Shown here piece after piece: positions 1 through 64,000 of a stretch of DNA of 64,000 nucleotides; position 1 is the stretch's first letter, and every line of letters begins with the position of its first letter. The translations under genes were made by a program, and so were the position numbers. The notes beneath the pieces were generated by a model. That model saw only the letters and a program-made list of their open reading frames with translations. It made no database searches and was not told where the DNA came from. This DNA is from Thermodesulfobacteriota bacterium (lineage in GTDB: Bacteria; Desulfobacterota_D; UBA1144; Nemesobacterales; UBA2774): NCBI GenBank assembly GCA_963422265.1, contig OY729416.1:768001-832000 (forward strand), read 5' to 3'.

Positions 1-605
1 GTGCGGAGAGAGAATTCAAACTGATCACCGGGCTTCTTGGTATTTATCAATATGGCGCCGCCCGTAACGTTGCGGCCAAACAGTATGCCCTGGGGTCCCC
101 GTAATACCTCGACGCTCTCCAAATCAAAAGTGTCAAGCACGGTGTCAAGGGTTGTTCCCATGTAAACGCCGTCAACGAATACCCCCACCGTTGGGTCAAT
201 AGACGGTATGGAGCTATTGATGCCCAACCCACGAATTGAGAAATTGGCAATGCCTCGCATCGTGCCGGCATCATCCAACGCCACGTTAGGCATCCTTACT
301 GATAGATCGGTTAAATCGCGTATCTTTAATGCGTCAATCTGCTCGGAATCAAAATACTCTACCGACAGCGGCACGTCCTGTATAGACTCTTCTCGCTTTC
401 GCGCGGTAACGACTACTTCTTTCAGCATCACTGACTCCAGAACGCTTTTGTGAGAGCCCTGAGCGTTAACGGAGGTCGGCAGCGCTCCAACGCCTACCGT
501 TAGGAAAGCCCCTAGCACAACAAAAAAGACGCATAGACGCCCCAAACCAAAACCGTCCGACAATCCTTGCCATTGAAACCTAAAATCTCTGCTACCTATA
601 CTCAT
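1..605 (-). CDS. TonB-dependent outer-membrane receptor, N-terminal part (3' end runs off the window)
   Basis: Not in the ORF track. Manual translation from ATG at 605 (GGAGG upstream) gives MSIGSRDFRF...LCVFFVVLGAFLTVGVG (signal-like), then EVVVTARKREESIQDVPLSV (TonB box/plug start), FSIRGLG, VGVFVDGVY and LESVEVLRGPQGILFGRNVTG (plug motifs). Confidence 0.93.
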   Translation of the reverse strand, partial: MSIGSRDFRFQWQGLSDGFGLGRLCVFFVVLGAFLTVGVGALPTSVNAQGSHKSVLESVMLKEVVVTARKREESIQDVPLSVEYFDSEQIDALKIRDLTDLSVRMPNVALDDAGTMRGIANFSIRGLGINSSIPSIDPTVGVFVDGVYMGTTLDTVLDTFDLESVEVLRGPQGILFGRNVTGGAILINTKKPGDQFEFSLR

Positions 606-740
606 CACCACCTTAACCTCCTTTTACTAGAGCAAACACAGCACCTCAATCGCCGATCCTGTTGTTACTTTATAAAGCTCACATATAACACAAGCTCTCC
701 CATCTGACCAACAGGAAAAAACTGCTATCAACAAACCGAA

Positions 741-1508
741 CTAGTTAGCTACCCAGCCTCCATCAACCGATAGCATAGACCCCGTCATAAAAGCAACGTT
801 TTCACTGTCGCAGAGGAACTTTACCGCATGAGCGATCTCCTCCGCTTTCCCAAAGCGTCCAAGGTGAGCGGTGGCTGGCTGTTGTTGCTTTAAGAATCCA
901 TCTACCTCTGGGGCGTTCTTTAAGAACTCTTCTACCATAGGCGTCCAGATAGTTCCCGGGCATATGCAGTTAACCCTTATTCCTTTATCGGCATATTCAA
1001 GAGCCATGCTCCGCGTGAACTGAACTATCGCACCCTTAGTGGAATTATAAGCCGCGGCGCCGGGTATGGCTTTCAGCCCAAGTATTGAAGCGTTGTTTAT
1101 GATCGTCCCGCCCCCTTGTTCAAGCATGTGTGGGATTACGTATTTAGCCATCATAAACGAACCTTTCACGTTGATATTGAAGGCGTAATCCCAATCGTCA
1201 ATAGACGTCTCATGAGTAATGCCAAGAGGCAAGACACCAGCGTTGTTAAACAGAATATCAACCCTACCATACTTGTCCTTGGTATGCTCAACCAGTCCTT
1301 TGCAATCTTCATCCTTTGATACGTCACTAACCACGTAATTTATCTCGCCTGCGACCTCTCCCGCCTCGTCAACAGCCTCCTTCAGAGCCTCTTCGGTTCT
1401 TCCACTGATAACCACTTTAGCGCCTTCCCCGGCAAAGAGATGAGCCGTTACTTTCCCTATCCCAAGACTACCACCCGTAATAATCGTTACCTTATCTTCT
1501 AAGCTCAT
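741..1508 (-). CDS. Classical short-chain dehydrogenase/reductase (SDR)
   Basis: TGGSLGIG, NNAG, YNSTK (YxxxK), RVNCICPG and VDGG motifs. Start placed at the second ATG (1508) from GGAGG spacing; the track uses 1517. Confidence 0.92.
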   Translation of the reverse strand: MSLEDKVTIITGGSLGIGKVTAHLFAGEGAKVVISGRTEEALKEAVDEAGEVAGEINYVVSDVSKDEDCKGLVEHTKDKYGRVDILFNNAGVLPLGITHETSIDDWDYAFNINVKGSFMMAKYVIPHMLEQGGGTIINNASILGLKAIPGAAAYNSTKGAIVQFTRSMALEYADKGIRVNCICPGTIWTPMVEEFLKNAPEVDGFLKQQQPATAHLGRFGKAEEIAHAVKFLCDSENVAFMTGSMLSVDGGWVAN

Positions 1509-1641
1509 AACAAACATCCCTCCCGTATAATTTAGGCTAATTATAGTTAGCGTAATAGTAACGTCAATTTATGATAAGCCCGTAAATGCTCATTATAACA
1601 ATTTAGGGAAGTAATCTCAACAACATTTTTGGTAAATTCGC

Positions 1642-1670
1642 TTGTAGCTTCTGATGAGCTACTTTATAAT
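1642..1670 (+). promoter_or_regulatory. Putative sigma70 promoter for the small ORF at 1701
   Basis: TTGTAG-N17-TATAAT, overlapped by two short inverted repeats (GTAGCT..AGCTAC and ACTTTAT-A-ATAAAGT). Confidence 0.5.
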
Positions 1671-1700
1671 AAAGTCAAATAATGCTAGGCGGAGGGATTA

Positions 1701-1805
1701 ATGAGCACTTCCTCAGACGAACAGCAACAGAACATGGGGGCGTTCCTACTGGTTCTTGCCCTTATACTTTTCGCGGTTTTATCAGTATATTGTCTATTTA
1801 GCTAA
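1701..1805 (+). CDS. Putative 34-aa single-transmembrane small protein
   Basis: GGAGG 5 nt before ATG. Translation MSTSSDEQQQNMGAFLLVLALILFAVLSVYCLFS* has a polar N-terminus plus one hydrophobic helix. Below the ORF-track cutoff. Confidence 0.55.
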   Translation: MSTSSDEQQQNMGAFLLVLALILFAVLSVYCLFS

Positions 1806-2046
1806 CGCAGGGAAGCTTTTCTCGTTCCCAGTTTGTATATCTATGCGTAGCGCAGGTAGGTTCCCAAAACAATCGGGGATTAACACGGGGCAAGTCAGAA
1901 CACCCTTCTGCCTTTACCATAGGGCAAAGGAGAATGTAGTTTCATAAACATCTATAGGTGTGCCTATCCATCTTTTTCTTCAATCCGTTGTTATTTTATT
2001 GTTTTGGATAATACCTAAAATTATCAATACTATGTATAGAATAAGT

Positions 2047-2712
2047 CTAGACCAATATATTAGATCCTCTTTCTTTGGCTTTTCGTTCATCAATCTCTTT
2101 TGACTTTGGAACGTTCATGCCACGCCTGACTGGGGTCCTATCACCCACAACGTCTAGCCACCTTCTTAGGTTACTAAGATCATCAATTTCAACGCCAGCC
2201 CATTCGTGAAGAGTAATCCAGGGATAGGTTGATATATCCGCAACTGAATAAAAGTCGCCCCCTATATACTCACTATTGCTAAGTCGGTTATCAAGCACTT
2301 CATATAGCCTTCTCGTCTCTCTTTGATAACGACTAATGGCATATTCAATCTTTTCAGGAACGTATCTGTAGAAAACATTCGCCTGACCCTGCATCGGACC
2401 GATTCCCGCCATCTGAAATATAAGCCATTGGATAACTCGCGAACGGCTTTTTACGTCCGAGGGCAAGAGCTTGCCAGTTCTCTCGGCAAGATAGATTAAT
2501 ATCGCCCCCGATTCAAAGACGGAAAAACCACCATTATCATGATCTATAATGGTTGGGATTCTGCCATTCGGGTTTAATTGCAGATACCAATCCTCCTTTT
2601 GCTCCATTTTGGAGAGGCTCACGTGCTTTACGCTATAAGGAAGGCCAATTTCTTCAAGCATAATAGAAACCTTCCTTCCATTTGGAGTTCTAGAAGTATA
2701 AAGATCAATCAT
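2047..2712 (-). CDS. Glutathione S-transferase family protein (YfcG/YghU-like, Nu class)
   Basis: [32 protein letters not shown] and YSVADI motifs. Confidence 0.9.
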
Positions 2713-2721
2713 AGCTCAAAA

Positions 2722-3978
2722 TTACCTACACCAAGTGGGAAACGCCTTGCCCCCGCCTCTACCCAACCGCACTTGGTTTTCACCGTTCAGATACATCATA
2801 TATATATCTTTAACCGCGGTTCTAGTTGAAGTAAAAGCGAGGTAATAACCATCAGGAGACCAGGAAGGATTCTCATTTCTTCCCGAACCGAAAGTAAGCC
2901 TTTGCTCTCCGGAACCATCAGGGTTTATAATATAAACGTTAGTCCCGCGTTCCAGTTTGACAAAGGCTATCTTATTAACTTTTTTATTTGGAGACCAGGA
3001 AGGATCTGTGCTATAACCACCCGACGTTATTTTTTTCAACCCTTTTCCATTTGAGCGCATTACGTATATCTGAGGTCTCCCACTCCTATCCGATACAAAT
3101 GCTATCATACTACCATCGGGAGACCACGTCGGAGAGACGTCTATAGAATTGCTTCTTGTTAGGTTAACCGCTCCCTTCCCACTCTGTCCTGAGACGTATA
3201 TATCGCCATTTGCACTAAAAGCCAACAGTCTTGCGCTGGGAGACCACTCTGCGCTTTGTTCTAGCCTAAGCGCACGCGTCAACCTCTTCTCAGACAATCT
3301 AGGGTGCAACGTGGCGACGTATAGGTCTTGATCCCAAATTTTATCGGAGTTAAATACTATTTTATCCCCAGCAGGAGAGCAATGTGGAGACATTACAAGT
3401 GAGTTGTGTTTGGTTAGCCTAAGGACATTACTCCCGTCATAATCCATTATGAATAGATCTCTATTGCCCTTTCTACCTAATACAAAAGCTATCTTAGAAG
3501 TAAAGAACCCTTTCTTGCCAGTAACCCCTTCCATAACGAGGCCCGCAAACCTATGCGCAGCCTCTCTTACCCTGCCGGGTGAGGAATCGTAAGAGCGTCC
3601 AAGAACAGGCCTCCCCTCCCTAACATTGTAAAGTCTTACCGCAAATTCTACTTTGCCTGCACCTGCCCTATACTGCCCGGCTATTAAATAGTCAACGCCA
3701 GTATCTAAAAACTCCTGATAGTTTATATTGTTGACGTCCCTTATCGTTTCTCTACTTTCAACAACGTCAAACAACGCAGCATTATCCAGATCATTCTTCA
3801 GCACTTCTATAAATTCCCTACCCATAGGACTCGCTTTGCCCACGCTACTAAGTTCATGTATAAGGATCGGCAACTTCCGCACTATAGGACCCGTTACGTC
3901 AGGGAGCTTTATCTGCGAGAACGCCGATTCTGAAACGGCGAACAACATGGAAAATGCAAGAAGTATCTTATAAAGCAT
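2722..3978 (-). CDS. tolB: TolB-like periplasmic beta-propeller protein
   Basis: Signal peptide, TolB N-domain (NDLDNAALF...AAHRFA...TGKKGFFTSKIAFV), MDYDG, and repeated PxWSPDG (PD40) blades. Confidence 0.82.
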   Translation of the reverse strand: MLYKILLAFSMLFAVSESAFSQIKLPDVTGPIVRKLPILIHELSSVGKASPMGREFIEVLKNDLDNAALFDVVESRETIRDVNNINYQEFLDTGVDYLIAGQYRAGAGKVEFAVRLYNVREGRPVLGRSYDSSPGRVREAAHRFAGLVMEGVTGKKGFFTSKIAFVLGRKGNRDLFIMDYDGSNVLRLTKHNSLVMSPHCSPAGDKIVFNSDKIWDQDLYVATLHPRLSEKRLTRALRLEQSAEWSPSARLLAFSANGDIYVSGQSGKGAVNLTRSNSIDVSPTWSPDGSMIAFVSDRSGRPQIYVMRSNGKGLKKITSGGYSTDPSWSPNKKVNKIAFVKLERGTNVYIINPDGSGEQRLTFGSGRNENPSWSPDGYYLAFTSTRTAVKDIYMMYLNGENQVRLGRGGGKAFPTWCR

Positions 3979-4107
3979 ATAAAACCTCCGTAATAGCTTT
4001 ATGCGTCAACTTGCCTCTTAACACCTAGAATAAATCCTATATTAATAAAAGATAAAAAGCCAGTTTAATTCAATAAAAGAAGCTATTAAAAAAAGAGACC
4101 CGCATCT

Positions 4108-4707
4108 TTACTCTTCAAGCTCTACGTTCCAATAAGATATATCTACGAAATTGAGAAAAGGCTCCCATTCCTTATATTTAACCGCTCTAATATAAACGTT
4201 TGAGAATGGATCCCAAAGTGGCTTCTTAGGTTTCTTGATCAAACTCATTCGAGACTGCTCGGGAGTTCTTCCACCCTTCTTTCTGTTGCAGCTAATACAA
4301 CAGCAGACGACGTTATCCCAAGTGCTTTTTCCACCCTGTGAGCGAGGGACAACGTGGTCAATAGTCAACTCGGATCGGGAAAACCTCCTAAGGCAATACT
4401 GACACGCGCCGCCGTCTCTTCTAAATATATTCATGCGGTTAAACTTCGCTTCTTTTCTTACAAAACCCTCGTATCTTACCAAAATTATTACCCTCGGAGT
4501 TTTAATTACAGCACTTACCGTTCTAATAGCTTCATCACGCTCTTTTATTGTTGAGATTTCAGACCATGACTCGAAATCAAAGGTTTCATAATCGCTTCCG
4601 ACAGCTTTAGCAGCCCCATTGTAAAGCATAAGAAACGCCCTTCTCACGCTTATGATAGTAACCGGAACAAAGTAGCGATTTAGAACAAGCACGGGGGAGG
4701 TTAACAT
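4108..4707 (-). CDS. HNH endonuclease (McrA/HNH_5-like) with PLMP-like N-terminal domain
   Basis: RDGGACQYC...TIDHVVPRSQGG...NVVCCCISCNRKKG (Zn-binding HNH). N-terminus is VLVLNRYFVP...RRA...G.AK.V. Confidence 0.88.
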   Translation of the reverse strand: MLTSPVLVLNRYFVPVTIISVRRAFLMLYNGAAKAVGSDYETFDFESWSEISTIKERDEAIRTVSAVIKTPRVIILVRYEGFVRKEAKFNRMNIFRRDGGACQYCLRRFSRSELTIDHVVPRSQGGKSTWDNVVCCCISCNRKKGGRTPEQSRMSLIKKPKKPLWDPFSNVYIRAVKYKEWEPFLNFVDISYWNVELEE

Positions 4708-4984
4708 TTAGCCTAATAAATCTAACTATTTTATATGAGTGCTTCAAGTAACTGGCGTTAAAGTCGCATGAATTCGCACGTAGAAACCCGAAGTACAAGC
4801 AACACGTAGAGTAAAACACTTGACTTCTACGTAGTAGCATTCAAATTTGTATCAATGAATACGCTATTTAGTGCTTTTTTAATACAGTTGGGTCTGTGCA
4901 CGATTCCCTTTATTATGATCTTATACCTCACAAAGAAAAATGAAGACCTAAAAGAAAAAATAGACGCTATAAAAGAAAACCATA

Positions 4985-5770
4985 ATGTATCCTGAATTAT
5001 TCAGAATAGGGGACTTAACCTTATCATCTTTTGGCGTAATGATGGCGCTATGTTTTCTAGCTGGATACCTGCTGGTGAACGCAGAAGCGCGAAGAAAGCA
5101 CCTTAACGAAAAGCTAATCAATAATATGTTTCTCGCCTCTATAATAGTCGGCATAGTGGGAGCGAAAATACTTTATCTTCTTGAGAACGTCGCTCTCTCG
5201 GAACTAGTTAATCACCCCCTGCACCATTTCTTTTCAAGGGGGGGATTCACGTTTTACGGTGGATTCTTCGGCGCCCTTGTTATAGTTTGGTCTATAGCCT
5301 ACAAACACAAGATCAACGCCTGGTCTATAGGGGACGTGGCGGCTCCAGCCCTTGCGCTCGCCTATTCAATAGGTAGGATCGGCTGCTTGCTCGTCGGTGA
5401 TGATTATGGAACCCGGTGTGACCTTCCTTGGGCTATGGCTTTCCCCAAAGGCACACCGCCAACGACAGAGACGGTGCATCCTACTCAAATATATGAAACG
5501 GTAACAATGTTCATAGTGTTTCTGTATTTATGGAGAGCAAGAAAAAAAAACAAACCCGACGGATGGCTTTTTTCGATATACCTCGTCTTAGCCGGTTGTG
5601 AAAGATTCCTTATTGAATTCATTAGAAATACAACGCCTAGCCCTATACTGAACCTATCCATAGCGCAGGTTATGGCAATAGTAATAATCATCGTGGGAGC
5701 CGTCAAGCTTTACTCAACCCATTATACGGCAGAGCCTGGCAAAAGCGCTTCAAGCCCAACGGTGCCATAG
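4985..5770 (+). CDS. lgt: Prolipoprotein diacylglyceryl transferase
   Basis: MYPEL start, GGFTFYGG, IGRIGC, LPWAM.FP and HPTQIYE motifs; multiple TM helices. Confidence 0.93.
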   Translation: MYPELFRIGDLTLSSFGVMMALCFLAGYLLVNAEARRKHLNEKLINNMFLASIIVGIVGAKILYLLENVALSELVNHPLHHFFSRGGFTFYGGFFGALVIVWSIAYKHKINAWSIGDVAAPALALAYSIGRIGCLLVGDDYGTRCDLPWAMAFPKGTPPTTETVHPTQIYETVTMFIVFLYLWRARKKNKPDGWLFSIYLVLAGCERFLIEFIRNTTPSPILNLSIAQVMAIVIIIVGAVKLYSTHYTAEPGKSASSPTVP

Positions 5771-5791
5771 ATAAAATGAGAAAACCAGCTT

Positions 5792-7381
5792 GTGAACGCT
5801 ATGCCCAAGATCAATAGGCGAGACTTTATTCTATGCTCAATAACGGGAGCTCTATTTCCGCTTACGTTTATGGTTGCATATTTAGGCGTTCTATCGTGGG
5901 TGTTGCTTATTCCTTTCTTCCTAGCAATAGAAAAAAAATCATCTCGGGACGCCTTTATCTTAGGGGTTCTGACGGGAATAATCGTAAACTTTATCGGTGC
6001 CTACTGGCTTGTAGGAACCCTTAGCAGGTTCGGCGGTTTCCCTATTATTATAAGCTTTATTTTTATAGTTATATTAAGCGCTTACTCAGGACTATCACTG
6101 GGAATATTCTCCTACATAGCGGCGAGATTCGGATTTTTTAGAAGACAGGGAATAGTTTCAGCCCTTCTGATAGCTTCTCTATGGACGTCAGTAGAATTTC
6201 TGTTTCCCTTTCTCTTTCCCTACGCGATAGGCAACACCCAGGCTGACTATATACCCATTATTCAAATCGTTGACCTTTTCGGTATATATGCCCTGAGCTT
6301 TATTATCGTGATTGCCAACGTAACGGTAATGAGAACATTAAAGCTCCTCACGAGAAGCGGGCGCGTTCCCACCCTTGAGGCTATTGCGGCGCTCGTCCTG
6401 ATCACTCTAACGTTGTCATATGGGTATTGGAAAATAAAACAGGTGAACAAAGGGATAGCGGAAGCCGATAAAATCAAAATAGGCATGGTGCAGGCAAATT
6501 TTGACTTCCTTGAAAAAACGGAAAACCTCGAGCCTATCGTAACGGAAAGACACAAGCAGATGTCCCGCGGATTGGAATCGGCGGACGTAATTATCTGGCC
6601 AGAGACCGCACTGCAGGCATGGTTCCCAACTTCCTCTGACCATTTAATGGTAAGGGGCGAAATGGGAGTGCCCAGCATGGAAGGAAAATACTTTATAGTG
6701 GGGGGGATGTCCCACACGCTAGCCAATCCCGACTCAGGAATAACTACCGAAGAGAACATCACAGCCTACAATACAGCCTTTCTGACTGATTCAAACGGGC
6801 TGATCTTAGGCAGGTATCATAAAATTAAACTTTTGCTCTTTGGAGAATACCTGCCCTTTGCAAAATATTTTCCCTTTCTCAAACGAATAAGCCCTGCTTC
6901 CGGCGACTTTACGCCTGGGGATGAGCTCAATTTACTTAGTATCAAAGAAAAGAGTGTCCGCATAGCACCCATTATATGTTATGAGGATATAATTCCATCG
7001 TTTAGCAGAAAATTCGTGAACAAGGGCGCTAACCTGATAGTGAACATCACTAACGACGCATGGTTTGGAAAAACTATAGCTCCCTACCAACACCTGTTTA
7101 TATCAATACCTAGGGCTATTGAGACCAGAAAATATCTCGTGAGATCTACAAACACAGGGATCAGCGCAATTATAGACCCAGTGGGAAGAGTAGTCCAGAA
7201 AACCGATACGTTTGTGCAAACTAACGTTGAGGGAGAAGTAGGTATTATGGAAGGAGAAAAAACACTATACGTAAAAATAGGAGATGTCTTTCCTATAGCT
7301 TGTCTTATTTTTTTGCTAGGCTTTACCGCGGTGGAAAGATTATATGGTGCGCAAAGATTAAGAGGAAAGAACGTCTCGTAA
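5792..7381 (+). CDS. lnt: Apolipoprotein N-acyltransferase
   Basis: N-terminal TM domain plus nitrilase triad motifs WPETA, YHK..L.FGEY and ICYED; NITNDAWFG; RSTNTGIS. Confidence 0.95.
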   Translation: MNAMPKINRRDFILCSITGALFPLTFMVAYLGVLSWVLLIPFFLAIEKKSSRDAFILGVLTGIIVNFIGAYWLVGTLSRFGGFPIIISFIFIVILSAYSGLSLGIFSYIAARFGFFRRQGIVSALLIASLWTSVEFLFPFLFPYAIGNTQADYIPIIQIVDLFGIYALSFIIVIANVTVMRTLKLLTRSGRVPTLEAIAALVLITLTLSYGYWKIKQVNKGIAEADKIKIGMVQANFDFLEKTENLEPIVTERHKQMSRGLESADVIIWPETALQAWFPTSSDHLMVRGEMGVPSMEGKYFIVGGMSHTLANPDSGITTEENITAYNTAFLTDSNGLILGRYHKIKLLLFGEYLPFAKYFPFLKRISPASGDFTPGDELNLLSIKEKSVRIAPIICYEDIIPSFSRKFVNKGANLIVNITNDAWFGKTIAPYQHLFISIPRAIETRKYLVRSTNTGISAIIDPVGRVVQKTDTFVQTNVEGEVGIMEGEKTLYVKIGDVFPIACLIFLLGFTAVERLYGAQRLRGKNVS

Positions 7382-8455
7382 AGCTATCAAAAAAGCCTCA
7401 TTCTCATGCGGCGCTCCGATTGTAACTCGCAGGCAATTCTTTAGCCTCCCCAGGCTATGAAAATTTCTTATCAAAACGCCTTTTTTTATCAGCTTATTAA
7501 ATATAACGCCTGCGCCTTTCACTCTGAAAAATATAAAATTGGCATCGCTCCTATACACGTCTAAGCCACCAATTTCAGAGAGTCTATCGTAAACTCTATG
7601 CCTCTCTTTGAGAATAAGCTGAACATTTTCATTGACAAACTCGAGATCGTTAAGAATGACTTCAGCAACCTCCTGACTTAAGGAGTTAACATTATAGGGG
7701 TAACGAACTTTGTTTATTTCACGAACAAGACCTTCTCTGGCATACAAAATACCGAGCCTCAAACCGGCAAAGCCAACTTTGGACAACGTCCTTAATATGA
7801 CAAGATTGTCGTATTCCTCTAAAAGAGGCATAAACGTATGTCCGCTGAAATCAGAGTATGCCTCGTCAATTACTACGACCCCTTCCGAGCAATCCAAAAT
7901 CTCTCTTATCTTGCTACTTGAAAACGCATTACCCGTAGGATTATTCGGTGACGCTAGGAAAATTAGATCAGGGTTGTTTTTGTTAATAGCTTCAATTGTT
8001 ACCGCGCTATCAATATCAAATTGCTCGTCAAGCGGAAGCTCTATCAACTCCATACCCATTGCTAAGCCCGTCAATCCATACATGGAGAAAGTAGGCGTGG
8101 GATATAAGATTTTTTTAGTTCCTCCTGAAAAAGTGGTTATAAGCATTCCAATAAGCTCATCTGAGCCGTTACCCAAGAGTATTCTATCTTTGGAAAAGCC
8201 GCTTACCTTTGAGATGATATTCCTTAAGTTCTTTGCCTCAGGATCGGGATATCTATTAACTTCAACCTTTCTGATTGCATTTTGAACCATAGTCTCTAGC
8301 CCTTTGGAGAGAGCAAAGGGACTTTCATTCCCATCCAACCTTACGGCACAGTCAAGCCGCGGGGCAGAGTAAGCTGAAAGCTCACGTAAAGACTTCCTCA
8401 CCCTTGATTCTATAAGCCTTGCCTCAGTTATTTGATTCGTTTTCTGTTGGCTCAT
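7358..8455 (-). CDS. hisC: Histidinol-phosphate aminotransferase
   Basis: LDGNESP, NRYPD, GNGSDE, SPNNPTG, DEAY and RTLSK (PLP lysine); downstream of hisD. Confidence 0.95.
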   Translation of the reverse strand: MSQQKTNQITEARLIESRVRKSLRELSAYSAPRLDCAVRLDGNESPFALSKGLETMVQNAIRKVEVNRYPDPEAKNLRNIISKVSGFSKDRILLGNGSDELIGMLITTFSGGTKKILYPTPTFSMYGLTGLAMGMELIELPLDEQFDIDSAVTIEAINKNNPDLIFLASPNNPTGNAFSSSKIREILDCSEGVVVIDEAYSDFSGHTFMPLLEEYDNLVILRTLSKVGFAGLRLGILYAREGLVREINKVRYPYNVNSLSQEVAEVILNDLEFVNENVQLILKERHRVYDRLSEIGGLDVYRSDANFIFFRVKGAGVIFNKLIKKGVLIRNFHSLGRLKNCLRVTIGAPHENEAFLIALRDVLSS

Positions 8456-8545
8456 TTTGAGTGTTTCCGAAAGATTCGTCGCCGCCGCTTAACAGCTACG
8501 TTCCCACGTGCACTATTAAGCTGGGATAACCTAAAAACCCTTATA

Positions 8546-9838
8546 TTAAGCTTGGTTAGATCGCACTTTAACTGAAAGGGCGTGCGCCTCGAGACTCTCG
8601 CTGTAGGCAAGGTTCATAACTGAGTCACTTAAACTATCAAATCCTTCCTTTGAAATTGAGATTACGCTTGGCATTCTCAAGAAATTATAAACGCTCAGAG
8701 GAGAGGAAAACCTTGCGGAGCCTCCAGTGGGTAAAACGTGGCTGGGTCCTGCAATGTAATCGCCAAACGCCTCCGTTGACATTGAGCCTAGAAAAATTGC
8801 CCCAGCGTGTTTGACCTTGCTAAGAAGATTTTTAGGATTTTTCACGCAAAGCTCAAGGTGCTCCGGAGCTAAAGCATTTGCAATCTCCACCGCTTGATCC
8901 ATAGTTTTAACAACAAACGCCCTGCCTTGGCTCTTAACCGACTCGGAGGCAATATGCCTTCTTGATAGATTGCTCAATTGTGATGCAACCTCTTTAGCTA
9001 CTTCCTTAGCAAAGTTAGGTGAAGTCGTAACCAAAATGGGCACTGCCATTTCGTCATGTTCGGCTTGAGCCAATAGATCAGCCGCTATCCAGCTTGCAGG
9101 AGCGCTCCCATCAGCAATGATCAACACCTCGCTCGGGCCAGCGATCATATCAATATCAACTTCGCCATACACGAGCTTCTTTGCAATCGTAACGTATATA
9201 TTCCCAGGTCCAACAATAACGTCCACCTTGGGAACTGACTCTGTGCCGTAGGCTAGAGCCGCTATTGCTTGAGCCCCTCCAATTTTGTAAATAGAATCGA
9301 CTTCCGCTATCTTTGCAGCTACTAAAACCACAGGGTTTATCTCGCCATTCGGGCAAGGGGTAACCAAAACAACGTCCCTAACCCCCGCCACCTTTGCTGG
9401 TATAGCGGTCATTAGCACCGTTGATGGATATGCAGCCTTTCCACCTGGAACGTATAGACCTGCTCTCTCAACGGGACGTATAATCCAACCGAGTTCATTA
9501 CCTAGATTATCCTTGAAAGTATTTTCAAGCGGAAGTTTTTGATTATGAAAATTGTGTATCCTCTCAGCGGCGGATAAAAGGTCTGACTTCAATCGTTGAG
9601 AAACGCTGGATTCTGCTTTCTCAATTTCTTTTGACGTTACTTTAACCTTTCTTGGGCTAAGTTCTACGTTGTCTAATCTCTTAGAATAAGTAAAAAGCGC
9701 CCTATCTCCATCTCTTCTAACGTCATCAATAATCTTTCTGGTGGTAGATTCAAGCTCTTTATCTCTAAGGGATGAGCTTCTCCTTAGACTTTTTAGCTGT
9801 TCGTCAAGATTTTTTTTATTTATCCGCACTATCTTCAT
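8546..9838 (-). CDS. hisD: Histidinol dehydrogenase
   Basis: [44 protein letters not shown] and [13 protein letters not shown] motifs. Confidence 0.97.
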
Positions 9839-9932
9839 AGTGAAGTGGGATTATACATAGTAAACGGGGTAATCAAAAGAAAAACCTACGTTCCAGAATA
9901 TATCCGCAGATTACGGTTTGGGAAGATGGCTT

Positions 9933-10115
9933 GGAATGACAGAAGGAGGAAACTCGTTCCCCGTTTCTCTGTCAAATCCCCCTTTTCTAAAGGGGGAAAG
10001 CAAAGGAACTGGATTCCCGTTCAAGGCGGGAATGACAGAGATAGGAGGCAGAGGTAGCGTAGAAGGACGGACCCTCGCGATTGTCCTGAACCTGTTGAAG
10101 CAGGGTTACCCCTAC
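9933..10115. repeat. Cluster of several REP-like palindromic elements in the hisD / 10346 intergenic region
   Basis: TCCCCCTTT-TCT-AAAGGGGGA (9977-9997); CTGGATTCCCG-TTCAAGG-CGGGAATGAC (10009-10036) with a half copy GGAATGACAGA at 9933; a GTAG...CCCCTAC-bounded element (10059-10115). Confidence 0.65.
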
Positions 10116-10284
10116 AAATGGAACGGACGGGAATGAGTCCTTGAAACAACCCCTCAGCGTCGCTTGGGATACGATTCAAAGCAACGAGACTCATGCCTCA
10201 GACGCACCCGCCCCTAATCGGCATTTCCTTAACAACGGAAATCTAGAAGAGACGTGGATTAACGGAGATCAGAAAAAGATTAGA

Positions 10285-10312
10285 TTGACACGCATCATAA
10301 GGGAAATATAAT
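10285..10312 (+). promoter_or_regulatory. Consensus sigma70 promoter
   Basis: TTGACA-N16-TATAAT, 33 nt upstream of the ATG at 10346 (RBS AGAGGA). Confidence 0.75.
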
Positions 10313-10345
10313 CTTAACTTTACGACTGAATCGGCAGAGGATACG

Positions 10346-11620
10346 ATGGAATATAAGTATGAAAAGGCGGAAAAAGATCTTAGCGCAAAACTTGTCAATT
10401 ACTCAGAGAGTCCTGAAATACAATCCCAGATGGGAGAGGCTTTCTACGTATGGAAAAACGACCCTGATTTCATAAGCGAAGAGATAACAGCAGAAGAGAT
10501 AGATGACGTAACCTTTGAGAAATTTTTTGATTGGTTCATATATGACTTTAAGCTGCTTGACTCACAAGAGAGAATAATAGACAGATACTACAGGGAAGAA
10601 AACGGCAAACTGTCTCCAATTGAGCAAAGAATGCTCAAAGATTGGAAAGAGAACCTATATAGCTTTTTTGAAGTCGAGGACGTATCAGTCGGTCAGGGTT
10701 GCCTGATAAGAGATATATTTACAAACAAGTTAATAGAAGTTTCTGATAAGTCCTCTTCGAAAGGGATAAAACGCTCTGATATAATAGGGGCAAGACCCCT
10801 TATATCTGAAAAACACTCTTATTTCTCAGGCGTCGTATCCGTATATCCCGCCACGTTCAAGGGCTTAATAATCAACTTCTTCAATAACGAATATAAACAA
10901 TACAGGAAGCTGCAAGGCAAGGAAAAAACAAAACGAGACTACTTAAAAGATTTGGGATTTCTAACAGGAAATTACGTAGAAAATATAGTGAGTCAACCCC
11001 GCTTCATCACCCCAGAAGGAGAAGAATTTATTTTAGCGTCGGCAACCTATCAACTAAACGATTATACAAAAGTCTTAAGGAAGATAGAAAGAATTAAATC
11101 ATTAAAAAGAATAGGGAAAGACTCAGATGAATTGAACGTATTTACATGGGAAAAGCGAGGGAAAAACCAAATCGCTGGCACCCTGGAGATTGAAAGCCAA
11201 AGACTACGGGTAGAGTGCCACTCGCTTGAGATGCTTAACAAAGCCAAAGCTAAAATAGAAAAGGATCTAAAAGGCCTCATACGACATTTAGAAGACTTAA
11301 CGAGAGAGTCAAAGGAGTTTATCAATAAAAAGGAAGGAAGGTCAGAAAGGTTAAACAAACTTCCTCTTGGGGCTAAAAGCGAAAACGAGCTAAACCGGAT
11401 TCTTGATGAGCATTATGATAAGTGGATTGATCAACCCCTATCGCTTCTAGGTGGATTGACCCCTAATGAGGCTTTGAAGTCAAATGCTGATAGAGAAAGG
11501 CTAAACTCAATTGTGAATGAGCTTGAAATTATGTATGAACAAGCGAAAAAGCGCGGAGAGCCTTATTACGACGTTCAGAAACTGAGAAAGAGATTAAGAT
11601 TGGAACACGGAACGGATTAG
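10346..11620 (+). CDS. Conserved hypothetical protein with C-terminal Xre/MbcA/ParS (DUF2384)-like domain
   Basis: 424-aa ORF with RBS and promoter. C-terminal W.D.P...LGGLTP.EA...R..L motif; N-terminal F.DWF..D motif of the kind seen in SEC-C-associated proteins, but no SEC-C cysteines. Confidence 0.7.
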   Translation: MEYKYEKAEKDLSAKLVNYSESPEIQSQMGEAFYVWKNDPDFISEEITAEEIDDVTFEKFFDWFIYDFKLLDSQERIIDRYYREENGKLSPIEQRMLKDWKENLYSFFEVEDVSVGQGCLIRDIFTNKLIEVSDKSSSKGIKRSDIIGARPLISEKHSYFSGVVSVYPATFKGLIINFFNNEYKQYRKLQGKEKTKRDYLKDLGFLTGNYVENIVSQPRFITPEGEEFILASATYQLNDYTKVLRKIERIKSLKRIGKDSDELNVFTWEKRGKNQIAGTLEIESQRLRVECHSLEMLNKAKAKIEKDLKGLIRHLEDLTRESKEFINKKEGRSERLNKLPLGAKSENELNRILDEHYDKWIDQPLSLLGGLTPNEALKSNADRERLNSIVNELEIMYEQAKKRGEPYYDVQKLRKRLRLEHGTD

Positions 11621-11625
11621 GAACT

Positions 11626-12120
11626 TTAAGAATACAATTTCTTGTTTCTAGCACCCCCATATAAGAAGCGCACGACTAAAATCATTAACGCCGCCAGGGT
11701 TACCTGAAGAACAATTACGGATACTATTTTAAGGTAAGCAAAGTCTGGACTTACGTAACGTATTAGCCATCCACCTGTAATATCGCCTAGAGCCGAAGTG
11801 AACGATCCCACTATGAGAAGCAGTTTCCAGAAGTCGCCGATTTTGGCAAATAGAACAAGGTGGTTAAGGGTTACTAATAGTATAGCCATGGCGAAAAAGT
11901 GGAAATGAGCTTCCTCCAACATTCCAAGGTAGCTTCTAGGTGGCCTGAAACTCTCCTCTGAGCCTAGATAATACTCTACAACCGATTCATAACTAAAGCC
12001 GATTTGCAGATACAAAAGAAGGTTAGTAAGCCACAGGAAGAAAAAAAACAAAACGGTAAAGGCTATAATTAGCCTTAGTAACGTATTCTTTCTAATGTCA
12101 GAGGAAATAAAAAAACGCAA
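11626..12120 (-). CDS. Four-TM membrane protein with clustered His residues (possible heme/metal-binding)
   Basis: Four hydrophobic segments; EEAHFHFFAMAILLVTLNHL motif; 13 nt from the FMN-binding gene, so likely co-transcribed. Confidence 0.75.
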   Translation of the reverse strand: MRFFISSDIRKNTLLRLIIAFTVLFFFFLWLTNLLLYLQIGFSYESVVEYYLGSEESFRPPRSYLGMLEEAHFHFFAMAILLVTLNHLVLFAKIGDFWKLLLIVGSFTSALGDITGGWLIRYVSPDFAYLKIVSVIVLQVTLAALMILVVRFLYGGARNKKLYS

Positions 12121-12133
12121 ACTGCGCCCCCAC

Positions 12134-12685
12134 TTAATTTAGCTGACCGTTATGGAGAGCCATTCTAACAACGTTCAACACCTTTCTCGTTGATTGTGCA
12201 AACGAGTTTGCCGTTATGGTAGCCCCGGTTATATTAGGCAAATCGTTACCCACCTTCAGGGAATCGCGCGTTCCCCTTTCTTTAAAGAGATCAAGCCAGC
12301 TATTTCCCGCCATATAATCAGTCGGCTCAAAGAATGCCAGTATCTCAACGTGCCTCAACGTAACGTCCGAATCAATAACATACATAACCGTCTCAGTTTT
12401 CGTTCTTAACAAATGGGTATCTATTACGGCGTAACCTAATACTTTCTCTCCTATCGTAGCTTTATAGATGACGTATAGGCTCGAATAGATCCTGGCTTTG
12501 GATAAAACCTCGATCTTCCTAGCCTGCTCTTTTGACAGATAAACGTGTTTTTTCTCTATAACCTCTGCCCCCGGAAAAGCGGTATTGAGCGCCTCTTCCC
12601 TTTTCATAAAGACCTTAGACGCCGAAGGTAAAGTCATAAACAACAATAGTGCTAAAATCGTAAGCGCCGTTAATTTTCTCTTCAT
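12134..12685 (-). CDS. Extracytoplasmic FMN-binding domain protein
   Basis: Signal peptide and C-terminal NITGATIT containing the [S/T]GA[S/T] flavinylation motif; FFEP.DY motif. Confidence 0.85.
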   Translation of the reverse strand: MKRKLTALTILALLLFMTLPSASKVFMKREEALNTAFPGAEVIEKKHVYLSKEQARKIEVLSKARIYSSLYVIYKATIGEKVLGYAVIDTHLLRTKTETVMYVIDSDVTLRHVEILAFFEPTDYMAGNSWLDLFKERGTRDSLKVGNDLPNITGATITANSFAQSTRKVLNVVRMALHNGQLN

Positions 12686-12772
12686 TCATTTACCAAATTA
12701 CTAACATAAAACGACAATTGCACGCATTCTTAAATTTATTTTACTCTATATTCATTCCTTACATAGAAATAA

Positions 12773-12808
12773 TGGTAGGGTATGGAACGTAAACGCCACG
12801 CCCTACCA
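12773..12808 (-). terminator. Intercistronic stem-loop after the porin gene (terminator/attenuator or RNA stabiliser)
   Basis: Minus strand TGGTAGGGCGTGG-loop-CCATACCCTACCA followed by TTATTT. Confidence 0.5.
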
Positions 12809-12829
12809 AATCGCATATTTAACTATGAC

Positions 12830-14257
12830 TTAAAACACATATCCAAGACCGAAATTAAATTGATTAGCTCGGGATTCCTTAGACTCGTGGTCAAGCCACT
12901 GATATTCAGCCTTAACAACGACATTGGGAATAGGTTTATAATTAAGCCCAAACGTTAGATCTCTCCTGTCGTTCGCAGGGTTACGCTTAAAACCAGAAGG
13001 GACCTCTGCTTGCGTATCATACTGCTCCCACCTAACAAATGAAGCCAAGTATTGAGCATATTGGCTCGAAAAACCCGTGGAAGAAAGTAAGTTATAGGCG
13101 CCTAATAGATAGTAACCCGTCTGCTTGCTCCCTACGGATTTGTCCTCTTCAAACTCATTGAGAGCATTGATCTCCGCAGCGTCCTCTAACTTTGTAAACA
13201 CATACATTCCCCTCGCTTCAAACCCCCTATACTGAAGCTGCGCGTCAGCCTCATACATCTGGAAGAAGCCTTTTACCTTTTTACTATCCGTTCCCTCATT
13301 GATTTTTCTATCTTGTCCGGTATTACCAGCGAATATGGATCCGCCGATTGATAAGTAAGGGATAGGCTCATACTCTACTCTCCCAACAAAGGCTATGTCA
13401 TTAAAGCGCGCCCTGTTTCCCTTAACCCTAAGCGATCTATTATCTGCAGCTTTGAATCCTTTGGCGTCAAAGCTGTTCATTGCATAAGCCCTATAGCTGA
13501 TGGATCCTGCGCCTTGTAAATCAAAATCACCGAATATGCCTAAGCCGTTTTCCCTCCAAGTCGTGGGAATAATTTGTCTCTCAATAGAGGGTCTAAACAC
13601 GCCGAAGAAGGTCGTAGGTTCATGCACCTCGTTGGTTAACCCAAAGGGTGCGAGCAAAAGCCCCCCTCTAAGGTTGAATCCTGGTGTTATAAGGAAATCC
13701 AGCAGTGCAAATTCGGCGGAGACGGAACCCTCTTTGCCGTCCTTGTTTGACCCCGTAGTCGCATGTTCAAACTCTAGCTCGGAGTTGAAAACTATCCTAT
13801 CAGTAAATTTATATCCAAAGTAGAGAACCGCCCGCTGCGCGTCAACGACGTCGTCTTTATCCCCTTTTACTACTTTGCCAATAGCCAACTCACCGTAACC
13901 ACCTATAGATAATCCTTTGTCTTTCAAATAGATCTTTGAGGCTGCAGGACCAGCACCGTAAACCTGCTCGTAAGTAGGATCATCAACAATGGAAGCAGAC
14001 TTAATGTTATCTATTTCCTCAGCAAGAACCCTTAATTTATCCTCTATAGAATTTAATCTATCGTCAGGCGTGCCTTTGGACTTGAGATCGTTAAGCTCCT
14101 GCATGACGCTTTCAAGTCTCTTCTCCAATTCTCCTATTCTGCTGTCTCGCTCTTGAGAAAATACGTTTCCAGCAGATAAAAGAAACATGGCTAATAGGAA
14201 AAGACTTAAAACGTATCGCCCTCTGTTAAAGGTGAAAAGGGACAATATATAACTCAT
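12830..14257 (-). CDS. Outer-membrane beta-barrel porin-like protein with N-terminal coiled coil
   Basis: Signal peptide, periplasmic coiled coil (RIGELEKRLESVMQELNDLK), IGGYGE, FNSELEFEH, NEVHEPT.F and IIPTTWRENG motifs, amphipathic strands, C-terminal ...GLGYVF. Confidence 0.85.
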   Translation of the reverse strand: MSYILSLFTFNRGRYVLSLFLLAMFLLSAGNVFSQERDSRIGELEKRLESVMQELNDLKSKGTPDDRLNSIEDKLRVLAEEIDNIKSASIVDDPTYEQVYGAGPAASKIYLKDKGLSIGGYGELAIGKVVKGDKDDVVDAQRAVLYFGYKFTDRIVFNSELEFEHATTGSNKDGKEGSVSAEFALLDFLITPGFNLRGGLLLAPFGLTNEVHEPTTFFGVFRPSIERQIIPTTWRENGLGIFGDFDLQGAGSISYRAYAMNSFDAKGFKAADNRSLRVKGNRARFNDIAFVGRVEYEPIPYLSIGGSIFAGNTGQDRKINEGTDSKKVKGFFQMYEADAQLQYRGFEARGMYVFTKLEDAAEINALNEFEEDKSVGSKQTGYYLLGAYNLLSSTGFSSQYAQYLASFVRWEQYDTQAEVPSGFKRNPANDRRDLTFGLNYKPIPNVVVKAEYQWLDHESKESRANQFNFGLGYVF

Positions 14258-14275
14258 GATACATACCCCCTTAGA

Positions 14276-14345
14276 AATTAATATTGATTTTCAAAACCAA
14301 TTTATATTAACGCAGCATTTTGTCAAGAAAATGATTATCATATTC
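14276..14345 (-). promoter_or_regulatory. Two Fur-box-like operators flanking a sigma70 promoter of the porin operon
   Basis: GAAAATGATTATCATATTC (14327-14345) matches the canonical GATAATGATAATCATTATC at 15/19. Second box reads TTGAAAATCAATATTAATT on minus (14276-14294). Between them, minus-strand TTGACA(14326-14321)-N16-TAAATT. Confidence 0.7.
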
Positions 14346-14688
14346 AATTAAATTTAACGTAGAGATACAACACTAAAGATAGATTTCTCCCCAGGGTCAA
14401 AACGACGGTAGGCAAAGTTGAACACTTACGCTGAATACTGAAATAAACACAGAGCAGTCTTTGTTAAGTACGACGAAGTGGGGGAGGAACTTCTTACGCG
14501 TGATATAGATTAAAGAAGGTATTAAAATACAGTCCCCCAGAGCAGAGTACCCTGTCATTCGCGCGCATAGGAAGAGGGAAAAGAGAACAAACTACCATCT
14601 AACTCGTTTTAGAATCTCTTTTAGAATGAGTATAATTAAACAACCATCAAAGAATCCACCACTATAATACTCATATTGAATAATAACT

Positions 14689-15624
14689 ATGCGCTTTCCT
14701 GAATACTTTATAGACAAAAGAAAAAAACCAGTTATCTCTTTTGAAATATTCCCTCCAAAAACGGAAAAGGGAAAGGAAAGGCTTTATCCGGTTCTCGCCG
14801 AGCTTGCAGAGTTAGGCCCAAGCTACATAACCGTAACTTATGGAGCTATGGGAACTACTCGCGAAATGACCCTTGATATAGCTTTACTAATTAAGAAAAA
14901 CTTCAATATAGAATCGGCTTGCCATCTCACGTGCGTCGGATCATCAAGAAAAGACCTCGACCAACAACTGTGTAGAATATACGATGCGGGAATAAGTAAC
15001 ATAGTAGCCATAAGGGGCGATCCGCCAAAGGGAGAAACCAAATTTGCGCCTCCACATGATGGCTATTCATACGCCTCTGAGCTGGTAAAACACATAAGAG
15101 ACTTTGAACGGCGGCGTACAGGAAGGAAACGCTTAGGGATTGCCGTCGGCGGATACCCTGAAAAACACCCGGAATCGCCTGATTTTCAATCAGACGTTGA
15201 CAACCTGAAGCGAAAAATAGATAACGGCGCCGATATAGTAATAACTCAGCTTTTTTTTGATAACTCACATTACTTCAAATTCGTAAGGAAAGCCCGCTCC
15301 ATCGGTATCACTGCACCTATAATCCCAGGGCTAATGCCAATTCTTTCCGTAAGGCAGATCGAGCGTATTACCTCTATATGCGGTTCAACAATCCCAGTAG
15401 GTCTTAAGCGCAAGCTTGATAAAGCGTCCAATAGCGACGAAGAGACCTGTGAGATAGGTATAGCACAGTGCATAAAACAAACCAAAGAGCTTCTTGCTTA
15501 CGGTGCTCCCGGCGTTCACTTTTACGTGCTTAACAAGTCTCATCAGATGAGAAACATTATAGAAGCCCTCAAGCCTGAACGTTGCAAAGAACAAAATGAC
15601 AGAATTGCGCTCAATAACTTTTAG
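14689..15624 (+). CDS. metF: 5,10-methylenetetrahydrofolate reductase
   Basis: SFEIFPPK, VTYGA, HLTC, IRGDPP, GYPEKHPE, ITQLFFD, PIIPG.MP and HFYVLN motifs. Confidence 0.96.
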   Translation: MRFPEYFIDKRKKPVISFEIFPPKTEKGKERLYPVLAELAELGPSYITVTYGAMGTTREMTLDIALLIKKNFNIESACHLTCVGSSRKDLDQQLCRIYDAGISNIVAIRGDPPKGETKFAPPHDGYSYASELVKHIRDFERRRTGRKRLGIAVGGYPEKHPESPDFQSDVDNLKRKIDNGADIVITQLFFDNSHYFKFVRKARSIGITAPIIPGLMPILSVRQIERITSICGSTIPVGLKRKLDKASNSDEETCEIGIAQCIKQTKELLAYGAPGVHFYVLNKSHQMRNIIEALKPERCKEQNDRIALNNF

Positions 15625-15644
15625 TAGACAAAGGAGCTGACCGT

Positions 15645-16325
15645 TTGCCTGAAACGATAACCCTTTTTGATAAAGTAGCAAAGCGCTACGATTCTCTGAA
15701 CACGTTTCTTAGTCTGGGAATGGATAGGCTCTGGAGAAAACGTCTGGTAAAAGAGATGAAAGACTCATCCCTCATTCTAGATATTGCAACCGGCACTGCC
15801 GAGGTTGCGCTCGAAACTGCCAATAAACTGAACAACTGTTACATCGTCGGGGTTGATCCAAGCAGTGAGATGCTCCTTTTAGCAAAGAAGAAGATAAAGA
15901 CAACAAATGCTTCCTCAAAGATAACCCTAGCTAAGGGGAAGGCCGAAAACTTGCCTTTCAAAAATGATACCTTCGACTCCGTAACCACGGCGTTCGGTAT
16001 AAGAAATACCGTAGATCCGCTACTATCGCTGTTAGAAATGAAAAGGGTCTTAAAAGCTGGAGGCAAACTCGGCGTCCTTGAGTTTGCTACTCCTCAGAAT
16101 AATATATTCGCTCCGTTATACCTTACTTACTTTAAGCACGTGCTTCCCTTAGTAGGATCGGTATTCGGAACTAGAAAAGAATACAAATACCTTTCTGATT
16201 CAACATCTCAGTTTCCTCAAAGAAAGAAATTTATAGAACTAATGGAGGAAGCAGGGTTAGCGCCCGAGAAATCAATTGAACTTACGCTCGGCATCGTAAT
16301 TATCTACATCGGTATCAAACCATAG
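15645..16325 (+). CDS. ubiE: Ubiquinone/menaquinone biosynthesis C-methyltransferase (UbiE/MenG)
   Basis: FDKVAKRYD.LN..LS.G.D..WR, LDIATGT, AFGIRN and YKYLSDS motifs; TTG start with AAGGAG RBS. Confidence 0.92.
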   Translation: MPETITLFDKVAKRYDSLNTFLSLGMDRLWRKRLVKEMKDSSLILDIATGTAEVALETANKLNNCYIVGVDPSSEMLLLAKKKIKTTNASSKITLAKGKAENLPFKNDTFDSVTTAFGIRNTVDPLLSLLEMKRVLKAGGKLGVLEFATPQNNIFAPLYLTYFKHVLPLVGSVFGTRKEYKYLSDSTSQFPQRKKFIELMEEAGLAPEKSIELTLGIVIIYIGIKP

Positions 16326-16347
16326 AACCTAATAAACAAACGATGAT

Positions 16348-16998
16348 CTATGGGGCTAGACGCTCAATAACCCAATTTCCATCTTGTAAAAGCCTATAGC
16401 GTAGCCTGTCATGCAACCTGTTACGCCTACCCTGCCAGAACTCAATCAAACAAGGAATGAGCCTGTATCCACACCAATATGGGGGTCTTGGAACGTCCTT
16501 ATTCTCGTACCCAATTTCTAAACGATTAAAACGTCCCTCAAGTTCCTGACGGCTTTGTATGACGCGGCTCTGCGGAGAAGCCCAGGCACCTATCTGGCTC
16601 CCTTTGGCTCTAGTGGCAAAATAGGAATCCGCTTCCCGATCTGAAACACCCTGAACGTCACCCTCAATTCTTACTTGGCGCTCTAGTTTGTCCCACCAAA
16701 AGCACATTGAGGCTTTGGGATTCAAAGTGAGTTCATATCCCTTTTTACTATCTGCATTCGTATAGAATACAAAACCCCTCTCGTCAAATCCTTTAAGTAG
16801 CAACATTCTGACGGAAGGCATGCCGTCGAGAGCGGAAGTAGCGAGAGCGAAAGCATTCGGATGAACAAATCCCGATTTTTTAGCATCTTCAAACCATAGA
16901 GCAAATTGCTTAAAAGGATCTAGGTCAAGGTCTTCTTCCCTTAAACTGGACAACGTGAACTGCTTATCCCCTAGACTATTATCAATTGATTTGCCCAT
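16348..16998 (-). CDS. pdxH: Pyridoxamine 5'-phosphate oxidase
   Basis: RMLLLK, GFVFYTN..S.K, RQVRIEG, GAWASPQS and EFWQGR.NRLHDR motifs. Confidence 0.96.
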   Translation of the reverse strand: MGKSIDNSLGDKQFTLSSLREEDLDLDPFKQFALWFEDAKKSGFVHPNAFALATSALDGMPSVRMLLLKGFDERGFVFYTNADSKKGYELTLNPKASMCFWWDKLERQVRIEGDVQGVSDREADSYFATRAKGSQIGAWASPQSRVIQSRQELEGRFNRLEIGYENKDVPRPPYWCGYRLIPCLIEFWQGRRNRLHDRLRYRLLQDGNWVIERLAP

Positions 16999-17028
16999 TT
17001 TTTCTCTGACTCACACAAATTATACGAA

Positions 17029-17047
17029 TCCTGAAACTAGCTCAGGA
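17029..17047. repeat. Short REP-like palindrome (CTGAAA-N-TCAGG family)
   Basis: TCCTGAAACTAGCTCAGGA; related copies at 40233 and 60772. Confidence 0.5.
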
Positions 17048-17058
17048 CAGGCGTTGAT

Positions 17059-17952
17059 TCACAACAAATGCCTAAGCGCGCCGGTTAGCTCTGGATAACG
17101 AAACTTGTATCCAGAGTTGAGAAGTTTGCTCGGATAGGCGCGGACGCTGGACAGCATAGCCTCATCCGCCATCTCGCCAAATAAACCCCGGGCAAGAAAA
17201 GAGGGAAGCGGTAATACCGTTGGTCTTGATAAAACCCCTCCTAGCGCTTCTGTAAATTCTCGATTTGTTACCGGATTGGGAGCCACAAGGTTGATTGGAC
17301 CACTCAAAGTTTCGGTTAAAAGACAATGATTGACAACCCCTAAAACATCGTCAATAGAAATCCAACTCCAAAACTGATCTCCATTGCCAACCCTTCCCCC
17401 AACTCCCATCTTAAAAGGCGTCAGCATTTTACTAAGAGCCCCACCATTAGTGCTTAGAACAATTCCAATTCTTAGATTAACTACGCGGATTTGAGCTTCC
17501 TTAGCCACACTAAAAGAATTCTCCCATTTAACGCAAACTTCCGCCATAAAGCCCTTCCCCGGAGAACTCTCTTCAGTCAATACCTCAGCGCCCCTCTCTC
17601 CATAGTACCCAATCGCGGAAGCAGCGATTAATACCTTAGGCCTTCTCCGTAAGTTAGATAATGATTCAGATATTAGTTTTCCGCCAACAACTCGGCTTTT
17701 CTCTATCCGCTCTTTTTTCCCTTTCGTCCATCTACCTAAAATCGTCTCACCAGCGAGATGTAGTAAAGCGTCATATCCCTCAAGCCTGTCAGCGTCTATT
17801 TCTCCCTTATCTGGATTCCAATAAATAGCCTCCTCTTCCACCCTGCCTATCTTTGAACGCACAAGCCGAGTAATCGTATTGTCATTAGCCAACAGATAGG
17901 GGATAAGAGCAGAACCTATGAGCCCGCTAGATCCAGTAATCAATATTCTCAT
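17059..17952 (-). CDS. TIGR01777/YfcH-family NAD-dependent epimerase-like protein
   Basis: MRILITGSSGLIG, ASAIGYYG, RIGIVL...GGAL, WISIDD and APNPVTN motifs. Start placed at ATG 17952; the track uses 17997. Confidence 0.92.
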   Translation of the reverse strand: MRILITGSSGLIGSALIPYLLANDNTITRLVRSKIGRVEEEAIYWNPDKGEIDADRLEGYDALLHLAGETILGRWTKGKKERIEKSRVVGGKLISESLSNLRRRPKVLIAASAIGYYGERGAEVLTEESSPGKGFMAEVCVKWENSFSVAKEAQIRVVNLRIGIVLSTNGGALSKMLTPFKMGVGGRVGNGDQFWSWISIDDVLGVVNHCLLTETLSGPINLVAPNPVTNREFTEALGGVLSRPTVLPLPSFLARGLFGEMADEAMLSSVRAYPSKLLNSGYKFRYPELTGALRHLL

Positions 17953-18029
17953 TTTAGCGCTGCAACAAGCAAACCAAGAGTGATTTAAGGATAGCACATC
18001 TTAACGTCTAGCGCACAAGCCAATAAAAC

Positions 18030-19043
18030 TCAGCCGCCAAAAACTTCTAATATTGCCCTCTGATAGGTTCTAACCTCATCAAAGCCAAGATAATAGTGCG
18101 GAGCGCTCAGAATAGGTAAGTCTATATAATCGAGATATTTATCAATCTTTCTTCTACATTCATCTGCATTGCCAACTACGGCGAAAGCGTCAACCATGTC
18201 ATCGCTCACGCCTTTAATCATAGACCTGACGTCGCCTCTAAAAAAAGCCTCCCGAATTTCCGCTGCTTCCCTTTCAAAACCATGAAGCTTAAAAGGTGGC
18301 TCGTAAGTCCTGACCGTCGCATAGAATGCTACTGTAGCCTTAGCAGCCTCAACCGCAGATCTTCTATCTTCAGAAATAGCGCAGGTAATAATTGACGAGA
18401 TTTGAAAATCCTTTTTACTCCTCCCAGATTTAGCAAGCCCCTTTTTTATATTGTTACCGACAATTTCTTTTATATATCTAAGAGAGCATACTACGTGTCC
18501 TAAATAGCCGTCGGCTACTGCCCCAGCCGCACTCACCATATCGCCCCCAACGCCTGCAAGATACACGGGAATATTCTTTCGAAAAGGCTTAAACACACGG
18601 CGGTAGCCCCTTGTGCTAACATCATAGAACTCACCCTTAAAAGCTACCGGATCAGCTAGATGAGCGCTTTGCATAAGCAAGCGGATAATCTCAATACATT
18701 CCTTAACGCGAGCTACGGGATTTGTAAAGCTCAGTCCATGCCACATTTCATTTGTGCGCTTAGCACCCGTGCCAAGCCCCAGAACGAATCTTCCATCTGA
18801 GATTTCATCAAGATCTAGAGCCGTAAGAGTCGTAATGAGAGGGCTTCTTGCAAAAGCAAGGGCAACGGCGGTCCCGAGTCTTATAGTATGAGTTGACTGC
18901 GCTACGGATGACAGTTGTTGAAAAGAAGTTCTGTAAAGCTCTGTAGCCCAGATAGAATCAAAGTTTGCATCCTCGGCTTCTTGGGCTAGTTTTTTAAGGT
19001 CAGCGATACTTTCCGCGTCTAGTATTAGTCCAACCTTTTTCAT
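18030..19043 (-). CDS. LLM-class (luciferase-like) oxidoreductase, probably F420-dependent subfamily
   Basis: IRLGTAVALAFARSP, DEISDGRFVLGLG, G.FY, PVYLAGVG..M..AG..ADG and AFYAT motifs. Confidence 0.85.
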   Translation of the reverse strand: MKKVGLILDAESIADLKKLAQEAEDANFDSIWATELYRTSFQQLSSVAQSTHTIRLGTAVALAFARSPLITTLTALDLDEISDGRFVLGLGTGAKRTNEMWHGLSFTNPVARVKECIEIIRLLMQSAHLADPVAFKGEFYDVSTRGYRRVFKPFRKNIPVYLAGVGGDMVSAAGAVADGYLGHVVCSLRYIKEIVGNNIKKGLAKSGRSKKDFQISSIITCAISEDRRSAVEAAKATVAFYATVRTYEPPFKLHGFEREAAEIREAFFRGDVRSMIKGVSDDMVDAFAVVGNADECRRKIDKYLDYIDLPILSAPHYYLGFDEVRTYQRAILEVFGG

Positions 19044-19072
19044 ATTCCTTAATATATGCTAAGGTTCAGCTA

Positions 19073-19104
19073 GAAAAAGAAAGGCGACGCAAAGGCCGCC
19101 TTCC
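19073..19104 (-). terminator. Rho-independent terminator of the ribosomal superoperon
   Basis: Minus strand GGAAGGCGGC-ctttgc-GTCGCCTTTC followed by TTTTT, just after rplQ. Confidence 0.75.
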
Positions 19105-19158
19105 CTTAATGAAATTATATTAAGAACCGTCTATTAAATTCAATGATCGGTAGATTCA

Positions 19159-19650
19159 CTACCCTTCTTTCTTTTCATCTATCAAGCCAAGCTCCTCAGC
19201 AGATTCCCTCTTAGAACTTTTAACGGTTTCTTTAACTATCAGTTGCTTCTTGACGTCGGATACTTTCCTCTTTTTTTTGGCTTTCGGTTTATAAACTTCC
19301 TCAACAAGCTCTATTAAAGAAACGGGCGTACTGTCACCCCTCCTGAAGCCAAGCTTAACAATCCGGGTATAACCACCAGGACGATCCTTAAACCTCAAAG
19401 CTATCTCATCGAAAAGCTTCTTGATCACTTCCTTATCCCTAATGTAAGCCGCCGCCCGCCTTCTTTTATGAAGAGAACCTTGCTTCGCCAAGGTTACCAT
19501 TTTCTCAGCAACTCTCCTAAGCTCCTTGGCTCTGGTATCAGTAGTCCTAATTTTCTCGTGACGAAACAAATCAGTCACCATATTACGCAACATAGATTTT
19601 CTATGCTTAGTAACAACTCCTAGCTTGCGCCCAAGTCTTTTATGTCGCAC
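19159..19650 (-). CDS. rplQ: 50S ribosomal protein L17
   Basis: [16 protein letters not shown] motifs; charged C-terminal extension. Confidence 0.97.
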
Positions 19651-19681
19651 CTTACTATGACCTCCAACTCACAATACAAAT

Positions 19682-20713
19682 TTACTGAGAAGCCGCCCTC
19701 TCGCTGCGCTTGGATTTTTCTGCATCAAACGCCTTCTGATTAATTTTAAGCCCGAGATTAAGTCCAATTTCAGCCAATCTTTCCTTAATTTCAAACAAAG
19801 ACCGTTTGCCGAAATTCTCCAAATTCAATAGATCCTCTTCAGTCCTTTGCGCCAAATCGCCAGCGTATTCCACGCCAGTTTTTCTCAGACAGTTGAGAGA
19901 CCTAGCTGAAAGATCCATATCCTCAAGCGTGTTAAACAAAATCTCCTCAGTCCCACTTATCTCCTGCTTCTCTTCAATTTCAAACACCTCATCTATTTCC
20001 GTTTCATCAAAATTAATAAATATCGTAAGGTGATGCTTTAGGATTTTAGCAGCATACGCGAGAGCATCCTCAGGGAGAATAGTGCCATTAGTCCATATCT
20101 CAAGCGTTAGTTTTTGAAAATCCGTGCGCCTGCCTACCCTCGAATTTGTAACTGAATAATTAACTTTTTTTATAGGTGAAAAAAGAGCATCCATGGGAAT
20201 CACGCCTATAAGCGTTTGTAATTCACCTCGCCTCTCAACGGATTCATATCCCCTACCCATCTCTACGGACATTGTTATCTCAAGCCTAGAGTCCTTGGAC
20301 AAGGCAGCTATGTGATGATCAGGATTCAGTACTTCAATGTTATGACCAACAACTATATCTTCGGCTTTTATATGACACTCACCTTCAGCGCTTATAGTAA
20401 TAGTCTGTGGCTCATCAGCGTGCATCTTAAGCTCTACGCCCTTAAGATTCAGTATTATTTCGGTTACGTCTTCTTTAACCCCTGGGATAGATGACAATTC
20501 ATGCAATACGCCATCTATCTTAATTGAAGTAATAGCAGGACCCTGGATAGAAGAAAGCAACACTCTTCTCAACGCATTTCCTAAAGTAATTCCATATCCA
20601 CGCTCAAGCGGTTCACACACAAATTTAGCATAAAATTGATTGGCATTCTTTTCCTCTTTCTCAATCTTCTTTGGCTTAATAAGATCTTGCCAATTCTTTT
20701 GGAAATCGTTCAC
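19682..20713 (-). CDS. rpoA: RNA polymerase alpha subunit
   Basis: EPLERGYGITLGNALRRVLLSS, D.LFSP, alpha-CTD LSARS.NCL..NFG.RSL. Confidence 0.98.
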   Translation of the reverse strand: MNDFQKNWQDLIKPKKIEKEEKNANQFYAKFVCEPLERGYGITLGNALRRVLLSSIQGPAITSIKIDGVLHELSSIPGVKEDVTEIILNLKGVELKMHADEPQTITISAEGECHIKAEDIVVGHNIEVLNPDHHIAALSKDSRLEITMSVEMGRGYESVERRGELQTLIGVIPMDALFSPIKKVNYSVTNSRVGRRTDFQKLTLEIWTNGTILPEDALAYAAKILKHHLTIFINFDETEIDEVFEIEEKQEISGTEEILFNTLEDMDLSARSLNCLRKTGVEYAGDLAQRTEEDLLNLENFGKRSLFEIKERLAEIGLNLGLKINQKAFDAEKSKRSERAASQ

Positions 20714-20780
20714 CTCATACCCTCCATAATAGAATTTAACTTAGGCACTATCTATAAACCATTCTCAAACAAACAGCACT

Positions 20781-21413
20781 CTAAACCCTCGAATAAAATT
20801 CAACTATTAGCTGCTCATCTATTGGAAAGGTTACATCTTCTCTCTCAGGCATTCTTTTCACCATGCCCCTACAATTGTCTTCGTCAAGCTCAAGCCATTC
20901 AGGCACTCCCCTTCTTGAACGAAACTGTAAAGCCTCTTGTATTCTTTGCAGTTTTTTACTCTTATCTTTTATTTCAATCTCATCGCCTTCGTTAACTTGA
21001 TAAGAAGGAATATTAGTCTTTTTACCGTTAACCAATACGTGCCTGTGGCTAACTAACTGCCTAGCATCATTCCTAGAACTGCCTAAGCAGAGACGATATA
21101 TAACGTTGTCAAGCCTTCTCTCAAGGCTAGATATTAACATGTAACCAGTAACACCTTTTAGCCGTGCAGACCTTTCAAAATATCTCTTAAATTGTTTTTC
21201 CCTTAGCCCATACATTCTCTTTACTTTTTGCTTTTCCCTTAACCTAACTCCATATTCAGAAAATTTACTGCGAAACTTGCCATGCTCTCCCGGAATCTGA
21301 TCAGGCCTTTTTTCAATAGCCGTTTTTCCATTATAGCTCCTCTCACCTTTTAGAAAAAGGTTCACGCCCTCCCTTCTTGAGAGCCTATCAGTAGGTCCAG
21401 TATATCTTCCCAT
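20781..21413 (-). CDS. rpsD: 30S ribosomal protein S4
   Basis: MGRYTGP, SEYG.RLREKQK, LERRLDN and IVEFYSR motifs. Confidence 0.98.
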   Translation of the reverse strand: MGRYTGPTDRLSRREGVNLFLKGERSYNGKTAIEKRPDQIPGEHGKFRSKFSEYGVRLREKQKVKRMYGLREKQFKRYFERSARLKGVTGYMLISSLERRLDNVIYRLCLGSSRNDARQLVSHRHVLVNGKKTNIPSYQVNEGDEIEIKDKSKKLQRIQEALQFRSRRGVPEWLELDEDNCRGMVKRMPEREDVTFPIDEQLIVEFYSRV

Positions 21414-21472
21414 TTAATGCATAACCTCCTCAAAAATCTCTACAATGAAAAATAAAACTATCAACGCTTTAG

Positions 21473-21859
21473 CTATACCCTTCTTCTTCCCGGAGGTCTG
21501 CACCCGTTATGTGGAATTGGAGTTACATCCCTTATAAAAGTTATTCTTAGTCCCGATGCTTGTATGGATCTTATAGCGGGTTCCCTTCCGGGACCTGGAC
21601 CCTTGACATATACAGATACAGTTTTCATACCAAACGAAGATGCCTTCCTCGCAGCGTCCTCTGCAGCTATTTGAGCAGCGAAAGGCGTCCCTTTACGCGT
21701 TCCCTTAAAACCTTTTACTCCACCGCTGCACCAAGCTACCACGTTCCCATGCGTGTCACTTATCGTTATAACCGTATTGTTAAAAGTAGCTTGAATATTA
21801 ACTACGCCTCGTTCAATATATTTCTTAACTTTCTTTCTTCCTGATTTCTTAGTAGCCAT
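21473..21859 (-). CDS. rpsK: 30S ribosomal protein S11
   Basis: TFNNT, TPFAA and [13 protein letters not shown] motifs. Confidence 0.98.
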
Positions 21860-21879
21860 ACTTTATCTCCAAAAAGCAA

Positions 21880-22260
21880 TTATTTGCCTGCTTTCTTCTT
21901 TTTTGCGATTGCCGTCCCACGAGGTCCCTTTCTAGTTCTAGCGTTGGACTTAGTCTTCTGGCCTCTCACTGGCATCCCAGTTCTGTGCCTAACCCCTCTG
22001 TAACAGCCAATCTCAACCAAACGCCTAACGTTAGTTTGAACTTCTTTCCTGAGTTCACCCTCAACGGTATATTTACTGTCAATTATTTCTCTTATGGAGG
22101 CAACTTCCTGATCAGTGAGATCCTTTGAGTAGGTATTTGAGTCTATTTTGGCCTCTTTCAGAATCTGAGATGATATACGCCTGCCAATACCGTATATATA
22201 AGTAAGACCTACCTCTATCCTCTTGCTTAGCGGAATATCAACGCCTGCTATCCTTGGCAT
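21880..22260 (-). CDS. rpsM: 30S ribosomal protein S13
   Basis: [18 protein letters not shown] and PVRGQ.TK.NARTRKG motifs. Confidence 0.98.
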
Positions 22261-22275
22261 TATACAATCCTCCTA

Positions 22276-22389
22276 CTACCCCTGCTTTTGTTTATGTCTT
22301 TTATTTGTGCAGATAACACGTATCACGCCCTTTCTTTTAATTATCCTACATTTGTCACATATTCTTTTTACAGATGCCCTAACTTTCAC
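22276..22389 (-). CDS. rpmJ: 50S ribosomal protein L36 (Zn-binding type)
   Basis: Not in the ORF track. Manual translation from [40 protein letters not shown]. Confidence 0.96.
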
Positions 22390-22408
22390 TTTCTCTCACC
22401 CCCCTACA

Positions 22409-22630
22409 TCATTTCTTCAATCTATAGGTGATCCTACCTTTTGAAAGATCATAAGGTGAAAGCTCAAGCTTAACCTTATCGCCCGGCAGAATTCTGATAA
22501 AACGAGTCCTCATCTTCCCCGAAACATATGCCAAAACTTCGTGCGAGCCCTCAACCTGAACCTTAAACATAGCATTAGGAAGCGCTTCAAGCACAGTCCC
22601 CTCAAACTCTATTCTTTCTTCTTTTGCCAT
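22409..22630 (-). CDS. infA: Translation initiation factor IF-1
   Basis: [13 protein letters not shown]...IRILPGD.V..E.SPYDL.KGRI. Confidence 0.98.
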
Positions 22631-22639
22631 ACTTTAATG

Positions 22640-23398
22640 TTATTGCGTTAATACCACAGGACCTTCTTCCATAACCGCGACTGTATGCTCAAAATGAGCA
22701 GATAATGCCCCATCTACCGTTACAGCCGTCCAACCGTCACCTAATATTTTAATATCTGGACTTCCAACGTTTACCATGGGTTCTATGGCAAATACCATGC
22801 CAGGTTTCAACTTCACTCCCTTCCCATAGCTTCCATTATCAGGGACGAAATTGGGAACCTGCGGATCCTCATGCAAACTCTTACCTATTCCGTGACCGAC
22901 AAAAGATCTAACTATGGAGAAACCGTTGTTTTCTATATACTTTTGTATCGCACCCGATATATCAAATAGTCTATTATTGGGGCAAGCCTCTTGAATCCCA
23001 ATATCCAGAGACTGCTTAGCGACTTGCAGAAGTTTCTCTGCCAGTGAAGATATGTTCCCAACTGGTATAGTAACTGCTGAGTCTCCAAAAAAACCATCTA
23101 AATTGACGCCAAAATCAAGCCCCACTATATCTCCTTCTTTCAAAATCTTTTTCTTTGATGGAATACCGTGCACGACTTCATTATTTATGGCAAAGCAAAC
23201 AGAAGCGGGATAATCGGAGTAACCCTTAAAAGCAGGCTTTGCTCCCTTTTTTAAGGCATGTTCTTCAGCCACGTAGTCAATATCCCAAGTCGTAACCCCG
23301 GGCTCCACCATTTCCCTCATTTTCTCAAGCACCTCTACCACTATCTGAGCGGCCGAGCGCATCTTATCAATTTGGCTCTTGGTCTTCAGATGAATCAT
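22640..23398 (-). CDS. map: Type I methionine aminopeptidase
   Basis: NNEVVHGIP, GHGIG..LHEDP, AIEPM and SAHFEHT motifs. Confidence 0.97.
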   Translation of the reverse strand: MIHLKTKSQIDKMRSAAQIVVEVLEKMREMVEPGVTTWDIDYVAEEHALKKGAKPAFKGYSDYPASVCFAINNEVVHGIPSKKKILKEGDIVGLDFGVNLDGFFGDSAVTIPVGNISSLAEKLLQVAKQSLDIGIQEACPNNRLFDISGAIQKYIENNGFSIVRSFVGHGIGKSLHEDPQVPNFVPDNGSYGKGVKLKPGMVFAIEPMVNVGSPDIKILGDGWTAVTVDGALSAHFEHTVAVMEEGPVVLTQ

Positions 23399-23973
23399 AA
23401 GTTTAAATTATCTAATACTTCTTTAATCCTTAAAAAAACACTGTCTATCGTCCCCATACCGTCAACCTCGTGCAAGATACCCTGACTACCATAGTATGAT
23501 TTCAAAGGCTCCGTTTGACTATGATAAACGTTTAACCTATTTCTCACAACCTCCCCAGTATCATCCTGCCTGCCTTCAATCTTTTGCCTTGCCAAGATCC
23601 TCTGCACTATTTCTTCATCATCAACCTCTATTGATATAACCGCATCAATTTCTTCTCGCTCAATATTGAGCATATCATCCAAAGCCTGCGCTTGTGTAAT
23701 AGTGCGCGGAAACCCATCAAGCATAAAACCCTCTTTCGTATCCTCTCTCTTAATCCTTTCTTTAATAACTTCTATAATCACATCATCCGGCACAAGCTGC
23801 CCTTTACTCATATAAGACTTTGCTAGTTCTCCAAGCTCAGTAGCGTTCCTCGACGCAGCCCTTAACATGTCGCCAGTCGATATATGAACAGCTACGTAAT
23901 TTTTAGCTATATTTTTCGCCTGCGTGCCCTTGCCAGCCCCAGGGGGGCCAAATAGTATTAGCCTCATCATCAA
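23395..23973 (-). CDS. adk: Adenylate kinase (short-LID type)
   Basis: GPPGAGKGTQ, STGDMLR and LDGFPRT motifs; short LID (RQKIEGRQDD). Confidence 0.97.
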   Translation of the reverse strand: MMMRLILFGPPGAGKGTQAKNIAKNYVAVHISTGDMLRAASRNATELGELAKSYMSKGQLVPDDVIIEVIKERIKREDTKEGFMLDGFPRTITQAQALDDMLNIEREEIDAVISIEVDDEEIVQRILARQKIEGRQDDTGEVVRNRLNVYHSQTEPLKSYYGSQGILHEVDGMGTIDSVFLRIKEVLDNLNL

Positions 23974-23993
23974 TACTCCCTACACCTACTGAA

Positions 23994-25313
23994 TCACACG
24001 TTATATCTTCTAGGACCCTTCATACCACCTTTTTTGACAAAGCCTTCATAACTATGAGTAATCAAAAACGACTCTATTTGCTGCACGAAATCAAGCGTTA
24101 CCCCAACTATAATAAGAAGCGACGTCCCACCAAAGTAAAAAGGCAAATTAAAAGGTTCCCTTTGCAAGAATGAAGGAATAACGCAAACAAACGCAACGTA
24201 TATAGCTCCAATGAAAGTAATTCTACTCAGAATTTTATCTATATGCTCAGCAGTCTTCCTACCCGGTCTAATACCCGGCACGAATCCACCATTCTTTCTC
24301 AAGTTATCAGCAAGGTCATCCGGGTTATAGATAACCGCAGTATAGAAATATGCAAAAAATATGATCAATACGGCGAACAGGGCATTATATATTATTACGT
24401 TGTCAAACAATAAATCGGATATGTCTCTTAAAGCTGGAACGCTTACAAAAGTAAGAATGGTTGCGGGGAAGATCAGCAAGGAAGAAGCAAAAATTGGGGG
24501 AATAACACCCGCTGTATTTGTTTTGAGAGGTAAATGGGAAGACTGCCCCCCATATACCTTTCTACCAACGACCCTTCTTGGGTACTGAACCGGTATCTTG
24601 CGGTAAGATCTTTCAACAAAGACAATAAACGCCGTAACCGCTGCTAATAGGATTAATATAAGCAGAACGCCGAATACAGTCAGCTCACCAGTATCTATAA
24701 GTCTCACGATGTCCCAAAGTGCTCCTGGTAAACCTACAATAATGGATGCCGCGATAATGAGTGATATACCGTTACCTATCCCTCGCTCTGTTATCTGCTC
24801 TCCAATCCACATTACAAAAAGCGAGCCTGCAGTAAGAGTTAGGATAGTCGTAAACCTAAACGCCCAGCCGGATTCCTTTACAACGGAAGCCCCAGAACCC
24901 AGCCCCCCCTCAAGAGTAACGGCAAGCATCATACCTTGAACAAGACAGATAAGAACGGTGCCGTAGCGTGAATATTGGTTTATCTTTCTTCTACCAGCTT
25001 CACCCTCTTTTTGCATTGCTTCTAAGGAAGGAAAAGCCTTTACCAAAAGAGACATTATAATAGATGAGGTTATATAGGGCATAACCCCTAAAGCGAACAC
25101 TGACGCACGCTCAAGCGCCCCGCCTGAAAACATATTTAATACGTCAAAGATAGTCCCTCGCGTTTGCTCGAACAGTCTTAATATCTCTTCAGGGTTTATT
25201 CCGGGTATTGGAACAAATACGCCCAATCTATAGACAACAAGCATCAAAACAGTAAATAAGAGACGCTTATTTAGCTCAGGTATTTTTGGAATAGAGCTCA
25301 CATTTCCATTCAT
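23994..25313 (-). CDS. secY: Preprotein translocase SecY
   Basis: FALGVMPYIT, GEQITERGIGNG.S, AGVIPPIFA, PGIRPG and GGTSLLI motifs. Confidence 0.98.
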   Translation of the reverse strand: MNGNVSSIPKIPELNKRLLFTVLMLVVYRLGVFVPIPGINPEEILRLFEQTRGTIFDVLNMFSGGALERASVFALGVMPYITSSIIMSLLVKAFPSLEAMQKEGEAGRRKINQYSRYGTVLICLVQGMMLAVTLEGGLGSGASVVKESGWAFRFTTILTLTAGSLFVMWIGEQITERGIGNGISLIIAASIIVGLPGALWDIVRLIDTGELTVFGVLLILILLAAVTAFIVFVERSYRKIPVQYPRRVVGRKVYGGQSSHLPLKTNTAGVIPPIFASSLLIFPATILTFVSVPALRDISDLLFDNVIIYNALFAVLIIFFAYFYTAVIYNPDDLADNLRKNGGFVPGIRPGRKTAEHIDKILSRITFIGAIYVAFVCVIPSFLQREPFNLPFYFGGTSLLIIVGVTLDFVQQIESFLITHSYEGFVKKGGMKGPRRYNV

Positions 25314-25741
25314 ATAGTGTGTGCCTTCCCGCCCCTACCCTCTATCTTTTTGGCCGCGCTTTTAGTAAAAGCCTGCGCCTTTACGTTGAGAGAGCGTTCT
25401 AACTCGCCACAACCAAGAATTTTGATAGGAGCTTTACCACTGGCAAGCCCGGCGGCTTTAAGCTCTTCAGCCGTAATTACTTCTCCTTCATTAAACTTAT
25501 TTAGAGCGCTCACGTTTATTAGATCATAACAAAGTTTGTTCCGGCTGGTAAAACCACGTTTCGGCGTCCTTAACTTTAAAGCTGTTTGCCCCCCCTCGAA
25601 CCACGGAGATATCCCTCTGCCTGATCTCGACTTTTGTCCCTTATGCCCCTTTCCACTCGTCTTTCCGCAACTCCCACACCCGCGCCCCACCCTTTTCCTT
25701 TTTTTCTTAGCCCCCGGCTGAGGAGATAGATTATTTAACAT
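25310..25741 (-). CDS. rplO: 50S ribosomal protein L15
   Basis: RVGRG.GS..GKT.G.GHKGQ.SRSG, FEGGQ. Confidence 0.97.
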   Translation of the reverse strand: MLNNLSPQPGAKKKRKRVGRGCGSCGKTSGKGHKGQKSRSGRGISPWFEGGQTALKLRTPKRGFTSRNKLCYDLINVSALNKFNEGEVITAEELKAAGLASGKAPIKILGCGELERSLNVKAQAFTKSAAKKIEGRGGKAHTI

Positions 25742-25828
25742 TATCCCTTACCCTCTTGATATTAAATTTGAGATAATCTTACCTAAGCAAAAACAGCTTT
25801 TCTGAATGCAACTGCTCTCGATAACAGT

Positions 25829-26353
25829 CTAGTTTATAAATGATTTTGGAAGATCAAATTCCTCAATACCCTTTCCTCTAACCCTCGCCACATCCTCCGG
25901 AGCCCTAAGCAAAGCCAATCCATTGATCGTCGCGCTCACGACGTTCAGAGGGTTGGTTGACCCCAAAACCTTGGAAAGTACGTCATGAATTCCTGCCAAC
26001 TCTACCACTGCTCGGACGGCACCACCTGCGATTACACCAGTCCCAGGTGACGCAGGCTTAAGCATTACATGACTTGAAACATGCTCGCCAAACACTTCAT
26101 GAGGTATAGTATTTCCCTTCATCGATACTCTAATCAGTCTCTTCTTGGCTTTTTCTATGGCCTTTTTGATTGCATCAGGAACCTCGTTCGATTTCCCCAA
26201 GCCCATTCCTATAATCCCGTTTTCATTACCCACAACCGCAAGCGCCGTGAAATGGAACCTCTTGCCACCCTTAGTAACCTTAGCTACACGCCTAATGTGA
26301 ACTACTTTCTCATTGAGATCAAACTCATTCGGATCTAGTATCTCTTTTTGCAA
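25829..26353 (-). CDS. rpsE: 30S ribosomal protein S5
   Basis: [12 protein letters not shown] and PGTGVIAGG motifs. Confidence 0.98.
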
Positions 26354-26388
26354 CTACGCCTCCCTACAAAAACCTATTATTAACCTGT

Positions 26389-26760
26389 TCAAAATATGAG
26401 ACCAGCTTCCCTTGCTCCCTCAGCGAGAGCCTTTATCCTCCCGTGAAACTTGTATCCACCACGGTCAAAAGCAACCTCCTTCACGCCTATTAACAAAGAA
26501 AGCTCTCCAATATACTTCCCTAACACCCTAGCAGCATCCGTTTTAGTACCATCGTCTTTGGCTAGCAACTCCTTTACTTTAGGAGTCAAGGTAGATGCGG
26601 ATAGAAGGGTTGTCATAGACGCGTCGTCAACTATCTGGGCATAAGCATGCCTTGCTGATCTAAAGACAGAAAGTCTAGGCTTTGACGAACTTCCACTGAT
26701 ATGCCTTCTCACTCTTTTATGTCTTACGTTCTTCTTAGCTTTTCTACTAACTCTCTTCAT
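26389..26760 (-). CDS. rplR: 50S ribosomal protein L18
   Basis: PRLSVFRS and FDRGGYKFHGR motifs. Confidence 0.97.
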   Translation of the reverse strand: MKRVSRKAKKNVRHKRVRRHISGSSSKPRLSVFRSARHAYAQIVDDASMTTLLSASTLTPKVKELLAKDDGTKTDAARVLGKYIGELSLLIGVKEVAFDRGGYKFHGRIKALAEGAREAGLIF

Positions 26761-27308
26761 TATGCTTTTGCACCAGCCTTGCCGGGTTTCAGCTTTAATA
26801 TCTCACCAGAATATCTGATCCCCTTGCCCTTATAGGAATCGGGAGACCTCAGCTTCCTAATTCTTGCAGCTGTTTCCCCAACCAACTGCTTATCAATCCC
26901 ATGAAGAACTACCCTTGTTCCCCTTTCCTCTATCTGGGCAGAAATCTCATTAGGAAGCGCAAAATCAACCGGGTTTGAGTATCCTATATTAAACTTAATT
27001 CCATTTTTCCCAAGTGCTTCTGCCTTATAACCAACACCGACTATATCCAGAGTTTTAGTAAAACCATCGCTTACCCCAGCGACCATATTTGCCACAAGAG
27101 AACGCGTCAGCCCGTGCAAAGCTTTTGCCTTCTTCTCATCGCTTTTTCTCCCTATCAATATTTTTTGCTCTTCTACCTTAGCATTTATACCATAAGGAAT
27201 ATCCCAAGAGAGCTTCCCCTTTTCACCTTCCACTTCAATGAGAGAACCTCTGAAATTAACCTTTACCCTGTCGGGAACGTTTATCGGTTTTCTACCAATT
27301 CGAGACAT
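26760..27308 (-). CDS. rplF: 50S ribosomal protein L6
   Basis: MSRIGRKP, GVGYK and PDSYKGKGIRY motifs. Confidence 0.98.
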   Translation of the reverse strand: MSRIGRKPINVPDRVKVNFRGSLIEVEGEKGKLSWDIPYGINAKVEEQKILIGRKSDEKKAKALHGLTRSLVANMVAGVSDGFTKTLDIVGVGYKAEALGKNGIKFNIGYSNPVDFALPNEISAQIEERGTRVVLHGIDKQLVGETAARIRKLRSPDSYKGKGIRYSGEILKLKPGKAGAKA

Positions 27309-27317
27309 TGAATATCC

Positions 27318-27710
27318 TCACAAAATAGAACATATAACCTCACCACCTATACCCTGGCGTCGTGCCTCAGCTCCCGTCATTATGCCTTTCGACGTTGAAA
27401 GAACGCACACTCCAAGCCCATCCTTTATACGTGGGATTCTTTTCTTATCCGCGTAAACTCTCCTGCTAGGCTTACTTATTCTCTTGATCTCTTTTATGAC
27501 GCTCTCCTTACTCTCTGTGTAAGCAAGACCTATGTCTATTACACTAACACTACCTTGGTCGGCGATTTTATAATTAGCAATGTAGCCCTGCTCCTTTAAG
27601 ATTCTCGCCAACTCCCTCTTTAGCTTCGACGCCGGAATTGATACAGACTTATGCCCAGCGGTCAAGGCGTTTCTAATTCTCGTTAACATATCAGCAATTG
27701 GGTCTGTCAT
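27318..27710 (-). CDS. rpsH: 30S ribosomal protein S8
   Basis: DPIADMLTRIRN, ISKP..RVY, STSKG and GGE motifs. Confidence 0.98.
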   Translation of the reverse strand: MTDPIADMLTRIRNALTAGHKSVSIPASKLKRELARILKEQGYIANYKIADQGSVSVIDIGLAYTESKESVIKEIKRISKPSRRVYADKKRIPRIKDGLGVCVLSTSKGIMTGAEARRQGIGGEVICSIL

Positions 27711-27751
27711 AATATAACTCCCGCTTAAATATATACATCGCTTTTACCAAG

Positions 27752-27937
27752 CTACCAACTGGCTTTTCTAACGCCGGGAAGCTTGCCAAAGCTCGCAAGA
27801 TCCCTGAAACAAAGCCTACACATATTGAATTTGCGCATGAAACCCCGCGGTCTGCCGCACAGAGGACAACGATTGCCACTCCTTACCTTGAACTTAGGCT
27901 CTCTTTTAGACTTTTCTATCAAAGCTTTACGAGTCAT
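27752..27937 (-). CDS. rpsZ: 30S ribosomal protein S14, type Z (Zn-binding)
   Basis: 61 aa; RCPLCGR...MCRLCFR...PGVRKASW. Confidence 0.96.
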
Positions 27938-27948
27938 AACACCCTCCC

Positions 27949-28503
27949 CTAGCTTTTCGTAAAAGGCATTCCAAGCTCTTCCAAGAGCCCCCTGCCTTCC
28001 TCATCAGTGCGTGCGCTAGTTACTATAGTTACGTTCATTCCTTTTATATTCTGCACTTTGCTATAGTCTATCTCCGGGAAAACTATTTGCTCTTTGATAC
28101 CCAACGTATAATCACCCATTCCGTCAAACGCCTTTATAGACACTCCACGAAAATCTCTCACCCTGGGCAGCGCCAGATTAATAAGCCTGTCCAAGAACTC
28201 ATACATTTTAGCCCCCCTAAGAGTTACGGAACATCCTATAGGAAGCCCATCCCTTAGCTTAAAACCAGCAATAGACTTCCTTGCTTTATTTACTACCGGT
28301 CTTTGCCCTGATATCTGTGCAAGCTCTTTAACTGCTTCATCAATTATCTTTTTATCTCTTCCAGAATCACTCATTCTGCCGAGCCCCATATTGATCACTA
28401 TCTTTTCAAGTTTGGGAACCTGCATAGCATTCTTATATGAAAATCTTTCCATCAATGCAGGCGTAACTTTCTTGGCATACAAATCCTTTAATCTAAAGGG
28501 CAT
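27949..28503 (-). CDS. rplE: 50S ribosomal protein L5
   Basis: [21 protein letters not shown] and EQIVFPEI motifs. Confidence 0.98.
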
Positions 28504-28505
28504 TG

Positions 28506-28856
28506 CTAATTAATCTCCTCCCCACTCTTTTTACTATATCTGACATTTTCCCCACTGCTGAGCGATCTTCGTCCTATACGCACAGGACGTCCCAAAGTTG
28601 CGTCATAGTGCATTAGGTTGGAAATATGAATTGGGGCTTCCTTTTCTATAATGCCGCCTGTCGGATTCTTTTGAGACGGACGCGCGTGACGCCTCACTAT
28701 ATTCAATTTTTCTACAAGAGCGGAATCTTTAGATTTAAGAACTTTAATTACTTTACCAGTCCTACCTTTTTCCTTACCCGACTTCACATAAACTGTATCC
28801 CCGGTTTTTATATTTACCCTTTTTTTATTACTGTTTTTACTTGCCCGTATAGCCAT
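28506..28856 (-). CDS. rplX: 50S ribosomal protein L24
   Basis: GDTV.V.SGKEKG..GKV (KOW) and EAPIHISN. Confidence 0.97.
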
Positions 28857-29225
28857 TCAGACAACCTCCGGAGCCAAGGATATTATTTTCATAAAGCCCT
28901 TTACCCGAAGCTCACGGGCTATGGGTCCAAAAACGCGCGTTCCCATAGGTTCGTTGTCCTTCGTTATAAGAACTGCAGCATTACTATCAAACCTCACGTA
29001 AGAACCGTCAGTTCTTCTTTGCTCTTTCTTCACGCGCACAACTACCGCTCTATGTATATCACCCTTTTCCACTTTAGCATTAGGAATTGCCTCTTTAATA
29101 GAAACAACTACTATATCACCAAGCCTCGCATATTTCCTGCCAGATCCACCTAACACTTTAATACAGAATAGGTTCTTAGCACCAGTATTATCAGCAGAAT
29201 CTAGGTAACTTGTCGATTGAATCAA
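28857..29225 (-). CDS. rplN: 50S ribosomal protein L14
   Basis: [20 protein letters not shown] and KIISLAPEV motifs. Confidence 0.98.
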
Positions 29226-29248
29226 TCGTTACTCCTCCGTAATATGAA

Positions 29249-29539
29249 CTAATCCACAACAACGTCAGCACGCGCCTGTCCTGCGTGCTCAAGTATTTTG
29301 CTGACTCTCCACCTCTTTGTTTTACTCTTTGGCTTAGTCTCAAGAATCAACACCCTATCTCCCATCTTACAAAACTCGTTTTCGTCATGCGCCTTAAATT
29401 TCACATTTCTCTTAATAGCTTTCTTATATTTCGGATGCTCTTTCACCCTTACAACGTCAACAACAACGGTCTTGTCCATCTTGTTGCTAATTACAGTCCC
29501 TGTCTTCGACTTGAATTTTCCTCTTGCCATTGATTTCAC
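29249..29539 (-). CDS. rpsQ: 30S ribosomal protein S17
   Basis: G.V.S.KMDKT, HPKY.K, AHDE and SKTKRW motifs. Start may be ATG at 29530. Confidence 0.97.
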
Positions 29540-29745
29540 CTCGCCCCCAGAAGAAGCTTCTTCTCTTTTATTATAGTATTTACACGCGCAAGTTCTCTTC
29601 TCAAGGTTTTTATCCTACCGACGTTGGTAGTCTGCTGAGTTGATACCTGCACCTTTAGATTAAATAGCTCCTCACTCGTCTCGCCCTTTTTCTTAACCAA
29701 CTCAGTCTCGGTCAACTCCCTTAGCTCATTCGCCTTCACGATCAA
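29536..29745 (-). CDS. rpmC: 50S ribosomal protein L29
   Basis: KANELR...ELFNLK.Q...IK.LRRELAR; expected position in the S10 operon. Confidence 0.95.
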
Positions 29746-30158
29746 ATACCCCCACCACGCGCCACCACCTTGGTTCTAAAGGGAAGCTTATGAGACGCAA
29801 GTCTAAACGCTTCCTTAGCAAGATCATATGAAAGACCACCCATTTCATAAATCATTGTCCCCTTCTTAATTGCCGCTATGTAATGATCAACGTCTCCTTT
29901 TCCTTTACCCATTCTAGTCTCAGCCGGCTTTTTCGTGATCGCCTTATGAGGAAACACTCGAATCCAGAGATTAGCCCCTCTTCTAACGTGGCGCATTATG
30001 GCAATACGGGCAGCCTCTATCTGCCTAGAGGTCAACTTGCCACATTCAACGGATTGAAGACCAAAATCCCCGAACGCCAGCGACGCCCCCTTAGTAGCCT
30101 TACCTCTGATTCTTCCCTTATGCTGTTTTCTATACTTTGTACGCGACGGCTGCAACAT
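29742..30158 (-). CDS. rplP: 50S ribosomal protein L16
   Basis: [19 protein letters not shown] and ETRMGKGKG motifs. Confidence 0.98.
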
Positions 30159-30170
30159 ATATTATCACCA

Positions 30171-30824
30171 TTAGACGACTTGCTTACTTCCCCTTTCCAA
30201 TACCTCACCCTTAAAAATCCACACTTTGATACCTATAATTCCATAAGTGGTTTTTGCTTCTGCAAGACCGTAATCTATATCTGCTCTGAGGGTAGTTAAA
30301 GGAACTCTTCCCTCTCTGTACCACTCTGTCCTTGCGATTTCAGCCCCCCCGAGCCTACCCGACACCATAATCTTTATTCCCAAAGCACCAAGTCTAAGCG
30401 CAGACGCCATGGACCTTTTCATTGCACGCCTGAATGTAACCCTTCTCTCTAGCTGAAGAGCAACATTCTCCGCAACCAACTGGGCATCTATCTCAGGACG
30501 CTTGACTTCTCTTATATCCAGATAAATATCCTTTCCTGTCATATTAGACAGTCTTTGCCTGAGAGATTCTATTTCCTGCCCCTTTCTACCAATTATTTTT
30601 CCGGGACGTGCGGAGTTTATAATAATTCTTACTCTCTCAGAAGCTGCCCTTTCTAATTCTATTTTAGATATTGCCGCCTGATAAAACTCATTCTTAATAA
30701 GTCTCCTTATTTTCAAATCTTCATGGAGAAGCTCTGCGTACCTCTGCTTCTCGGCAAACCACTTAGAATCCCAGCCCTTTGTAATTCCCAACCTTAGCCC
30801 AATAGGGCAAACTTTTTGACCCAA
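30171..30824 (-). CDS. rpsC: 30S ribosomal protein S3
   Basis: [23 protein letters not shown] and TLRADIDY motifs. TTG start at 30824; the track starts at 30845. Confidence 0.98.
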
Positions 30825-30825
30825 C

Positions 30826-31164
30826 TTAAAGCCCCCTCTCTTCAAGAACTATAGTGATATGGCTCATCCTCTTTTTTCTGGACGATGCACGTCCCATTGC
30901 TCTAGCTCTGATTCTTTTAAGCGTAGGACCTTTGGAAGCATAAGCCTCCTTTACATATAGGGTTTCGGTATCGTTATGCCCCTTCTCAGACGCATTAGCA
31001 ACCGCTGATTTAAGTAGCTTTGCAATGTCAAGCGATGACCTTTTTCTTAGGGCAGAAAGAGTAGAGAAAGCACTTTCGACTCCTACTCCTTTTATCAAGT
31101 CCAAGACTACGCCCACCTTTTTGGGTGATGACCTATAATACTTTTTAACGGCTTGGGACACCAT
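30826..31164 (-). CDS. rplV: 50S ribosomal protein L22
   Basis: [18 protein letters not shown]...RAMGRA...K..SHIT. Confidence 0.97.
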
Positions 31165-31196
31165 TGAACCTATCCTTGCTCATTAATTTTAAATCC

Positions 31197-31484
31197 TTAT
31201 CTTTTACCTATCTTAGACCTCTTATCCCCAGCGTGACCTGAAAAATGCCTCGTAGGAGAGAACTCCCCCAGCTTATGCCCCACCATGTGCTCAGTAGCAT
31301 AAACGGGAATAAATCTTTTCCCATTGTGAACAGCAAATGTAAGGCCTATCATATCGGGAGTTATCATAGAACTCCTTGACCACGTTTTTATTATACGAGG
31401 GCTTCCCAACGAAGCCTTCTCAACTTCAACCTTCTTGATCAACTTCTCATTTACATAAGGACCTTTTTTATTAGACCTCGGCAT
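31197..31484 (-). CDS. rpsS: 30S ribosomal protein S19
   Basis: KTWSR.S, VHNGK and [12 protein letters not shown] motifs. Confidence 0.98.
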
Positions 31485-31493
31485 ACCTTCTCC

Positions 31494-32336
31494 TTAATCC
31501 ATTCCGTAACCAATTCTTCTGCGCTTAACGATAAACTTATCCGTCCTCTTATTTGCTCTAGTTTTATACCCTATTGTGATCCAACCCCATGGAGATACAG
31601 GATGCGGATTTCCCTTGGTTGCTTTCCCCTCTCCACCACCGTGAGGATGGTCAACAGGATTCATCGCTACGCCCCTCACCGTTGGGCGCTTGCCTAGGTG
31701 GCGCTTTCTACCCGCTTTACCAAGCACAATCAACTCGTGCTCTAAATTGCCTACTCTGCCAATGGTAGCCATACAGTCTATATGAATCAGACGAATCTCG
31801 CTAGACGCTAACTTAAGTTGAGCATAATCGCCCTCTTTCGCTACAATCTGGGCTGAAGCACCAGCAGATCTTGCGATCTTACCACCACCTTTAGGCTTTA
31901 ACTCTATATTATGAACTATGGTTCCAACTGGGATACTCCTTATCGGAAGCGCGTTGCCTACCACAACCTCGACGTCGTCACCGGAAACCACAAAATCTCC
32001 AACCCCTATACCGTCGGGAGCTATTATATACCTTTTCTCTCCATCAACATAACTTAACAGCGCAATTCTGGAAGACCTATTGGGATCATATTCAACTGTA
32101 GCTACCTTCGCGGGAACGCCATATTTATCCCGTTTATAGTCAATCCTTCTATACAGACGCTTCTGACTCCCTCCGCGGCTATAACTGGTAATTCTACCCT
32201 GCGAGTTTCTCCCCGCCCGCTTTTTAGTGGAAGAAGTAAGCGGCTTATAAGGCTCATCCATCGTCAGATCAGAAAAATCCGAACCTGACCTAAACCTCGT
32301 GCCTGGGCTAGTGGGATTATACTTCTTAATTCCCAT
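31494..32336 (-). CDS. rplB: 50S ribosomal protein L2
   Basis: EYDPNRS and [18 protein letters not shown] motifs. Confidence 0.98.
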
Positions 32337-32338
32337 GT

Positions 32339-32626
32339 CTAAACTCCCTCGAAAAATTCAATGCTTCCCTCTTTAAGCTTTACATAAGCCTTTTTTTTAG
32401 ATGACCTTCTGCCCGACAACCTTCCAGCCCTTTTAACCCTTTTACCGACAGTTATTAAAGTTCTTACTTTTTCAACTTTAACACCGAAGATTTCTTCAAC
32501 CGCCTCTTTGATATCTGCCTTGTTTGACTTCTTGTCAACTGAAAATACATACCAATCGGACTCTCTAGCCTCAGAGGACTTTTCCGTAACAAGAGGAAGC
32601 TTTATTACCTGTCTGTGATCCTTCAA
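32339..32626 (-). CDS. rplW: 50S ribosomal protein L23
   Basis: PLVTEKS, NK..IK.AVE..F.VKV and KKAYV.L motifs. Confidence 0.97.
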
Positions 32627-33246
32627 CTTCCGAGAGCCTCCTGAGTTTTATTTAAAGAATCCTCCGTCATTACAAGATTTTCAAACCTAAGAACGTCATA
32701 AACATTTAAGCCATCCACTTTTAGTATCTTTATATCACGAATGTTTCTTGACGACTTTATAAGATTTTGATTATCTTCACTTATAACTATTAGAGCTGAG
32801 CTTAACTTAAACTTCGTTACAAAGTCCGCAATCCGTTTTGTCTTAATTTCCGGCAGATCAAACCCGCTTAAAGCAATTAGCTCCCTATCACTGTATTTCA
32901 ACGAAAGGGCACTTATCAAAGCCTGTCTCCTAATCTTTTTGTTTATGTTATATGACCAATCCTTAGGCTTAGGTCCGAATACAACCCCACCTTTTCTCCA
33001 AATAGGAGATCTATTGCTGCCATGCCGCGCGCGACCCGTGTGTTTTTGTCTCCATGGTTTTGACCCTCCACCACTAACCTCACCCCTTGTTTTCGTGGAG
33101 GCGGTTCCCGAACGATTTTTAGCAAGCTGCCAGTTTACAACCTTATGAAGCAGGTGTCTCTTGATTGGAGCCTCAAATACGGAAGGAGCAACCTCCAGAA
33201 TACCCACTTTACTTTTCTCTAGATCATACAAATCAAGCTGCGACAC
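32623..33246 (-). CDS. rplD: 50S ribosomal protein L4
   Basis: TKTRGEV.GG..KPWRQKHTGRAR.G..RSP.W..GG..FGPKP. Confidence 0.98.
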   Translation of the reverse strand: MSQLDLYDLEKSKVGILEVAPSVFEAPIKRHLLHKVVNWQLAKNRSGTASTKTRGEVSGGGSKPWRQKHTGRARHGSNRSPIWRKGGVVFGPKPKDWSYNINKKIRRQALISALSLKYSDRELIALSGFDLPEIKTKRIADFVTKFKLSSALIVISEDNQNLIKSSRNIRDIKILKVDGLNVYDVLRFENLVMTEDSLNKTQEALGS

Positions 33247-33880
33247 TCTCTAATCTCCCTTTTATCGTACGCTTGATCATTAAAATGCCCCCGTTCGACC
33301 CAGGCACGGAGCCCTTGACAATCAACAGGTTATTATCCGCATCTACCTTTATAACCCTAAGACCCTGAACAGTCGCCCTTTTACCACCCATGCGCCCAGC
33401 CATTTTAATCCCCTTCCATACTTTGCCCGGATAAGAGGCCTGCCCTATGCCACCAGGCCTTCTGTGAGCCATACCACCATGCGAAGCCGGCTGACCTTTA
33501 AAATTGTGTCTTTTCATCGTTCCAGCAAATCCCTTGCCTTTACTCGTTCCAACTACGTCAACCATGTCACCCTCTTTAAATATATCTGCTTTAACAACAT
33601 CGCCAACGTTGCAATCCTCTACTGTAGCGCTGAATTCAGCAAGATGCCTTAAAGGCGTGGCCCCGGCATTCTTAAAATGTGCTAAAAGCGGTTTAGTAAG
33701 CCTTTGAGGTTTAGCCTTCCCAAAGCCAATCTGCACAGCCCGATAGCCATCCTTTTCCTTCGTTCTCTTTTGAATAACGAAACAGGGACCCGCCTCTATA
33801 GCTGTACCTACTACAACTGCGCCGTTATCCAGAAAAAGCTCCATCATGCCAATCTTTCTACCTATTAGTCCGTTAACCAT
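33233..33880 (-). CDS. rplC: 50S ribosomal protein L3
   Basis: G.KIGM, DGY.AVQ.GF, SKGKGF.G.MKRH and GSVPG motifs. Confidence 0.98.
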   Translation of the reverse strand: MVNGLIGRKIGMMELFLDNGAVVVGTAIEAGPCFVIQKRTKEKDGYRAVQIGFGKAKPQRLTKPLLAHFKNAGATPLRHLAEFSATVEDCNVGDVVKADIFKEGDMVDVVGTSKGKGFAGTMKRHNFKGQPASHGGMAHRRPGGIGQASYPGKVWKGIKMAGRMGGKRATVQGLRVIKVDADNNLLIVKGSVPGSNGGILMIKRTIKGRLESVAA

Positions 33881-33890
33881 TTATATTATA

Positions 33891-34211
33891 TTATGAACCC
33901 GTAAGTTTTATTTCTACTTCTACCCCAGAAGCCAAGTCGAGTTTCATAAGAGCATCAATCGTTTGTTGAGTAGGTTCAAGTATATCAACGATCCTCTTAT
34001 GCGTCCTAACCTCAAAATGCTCCCTTGAATTCTTATCTACATGCGGAGACCTCAGCACACAGTAACGGCTAATATGAGTAGGAAGTGGAACAGGCCCTAA
34101 AACCCTAGCACCAGTTCTTTCAGCAGTATCCACAATTCCAACGGAAGATCTATCTAGTAGTCTATGATCAAACGATTTAAGCTTTATTCTTATTTTAGAA
34201 GTGCGATTCAT
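33891..34211 (-). CDS. rpsJ: 30S ribosomal protein S10
   Basis: KIRIKLK.FDH..LD, GPVPLPT and RSPH..K.SRE.FE.RTHKR motifs. Confidence 0.98.
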
Positions 34212-34232
34212 GTGCCAATTTCCCTTAATCCA

Positions 34233-35417
34233 TCACTCTACGATACTAGTAACGACTCCTGCACCTACAGTCCTTCCACCTTCCCTGATCGCAAAACGCA
34301 ACTGCTCCTCCATCGCTACAGCAGATATTAACTCCACGTCCATGTTCACGTTATCACCAGGCATCACCATCTCTACACCCGCAGGTAACACTATAGAACC
34401 CGTTACATCCGTTGTCCGTAAATAAAACTGAGGCCTATACCCAGGAAAAAATGGCGTGTGTCGTCCACCCTCCTCCTTCCGCAATACATATACCTCCGCC
34501 TTAAACTTCCGATGTGGACTTATACTACCAGGCCTCGCCAATACCTGCCCTCGCTCTACCTCATCCTTATCCACCCCGCGTAACAATACCCCTACGTTAT
34601 CTCCAGCTATCGCCTCGTCCAGTATCTTACGAAACATCTCTAAACTAGTCGCTACCGTCTTGCGCGTCTCCCTAAATCCCACTACCTCCACCTCAGCTCC
34701 ACCCACTACCCTACCACGTTCCACCCTACCCGTTACTACCGTCCCACGACCAGATATCGTAAATACATCCTCTATCGCCATCAAATAAGGCTTGTCCATC
34801 TCACGCTCCGGCTCAGGTACATATCCATCTACCGCCCCCATCAACTCCAGCACCTGCCCCTCAGAACCCGCATCCCCATCCAATGCCTTTAACGCACTCA
34901 CACGAACCACAGGAACCTCATCCCCAGGAAATCCATACTCACTCAATAACTCCCGAACCTCTAACTCCACTAAATCCAATAACTCCTCATCATCCATCAT
35001 GTCCACCTTGTTTAACGCTACCACTATATATGGCACCCCTACCTGCCGCGCCAATAGTATATGCTCCCGCGTCTGTGGCATCGGACCATCAGGCGCACTT
35101 ACCACCAATACCGCTCCATCCATCTGCGCCGCTCCCGTTATCATGTTCTTTACATAATCCGCATGACCAGGACAATCCACATGCGCATAATGCCGCCCCT
35201 CTGTCTCATACTCCACATGTGCTATGTTTATCGTTATACCTCGCTCCTTCTCCTCAGGCGCCTTGTCTATCTCCCCAAACTCCACATACTCCGCACGCCC
35301 CGCCTTCCCCAATACCTTCGTTATCGCAGCCGTCAACGTCGTCTTCCCATGATCCACGTGCCCTATCGTCCCTATGTTTAAATGAGGCTTCCCTCGCTCA
35401 AATCTAGCCTTACTCAT
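34233..35417 (-). CDS. tuf: Elongation factor Tu
   Basis: [21 protein letters not shown] and [11 protein letters not shown] motifs. Start MSKARF at 35417 after GGGAG; the track starts at 35432. Confidence 0.99.
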
Positions 35418-35458
35418 TATACTCCCCCCCATACATAAGAAAAATACATTTTCATTGT

Positions 35459-37540
35459 TTATACAGCTTTAACGTTAGTTTTAATATCTTCTGAAAGCAC
35501 TCGAGGTAATGGAGAATAGTACCCAAACTCCATCGAGAAAGAGCCTCTCCCCTCGGTCATTGATCTAAGTTCCGTAGCATAACCAAACATTTCCGAAAGA
35601 GGCACTTCCGACTTAATAGCCTGCATACCACCCCTTAAATCGGATCCAGCTATTCTGCCCCTGCGTGAACTTATGTTACCCATAACCATCCCCATAAAAC
35701 TCTCAGGAACAACTATCTCCACCTTCATCAATGGCTCAAGAATAATAGGAGCGGCACGCAAAACCGCGTCCTTAAAAGCCATCGAACCCGCGATCTTAAA
35801 TGCAATCTCGGAACTGTCAACGTCATGATACGAACCGTCATAGAGCTTTACTCTCCAGTCTATTACTGGATAACCGGCGAGCACCCCGGTCTCCGAAGCC
35901 TCAATTACACCCTTTTCAACAGCAGGTATAAACTCTCTTGGTATATTTCCACCCTTAATCTCATCTACAAACTCGACTCCGGCTCCTTCTTCGTTAGGTT
36001 CAATTTTAATTTTAACGTGACCGTACTGCCCCCTACCCCCGGTCTGTCTAATAAATTTTGCCTCAGCTTCAGAGCTCCGAGTAATAGTTTCACGGTAAGC
36101 AACCTGGGGTCTTCCCACATTCGCATCTACGTTAAACTCACGCTTAAGCCTATCAACTATAATCTCGAGATGAAGCTCCCCCATACCCGATATTAACGTC
36201 TGACCGGTTTCGTCATCATACCTTACTTTAAACGTGGGGTCTTCAAGGGAAATTTTGTTTAAGGACAGTGCTAGCCTTTCTTGGTCAGATTTAGTTTTAG
36301 GCTCAATAGAAATGGATATAACAGGCTCTGCAAAATAAAGGCTTTCGAGTAGTACCGGCTTGTTTTCAGAACAGAGAGTATCCCCAGTAGTGGTCAGTTT
36401 AAGGCCTACTGCTGCTACTATGCCCCCAGCACCTATCTTAGTAATTTCTTCTCTTTTGTTAGAGTGCATCCTGACAAGTCTTCCAATCTTTTCTCTTTTG
36501 CCCTTAGTAGAATTATAAACGGTACTGCCAGAGACAAGTTCTCCTGAGTAAACCCTTAAATATGTCAATTGACCTACGAATGGATCCGTCATAATCTTAA
36601 AAGCCAAAGCCGAAAAAGGCTCTTCGTTGTTTGGATTTCTTATTTCTGCCATATCTGTATTAGGGTTTACGCCCTCAACTGGTGGAAGATCAATCGGAGA
36701 AGGCATATAATGCACAACCGCGTCCAAAAGTATTTGTACTCCCTTATTCTTAAAAGCACTCCCTAACAGCACGGGCACAATCTTTAGATCTATTGTAGAT
36801 TTTCTTAACGCGCCCACTATATCCTGCTCAGACACGGGATCCCCGTTTAAGTAGGCATCCATTATCTTCTCATCATAATCGGCTATAGATTCAATCAAAG
36901 CCTCCCTCTCAGCTTCCGATTCAACCCGCAAGTCATCAGGGACATCCACTAACTCGTATTTGGAGCCGAGGGAATCATCGTCCCAGATCGCTAGCTTCAT
37001 CTTGATAAGGTCAACAATCCCAGTGAATTCATCCCCCTCAAAATACGGCAACTGAAGCTTGACCGGATTTGCGTTAAGCCTCTCCTTTATTTGAGAAACA
37101 ACCTGATCAAAGTTGGCGCCGACCTTATCCATCTTATTTACGAAAGCCATTCTTGGAACCCTGTAGCGGTCTCCCTGCCTCCAAACCGTCTCGGACTGAG
37201 GCTCAACTCCACCCACCGAGTCAAAAGCCACAACTGCCCCGTCTAACACCTTTAATGACCTCTCTACTTCTATCGTAAAATCAACGTGTCCTGGAGTATC
37301 AATTATATTAACCCTGTGATCATTCCAAAAGCAGGTGGTGGTAGCAGACGTAATCGTGATTCCTCGCTCTCTTTCCTGCTCCATCCAGTCCATTGTAGCA
37401 GTACCCTCGTGAACCTCCCCAATCTTGTAAGTAAGCCCGGTGTAGTAAAGCACGCGCTCGGTAGTAGTAGTCTTACCAGCATCTATATGAGCAACAATTC
37501 CAATGTTTCTAACTCTCTCTATAGGTATTACCTTTTCCAC
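35459..37540 (-). CDS. fusA: Elongation factor G
   Basis: [33 protein letters not shown] and [10 protein letters not shown] motifs. GTG start at 37540 after GGAGGAG. Confidence 0.99.
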
Positions 37541-37560
37541 AAAAACTCCTCCGGACTGGA

Positions 37561-38031
37561 TTACCAACGGTAATGAGCAAAAGCTCTGTTCGCCTCAGCC
37601 ATCCTATGAGTATCCTCTTTCTTCTTTATTGAACTACCGCGTCCCTCTGACGCATCTATAATCTCACTCGCCAACCTTTCTACCATAGACTTCTCACCCC
37701 TGTTCCTAACCGCGGACAGTAACCATCTAATAGCAAGCGACTGACGACGAAAAGAAGGAACTTCCATAGGAACTTGATAGGTAGCCCCGCCAACCCTACG
37801 CGACCTCACTTCAACGGCAGGTTTAACGCTATCCATCGCCGCTAGGAAAACCTCTAAAGGATCCTTGCTAGTCTTTTCTGCAACAATATCCATGGAATCA
37901 TAGAATATTTTCTCAGCCTTGCTCTTTTTGCCGTCGTACATAAGCGAGTTAATAAACTTCGTAACCTTTAGCTCCCCATATCTAGGATCAAGCACAGGTT
38001 GTCTCTTTGTTACAGAACCTTTCCTCGACAT
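37561..38031 (-). CDS. rpsG: 30S ribosomal protein S7
   Basis: [11 protein letters not shown] and [15 protein letters not shown] motifs. Confidence 0.98.
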
Positions 38032-38046
38032 ATCAAACCCCTTTAA

Positions 38047-38418
38047 TTACTTTGGCTTTTTGGCACCGTACTTAGACCTGCCTTGCCTCCTATTTTCAAC
38101 GCCAGTAGAGTCTAAGGTACCCCTTACAATATGATAGCGGACACCAGGTAAATCTTTCACCCTACCGCCCCTAATTAGTATAACGGAATGCTCTTGCAAA
38201 GTGTGCCCTTCACCCGGTATATAACCAGTTACTTCAACACCATTAGTCAACCTGATACGCGCTACTTTCCTTAAAGCCGAATTTGGCTTTTTGGGCGTGG
38301 TGGTATAAACCCTAACGCAGACGCCCCTTTTCTGTGGGCAGTTTTGTAGGGCTGGAGCTTTACTCTTCTTTCTAGCTCTCTTTCTTCCGTCTCTTATCAA
38401 CTGACTTATGGTGGGCAC
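38047..38418 (-). CDS. rpsL: 30S ribosomal protein S12
   Basis: [11 protein letters not shown] and [12 protein letters not shown] motifs. Confidence 0.99.
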
Positions 38419-38453
38419 TTACGCTTAATCTCCATTAAAAAGTTAATCTAAGT

Positions 38454-38483
38454 TATATATCCTGAAAAAGAATTGTATGTCAA
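38454..38483 (-). promoter_or_regulatory. Putative promoter of the str-S10-spc-alpha superoperon
   Basis: Minus-strand TTGACA (38483-38478) followed about 18 nt later by TATATA/TATAAC, just upstream of rpsL. Confidence 0.5.
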
Positions 38484-38498
38484 GACTTCAAAAGGATT

Positions 38499-38813
38499 TT
38501 ATTTGGGCTTTTTTCTGATTTTCTTTTCCAGCCCCACAATGGTGATGGATGATTTGTACCATCCGGGCTTCCACGCTTCATCTCCATAAGATCTCACTTC
38601 ATCCTCATGGACCTTCAGAAATACATAGACGTAGCCACTGCCATCTACCAGAGGATTACCCGTTTTAAGTTCAGGATCTGAATCAAGTGGGGAGTTCCAA
38701 TCATCTGGAGTCAACTCAAGTAAGTCTATAGACTCTATCAGCGAGCGCTCATAACTAGGCTCACTACTTGCATCGGATTCCTCACTTAAACTCAGATACC
38801 ATATTTCAGCCAT
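38499..38813 (-). CDS. Hypothetical acidic protein (104 aa)
   Basis: ATG with AAGGGG RBS, fills the purD-rpsL gap; no family recognised. Confidence 0.7.
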   Translation of the reverse strand: MAEIWYLSLSEESDASSEPSYERSLIESIDLLELTPDDWNSPLDSDPELKTGNPLVDGSGYVYVFLKVHEDEVRSYGDEAWKPGWYKSSITIVGLEKKIRKKPK

Positions 38814-38855
38814 AATCTATTTCCCCTTAACTTCTAATTAAACTGTTTTCAAGAA

Positions 38856-40136
38856 TTACTGATATTTCAGGGCTTTTTTACCTATATCGGTTCTAAAGTG
38901 CAACAATTCGGAATCTATCATACCAACCACTCCGTATGCCAAATCCATAGCCTTAGGAATAGAATCACCAATAGCCGTAACCCCTAGCACCCGTCCTCCA
39001 CTATTGACTAGTTCTCCATTTTCAAGCGAAGTTCCGGAGTGAAAAACAAGAACGTCGTCCACTTTATCTGCTTCTCTAAGCCCCTTTATTACGGACCCTT
39101 TCTCATAAGGGCCAGGGTATCCATGAGATGCCATCACAACACACAAAGAGGCTTCATTTCTCCATTCTAATGTTTCTCCCGACAGACCGGTGGGACCCGC
39201 AATTGCACTTAGAATCGGGACAATATCGGACTTCATCCTCATCAAAAGCGGCTGCGCCTCAGGATCCCCAAATCTACAATTAAATTCAAGGACTTTCACG
39301 TCCGTCCCATTTATCATAAGCCCCGCGTATAGTATACCTTTATATTCTCTCCCCTCTCTCCTCATCGCCTCGATAGTCGGCATCATTACCCGGTTCATTA
39401 TACTCTGATACAATTCGGGCGTTATAACTGGAGCGGGAGAATAAGCTCCCATCCCTCCAGTATTGGGTCCTCGGTCTCCATCCAATAATGCCTTATGATC
39501 CTGAGAGGACTCTAGCGGGATTGCATTCTTGCCATCAGTGAAAACGAAAAAAGAGGCTTCTTCCTGATCTTGAAGAAATTCTTCGATCACTACGCTATTA
39601 CCTGAATCGCCAAGAACGTTACGTCTCATAATGTCATCAAGCACTTCTGAAGCTTCCCTTTCGGTTCGGCATATAAACACTCCTTTCCCAGAGGCAAGCC
39701 CATCCGCTTTTATAACTAAAGGAGTCTTCATATCTTTTACCCAGCTCATTGCGTCTTCGTAATCGGAAAACGTCGAGTAAAGAGCTGTAGGAATGCTGTA
39801 CTTTTTCATTAAATCTTTTGAGAAAATTTTACTGCTTTCAATCTTAGCGGCAGCCTTAGTGGGCCCAAAGATTTTCAAACCCTCTTCAATAAACCTATCA
39901 ACTATGCCGAGCGCCAAAGGAAGCTCTGGTCCAACTACGGTAAGATCTATTTCTTGATGTTTAGCAAATTTAGCGAGACCATTTATATCCAATGCTTGAA
40001 TATCAACGCATTTCGCGTGCTTTGAAATACCCGGATTGCCTGGAGCACAGTAAAGAGAGCTAACCAAAGGACTTTGGCTTATCTTCCAGCACAGGGCGTG
40101 CTCTCTCCCACCGCCTCCTATTACTAACACTTGCAT
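38856..40136 (-). CDS. purD: Phosphoribosylamine--glycine ligase
   Basis: GGGGREHAL, APGNPG, KADGLASGKGV, QDHK...GD.GPNTGGMGAY and EFNCRFGDPE motifs. Confidence 0.97.
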   Translation of the reverse strand: MQVLVIGGGGREHALCWKISQSPLVSSLYCAPGNPGISKHAKCVDIQALDINGLAKFAKHQEIDLTVVGPELPLALGIVDRFIEEGLKIFGPTKAAAKIESSKIFSKDLMKKYSIPTALYSTFSDYEDAMSWVKDMKTPLVIKADGLASGKGVFICRTEREASEVLDDIMRRNVLGDSGNSVVIEEFLQDQEEASFFVFTDGKNAIPLESSQDHKALLDGDRGPNTGGMGAYSPAPVITPELYQSIMNRVMMPTIEAMRREGREYKGILYAGLMINGTDVKVLEFNCRFGDPEAQPLLMRMKSDIVPILSAIAGPTGLSGETLEWRNEASLCVVMASHGYPGPYEKGSVIKGLREADKVDDVLVFHSGTSLENGELVNSGGRVLGVTAIGDSIPKAMDLAYGVVGMIDSELLHFRTDIGKKALKYQ

Positions 40137-40232
40137 AGTAAGCAAAACCTCACAAAGCCATACTGAATATCAACTCTAAAACGGTAAAACCCGATTCGCT
40201 CTACTAAAAACAATAACATTGCTTCACACCAA

Positions 40233-40251
40233 CCCTGAAATGAATTCAGGG
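40233..40251. repeat. Short REP-like palindrome (CTGAAA-N-TCAGG family)
   Basis: CCCTGAA-ATGAA-TTCAGGG, intergenic between glmS and purD. Confidence 0.5.
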
Positions 40252-40444
40252 CAAACAAGAATACAATTACGACAACTTGCCACACTGGACTCCGTCACCC
40301 CAAATAACGTCCTACAGTATTTTTTATCAGGTAATCATTTAGGGTTTCTGTTAGCTTTCTACTCACCTTGCCCTATAATGCCTTCAACTTTGATAGTTTG
40401 CCAAATTCTACCTTCTTTTGAGAAGCTACACGAAACAATGGAGA

Positions 40445-42277
40445 TCATTCTACGGTAACAACTTTAGCAAGGTTTCTGGGTTGATCAACATCCGTCCCCT
40501 TATACGTGGCTATATGGTAGGCGAGCAGTTGAAGAGGTATTATGGACACTATGGGACTCAAGATATAGCTGCAATCAGGAAGCTCTATCAATCTATCTAC
40601 GTTCTCGGCAAGCCCCTTATCTACAACGTCAGAGGTCATAAAGATTATCTTTCCTTTCCTTGCCCTAACCTCTTGTAAGTTGCCTAACACCTTCTTATAA
40701 GTTATCGCATCACGCGGGGCTATTAGGACAACTGGCATCGCCTCATCAACAAGCGCAATAGGTCCGTGCTTCATTTCCCCGGCGGGGTAACCCTCAGCGT
40801 GTATGTAGGACACTTCTTTAAGCTTGAGTGCCCCCTCGAAGGCTATCGGGTAGTTTATGCCTCGCGCCAAATAGAGAAAATTCTCGTATTGAAAAAATTC
40901 CTTTGCGAGATTCTTCACCTGTTTGTCTAACTTAAGAGCTCTCTGCACTAGTTTCGGGAGGCGGAGCACATCCTGAATAAGTTTTATGGAAGTTTCCTTG
41001 CCGATTCTATTTTTTATTCTCGCAAGATAAATTGAGAAAAGATAAAAAACTACAAGCTGCGTTGTGAAGGCTTTTGTCGAGGCGACCCCTATCTCAGGAC
41101 CAGCACGCGTATAAATAACGCCGCTCGCATCCCTCGCAATTTTGCTCACCATTACGTTTGTAATAGCTAGAGTTTGAGTGCCAGCTTGCCTCGCTTCTAT
41201 AAGTGCTTCAGATGTATCAGCGGTTTCACCGGACTGAGAGACCGCTATTGCCAGGGTTCTTTCATCAATAACTGGACCCCTATAACGAAACTCTGACGCT
41301 ATATCAACTTCAACGGGTATCCTAGCCAGGCTCTCAATCATATATTTTCCAATAAGGCACGCATGATAAGAGGTGCCACAAGCAAGAGCTACTATGCGAT
41401 TTATATTCTTAAAAGAGTTCGCATCTAACCCATCTAAAAGTATTTGTCCCGATTCTTCTGAAAACTTACCGCTCATTGTATTTAGAATGGCGTTAGGTTG
41501 CTCGTAGATTTCTTTTATCATAAAGTGGCGGTATCCGGACTTTTCAACCAAAATAGGATCCCAGTTGATTTCCTGAATATCCCGCTCAACCGTATTTCCC
41601 TCTATATCACAGAGAGTGATAGAGTTCCTTTCGAGCATTGCAATATCACCATCTTCAAGAAAAATTACGCGCCGACTGAATGGTAGTATAGCAGGAATAT
41701 CAGATGCTAGATAGTTCTCGTTCGCACCCAATGCCAGTATCAGCGGCGAGAACCTTCTCGCAGCAATAACTTTGTCGGGATACCTTTCAGAGATTACGGC
41801 GACCGCATAAGTCCCTTCTAACCTTCTGAGCACATCCCTTACCGCTTCTACAAAAGAGAGTCCGCTGCCTAAGACGTCCTCAATAAGATGAGCTATAACT
41901 TCTGTATCTGTATCAGAACTAAATTTATGTCCCTTTCCCTTAAGCTCTTCTTTTAGCTGTGAGTAATTTTCTATAATTCCATTATGGACTACCGTAGTTC
42001 CCAAGTAGGAGTGAGGATGGGCGTTGTTCATAGTAGCACCCCCGTGAGTAGCCCATCTGGTATGACCAATTCCTATTAGTCCTTCAAGAGAGTGTTTGTT
42101 TAACTTCTTTTTAAGTCCAGCTAGCTTCCCAGTACTTTTTACCACCTTGGACTTGCCGTTCTTCATAACGGCTATTCCCGAAGAATCGTAACCCCTGTAT
42201 TCAAGTCTTGTAAGCCCTTCAATTAAAACGTCAACCGTTTTACTACGGTCACCTACGTAACCTACTATTCCACACAT
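40445..42277 (-). CDS. glmS: Glutamine--fructose-6-phosphate transaminase (isomerizing)
   Basis: MCGIVG, LEYRGYDS, GHTRWATHG, SQSGETADT, EMKHGP and PRNLAK.VTVE motifs. Confidence 0.98.
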   Translation of the reverse strand: MCGIVGYVGDRSKTVDVLIEGLTRLEYRGYDSSGIAVMKNGKSKVVKSTGKLAGLKKKLNKHSLEGLIGIGHTRWATHGGATMNNAHPHSYLGTTVVHNGIIENYSQLKEELKGKGHKFSSDTDTEVIAHLIEDVLGSGLSFVEAVRDVLRRLEGTYAVAVISERYPDKVIAARRFSPLILALGANENYLASDIPAILPFSRRVIFLEDGDIAMLERNSITLCDIEGNTVERDIQEINWDPILVEKSGYRHFMIKEIYEQPNAILNTMSGKFSEESGQILLDGLDANSFKNINRIVALACGTSYHACLIGKYMIESLARIPVEVDIASEFRYRGPVIDERTLAIAVSQSGETADTSEALIEARQAGTQTLAITNVMVSKIARDASGVIYTRAGPEIGVASTKAFTTQLVVFYLFSIYLARIKNRIGKETSIKLIQDVLRLPKLVQRALKLDKQVKNLAKEFFQYENFLYLARGINYPIAFEGALKLKEVSYIHAEGYPAGEMKHGPIALVDEAMPVVLIAPRDAITYKKVLGNLQEVRARKGKIIFMTSDVVDKGLAENVDRLIELPDCSYILSPIVSIIPLQLLAYHIATYKGTDVDQPRNLAKVVTVE

Positions 42278-42284
42278 TATATAT

Positions 42285-43661
42285 TTAATCCTTTCTTCTT
42301 GGCTTTGCTCTCCAGTTCTCTATTATCTTTTGCCTCGCCCTTCCTATTGCCAATCCACCTTCAGGCACGTCTTTGGTAATAGTAGAGCCAGCTCCAGTCG
42401 TAGCACCCCTACCAAGCCTTATGGGAGCTACTAGCATAGTATCGCTACCGATAAAAGCGCCGTCTCCTATTATCGTTTCATATTTGTCATAGCCGTCATA
42501 ATTACACGTAATCGTTCCAGCGCCTACGTTGACATTCTTTCCGAGCTTGGCATCGCCAACGTATGATAAATGAGGCACCTTTGAGCCTGCCCCCACACTT
42601 GACTTTTTTATTTCAACAAAATTGCCAATTTTAGCTCCATCCATAATACGAGCCTGAGGCCTGACGTGTGTGAATGGACCTATAGTAACGTCCTTCTTAA
42701 TAACCGACTGGGTTATATAACACGAGGACTTGACGACCGCCCCATCCCCCAGCTTAGAGTCCTCAATCCAAACAGATGGCCCAATTGTAGAACCTTTACC
42801 TATCCTACTATCTCCATATATATACGTGTGTGGATAGATAGTAGTATCAGCTCCAATATTCACACCCGGAGAAATGTAAGTGCTAGAAGGATCAACCATT
42901 GTTACTCCCGAGCGCATAAGCGCATCGTTTGTCCTTTTTTTTAGGATCGCCTCTATAACGGAAAGCTGTATTCTGTCGTTCACGCCAAGCATTTCATCGC
43001 TGTCTGACGCAAGAATCCCTGAAACCTTGCGCCCGTTATTAGAGGCAATTTCTATAATATCAGTCAAATAATATTCCTTTTGCTTATTTCGGGAACTAAT
43101 GCCAGAAAGGGCATCCCAAAGGAAACTACTCTTAGCGCAATATGCTCCGGAGTTTATTTCCGTTATTTTTCTCTCCTCAGACGTGGCGTCTCTCTCCTCA
43201 ACAATTCTCTCCACGTCTCCTAGTCCGTCTCTAACGACCCTACCGTAACCTGTGGGATTCTCTACGACGGAAGTTAAAACCGAAACGCCGGATCCACTCT
43301 TTTCATGTTCACTAATAAACTTCTTAATAGATTTGGAGGTGATCAGCGGATAATCGCCGTTAAGTATCAACACATTACCAATGAACCCGCTAAGAATGCC
43401 AGACGCGCAATTCGCCGCGTGCCCAGTGCCAAGCTGCCTCTCCTGCTCGACGTATGAAATTCCCTCTAATCCTATTATCTTCTTGACATCCTCTGCCCCG
43501 TGACCAACTACAACAACTACACTATCTGAGGATATTTTTCTAACTGCATCCAATACATAGGCAATCATAGGGCGGCCAAGAACGGAATGTAGCACCTTTG
43601 GGACTTTTGACTTCATCCTCTTGCCTAATCCAGCAGCAAGGATAACGACAGCCAGTTTCAT
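42285..43661 (-). CDS. glmU: Bifunctional UDP-GlcNAc pyrophosphorylase / glucosamine-1-phosphate acetyltransferase
   Basis: LAAG.G.RMKS, QLGTGHA, EYYLTD, GNFVE.K, HLSY.GDA and GTITCNYDG motifs; hexapeptide repeats. Confidence 0.98.
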   Translation of the reverse strand: MKLAVVILAAGLGKRMKSKVPKVLHSVLGRPMIAYVLDAVRKISSDSVVVVVGHGAEDVKKIIGLEGISYVEQERQLGTGHAANCASGILSGFIGNVLILNGDYPLITSKSIKKFISEHEKSGSGVSVLTSVVENPTGYGRVVRDGLGDVERIVEERDATSEERKITEINSGAYCAKSSFLWDALSGISSRNKQKEYYLTDIIEIASNNGRKVSGILASDSDEMLGVNDRIQLSVIEAILKKRTNDALMRSGVTMVDPSSTYISPGVNIGADTTIYPHTYIYGDSRIGKGSTIGPSVWIEDSKLGDGAVVKSSCYITQSVIKKDVTIGPFTHVRPQARIMDGAKIGNFVEIKKSSVGAGSKVPHLSYVGDAKLGKNVNVGAGTITCNYDGYDKYETIIGDGAFIGSDTMLVAPIRLGRGATTGAGSTITKDVPEGGLAIGRARQKIIENWRAKPRRKD

Positions 43662-43665
43662 AATG

Positions 43666-44031
43666 CTACGGGAGCCTCCCGTACTTGTCTTCTAACCTTA
43701 CCACATCTTCTAACTCAGGAGTGGAAACTTCAATTACCTCGCACTCCTCAACTGCGTTCAGACGATGTTTCGTAAAGGGCTCTATTCTAATCGAGTGTCC
43801 AGAAGTCATAGTTGCCCTTTCCACTTTACCTTGGGGTTTTTGGATTTCTATAATCATCTCACCACTGTAAAGATATATAGTCTCATCCTTAAACTTATGA
43901 TACTGATAACTCAGACTCTCGCCTTTATTGATATGGAGAATCTTAGAAGCATAATTATCCGTAAGAGCCCACCACAACTCATATCCCCATGGCTTATCCA
44001 CCCTCTTAACATCATCACACTTATTTATCAT
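43666..44031 (-). CDS. Cupin-domain protein (mannose-6-phosphate isomerase C-terminal-like)
   Basis: VDKPWG.E, LS.QYH..K.E, HR, EVSTP..D.VRL.D.YGR motifs. Confidence 0.88.
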   Translation of the reverse strand: MINKCDDVKRVDKPWGYELWWALTDNYASKILHINKGESLSYQYHKFKDETIYLYSGEMIIEIQKPQGKVERATMTSGHSIRIEPFTKHRLNAVEECEVIEVSTPELEDVVRLEDKYGRLP

Positions 44032-44171
44032 ACTGATACTGTCCCCAATTTCATCAGCACGCCGAGGAACGCAGTAGGAACAAAACGGGAGCTAGCAAAT
44101 ACCAAACCGGTAGGTGAGATGGTTAATTAAACTTTCCGAAATCTCCCGCACCGTCAAGCTGAATTTATAAA

Positions 44172-44588
44172 TCAAAACGGGATATCGTCATCCGTAGTAT
44201 TGAATGAATGCTCAAGACCCTCAGATACCGTAGCATCATCTGGAGAAGATTGGGCCGTTCTCCTACCTAACATCTGCATATCTCTAGCCACGATTTCCGT
44301 CGTATATCGCGTTTTCCCCTCTTTATCTTCCCAAGAACGCGTCCTGATGGAGCCTTCTATATATACTGAACTCCCTTTGGTTAAATACTCATTACAAATC
44401 TCCGCTAGTCTGCCCCATGCAACTATACGGTGCCACTCCGTTACTTCTTGTCTCTCACCATTTTTATCCGTGTAAACATTCGTAGTAGCTATTGAAAAAT
44501 TGGCGACCGCCCCGCCGCTTGTAGTAAACCTAATCTCAGGATCACGCCCAAGGTTGCCTATCAATATAGCTTTATTTATTCCTCTCAT
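44172..44588 (-). CDS. ssb: Single-stranded DNA-binding protein
   Basis: [25 protein letters not shown] and C-terminal DDIPF. Confidence 0.98.
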
Positions 44589-44653
44589 AACGACTACCTC
44601 TCATAAAGAGTCAAAGGTAGATTATATCACTTAACAGTCCTAAAATCCAGAAA

Positions 44654-45259
44654 TCACAAAACCCCAGCCGAAAGTGATAGAAAGTTCCTCACAATCCTGC
44701 CTGTCATACCCCAAATTATATACTGCTTGTAATTGTAAACGTAATCCTCAATCTTTTTTCCCTCTCTTACACGCATCCTAATTCTGCAATTTTTACTGCC
44801 TATTAGAGAGCTTACAGGAATCCAAACGGCAACTTCTACTTCATCCCTACTAGGCTTTAAGATTATACCCTCTTCAAGTATTGAAATGTAGGGAGTAACT
44901 ATATAGTGATTTGCTCTGGGAGTATTGGGATTAATGTCATCCAGAATTCCTATGAAACGCCCGTTCTTATTCAAATCGATCCCAATCTCTTCATAGGTTT
45001 CTCTCATTGCCGTTGCAAGTTTGGTATCGTCACTACACTTAACTTTGCCACCCGGAAAAGCCATGTGTCCAGAAAAAGTGTCCTGGGCATTCTCAGGTCT
45101 CTTTATAAATAGTAAAGAAAAACCCTCTTTGGTCTCTTTTAGAATTATCATAACGGCAGCTTCTATAGAATTCCTCTTACTCGCAATCTTTGTTGGAGTC
45201 CTGCAGCTTAGAAGATGCTCTAATTCTTCAACTGGTTGGCTAGACAATCTAATTTTCAC
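44654..45259 (-). CDS. Nudix hydrolase, CoA pyrophosphatase family
   Basis: AAV, SGHMAFPGG, Nudix box TAMRETYEEIG and IWGMTG. Confidence 0.9.
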   Translation of the reverse strand: MKIRLSSQPVEELEHLLSCRTPTKIASKRNSIEAAVMIILKETKEGFSLLFIKRPENAQDTFSGHMAFPGGKVKCSDDTKLATAMRETYEEIGIDLNKNGRFIGILDDINPNTPRANHYIVTPYISILEEGIILKPSRDEVEVAVWIPVSSLIGSKNCRIRMRVREGKKIEDYVYNYKQYIIWGMTGRIVRNFLSLSAGVL

Positions 45260-45337
45260 CTAAAGTAATATATACGTATTTCAGCAATGCGCAGCACGTT
45301 AACCATTTACAGAAGGAGCTAGGAAGATACCGTGTAT

Positions 45338-47350
45338 TTAATAAGCGGAAGCCTCGATATTACCCCAATCATCAACCGCGCATTTATAGTCAGGTGGGAC
45401 AAATATCGTAGATGTATTTTCCAGTATAAGAGAGGGTCCCGTGAACGCAAACCCACAATAAAACTCTTCTCGCTTATACGTAGCCACGCTGATTTGCCTA
45501 CCCTCAAAAATGATTTTTTTCTTTTGAGGATATATATCTATCTTTTCGTTAGTGAGTTTAGGTAATTTGATCTTTCTCTTCTTAGCTACTGCCCTCACTC
45601 TTATGGTAACAACTTCAACGCCGTCACCAGTTTTCATATATCCAAACGCCTTTTTATGGGCACGGTGAAAAACTCCTATAAAATTCTTGGTATAGGGAAT
45701 AGTCAGCTCGTGAGCCTGTCTTTTGTAGCGTGCGTCTAGGAAGCGCTTAAAACTAATTTGCTCGTGGTAAGAACTTGTCCTTACCCCTGATTGAAAATCG
45801 GCGAGCGCTTTACGCTCCAAGTCTATAAACCGTCCCTCCAATGCCTCTGCTGTCGCCAAAGCCCCCGCAAGAAATACTGTAACGCTATAGTCCTTAAAAG
45901 AATCCGCCATGAGCATTCCAAGAGCGGAAAGCACGCCTGGGCTTCTGGGGAAAACTACTTTCTTCGTTTCTATATTTCGAGCAAGCTCGCAGGCGTGAAG
46001 CCCACCTGCACCACCAAACGACACCATCGCAAAGTCCCTTGGATCATAGCCCCTCTCTATAGATACGCTCCTTAGAGCTCTTTCCATATTGGCGTTAGCA
46101 ACCCTAATAACGCCTTCTGCAAGATCAAGCAAAACTTGTCCCAGACCTCCTTTATTAAGAGGGAGTTTCATCTCTCTTGCGAGCTTCTCAAGGGCGATTT
46201 CAGATCTTTGCTTGGATATTTTCATACGCCCGCCAAGGAACCACTCAGTATCTATTCTACCAAGCGCCACATGCGCGTCGGTTACGGTGAGCTCATCGCC
46301 TTTCCCATAGCACACGGGACCGGGATCGGCTCCCGCACTCTTTGGTCCCAGCTTGAGCGCCCCTCCTACGTCGCAGTGCGCAATCGAGCCTCCTCCAGCT
46401 CCAATGGTAGTAACGTCAATCATGGGAACACTGATCGGAATACCATCAATCTCTGTCTCTGTAGTAAAATCAATCCCTCCATTGCAAAGAGAGACGTCCG
46501 TTGAAGTTCCCCCCATATCATAAGTTATAATTCGTTCATACCCCATGGAAGCAGCTATATTAAAACTGCCTACCACACCCCCCGCCGGTCCTGAAAGTAG
46601 AATCCTTACAGGTTCATCACCTGCCTTCTCGGGAGAAATAATTCCCCCATTTGACTGCATAACGGACAAGTCGCAAGAAGAGTCGCTTATACTTGATATC
46701 TCTGATGAAAGTGAATCCATATATAGCTTGACCTTAGGAAGCAGATAAGAATTTGCGACTACGGTAGAAGTCCTTTCGTATTCTCTGAACTCAGGAAGTA
46801 TTTGTGAAGAAGCCGAAATTGGAACTCCGAGGGGGTTTAGGTGCTCAGCTACTATCTTTTCATTCGTAGGATTCGCATACGAGTGAAGAAAAGATATTGC
46901 TACCCCTTCAACATTCAGTCTTTTCAGCTTAGAAAATAATTCTTCAAGCTGATCTTTACTTACTCTACTTAAGACTTTTCCCTGGTAAGTAGTCCTTTCG
47001 GTAATTCCAAACCTAAGCTCTTTCTCGACGAGAGGCTGATGAGCCTGCCAGAAAACATCATATAGGGAGTCTCTATTCTGCCTTCCGATCTCTATAACGT
47101 CTTGAAAACCATCGGTTGTCACAAGGGCTATTACCGCTCCCTTCCTTTCGAGCAAAGAGTTTGTGGCAACCGTCGTGCCGTGAACGACATCAAAATTTGA
47201 TAGCCTATTTCCGATAATATCAATCAGACCCGACATTATAGCTTCTGAGGGGTCAGAGGGCGTAGAAGAAACTTTATGGGTAAAAAGATTCTTTCCATCA
47301 AAAAAAACAAAATCAGTAAACGTACCGCCTGTGTCAATACCAACTCGCAT
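45338..47350 (-). CDS. Hydantoinase/oxoprolinase subunit A (HyuA-like, ATP-dependent)
   Basis: GIDTGGTFTD, HGTTVATN, REYER, LSGPAGG, DMGGTSTD, GAGGGS, SAGADPGP.CYG and FGGAGG.HA motifs. Confidence 0.93.
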   Translation of the reverse strand: MRVGIDTGGTFTDFVFFDGKNLFTHKVSSTPSDPSEAIMSGLIDIIGNRLSNFDVVHGTTVATNSLLERKGAVIALVTTDGFQDVIEIGRQNRDSLYDVFWQAHQPLVEKELRFGITERTTYQGKVLSRVSKDQLEELFSKLKRLNVEGVAISFLHSYANPTNEKIVAEHLNPLGVPISASSQILPEFREYERTSTVVANSYLLPKVKLYMDSLSSEISSISDSSCDLSVMQSNGGIISPEKAGDEPVRILLSGPAGGVVGSFNIAASMGYERIITYDMGGTSTDVSLCNGGIDFTTETEIDGIPISVPMIDVTTIGAGGGSIAHCDVGGALKLGPKSAGADPGPVCYGKGDELTVTDAHVALGRIDTEWFLGGRMKISKQRSEIALEKLAREMKLPLNKGGLGQVLLDLAEGVIRVANANMERALRSVSIERGYDPRDFAMVSFGGAGGLHACELARNIETKKVVFPRSPGVLSALGMLMADSFKDYSVTVFLAGALATAEALEGRFIDLERKALADFQSGVRTSSYHEQISFKRFLDARYKRQAHELTIPYTKNFIGVFHRAHKKAFGYMKTGDGVEVVTIRVRAVAKKRKIKLPKLTNEKIDIYPQKKKIIFEGRQISVATYKREEFYCGFAFTGPSLILENTSTIFVPPDYKCAVDDWGNIEASAY

Positions 47351-47394
47351 CCTTTGATGAAGTCCACACCACTAGTTAAAGTAAAAGGATAATA

Positions 47395-47604
47395 CTAATA
47401 CTCATCTTGACCAACAGGGTAAACCACTTTAACTTTGTCTTCCGCTATCTCCCTTAAAGCAGTAACAACGTCCTTATTATCGGTCTCTTCAGAAAGCGGC
47501 GGAGCTCCCTTCACAAGCAGCCTAGCCCTTTTCATCGCAGCCACTGACAGAGCAAACCTGTTCACTACCTTTTCAAGACAATCTTCTATAGTTACTCTTG
47601 CCAT
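47395..47604 (-). CDS. rpoZ: RNA polymerase omega subunit
   Basis: MARVT.EDC...NRF.L...A.KRAR.L, NK.VV.ALREIA. Confidence 0.96.
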
Positions 47605-47723
47605 CTAAAAAAACCCCCTTACTGTTAAATTTTCTTGTAAATATAAAGTCTAAAGTCAATAAGTAAATAGAGCTCTCGGAATCTAGTCCGTATCAAGTTA
47701 ACATTAACTGCATGGAGGTTAAA

Positions 47724-48401
47724 ATGCGTTTAGATGAAATAAGATATGATGAGAAGGGGTTAGTCCCTGTTATTGTTCAGGACTCTCAGAACGGGCAGGT
47801 TCTTATGCTTGCCTATGCGAACAAAGACACTATCCAAAAAACGCTTGAAACGGGAAAAACCCATTTCTGGAGTCGCTCAAGAGAAAAGCTCTGGATGAAG
47901 GGTGAAGAATCAGGCAATACGCAGCAGGTAAAAGACATTTTTATAGATTGCGATGGTGATACCCTCTTAGTACTCGTAGATCAAAAAGGGGTAGCCTGCC
48001 ACACGGGAAATAGCACCTGTTTCCATAATCCTATTAACGAGCAGAATGGCACCCCATCTTTTGTTTCTCCTAAATCTGCTAAGACCCTTGACGAAGTTTA
48101 CAGCGTAATAGAAGACAGGAAGCGCAACCCGAGAAAAGACTCTTACGTGAGTGGACTATATGAAAAGGGGATTGATAAAATACTAAAGAAAATAGCGGAA
48201 GAGGCGGGCGAGACTATTATAGGTGCCAAGAATGAGGATAAAGAAGAGGTGGTGTATGAAACTGCGGACCTCTGGTTTCACTCGCTGGTTGTCCTTTCCT
48301 ATTTCGGAATTACCCCAAGTGATATATACGAAGAGCTTGGGAAAAGATTTGGAAAATCCAAAAAAGATTACAGGCGACAGGAGATTAGCAAACACAATTA
48401 A
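47724..48401 (+). CDS. hisIE: Bifunctional phosphoribosyl-AMP cyclohydrolase / phosphoribosyl-ATP pyrophosphatase
   Basis: WSRSR..LW.KGE.SGN, DCDGD, ACHTG..CF, KK..EEA.E and E.ADL.FH motifs. Start after GGAGG at 47724. Confidence 0.96.
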
Positions 48402-48460
48402 GAACTAAGGTAAGGGCTGAGGGGTCGTTCCCGTTCCACAGGTTGACAAGGATTTTATCC

Positions 48461-48946
48461 TCACCTGTTTCTCTTAGGTCTATCTTTCTCTTCAATATAA
48501 TCGCCTATAAACGTTTTCTGTCTTACGGAAGGGGGAAGATTTGAAAGATCGGGCTTTGGCATATCGGTTGAAAGGTCGGCGGTAAAGGCAAAACCTGAAA
48601 AGACCTTCTCTAGTTTCTTTGATCCGCAGAAAAGACATTTCAGCTTTTTCTCGTCTCCATCTTCATAGATAAGCTCCGAGAATCGATAATTTTTTTGTAG
48701 ATTAAACAATACAAGAACAGCCCCTTCATTCACGTAGAAATCTAAGTCCACCCCCCTTCCATCTCTCTTTCCATGTTCAGCCACTATCTTTTCTTTCTCG
48801 AGATCAAGCACGCCTATATGGTTTATATTGCTACACTTCTTTACAATATCAGATACTTTCTTCTTAGTCGCACCCTCCTCAATCTCTCTTAGAGAACCCT
48901 CGATTTCCTTTCTACATTTTACGCACTCAAACTCATAAAGCGGCAT
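48461..48946 (-). CDS. FmdB-like zinc-ribbon protein with large internal insertion (paralog 1)
   Basis: MPLYEFECVKC-x92-CLFCGS...KVFS; AGGAGG RBS. Confidence 0.8.
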   Translation of the reverse strand: MPLYEFECVKCRKEIEGSLREIEEGATKKKVSDIVKKCSNINHIGVLDLEKEKIVAEHGKRDGRGVDLDFYVNEGAVLVLFNLQKNYRFSELIYEDGDEKKLKCLFCGSKKLEKVFSGFAFTADLSTDMPKPDLSNLPPSVRQKTFIGDYIEEKDRPKRNR

Positions 48947-48970
48947 TTAAGCATCCTCCTCATTATAAAA

Positions 48971-49474
48971 TTAGCGATTGAAGTATTGGTTTAAGTGATC
49001 CTGACCTACCCAATCATTCCTTATTTCTTCATCTTTCTGTTGTTTATATTCCAGATGCCATCTGAGCTCATCCTGGGGTCCGGGCGCCCGCTTGCTCTTA
49101 TCGTCAAATATCGCCTTAAACGTAGAGAAAATTCTTCTCACGTTTTTATCCCCACAAATGGGGCATTCTAAATCCTCTTCATCACCCTTGTCGTAGATAA
49201 GTGAGCTAAACTTAAAGTTCTTTAGCTCAAGGTAAAGCATCTTATTTTTATCGAGCTTATATCTAAACCTTCTTACGTTGCGTTCCGTGACCTTCTCGCC
49301 AAGAGCAAACAGCAGCTTGCCATTATTACCATTTGTTACTTCTATGTAAAGAAAACCCTCATTAGCTTTTCTGATTCTAGAAGCGTTAGTTTTGTTAAGC
49401 CTAGCCGTAAGGGCATCTATATCTTTATTGTATCGGTCTATACACACGTCGCACTCATACTCGAACAAAGGCAT
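48971..49474 (-). CDS. FmdB-like zinc-ribbon protein with large internal insertion (paralog 2)
   Basis: MPLFEYECDVC-x92-CPICG...RIFS; AGGAG RBS. Confidence 0.8.
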   Translation of the reverse strand: MPLFEYECDVCIDRYNKDIDALTARLNKTNASRIRKANEGFLYIEVTNGNNGKLLFALGEKVTERNVRRFRYKLDKNKMLYLELKNFKFSSLIYDKGDEEDLECPICGDKNVRRIFSTFKAIFDDKSKRAPGPQDELRWHLEYKQQKDEEIRNDWVGQDHLNQYFNR

Positions 49475-49588
49475 ATTTCACTCTCCTAATTTTTATAGCT
49501 TACTAATAATAACTAAGTTTTTAGAATTGCTCTAGTTATGGATTAAGCTATTGTATTGTAAGGTTGAAAAAACAGTGGAGGGTTAAAG

Positions 49589-50380
49589 TTGTCCAAAGGC
49601 AATAAACTCATTTTAGAAGAAGTAGGTTCCATATGCACGCTTACGCTCAACAGACCTGATAAAAGGAATCTCTTGACTAAAGAGATGCTTACAGAATTGA
49701 AAATCATTCTGAGCAAACTGAAAGACGAAAACAGGATAAGGTGCATAGTTATAAGGGGGTCTGGGGAAAAGGCATTTTCATCGGGATACGATGTAACCGC
49801 AATAGGCGAAAATGATATGATAAGGCACCATGAAGGTAATCACCCGTTAGGAAAGGCTCTAGAAGCAATAGAAAACTTTCCCTACCCCGTAATTGCCATG
49901 ATGAATGGACATGCCTTCGGGGCGGGACTCGAGATAGCGGTAACGTGTGATATTAGAATAGCGGCGGAGGGATACCTTCTCGGAATGCCACCATCAAAGC
50001 TCGGCGTTGTTTACTCCTACAGCGGAATGAAGAAGTTCTTAGACTTGATTGGACCCGGGAACACAAAAGAGCTTTTTCTAATCGGAAAACCGATCAGTTC
50101 GAAAAGGGCTTATGAGATAGGACTAGTGAACCGCTTACTGCCACAAGCCCAAATAGAGGAGTTTGCCTACAGGACTGCAAATGAAATATCGGAGAATGCC
50201 CCTTTATCACTTAAAACGCTAAAAGAAATCGCGTGCTTATGGCAAAAAAACCAGACGCTAAATCCTGAAAACAAAGAGCTTATAAGGCAGATGACCCTAG
50301 AGGTTCAGAGCAGCGATGATTATAAGGAAGGACAGAAGGCTTTTTCAGAGAAGAGAAAACCTAAGTTTAAGGGAAAGTGA
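49589..50380 (+). CDS. Enoyl-CoA hydratase/isomerase (crotonase) family protein
   Basis: LNRPDKRN, AFSSGYD, NGHAFGAGLE, CDIR, GLVN and EG..AF.EKRKP.F.G motifs; TTG start with GGAGG. Confidence 0.92.
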   Translation: MSKGNKLILEEVGSICTLTLNRPDKRNLLTKEMLTELKIILSKLKDENRIRCIVIRGSGEKAFSSGYDVTAIGENDMIRHHEGNHPLGKALEAIENFPYPVIAMMNGHAFGAGLEIAVTCDIRIAAEGYLLGMPPSKLGVVYSYSGMKKFLDLIGPGNTKELFLIGKPISSKRAYEIGLVNRLLPQAQIEEFAYRTANEISENAPLSLKTLKEIACLWQKNQTLNPENKELIRQMTLEVQSSDDYKEGQKAFSEKRKPKFKGK

Positions 50381-50408
50381 AAAAGGTCATATATAGACAG
50401 TTAGAGAC

Positions 50409-51320
50409 TTAACTCCCATAACCAAATTCTTTAATCAGATTTTCTCTCTCAGACCACCTCTCAGTTACCTTTACCCATAATTCAAGAAAAACCTTTGTGC
50501 CGAGCATCCTTTCAATATCAACCCTGGCCAGGGTGCCAATCTCTTTCAGCATCTCACCCCCCTTGCCAATAATGATTCCTCTGTGATTCTTCCTGTCCAC
50601 GCGCACAACCGCCAATATCCTTATCAAACCCCTCTGAGGAATCTCGTTAAACTCTTCAATTGTTACCGCTGTCTTATAAGGTATTTCCTTATATGTAAGA
50701 TTGAAAATCTTCTCTCTTATAAACTCGGATGCCAGAAATCTCTCGGGCTGGTCCGTGATCATATTATCAGGGAAAAACTTATGACCCTCCGGTAGATACT
50801 TCACTATCGTATCTATAAGACCTTGCGTGCCATCGGCGTTAATCGCGGAGATAGGAACTACCTCGCTGAACCTACCCTCAAATTGTCTAGAGGTTTCAAT
50901 AATGCTTAAAATCTCGTCCTTTCTTATCTTATCAATTTTATTGATTACCAATATAGCAGGCTTAGAAAGGCTTTGTATAACAAACCTATCCCTCTTGCCA
51001 AATGGGGCATCAGCTTCAACTACTACCAAAGTAACGTCCCCACCCTCAAGCACCCCCATAGCAGTATTAACCATCGCCTTGCCGAGCTTGCCTTTTGCCC
51101 TGTTTATACCGGGAGTATCTAAGAATATAAGCTGTGCGTGATTGAGGTTTTTAATCCCTAGTATTCTGTTCCTCGTCGTATTAGGCTTTTCAGAAACCGC
51201 CGCTACTTTTTTGCCTACGAAGGTGTTTATCAACGTGGACTTGCCAACGTTAGGCCTTCCTACTATAGAAATGAAACCTGAAAAAAAACTATCAATGCCC
51301 ATTTTAACGACCATTCCCAA
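50409..51320 (-). CDS. era: GTPase Era
   Basis: GRPNVGKST, TTR, DTPG, NKID, EIPY, IIGKGG and LELWVKV motifs. True start may be a few codons downstream. Confidence 0.97.
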   Translation of the reverse strand: MGMVVKMGIDSFFSGFISIVGRPNVGKSTLINTFVGKKVAAVSEKPNTTRNRILGIKNLNHAQLIFLDTPGINRAKGKLGKAMVNTAMGVLEGGDVTLVVVEADAPFGKRDRFVIQSLSKPAILVINKIDKIRKDEILSIIETSRQFEGRFSEVVPISAINADGTQGLIDTIVKYLPEGHKFFPDNMITDQPERFLASEFIREKIFNLTYKEIPYKTAVTIEEFNEIPQRGLIRILAVVRVDRKNHRGIIIGKGGEMLKEIGTLARVDIERMLGTKVFLELWVKVTERWSERENLIKEFGYGS

Positions 51321-51438
51321 CTAATTGCTTGCGAAGACAATTGGTTAATAATACTCGTTTAATGACTTCCTTGCGAAATTGAACATACAAGGTTACAATC
51401 TCCGCCTTTGCGAAAGGAATTAAGAAGGGGTTTTCTTA

Positions 51439-53235
51439 ATGCTTGAACCAATAGAAGATTGGGAAAGATCGGACTACTGCGGCTGCCTCAGAATCAAAGA
51501 CCTTGATCGTGAAGTGACGCTTATGGGCTGGATTCAGTCTCATAGAGATCACGGGGGAGTTATATTCGTAGATTTAAGAGACAGAGAAGGCATTGTACAA
51601 GTAGTTTTTAACCCTGAAATAAGCGAAGAGAGTCATAAAAAAGGAGAATCCGTTCGCGACGAATGGGTAATCGCCGTAAGAGGAAAGGTCTCAGAACGCT
51701 CCGCCGATACCAGAAACCCTAACTTGCTTACAGGTGAAATAGAAGTAATAGCAACTGAAGTAAAAATACTAAACACTTCAAAAGTAATTCCCTTCCAGAT
51801 TGAGAACGAGATAAACGTTGATGAACACCTGCGAATGAAGCACAGGTATCTGGACCTCAGAAGACCCATCATGAGGGATAATATAATATCCAGACATAAT
51901 ATGGTTGCAGCAGCTAGAAACTACCTGAATTTAGAAGGCTTCATTGAAATAGAAACCCCATATCTCACACGTTCTACACCAGAGGGGGCGAGAGACTTTC
52001 TCGTACCAAGCAGGCTTAATGAAGGAGCTTTCTATGCACTTCCCCAGTCGCCCCAATTGCTTAAGCAAACGCTCATGGTCGCGGGGTTTGACCGATACTA
52101 TCAGATAGTTCGATGTTTCCGCGATGAGGACCTAAGGGCGGACAGACAGCCCGAATTCACGCAGATTGATCTTGAAATATCGTTTGTCAAAGAGAACGAC
52201 GTTATGAATGTAGTCGAAGGCATGCTAAAGGCAATCTTCAAAGAGACGAAGGGACTTGAGATAGAGACCCCTTTTAAGAAAATGGGTTATGAAGAGTCTA
52301 TACTCAAATACGGAACGGATAGACCCGATACGAGGTTCGGTCTTGAGCTGCAGGATATATCAGACATATTTGAAAACTCGGACTTTAAGGTATTTAGGGG
52401 AGCCTTAGACAAGGGAGGAATCATAAAAGCCCTTAATATAAAAGGAAAGGCTGGAGAGCTTTCGAGAAAGGAAATTGATGCTCTAACGGAACAAGCAAAA
52501 ACACTAGGAGCCAAAGGACTTGCATGGATCAAGATCTCAGGGGGTGAATGGCAGTCTCCCATTATTAAATTCTTTAGTAAGCAGGAGAAAGAACGCCTCG
52601 AAAAAAGGCTTAGGATGGAAGACGGCGACGTCGTATTTTTCGGGGCAGATTCCGCCCACGTAGTAAATCTAGTGCTTTCACAACTGAGGCTTGTCCTCGG
52701 GGAAAGATTGGGAATGATAGACCAGAGCATATTTAACTTCCTATGGATTGAGGATTTCCCCTTGTTTGACTATGACCAGAATGAAAAGCGCTACGTGTCA
52801 AAGCACCATCCGTTTACATCGCCTAGAGAGGAAGACATTAAGATTCTAGATAATGACCCGGCAAAAGTAATATCTAAGGCATACGATATAGTGCTTAACG
52901 GGGTTGAAATTGGAGGGGGCAGCCTAAGGATATACCGTAAAGACATTCAAGAAAAAATATTCAAGGCTATAGGACTAAAGGAAGAGGACGCAGAAGAAAA
53001 ATTCGGCTTTCTTCTGGAGGCTCTGGATTTTGGAGCGCCCCCGCACGGTGGAATCGCCCTGGGGCTAGACAGGATCGTCATGCTTTTGAGTGGCTCTCAA
53101 TCAATACGAGACGTTATCGCATTTCCAAAAACGCAGAAAGGAAGCGATCCTTTAACGGAAGCACCCTCTGAAGTTGATATCAGGCAATTACTAGAGTTGG
53201 GGATAAGAGCTGATATTAAAAGCAAACCTGAATGA
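51439..53235 (+). CDS. aspS: Aspartate--tRNA ligase (likely non-discriminating Asp/Asn type)
   Basis: [41 protein letters not shown] and GAPPHGG.ALG.DR motifs. Confidence 0.98.
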
Positions 53236-53302
53236 TAAATATATACTAAAGCTCTAGTGGATAGACAAGCAGATTCGCAGATTGCATATTAACTCCTTAA
53301 CA

Positions 53303-53331
53303 TTGACTTAATATGACGAATATGCTATTAA
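53303..53331 (+). promoter_or_regulatory. Putative promoter of the FrhB-korAB operon
   Basis: TTGACT-N17-TATTAA with TG extended -10, about 215 nt upstream of the ATG at 53548. Confidence 0.45.
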
Positions 53332-53547
53332 ACTGCTTACAGTTTGAAAAGACGGCGGAATGGCAAAGCTAATAAATGGCAAGACAATAAAAGTAATGAC
53401 AATTTTAGATCAATCAATTTTGCCGAGCGCCCCAATTTCAAGTCCAAATAGTTCTAGTTATAAGGAAGCGATAGAAAACTACGAACACTACCACCAACTT
53501 GCTGCGCAGCCTAATTTTATCCTAACTATAGAAAAGAGGTGCGTATA

Positions 53548-54822
53548 ATGAGCAATGAAGAAGTCTCCAGAGATGAAAAACTAGTCAGGTCCATTCAGAA
53601 AAAATATCGAGAAATGTTAGAAGATGGGGTTGACCCTTACGAATGGGCTTACGCATGGAGATCAGAGATTAACCGCGGGGGCTTTAAGGCGGTAGATTTC
53701 CTGATGCGAGAAATAGTTGACACAGGTAAATGCGTAGGGTGCGCCGCATGCGTTACTATATGCCCTACGGACGTTTTTGACTACAAAGACGAACGCCCTA
53801 CGGACACTAGAAATGACGCGTGCGTGTTCTGCGAGCTTTGCGCGGACGTCTGCCCAGTGTTGAGACCCCTCGATAAAGATTTGCAAACCCTACTAGAATT
53901 CAAACAACCGACGATTGACGAGGGATTTGGTCCTTATAGTTATGCAGTAATAGCACGCGCTAAGGACCAGGAATTCCTAGACGCCGGACAGGATGGTGGA
54001 GTAACAAGCGCGCTCTTAGTTCACATGCTTGAAAACGAATCTATAAACGGCGCTGTTTTAGGGGACGTGCTTCCCGAAAATCCACAAGTAGGCATTCAAA
54101 AACTCGCTACAACGGCTGAGGAAATAAAAACGTGCAGCGGATCAAGATACACCTACTCTCCAAATACCCTAGCCCTTACGGAAGCTATGCGGAAAGACGT
54201 GCGCCCCATAGCGGTTGTCGGAGTGCCGTGCCAGGTTGACGGGGTGCGCCAGCAGCAATATAGCAGCATACGCCTTGAAGTCGCCAAATGGTATCAAAAG
54301 AACGTATCGCTCGTCATTGGACTTTTCTGCTCCGAAAGCTTTACTCACGAACACATAACGCACATAGCTAAGGAATTGGACGTTGAACCCAAAGACATAG
54401 TGAGCGTGAATGTAAAGGGCAAGGTCATTATAGAGCTTAGGGATGAGAGAGAGATAATTATGAAATTGAAGGATTTTCACCCATTCGCACGCCCAGCCTG
54501 TCTATATTGCCTGGATTACGCCGCGGATCACGCGGATATAGGGGTTGGGGGAATCGGGCTTCAGGGATGGACCTTTGTAGCAGTACGCACCGAAGCTGGG
54601 CACAAAGCCTGGCAGGCAGCCGTTGACGACGGACTTTTTGAGATCGTCCCCGTAGAATCAGAACCCAGAGCCAAGAACCTTCTCATAAGACTCTCCGAGA
54701 TGAAGAGAAATAAGCCGTTACCTGCCTTAATGCCAACATATCAGGAAAGGGTAGAAATGGGAAATACAAATCCTAAGACCTTCTATAAGAACTATAAGAA
54801 ACCTACCAATGGAGGAAGTTAG
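53548..54822 (+). CDS. Coenzyme F420 hydrogenase/dehydrogenase beta-subunit (FrhB/FpoF) family protein with N-terminal 2[4Fe-4S] ferredoxin domain
   Basis: CVGCAACVTICP and CVFCELCADVCP ferredoxin motifs. FrhB motifs QDGGVTSALL, SGSRY..SP, VGVPCQ, IGLFC and C..C.D.....ADI.VG. RBS AAGAGGT before ATG 53548. Confidence 0.9.
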   Translation: MSNEEVSRDEKLVRSIQKKYREMLEDGVDPYEWAYAWRSEINRGGFKAVDFLMREIVDTGKCVGCAACVTICPTDVFDYKDERPTDTRNDACVFCELCADVCPVLRPLDKDLQTLLEFKQPTIDEGFGPYSYAVIARAKDQEFLDAGQDGGVTSALLVHMLENESINGAVLGDVLPENPQVGIQKLATTAEEIKTCSGSRYTYSPNTLALTEAMRKDVRPIAVVGVPCQVDGVRQQQYSSIRLEVAKWYQKNVSLVIGLFCSESFTHEHITHIAKELDVEPKDIVSVNVKGKVIIELRDEREIIMKLKDFHPFARPACLYCLDYAADHADIGVGGIGLQGWTFVAVRTEAGHKAWQAAVDDGLFEIVPVESEPRAKNLLIRLSEMKRNKPLPALMPTYQERVEMGNTNPKTFYKNYKKPTNGGS

Positions 54823-54827
54823 GTTAA

Positions 54828-56633
54828 ATGAGTTCTAACAACGGACAACCCATATTGGAAGACGTGAGCGTTATTGTAGCCGGGCAGGGAGGAGACGGCT
54901 CGCTGACCGTAATTACCATGCTAGCCGACCTGTTTCGCAACATCGGGCTAAACGTATATACGGAAAGAGACGTTCTATCGCGGATTAGAGGCGGGCACGC
55001 AGCCGCCACGATGAGAGCATTTACCGGCGAGAGATACTGCATAGGAAGTAGAATCACCCTACTGCTGGCACTAGACGAGGAAGCTATAGAAAAAAACGCA
55101 AGACAGCTAGACTCTGATAGTATTGTTATCTATGACGATTCCAGTGGACATATCCCTTACGACCTACTACCTGAAGGCGTAAAGATATATTCCGCATCCT
55201 TTAACCGAATTGCTATGCGCACTATGCGCCGCGAACTTTATAAAAACAGTATAGCCTTTGGAATCGTGGGACGCCTGCTTGGCTTAGAGGACGAAGCGAT
55301 GCGCGAGACGTTTACCAAAAGGTTTCAAAGAAGAGGACAGATGATCCTCCAGTATAATCTCGAAGCACTTGGTCTCGGGCTTGATCTGGCAGATGAAATG
55401 GGAATCCACCAAGGAGAAGGACTTTACAGAGTAGAGCGCACGGATCCCGAAACGCACCTTTTAATAATGGGAAATGAGCTTGTGGCTTTTGGATTTATGG
55501 TGGCAGGCGGAAGGTTTTTTACGGGTTATCCTATTACTCCCTCTTCTGAAATTTTGGAGACGCTTCAAAAATGGCTCCCCAAGTGTGGAGGGATAGCGAG
55601 ACAGACAGAGGATGAGCTAGCCGGCATAAACATGGCTATAGGGGCTGCCCTTACCGGAGTTAGAACTATGACGGCTACGTCGGGTCCAGGTTTTTCGCTA
55701 ATGCAGGAGGGCATAGGACACGCGGGATCGGCGGAAATTTCCATGGTCATAGTTGACTGCCAGAGATCTGGTCCCAGCACTGGAATGCCTACCAGGCCAG
55801 AACAAAGCGATTTGAATCTTATGGTATTTGGTGGACACGGAGACTTTCCCAGAATAGTGCTTGCTCCCGGACACCCGGAAGACTGCTTTTACTTAAGCGT
55901 AGAGGCGACCAACCTCGCCGACAAGTATCAGTGCCCGGTATTCATAGCAATGGATCAAGCTCTATCCCAAAACATCGCTAGCGTAAAACCGTTCAATCTT
56001 GATGAGATTAAGCTAGATCAGGGAAAGAGACTTGAACTAGAAGACCTTGAAAAACTAGAGTTTTACAAACGTTACCAAATCACGGACGACAACGTATCAC
56101 CGTTCGCAGCTCCGGGGACGCCGGGCGGCATGTCGCTCGTAACCGGCAACGAGCACGATGAGTTTGGGCTAGTCTCCACCGATCCAACAAACCGCGTGCG
56201 TATGATGGATAAGCGTATGAAGAAGATGGAAAGAGCTAAAAAGGACCTGCCCAAAGCGCGCCACTTTGGAGACCCAAACGCCGAGGTAGGGTTTATAGGC
56301 GTAGGAATGATGTTCGGCGTCATACTCGAAGCTATGGAAGAACTAGAGCATCAGGGAATCAAAGGTCAGTACCTACAACCGAGAACAATATGGCCCATGC
56401 TCGATGACGTTATGGAATTCATTGAAAAATGCGAGCGGGTTTACGTAGTAGAGATGAATGCTCAGGGACAGCTAGCACACCTGTTCTTTCATCAAGGAGC
56501 TTCGTCTGAAAAAATAAAAAGCATCGCCCGGTATGATGGACTTCCCTACAGACCGTCTCAGCTTGTTAAACAAATATTATTAGAAGAGAAGAATTTTCTG
56601 AACGAAGAAAGAAAGGAGGCTAAAGCGCAATGA
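54828..56633 (+). CDS. korA: 2-oxoacid:acceptor (ferredoxin) oxidoreductase alpha subunit (gamma-alpha fusion)
   Basis: AGQGGDG, SRIRGG, GYPITP, Q.EDE, TATSGPG.SLM.E, QR.GPSTG.PT..EQ.D and VE.N..GQ motifs. Confidence 0.92.
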   Translation: MSSNNGQPILEDVSVIVAGQGGDGSLTVITMLADLFRNIGLNVYTERDVLSRIRGGHAAATMRAFTGERYCIGSRITLLLALDEEAIEKNARQLDSDSIVIYDDSSGHIPYDLLPEGVKIYSASFNRIAMRTMRRELYKNSIAFGIVGRLLGLEDEAMRETFTKRFQRRGQMILQYNLEALGLGLDLADEMGIHQGEGLYRVERTDPETHLLIMGNELVAFGFMVAGGRFFTGYPITPSSEILETLQKWLPKCGGIARQTEDELAGINMAIGAALTGVRTMTATSGPGFSLMQEGIGHAGSAEISMVIVDCQRSGPSTGMPTRPEQSDLNLMVFGGHGDFPRIVLAPGHPEDCFYLSVEATNLADKYQCPVFIAMDQALSQNIASVKPFNLDEIKLDQGKRLELEDLEKLEFYKRYQITDDNVSPFAAPGTPGGMSLVTGNEHDEFGLVSTDPTNRVRMMDKRMKKMERAKKDLPKARHFGDPNAEVGFIGVGMMFGVILEAMEELEHQGIKGQYLQPRTIWPMLDDVMEFIEKCERVYVVEMNAQGQLAHLFFHQGASSEKIKSIARYDGLPYRPSQLVKQILLEEKNFLNEERKEAKAQ

Positions 56634-57511
56634 CGGCTGAGCCAAAGACAAAAACGTTTGAACCTGCAAGACCTATATGGTGTGCAGGGTGCGGTGATTT
56701 CGCCGTGCAGGGGGTTCTTGAAAAAGCGCTCAAAAAAAAGGGAATACCACCACACAAGCTAATGATACTAGCAGGTATAGGCTGCTCCGGCACGATACAA
56801 AATAATATAAAGTGCTATGGGTATCATGCGCTTCATGGGAGGGTGCTACCTACCTCAATCGGAGCTAAGCTGGCTAATCCAGATCTGACCATCGTTGCAG
56901 CGGGGGGAGACGGGGATGGGTTCGCAATCGGCTCAGGACACCTAGTGCATACCTTCAAAAGCAACCCTAGCATAACGTATATAGTTATGAATAACAGCAA
57001 CTATGGCCTTACAAAAGGGCAGGCTTCACCTACAAGTCCCACTGGGTACCGAGACAACTCAGAGGAAGGTATGGATTCTATCCTACTCGGATTAAGCTTT
57101 CCCTCAACTACTTTTCTGGCTCGGGGCTTCAGTGGTAACCCCGAGCAATTAGAAGCCTTAATGACTGCAGCTATTGAACATACGGAAGCTGGCAAAGGTT
57201 TCGCGTTCCTCGAAGTGCTCTCACCCTGCGTCACGTATTATGATACGCACCGCGAATGGCGATCTAGGGTCTATAATTTAGATGATGAAAAAAATTTCAA
57301 CCCCGCTAACAGAACGCTAGCATTTCAAAGAACCTTAGAACTCATGGAAGAAGGACGTATACCGATAGGACAGATATTTAATGGCAAGCATCCATCGCTA
57401 GAATCTCTAGCTGTGAATCAAAAAGAACTTCCCCCCGCACATCAAAGAATCGGGAGTAACAACCATCACAGGGAACATTACGAAAATTTTATAGCTTCCT
57501 ATATAGGTTAA
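56630..57511 (+). CDS. korB: 2-oxoacid:acceptor (ferredoxin) oxidoreductase beta subunit
   Basis: WCAGCG, GIGCS, HGR, GGDGD (TPP), N..YGLTKGQ.SPT and SPCVT motifs; ATGA overlap with the alpha gene. Confidence 0.92.
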   Translation: MTAEPKTKTFEPARPIWCAGCGDFAVQGVLEKALKKKGIPPHKLMILAGIGCSGTIQNNIKCYGYHALHGRVLPTSIGAKLANPDLTIVAAGGDGDGFAIGSGHLVHTFKSNPSITYIVMNNSNYGLTKGQASPTSPTGYRDNSEEGMDSILLGLSFPSTTFLARGFSGNPEQLEALMTAAIEHTEAGKGFAFLEVLSPCVTYYDTHREWRSRVYNLDDEKNFNPANRTLAFQRTLELMEEGRIPIGQIFNGKHPSLESLAVNQKELPPAHQRIGSNNHHREHYENFIASYIG

Positions 57512-57879
57512 GAAACTTAACGGTGGTAGGTGGACGTCCTGCTTCGTAGCCTCTTCGGCTAAGCTCAAGACAGGATCAGATGACATACAATAGCGTCAGC
57601 GAGTTAAGGATGCTCCTCCTCGGACTGCTTCTCCCGTTCTCAACTCTATATCATCATCGCCCTCTATTGCTCACATATAATGGCGACTCCTCTATACAAT
57701 AGCACCTATCCCCTAATAAAAACACTCGAGGAAACGTGAAATAACCCGTTTAATCTCGCCCCCACTTTAGATAGCTTTTCCCACTATAACATCTAAATTA
57801 AACTACTAATAATTAGCCATCTTGACTATTGGGAATTTACTGGAAGAATTAAGAGCTTGATATTGGCGGGATATATAAT

Positions 57880-60690
57880 ATGAACACGTTACATTTTTTC
57901 CATGGACCTAATTCAGGTTACTTTCTGGAACTCTACGACAAATACCTAGAAAACCCCACTTCTATAGATTCTCATGCAAAGACGCTCTTTGACAAGTGGA
58001 AATCTGAGCTTGCATCTACGAGGCATAAGGAGGCAAGCCCTCAGAATATGGAGAAAATAGTAGCCACGGTGAACTTAACTCAGACGATCCGCGCATTCGG
58101 ACACCTTGGTGCTAGAATAAATCCACTGAACAGTAGTCAGATCTACGACTCTGCCCCTTATACCACCACTCATAATTTAACTGAAGAAGACCTATGTCAA
58201 CTGCCTTCTAGCTTGATTGGTGGAAAGATAGCAGAGGAAACTTCCAATGCGCTAGAGGCAATAAGAAAGCTGCGCGCAGTTTATTCATCTACAGTAGGAT
58301 ACGACTACTACCATATATATGATTATGAAGAGAGGGAGTGGCTAAGAGACGCTGCAGAGTCCGGGAGATTCAGACCTCCTAAAGACCCAATCAATGAAAG
58401 ACTGCTACTCGATAATCTTACCAAGGTAGAGGTATTTGAACGCTTCCTCCACAGTATATTCCCTGGCAAATTCCGTTTTTCAATTGAAGGCGTAGATATG
58501 TTAGTGCCTATGTTAAACGAGATAGTGGGACTAGCGGCAGAATCAGGAACGCATCATATATTGCTCGGTATGGCTCACAGGGGTCGCCTGAACGTTATGC
58601 ATCACGTAACTAATAAGGATTATAAAGGCACTTTGATTAAGTTTAAGGACCCAGTTCTTGAACGCGATTTTCAGGATGACATGGGATGGACAGGAGACGT
58701 TAAATACCACGAAGGAGCCCGTCATTCTATAGTAGGTAACGGAAGAGAGATAGACATGGAGATTACACTTGCACCAAACCCAAGCCATCTAGAATCTGTC
58801 AATCCCGTAGTAGAGGGTATGTGTCGCGCCGCTGGCACCAGGGCTGATAATCCCGGAGCACCAGAATTTGACCCAGAGGTTTCCATACCTATTATAGTCC
58901 ACGGAGACGCAGCGTTTCCCGGGCAAGGCATAGTCTCAGAGACCTTAAATCTTTCTCGTCTCGACGGCTATACTACAGGAGGCACCATACACATTATTAC
59001 AAACAATCAAATCGGTTATACAACACTACCTAGCGAAGCACGAAGTACCTTGTACTCCAGCGACTTGGCAAGGGGATTTGAAATTCCTATAGTGCACGCA
59101 AACGCCGATGATCCTGAAGCCTGTATAGAGACCGCACGCCTTGCGTTTAACTACTTGAAAAGGTTCCAGAAAGATTTTTTGATAGACTTAGTTGGCTATA
59201 GGCGTCATGGACATAATGAAGCGGATGAACCTAATTTCACACAGCCCGAAATGTATGAAATGGTAGAGAACCACCCAACGGTGAGGGAGATTTGGTCTAA
59301 TACACTCATAGAGCGGAACATCATCAAGAAGGAAGAGACGGAAGAAATTCTTAATAAGTATAATAAAATACTACACAAGGACTTTAAATCACTCAGCCCG
59401 GACGATGTGCCTCGGGAAAAACATTTACCCCCCCCCGTAGGAGCCGCGCAAAAAGTTAAGACGGCAGTATCTGCTGATAAACTAAGAGAGCTAAATGACT
59501 CGCTTCTAAAACTCCCGCAGAGTTTTTCTATCAACCCTAAGATAAAGCGTGGTAGAGATAGGAGGGTAAACGCTCTCAATACTCTCGACCAAAAAACAAT
59601 TGACTGGGCAACAGCGGAGGATTTAGCTTTTGCATCAATTCTAGCGGATGGAACTGCCATTAGACTTACAGGACAGGATACGCAAAGGGGAACGTTTAGC
59701 CACAGACATGCCGTCCTTCACGATTCAAAAACGGGCAACTTATTCACGCCACTCCAAAACTTGCCCCAGGCTAAAGCCTCATTCGAGGTGCATAACAGCC
59801 CTCTTACGGAGAATGCCTGCATAGGCTTTGAATATGGCTATAACGTAAAAGAGCCAAAGCGTCTTGTGATTTGGGAGGCGCAATACGGTGACTTTATAAA
59901 CGGTGCTCAGACGATCGTTGATGAATTTCTAGTTTCCGCAAGGGCAAAATGGGGACAAACACCTTCCCTCGTTCTATTATTACCACATGCCTATGAAGGG
60001 CAGGGACCCGATCACTCGTCAGGCAGGATCACAAGATTTCTAGGCTCCGCTGCGGAGATAAATATGCGGATCGCCAATTGCACCACATCGGCGCAATACT
60101 TCCATTTGCTTAGACGGCAGGCTGAGATATTGGAAATTGATCCCCTGCCCTTAATAGTATTGACCCCTAAGAGCCTACTTAGAAACCCCCAAGTCCATTC
60201 ATCCCTTAAAGAATTCTCCGAGGGGGCGTGGCAGCCGGTAATAGACGATGCTAGGAATGATAAAGACGCTGAGAAAGTAAAGCGCTTGATTCTATGCAGT
60301 GGTAAGGTCTATATTGATCTTATTGCGAGTAAATATATGAAAAACACCTGCGAAGATATCGCTATCGCTAGGGTGGAACAGCTTTATTCCATCCCAAAGG
60401 CGCCACTGACAAAGGTGATAAAAAGGTATGTAAACCTAAAAGAAGTCGTTTGGCTTCAGGAAGAGCCTGAAACAATGGGAGCCTGGATGTTTATGTTCCC
60501 ATTTCTAAGAAAAATAATCAATAAACGCGTTCCTCTTCATTACATGGGAAGACGCCGCAACTCCAGCCCAGCGGAAGGCTCTTTGTCAATGCACAAAGTG
60601 CATCAGGAAGCATTGATAAGGCAAGCCTTTATGACTGCAAAATTGCCCAACATTGATGAGTTAGGGGTTACTTGGGTTAAAAACGTATGA
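57880..60690 (+). CDS. sucA: 2-oxoglutarate dehydrogenase E1
   Basis: RFSIEG, GMAHRGRLN, GDVKYH, NPSHLE, HGDAAF.GQG, RRHGHNE, RGTFSHRH, WEAQ.GDF.N and EGQGPDHSS motifs. Confidence 0.97.
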   Translation: MNTLHFFHGPNSGYFLELYDKYLENPTSIDSHAKTLFDKWKSELASTRHKEASPQNMEKIVATVNLTQTIRAFGHLGARINPLNSSQIYDSAPYTTTHNLTEEDLCQLPSSLIGGKIAEETSNALEAIRKLRAVYSSTVGYDYYHIYDYEEREWLRDAAESGRFRPPKDPINERLLLDNLTKVEVFERFLHSIFPGKFRFSIEGVDMLVPMLNEIVGLAAESGTHHILLGMAHRGRLNVMHHVTNKDYKGTLIKFKDPVLERDFQDDMGWTGDVKYHEGARHSIVGNGREIDMEITLAPNPSHLESVNPVVEGMCRAAGTRADNPGAPEFDPEVSIPIIVHGDAAFPGQGIVSETLNLSRLDGYTTGGTIHIITNNQIGYTTLPSEARSTLYSSDLARGFEIPIVHANADDPEACIETARLAFNYLKRFQKDFLIDLVGYRRHGHNEADEPNFTQPEMYEMVENHPTVREIWSNTLIERNIIKKEETEEILNKYNKILHKDFKSLSPDDVPREKHLPPPVGAAQKVKTAVSADKLRELNDSLLKLPQSFSINPKIKRGRDRRVNALNTLDQKTIDWATAEDLAFASILADGTAIRLTGQDTQRGTFSHRHAVLHDSKTGNLFTPLQNLPQAKASFEVHNSPLTENACIGFEYGYNVKEPKRLVIWEAQYGDFINGAQTIVDEFLVSARAKWGQTPSLVLLLPHAYEGQGPDHSSGRITRFLGSAAEINMRIANCTTSAQYFHLLRRQAEILEIDPLPLIVLTPKSLLRNPQVHSSLKEFSEGAWQPVIDDARNDKDAEKVKRLILCSGKVYIDLIASKYMKNTCEDIAIARVEQLYSIPKAPLTKVIKRYVNLKEVVWLQEEPETMGAWMFMFPFLRKIINKRVPLHYMGRRRNSSPAEGSLSMHKVHQEALIRQAFMTAKLPNIDELGVTWVKNV

Positions 60691-60742
60691 TAAATGGAGA
60701 CCAATGGATTATATAAAGACTTTAGGAGTAAATCCCTCTAAC

Positions 60743-60800
60743 CACACCCGCTAAAGGCGGGAGTGAAAAGATGAAATTCTGAAACTAGTTCGGAATTTCA
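60743..60800. repeat. Two REP-like palindromes between sucA and sucB
   Basis: CACACCCGC-TAAAG-GCGGGAGTG and TGAAATTCTGAA-ACTAG-TTCGGAATTTCA. Confidence 0.5.
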
Positions 60801-60868
60801 ATTTCAGTTAATAGTTACCTGATTTTCATAAGGGAGGGATAAAAAAGGAAATAAAACGGAGAGAAAAA

Positions 60869-62143
60869 ATGCAAATAAATGTCACCGTACCAGAATTAGG
60901 GGAATCAATCGTCGAAGCAACAATAGTAAGATGGCTTAAATCAGAGGGAGACCCGGTGAGAATCGGCGAGTCATTGGTAGAACTTGAAACTGAGAAGGCT
61001 AATTTTGAGGTTGCTGCCGAAAAAGAGGGAATACTTAAAAGCATAACAAAAAGGGAAAGCGTTGATATTGAAGTCGGTGATGTCATAGGAATTATTGAAG
61101 AAGGTGAACCTTCGACCGGAGTTGGGGATATTATTGAGAGCACCGAAGTTTCAGAGGAAAAACTCGTAGCAACTGAGACTATAAACAAAGTAGAGTCTCA
61201 AGAAGAGCCCCTGCACGACAAAATAACTCCCGTAGCGAGGCGTATAGCTCAGGATAATAATGTTGATCTGGATAAAGTCAGAGGAAGTGGAGCTAGTGGA
61301 CGCATTACAAAAGAAGACGTGGAAAAATACATGAAAGAACGCGTGACAAGCAAAGAACTAGAGAGTTCTACGTCAGAGACAACCACCCAACCCGCAGTCT
61401 TAGTCAGCCAAAAAGCACCTCTTTCCCCCATAGCAAAAGAGGATCGTAGAGAAGAGCGCGTTAAAATGTCTCGACGCAGGAGAACAATTGCAAGAAGGAT
61501 GCTTGAGTCGGCACAGTCAACTGCTATGCTCACGACTTTCAACGAGATTGACATGGGCGCCGTTATGAGCCTTAGAAAGAGCCACAAGGAGTCATTTAAG
61601 GAAAAATACGGCGTCAGCCTAGGCTTAAATTCCTTCTTCGTTAAAGCTACCATAGGAGCTCTAAAGGAGTTTGCGGTGCTCAACGCTGAGATCGAAGAAG
61701 ATACTATGATCCTAAAGCGATACTACGATATTGGCATTGCAATCGGAGCTTCTGAGGGACTCGTCGTCCCAGTTCTAAGAAATGCAGACGGTATGTCGTT
61801 CGCCGAGATTGAGAAAAGAATCAAGAATTTCGCGCAGAAGGCCGAGGACAACAGCCTCTCCCTTGAAGACATCATGGGAGGCACCTTTACGATTACAAAC
61901 GGGGGCGTATTCGGTTCTATGATGAGCACCCCTATCCTTAACCCACCTCAAGTGGGCATACTAGGACTTCATAGAATAGAGGAGAGGCCAATAGTGATTA
62001 ACGGCAATATAGAAATCCGACCCATGATGTACGTGGCGCTTAGCTACGACCACAGAATTGTTGACGGACGCGAGGCAGTGCAGTTCCTCGTTAAAGTCAA
62101 GGAGCTTGTTGAATACCCTGAAATACTACTGCTTGAAGGATAA
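60869..62143 (+). CDS. sucB: Dihydrolipoamide succinyltransferase E2
   Basis: Lipoyl domain (ELETEKA), E3-binding domain ([11 protein letters not shown]), [21 protein letters not shown] and ALSYDHR..DG motifs. Confidence 0.97.
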
Positions 62144-62156
62144 AGCGCACAGTGGT

Positions 62157-64000
62157 TTAAGATATACTTGCAAATTCAAGCAGGTTTTTCCATTTCCTAG
62201 AAACTTCTTTTAACAGTTCCGGATAATTACTAAGCCTTGGATCCTTCTTTACAACGTGGAAAGCGTCTTCTCTTGCCTCTCCGAGAATTTTCGTATCCCT
62301 CATTATATTGGCAAACTTAAACTCTGGAAGCCCAGACTGTTTCGTGCCGAGAAAATCTCCTGGTCCACGTATCGCCAGATCGGCTTCCGCTATCTCAAAA
62401 CCGTCTCTAGTCCGCTCCATCACCGACAATCGCCTCTCAGCATCTTCCGATCGCTGAAAACCGGAGAGCAGTACGCAATATGAATCATGCTTTCCTCTTC
62501 CGACACGCCCCCTCAACTGGTGAAGCTGTGTAAGACCAAACCTCTCGGCATTTTCGACCACCATTACGGTGGCATTAGGAACATCCACTCCAACCTCTAT
62601 AACAGTTGTAGATACAAGGATATCCAAATCATTCGAGATAAATTTTCTCATTACAATATCTTTTTCTTCAGGCTTCATTCTTCCGTGAAGAAGCCCTACC
62701 CTAAAATTGGGAAATATCTCATTCTGGAATCTCTCCGCCATTTGAGTGGCATCTTTCAAACCCTTAAAGTCAGAATTCTCAGATTCCTCTATCATGGGAT
62801 ATACTACGTATGCTTGCCTTCCCTTCTTTATCTCCCTTTCAACAAGACTATGAGCCCTTTCTCGTGCTCTTTTTTGGTCATAATAGACTTTTGTTCTTAT
62901 TTCTCTCCTCCCTGGCGGAAGTTCATCAAGCACCGAGACATCAAGGTCTCCATGGACGGTCAAGGCGAGCGTGCGAGGAATTGGGGTGGCAGTCATAACT
63001 AGAACGTCAGGTCTATTACCCTTGCCTATTAGCTCAGCCCTTTGCATCACCCCAAAACGGTGCTGTTCATCTATAACTACTAGCCCTAAGTTCTTGAAAT
63101 CAACTTTCTCTTGTATAAGAGCGTGTGTACCGACCGCAATTTGTGCTTGACCGTTACTAAGAGCTTTATAATAAGCCCCCTTCTCACTCTTAGAAAGGCT
63201 GCTTTTAAGAAAAACTATATGAAGCCGCATACCCTTTAAGTAATTGAAAATCGAGACCAGATGCTGCTCAGCTAGTATCTCCGTTGGAGCCATTAAAACG
63301 GCTTGGTATCCACTCTCCACTGCCTTTAAGATCGAAATAAGCGCAACTACAGTCTTACCACTTCCTACGTCTCCCTGCAGCATTCGGTTCATCGGAATTT
63401 CAGATCTCATATCTCGCTCTATCTCAGATATAACCCGTAATTGAGCCGAAGTTAGGTCAAAGGAGAACCTAGATAAGAGCTTCTTAGTCAAAACGCCTGA
63501 AGGGGAAAAGACAATTCCCTTCATCTGCGTAACGTCCCTCTTTTTAAGAGCAATACCAAGCTGCATTAAGAAAAGTTCACAGTAAGAAACGGTTTTATGC
63601 GGTAGAGACTCATACACCGAGCCCCTATCCGTAAACTCAACAACCTGATCCTGATCATCCGGAAAATGCACCCTCACAACTGCTTTCGCAAATTCCATAA
63701 CTTTTCTCTTAGACTTTATTTTCTCAGGAATGAAATTAGGTAGAGACTGAGAATAATCGTCCACGACCGACTTCATTATTTTCCTCATTCGCCTTTGTCC
63801 AATGCCCTCCGCAAGTGGGTAGACGGGAACTATGCGGTTAAAGTGCACGTTCTGTTCATCCAAACCTTCACCTTCCTCTATTACCTCAATATCTTCGGGT
63901 TTTGGATGTATGATCTGAAGCTCGTCGCGATACCCTAGTGTTACTTCTCCCGATAATATCACCGACAATCCCTTCTTATAAGTAGCCCTCAAGTATCTCT
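62157..64000 (-). CDS. recG: ATP-dependent DNA helicase RecG (5' end outside the window)
   Basis: QGDVGSGKT, APTEILAEQH, DEQHRFGV, TATPIPRT, ERFGL.QLHQLRGRVGRG and D..IRGPG...G..QSG motifs. Confidence 0.97.
   Translation of the reverse strand, partial: RYLRATYKKGLSVILSGEVTLGYRDELQIIHPKPEDIEVIEEGEGLDEQNVHFNRIVPVYPLAEGIGQRRMRKIMKSVVDDYSQSLPNFIPEKIKSKRKVMEFAKAVVRVHFPDDQDQVVEFTDRGSVYESLPHKTVSYCELFLMQLGIALKKRDVTQMKGIVFSPSGVLTKKLLSRFSFDLTSAQLRVISEIERDMRSEIPMNRMLQGDVGSGKTVVALISILKAVESGYQAVLMAPTEILAEQHLVSIFNYLKGMRLHIVFLKSSLSKSEKGAYYKALSNGQAQIAVGTHALIQEKVDFKNLGLVVIDEQHRFGVMQRAELIGKGNRPDVLVMTATPIPRTLALTVHGDLDVSVLDELPPGRREIRTKVYYDQKRARERAHSLVEREIKKGRQAYVVYPMIEESENSDFKGLKDATQMAERFQNEIFPNFRVGLLHGRMKPEEKDIVMRKFISNDLDILVSTTVIEVGVDVPNATVMVVENAERFGLTQLHQLRGRVGRGKHDSYCVLLSGFQRSEDAERRLSVMERTRDGFEIAEADLAIRGPGDFLGTKQSGLPEFKFANIMRDTKILGEAREDAFHVVKKDPRLSNYPELLKEVSRKWKNLLEFASIS

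Follow-up and report, generated by a model that had tools for sequence, protein, structure and literature searches.

The window analysed here is a 64,000-nt stretch of contig OY729416.1 (768,001 to 832,000, forward strand) from a Dadabacteria-like genome of 1.78 Mb, and all coordinates are positions in it. At 53548-57511 (+) it carries three ORFs on the same strand, which encode an FrhB-like protein (FrhBl) followed by KorA-type and KorB-type subunits of a 2-oxoacid oxidoreductase. The features considered are the following.

53548..54822, +: FrhBl, 424-aa iron-sulfur flavoprotein, putative F420-reductase subunit (Pfam, PDB matches, Foldseek)
53548..53712, +: N-terminal extension of FrhBl, residues 1-55 (invariant columns in alignments A1 and A4)
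53713..53877, +: 2x[4Fe-4S] ferredoxin domain of FrhBl, residues about 56-110 (Pfam Fer4 families)
53947..54660, +: FrhB-type FAD/[4Fe-4S] domain of FrhBl (HMMER alignment to M. marburgensis FrhB)
54703..54786, +: proline-rich C-terminal tail of FrhBl (invariant in A1 and A4; KorAB-linked clade only)
54828..56633, +: KorA-type alpha subunit, 601 aa (NCBIfam, Pfam, PDB match)
56630..57511, +: KorB-type beta subunit, 293 aa (Pfam, PDB matches)
57880-60690, +: sucA, E1 of NAD-linked 2-oxoglutarate dehydrogenase (NCBIfam NF006914, 1076.7 bits)
60869-62143, +: sucB, E2 of the same enzyme (NCBIfam NF004309, 534 bits)
18030..19043, -: luciferase-like (LLM) oxidoreductase (TIGR03617, 202.6 bits, cut-off 278.15; Mer-like, 183.7 bits)

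FrhBl starts with ATG at 53548, preceded by an AGAGG-type ribosome-binding site; an alternative GTG start lies at 53539. An earlier note on this DNA had described the three genes as tightly coupled, and re-reading the sequence confirmed this: the TAG of FrhBl is separated from the ATG of KorA by 5 nt (gttaa), with GGAGG upstream of KorA, and KorA and KorB share an ATGA overlap at 56630-56633. A 62-aa ORF upstream of FrhBl (53360-53548) is not conserved in relatives. The same note had remarked on the missing delta/ferredoxin gene; indeed, the intergenic regions flanking the three genes contain no small Cys-rich ORF. However, two-subunit (alpha-beta)2 OFORs normally have no delta or ferredoxin subunit (excerpt of PMC5020499), and therefore this absence by itself is no sign of replacement by FrhBl.

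The alpha subunit has fused domains III-I-II, with Pfam matches to POR (1e-21), POR_N (4e-55) and PFOR_II; it passes the cut-off of NCBIfam TIGR03710 OAFO_sf (599.3 bits, cut-off 482.75), and the genome has no other OAFO-type alpha. Its best PDB match is 6n2n_A, the Magnetococcus OGOR (376 bits), and its YPITP motif (Y234-P238) and Q312-R313 do not vary among 30 members. The beta subunit matches TPP_enzyme_C (4.9e-20) and PFO_beta_C, as well as 5b46_B (162.8 bits) and 6n2n_B (153.5 bits) in the PDB, while its scores are under curated NCBIfam cut-offs (254.5 vs 402; 228 vs 261.9). KorB is predicted to bind TPP and to ligate a single proximal [4Fe-4S] cluster by C18, C21, C52 and C200, all invariant in 30 members. 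The III-I-II alpha and domain-VI beta are arranged as in Magnetococcus marinus OGOR (6N2N) and Sulfolobus tokodaii StOFOR1/2 (5B46-5B48); common to KorAB and these two-subunit enzymes are YPITP, the substrate-carboxylate Arg, four Cys for one cluster and the lack of domain V. Mycobacterial KorAB is likewise an (alpha-beta)2 2-oxoacid:ferredoxin oxidoreductase. The substrate-specificity residues of KorB are ambiguous, with Thr55 at the position of StOFOR1 Lys49b (in our own motif-based register rather than a tool alignment) and Leu127 matching Leu123b.

Architecture and relatives of FrhBl

FrhBl consists of a Fer4 dicluster, FrhB_FdhB_N (1.1e-16) and FrhB_FdhB_C (4.7e-37). [quoted passage not shown] This domain contains two CxxCxxCxxxCP motifs (C62/65/68/72 and C92/95/98/102), with all eight cysteines invariant in 30 family members. 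The flavin domain retains the QDGG (Q148-G151), SRYTY (S199-Y203) and FCSE FAD/Fe-S motifs; the first two, together with Cys228, Cys261, Cys318 and Cys321, are invariant in A4. In the HMMER alignment to M. marburgensis FrhB, QDGG, SRYTY and these cysteines line up with the loops that bind FAD there, given in an excerpt of PMC3930138 as 24QDGG, 71-77 and 131-138 (Cys134 included). The N-terminal extension has a family-invariant motif (P30 E32 W33 W37 R38 E40 N42 G44 G45 F46 V49 D50 L52), partly shared by archaeal sister proteins in the alignment, and is a possible docking element. The six archaeal-type sister proteins of alignment A6 lack the proline-rich tail (K386 P390 P392 M395 P396 R401 P409 K410 Y413), which is specific to the KorAB-linked clade.

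All of the nearest relatives with solved structures react with F420. By sequence, these are 8rja_E (1.5e-39, the best match), FrhB 3zfs_C (4.4e-39), 8riu_B (5.3e-36, the sixth) and Fsr (2e-32). The structure model (pLDDT 94.3) has 8riu_B and 8rja_E as the top Foldseek matches (E 6e-29 and 2e-28, TMt 0.83 and 0.82), followed by FrhB (TMt 0.85-0.88). HCAR (5DQR), a non-F420 reductase of chlorophyll metabolism from the same superfamily, matches much more weakly (sequence 2e-8; fold TM 0.54-0.55, rmsd 9.3, 18% identity). Thus, in line with the F420 reading of the earlier note, FrhBl groups with the F420-reactive members of the family and not with HCAR. BciB is another FrhB-family member that does not use F420; it has no solved structure among the matches searched, and the non-F420 comparison rests on HCAR.

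Chain B of 8RIU is the CO dehydrogenase ACDS zeta subunit, and chain E of 8RJA a subunit of formylmethanofuran dehydrogenase, both of Ca. Ethanoperedens thermophilum, in which add-on F420-reductase subunits make the ferredoxin-type enzymes CODH and Fwd reduce F420 (excerpt of PMC11493965, Lemaire, Wegener and Wagner 2024). These chains and FrhBl have the same order of a 2x[4Fe-4S] ferredoxin domain, an FrhB-type FAD/[4Fe-4S] domain and a C-terminal extension (same excerpt), and the shared logic would be a ferredoxin-linked CO2-releasing enzyme rewired to F420. Still, identity is only 25-26%, and the N-terminal extension and the proline-rich tail are the FrhBl family's own. While the chains are archaeal, anaerobic and partnered with CODH/Fwd, the FrhBl family is bacterial, occurs in hosts with aerobic-type metabolism (sucAB) and is partnered with a TPP-dependent OFOR.

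Public annotations name relatives of FrhBl "coenzyme F420 hydrogenase subunit beta", and it might be such a protein, or an FpoF of a respiratory complex, next to korAB by coincidence. We consider this hardly credible, as FrhBl scores below the NCBIfam cut-offs for both FrhB (176 vs 331.5 bits) and FpoF (126.3 vs 475 bits), is the sole FrhB-family gene of the genome, forms a clade separate from FrhB/FpoF/Fsr in the tree and has universal synteny with KorAB.

Conservation of the cluster and its link to F420 biosynthesis

The three-gene synteny is kept in every locus with enough sequence. KorA directly follows FrhBl in 80/80 genome loci from many phyla, and KorB comes next in all 72 loci that are long enough, the other eight contigs ending inside KorA. 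In metagenome contigs, wherever a family locus leaves more than 404 nt of space, KorA stands behind FrhBl (50/50; 13 further loci were too short and were left out of this count). By heuristic start calls, 4-nt overlaps join FrhBl to KorA in 22/30 loci and KorA to KorB in 27/30. Pairwise identities co-vary (FrhBl-KorA r=0.90, FrhBl-KorB r=0.84, KorA-KorB r=0.91). The 27 KorAB-linked FrhBl proteins group with the representative P0124 in a single clade (SH-like support 99), and all nine homologues whose checked context lacks KorAB, namely eight metagenome sister proteins and a paralogue in genome G019, fall outside it.

Two-subunit OFORs pass electrons to free ferredoxin, whereas here a ferredoxin-FrhB protein is encoded before korA in every member. 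FrhBl could nevertheless be a soluble, FpoF-like F420 reductase that is co-expressed with KorAB, contacts it transiently and maybe serves other Fe-S donors too. Two-subunit OFORs use freely diffusing ferredoxins (excerpt of PMC5020499), and the physical complex with KorAB is a prediction; the net chemistry would be identical, with only the tightness of contact differing. We regard this as improbable given the translational coupling, the universal gene order, co-variation with KorAB of the same strength as between the two Kor subunits, and the conserved terminal extensions, partly missing in non-KorAB sister proteins.

The host genome encodes cofC, cofD, cofE, cofG and cofH, all exceeding curated cut-offs, as expected from the earlier note. 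The confinement of the cluster to genomes with F420 genes is almost complete: cofE is above cut-off in 47/50 cluster-bearing genomes and a 48th carries cofD and cofH, while G033 and G045, both MAGs whose completeness is not established, have no cofE, cofD or cofH above cut-off. Among 299 sampled other Gammaproteobacteria, 12 have cofE (Fisher p=4e-43, ignoring relatedness; shared ancestry and joint horizontal transfer are left out of account). Moreover, cof genes flank the cluster in 12/80 loci of Alpha- and Gammaproteobacteria, Actinomycetota and a "Poribacteria" MAG; in locus L079, the order on one strand is FrhBl-KorA-KorB-cofE-cofD-cofC-cofG-cofH.

The F420-reducing dehydrogenases listed for bacteria in Table 2 of a 2021 review (excerpt of PMC8498797) are Fno and Fgd. 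Their proposed role, F420H2 production, is the same as that of the cluster, but their folds and donors (NADPH, glucose-6-phosphate) are unrelated to it, and in Proteobacteria the distributions are complementary. Of the 50 cluster genomes, 6 have Fno and at least 4 an Fgd-like gene; in 40, neither was seen among the candidates scored (for Fgd, 34 of up to 96 first-look candidates in several large genomes). In the 27 Proteobacteria-labelled cluster genomes, neither was seen among the candidates scored. By contrast, cluster-less cofE-positive Gammaproteobacteria have Fno in 10/12 cases, Fgd in 2/12 and an FrhB-family gene in none of the 12; there Fno adjoins cofE, a place taken by the cluster in L079-type loci. 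The earlier note had suggested an F420H2 route distinct from Fgd/Fno. In the present genome, Fno is found as well (238.8 bits, cut-off 149.8), and therefore the putative KorAB-FrhBl route is here additional rather than sole, a second F420 reductase not being strictly needed. The LLM gene, cited in the same note as F420-type, is real, and the genome contains five LLM matches, this one among them, but its best F420-type model match is below cut-off; it is a possible F420H2 consumer.

It is unlikely, in our view, that the complex exists but its FrhB-like subunit reduces NAD(P)+, free FO, a quinone or a pathway-specific substrate. This would resemble the NAD-reducing phenylglyoxylate dehydrogenase type, an OFOR with a dedicated reductase module; such OFORs exist, and NCBIfam PadF and PadG ("NADH-dependent phenylglyoxylate dehydrogenase") are weak matches. 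In addition, HCAR is still detectable from FrhBl, F420 genes were undetected in two of the cluster genomes, and the literature on FrhB structures searched describes, in the excerpts available, no F420-bound structure of any FrhB-family protein, so the F420 pocket of FrhBl is not checkable residue by residue. Against another acceptor stand the tight cofE association, the physical joining to cof gene sets, the distribution complementary to Fno and Fgd and the F420-reactive nearest relatives. The linkage extends beyond the FO synthase genes cofG/H to cofD and cofE, which argues for F420 rather than FO.

A putative 2-oxoacid:F420 oxidoreductase

The reading of the earlier note, an F420-linked 2-oxoacid dehydrogenase, is supported by every genomic check run (cof genes, synteny, co-occurrence, complementarity with Fno and Fgd, relatives). 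From the observed gene anatomy, cofactor residues, conserved coupling, co-inheritance and F420-biosynthesis link, we infer with a probability of roughly 0.7 that the products of the three genes make up a single complex, a 2-oxoacid:F420 oxidoreductase. As an (alpha-beta)2 TPP enzyme, KorA and KorB would catalyse the CoA-dependent oxidative decarboxylation of a 2-oxoacid, yielding acyl-CoA and CO2. In enzymes of this type the proximal [4Fe-4S] cluster is the sole one, and the pocket in which a ferredoxin usually docks is open; FrhBl would take over this role permanently. The N-terminal 2x[4Fe-4S] domain of FrhBl would accept single electrons from the KorB cluster and pass them via the [4Fe-4S] cluster of the FrhB domain to FAD, from which a hydride would be transferred to F420, the net reaction being 2-oxoacid + CoA + F420 -> acyl-CoA + CO2 + F420H2.

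The potential of the 2-oxoacid couple is about -500 mV and that of F420 about -340 mV (general-knowledge values). As the former is well below the latter, net F420 reduction would be strongly downhill. OFORs can work in both directions, and the 6n2n OGOR, structurally the nearest to KorA, is presumably of the reverse-TCA type; hence the cluster could instead be a 2-oxoacid synthase, using F420H2 for reductive carboxylation of acyl-CoA in CO2 assimilation or anaplerosis. This is very unlikely, since F420H2 would be too weak a donor for such a couple, no bifurcating or energy-coupling module was found by Pfam in the three genes, the hosts are heterotrophs with sucAB adjoining, and the cluster is complementary to F420-reducing enzymes.

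For the proposed 2-oxoacid:F420 oxidoreductase, our first guess at the substrate in this lineage is 2-oxoglutarate, because sucAB adjoins the cluster (directly downstream in 19 Dadabacteria-type loci and 0/56 other loci) and the nearest match of KorA is an OGOR; it might also be pyruvate, or the range might be broad. The literature searched yielded no description of bacterial F420 charging by a 2-oxoacid oxidoreductase. If the reading is true, the operon would be a bacterial way of charging F420 with keto-acid electrons, with F420 replacing ferredoxin as the acceptor.

Gene layout and protein families

An earlier note described a tightly coupled three-gene set, with a 5-nt gap followed by an ATGA overlap. 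This arrangement is real, being borne out by both the ORFs and the junction sequences. The genes encode an FrhB-family protein (FrhBl, gene 1) and the KorA- and KorB-type subunits (genes 2 and 3) of a 2-oxoacid:acceptor oxidoreductase (OFOR).

53548-57511, +, three ORFs, from the ORF reading of the window
ATG 53548, +, most plausible start of gene 1, with an AGAGG-type ribosome-binding site ahead
GTG 53539, +, alternative start of gene 1
TAG 54820-54822, +, stop of gene 1
54828, +, start of gene 2, five bases past the gene 1 stop, with GGAGG upstream
ATGA 56630-56633, +, overlap of genes 2 and 3
Upstream of the cluster, aspS (NCBIfam scan)
Downstream of the cluster, sucA and sucB, encoding E1 and E2 of 2-oxoglutarate dehydrogenase

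The flanks of the cluster contain no small Cys-rich ORF, in agreement with the earlier claim that a separate delta/ferredoxin gene is absent. A 62-aa ORF upstream of the cluster (53360-53548) is not conserved and was dropped as a gene. A scan for promoters and terminators yielded counts no better than those in shuffled sequence. Short fragments from a sequencing run that we guess to be RNA were found across all three genes. The source genome is a single contig of 1.78 Mb with completeness of 99.4%, and the nearest homologues of gene 1 come from MAGs named Candidatus Dadabacteria or Thermodesulfobacteriota.

Elsewhere in the window, a 199-aa ORF (4108-4707, -) has as its sole NCBIfam matches the HNH region of Cas9d (2.1e-16) and IscB (2.5e-12), and seems to be a nuclease gene of the HNH type that stands alone. 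For four ORFs at 10346-14257 (424, 164, 183, and 475 aa), NCBIfam gave no match at 1e-5. Two neighbouring ORFs (48461-49474, -, and 45338-47350, -) match the FmdB-type zinc ribbon, and both are near a hydantoinase/caprolactamase-alpha-like gene.

The Pfam domains of gene 1 are, in order, a 4Fe-4S dicluster domain, FrhB_FdhB_N, and FrhB_FdhB_C, with PF04422 and PF04432 exceeding both gathering scores at 61.2 bits (cut-off 22) and 127.6 bits (cut-off 23.3). The eight cysteines of its two CxxCxxCxxxCP motifs are invariant. The same holds, in 30 members, for C228, C261, C318, and C321, the four cysteines for one [4Fe-4S] cluster, and for Q148-G151 (QDGG), S199-Y203 (SRYTY), and L259-F265 (LFCSESF), which align to the FAD loops of FrhB. 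Judged by the Pfam scores and by the FAD-loop motifs of the superfamily (QDGG, G-T/S-K/R-Y-T, I-x-C-x-E-x-F), gene 1 is a member of the FrhB/FdhB superfamily. In NCBIfam, it is most like FrhB and FpoF, with all scores far under the cut-offs: 176 vs. 331.5 bits for the FrhB equivalog TIGR03289, 201.2 vs. 269 for the FrhB subfamily NF006807, and 126.3 vs. 475 and 444 for NF040616 and NF006808 of FpoF/FqoF, whose ferredoxin plus FrhB architecture it nevertheless shares. For 130 of 150 listed relatives scanned with NCBIfam (fragments shorter than 270 aa and a few others were left out), the labels were FrhB-type models only, with none of FpoF, FdhB, or BciB.

The nearest solved chains by sequence are 8rja_E (1.5e-39), FrhB 3zfs_C (4.4e-39), and more FrhBs, then 8riu_B (5.3e-36) and Fsr (2e-32), while FdhB (4e-14) and HCAR (2e-8) are far behind. 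A model of gene 1 built from a 128-row alignment was confident (pLDDT 94.3, pTM 0.93) and replaced an earlier fold from a 14-row alignment (pLDDT 60). The best Foldseek matches of the model were 8riu_B (E 5.9e-29, TMt 0.83) and 8rja_E (2e-28, 0.82); it also matched FrhB (TMt 0.85-0.88) and Fsr, and gave TM 0.54-0.55 with rmsd 9.3 against HCAR. The structure papers of FrhB and Fsr, in the parts available, report that no F420 density was obtained.

In an ethane-oxidising archaeon, the CO dehydrogenase (8RIU) and the formylmethanofuran dehydrogenase (8RJA) both reduce F420. According to the available sections of the publication (PMC11493965), the extra subunit of these enzymes has its ferredoxin domain at residues 1-83 and its F420-reductase domain at 84-349, followed by a C-terminal extension; the ferredoxin domain anchors it, and it switches both enzymes from ferredoxin to F420. 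Gene 1, a candidate subunit of this kind, has the same domain order and fold at 25-26% identity and is genetically coupled to an oxidoreductase. In addition, it carries an N-terminal extension of 55 residues, which is conserved, and a tail rich in proline, which is absent from six sister proteins (archaeal-type homologues outside the KorAB-linked clade) aligned with it. The cluster is best classed as a putative combination of an OFOR core with a bolt-on F420 reductase.

Gene 2 contains the Pfam domains POR (domain III), POR_N (domain I), and PFOR_II, and gene 3 contains TPP_enzyme_C and PFO_beta_C. KorA passes TIGR03710 (OAFO_sf, 599.3 vs. 482.75 bits), and both its YPITP motif (Y234-P238) and R313 are invariant. 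By this score, the motif, and the conserved arginine, with motif roles taken from PMC5020499, KorA is the alpha subunit of a two-subunit 2-oxoacid:acceptor oxidoreductase. KorB is under the beta cut-offs (228 vs. 261.9 for TIGR02177 and 254.5 vs. 402 for PRK11866); its TPP motif and the four Cys ligands of the lone proximal cluster are invariant, and beta subunits in PDB match it at 1e-44 to 1e-47. The closest relative of KorA is the alpha subunit of the Magnetococcus 2-oxoglutarate-type enzyme (OGOR; 6n2n_A, 376 bits), followed by the Sulfolobus StOFORs, while KorB is closest to the beta subunits of StOFOR2 and OGOR.

The substrate determinants are ambiguous. The OGOR models are under cut-off (257.3 vs. 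579 for NF007206 and 132.1 vs. 364 for NF007207), and of the StOFOR1 specificity positions, Lys49b corresponds to Thr55 in a register that we set by motifs, not with an alignment tool, and Leu123b to Leu127. The two-subunit type without an internal ferredoxin domain is described, in the available part of Yan et al. (2016, PMC5020499), as so far known from aerobes; it has a large pocket, located between domains III and VI, in which an external ferredoxin docks near the lone cluster. We infer that this pocket would be the obvious seat for the ferredoxin domain of FrhBl. A prediction for the complex of KorA 11-585, KorB, and FrhBl 1-130 (30-row alignment each) gave no answer (score 0.00, no controls) and speaks neither for nor against binding.

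Conservation of the three-gene unit

Scanning one genome from each species yielded 191 relatives, of which the best 80 loci were kept. KorA directly follows FrhBl in 80/80 of these, and KorB follows KorA in all 72 loci reaching that far, the contigs of the other eight ending inside KorA. The three genes are one conserved unit; a lack of conserved synteny, which the earlier note would have taken as a refutation, was not seen. By label, these loci come from Dadabacteria-type MAGs, Acidimicrobiia, other Actinomycetota, Gamma- and Alphaproteobacteria, as well as Chloroflexota, Gemmatimonadota, Bipolaricaulia, and a 'Poribacteria' MAG. Four-nucleotide overlaps, as judged with heuristic start calls, join FrhBl to KorA in 22/30 loci and KorA to KorB in 27/30. 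Pairwise identities of FrhBl co-vary with those of KorA (r=0.90) and KorB (0.84) as strongly as those of KorA with KorB (0.91).

From metagenomes, a scan that started from more distant, archaeal-type homologues yielded 80 loci, 63 of them in the FrhBl family; KorA follows in each of the 50 that extend more than 404 nt downstream, the remaining 13 being too short. The 17 remaining loci most closely resemble the sister proteins, in whose clusters members are named Caldiarchaeum and Thaumarchaeota/Nitrososphaerota; neither KorA nor KorB was found in the flanks of these loci. Among eight annotated sister loci, one is directly upstream of genes for CO dehydrogenase alpha and epsilon (L173:2369-6430, a metagenome contig), matching the published arrangement of the F420-reducing ACDS; the others have unrelated neighbours. 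In a FastTree phylogeny of 137 proteins, the 27 KorAB-linked proteins group in one clade (SH-like support 99) together with a representative whose context is unknown. The nine homologues whose context was checked and lacks KorAB fall outside it: the eight sister proteins and a paralogue from the gammaproteobacterial genome G019. This second FrhB-family paralogue (493 aa, L098:6688-8169, G019:C1:60687-62168), in a genome of 5.8 Mb, has no Pfam Fer4 match at the threshold used; its neighbours are a luciferase-like monooxygenase and a HiPIP gene rather than KorAB.

The sucAB genes are beside the cluster in 19 Dadabacteria-type loci and missing at one Dadabacteria-type locus with room and at 56/56 others; this neighbourhood is lineage-specific. 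In the flanks of 18 non-Dadabacteria loci (73 ORFs), the only recurring genes, seen in some Gammaproteobacteria, encode a divergent TetR regulator and an SDR, and nothing else recurs that would hint at the substrate or the electron sink. Immediately upstream of the cluster, the regulator is found in six loci of gammaproteobacterial type, and a 254-aa SDR is downstream in four (L041, L067, L088, L058).

L043:6252-6821, L053:6266-6832, L061:6231-6812, L067:6330-6905, L088:6289-6972, L058:2781-3362, divergent from the cluster, TetR-family regulator

In a Chloroflexia MAG (L078:8293-11016), KorA and KorB form one 907-aa ORF, through either gene fusion or a frame error in sequencing.

F420 biosynthesis and other F420 reductases

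The earlier note proposed to look for F420 biosynthesis genes in the source genome, and all five were found, each over its curated cut-off: cofE (263.8 bits), cofD (321.2), cofG (437.4), cofH (494.1), and cofC (155.4). Among 50 cluster-bearing genomes, chosen from the 80 loci to cover lineages, 47 have cofE over cut-off. Of the three misses, G050 has cofD, located within the locus, and a cofH-type gene, while no cofE, cofD, or cofH-type gene was found over cut-off in the MAGs G033 and G045. As a background, 300 Gammaproteobacteria were drawn evenly around one carrier; only this seed has the cluster, and cofE is over cut-off in 13 genomes with the seed, i.e. 12/299. The resulting association with cofE is tight both for all 50 carriers (Fisher p=4e-43) and for the 27 Proteobacteria-labelled ones, 25 of them with cofE (p=4e-26), the test ignoring relatedness in both cases.

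The cof genes are directly beside the cluster in 12/80 loci; in particular, cofE or cofD flanks it in L050, L070, L071, L083, and L086. A complete string is found in Acidiferrobacteraceae-labelled and other MAGs.

L079:7019-15246, one strand, FrhBl-KorA-KorB-cofE-cofD-cofC-cofG-cofH, with the same order in L080

This string suggests that the cluster and the cof genes were transferred together as one island.

The source genome has a single FrhB-family gene, a single OAFO-type OFOR alpha, and Fno/npdG (238.8 vs. 149.8 bits); no Fgd is over cut-off, and there are five luciferase-like matches. Among the 50 carriers, Fno is over cut-off in six (five Dadabacteria-type genomes and the Bipolaricaulia MAG), and Fgd in one, a figure that is a floor, since scoring in several large genomes covered only 34 of the first-look candidates, of which there were up to 96. 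Three more carriers match Fgd at E<=1e-60, two of them just short of the cut-off at 400-410 bits. Neither enzyme was found in 40/50 carriers, and none of the 27 Proteobacteria-labelled ones has either. Conversely, of the 12 cofE-positive Gammaproteobacteria without the cluster, ten have Fno and the other two have Fgd, and none has an FrhB-family gene. In eight such F420-producing genomes (G060, G061, G079, G148, G149, G255, G269, G280), Fno is within about 100-200 nt of cofE, the place taken by the cluster in L079-type loci. One would expect this pattern of a cluster that fills the role of Fno or Fgd.

The Fgd model gave 83-96 first-look candidates in the cluster-bearing Gammaproteobacteria G009, G012, G019, G020, G028, and G034, and under 25 in most others, a hint that these bacteria have very large luciferase-like (LLM) families, possible F420H2 users.

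Proposed reaction and its significance

Comparative genomics provides good support for interpreting the cluster as a putative 2-oxoacid:F420 oxidoreductase. In the proposed mechanism, KorAB would decarboxylate a 2-oxoacid in a TPP-dependent manner, and electrons would pass in two one-electron steps from the KorB cluster through the two ferredoxin clusters of FrhBl and the cluster of the FrhB domain to FAD, which would donate a hydride to F420. The direction would be set by redox potentials, with the 2-oxoacid at about -500 mV. In the source genome, Fno could carry the reducing power of F420H2 on to NADPH, or both routes could be redundant. If the substrate is 2-oxoglutarate, the adjacent sucAB would let the cell route its electrons to either NADH or F420.

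More broadly, the cluster could be the main, and often the only, F420 charger in a wide range of aerobic bacteria from marine and soil habitats, namely Dadabacteria, many Gamma- and Alphaproteobacteria, Acidimicrobiia, some Chloroflexota, and others. In place of Fno and Fgd, it would draw on a 2-oxoacid of central metabolism (about -500 mV) to hold the F420 pool strongly reduced, and would have spread between phyla along with the cof genes, as a 'make and charge F420' island sufficient in itself. We give this scenario slightly less than an even chance (about 45%).

In our literature search, we found no description of an FrhB-type protein with KorAB or another OFOR, nor of 2-oxoacid-dependent F420 reduction in bacteria. 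The available portion of a 2021 review of F420 gives Fno and Fgd as the only bacterial F420-reducing dehydrogenases and calls the role of F420 outside Actinobacteria untested. The terms FrhB, oxoglutarate, and 2-oxoacid do not occur in that review, nor do F420 or FrhB in a November 2026 review of PFOR diversity.

If the interpretation is true, many F420-producing Proteobacteria and Acidimicrobiia without detected Fno or Fgd would charge F420 directly from a 2-oxoacid. This would be a new enzyme activity joining the TCA cycle or the pyruvate node to F420-dependent chemistry, including that of the large luciferase-like enzyme sets of these genomes. The module could serve for F420H2 regeneration in biocatalysis, independently of NADPH, and the principle of the 'bolt-on F420 reductase', known since 2024 from two archaeal enzymes, would extend to bacteria and to the OFOR family.
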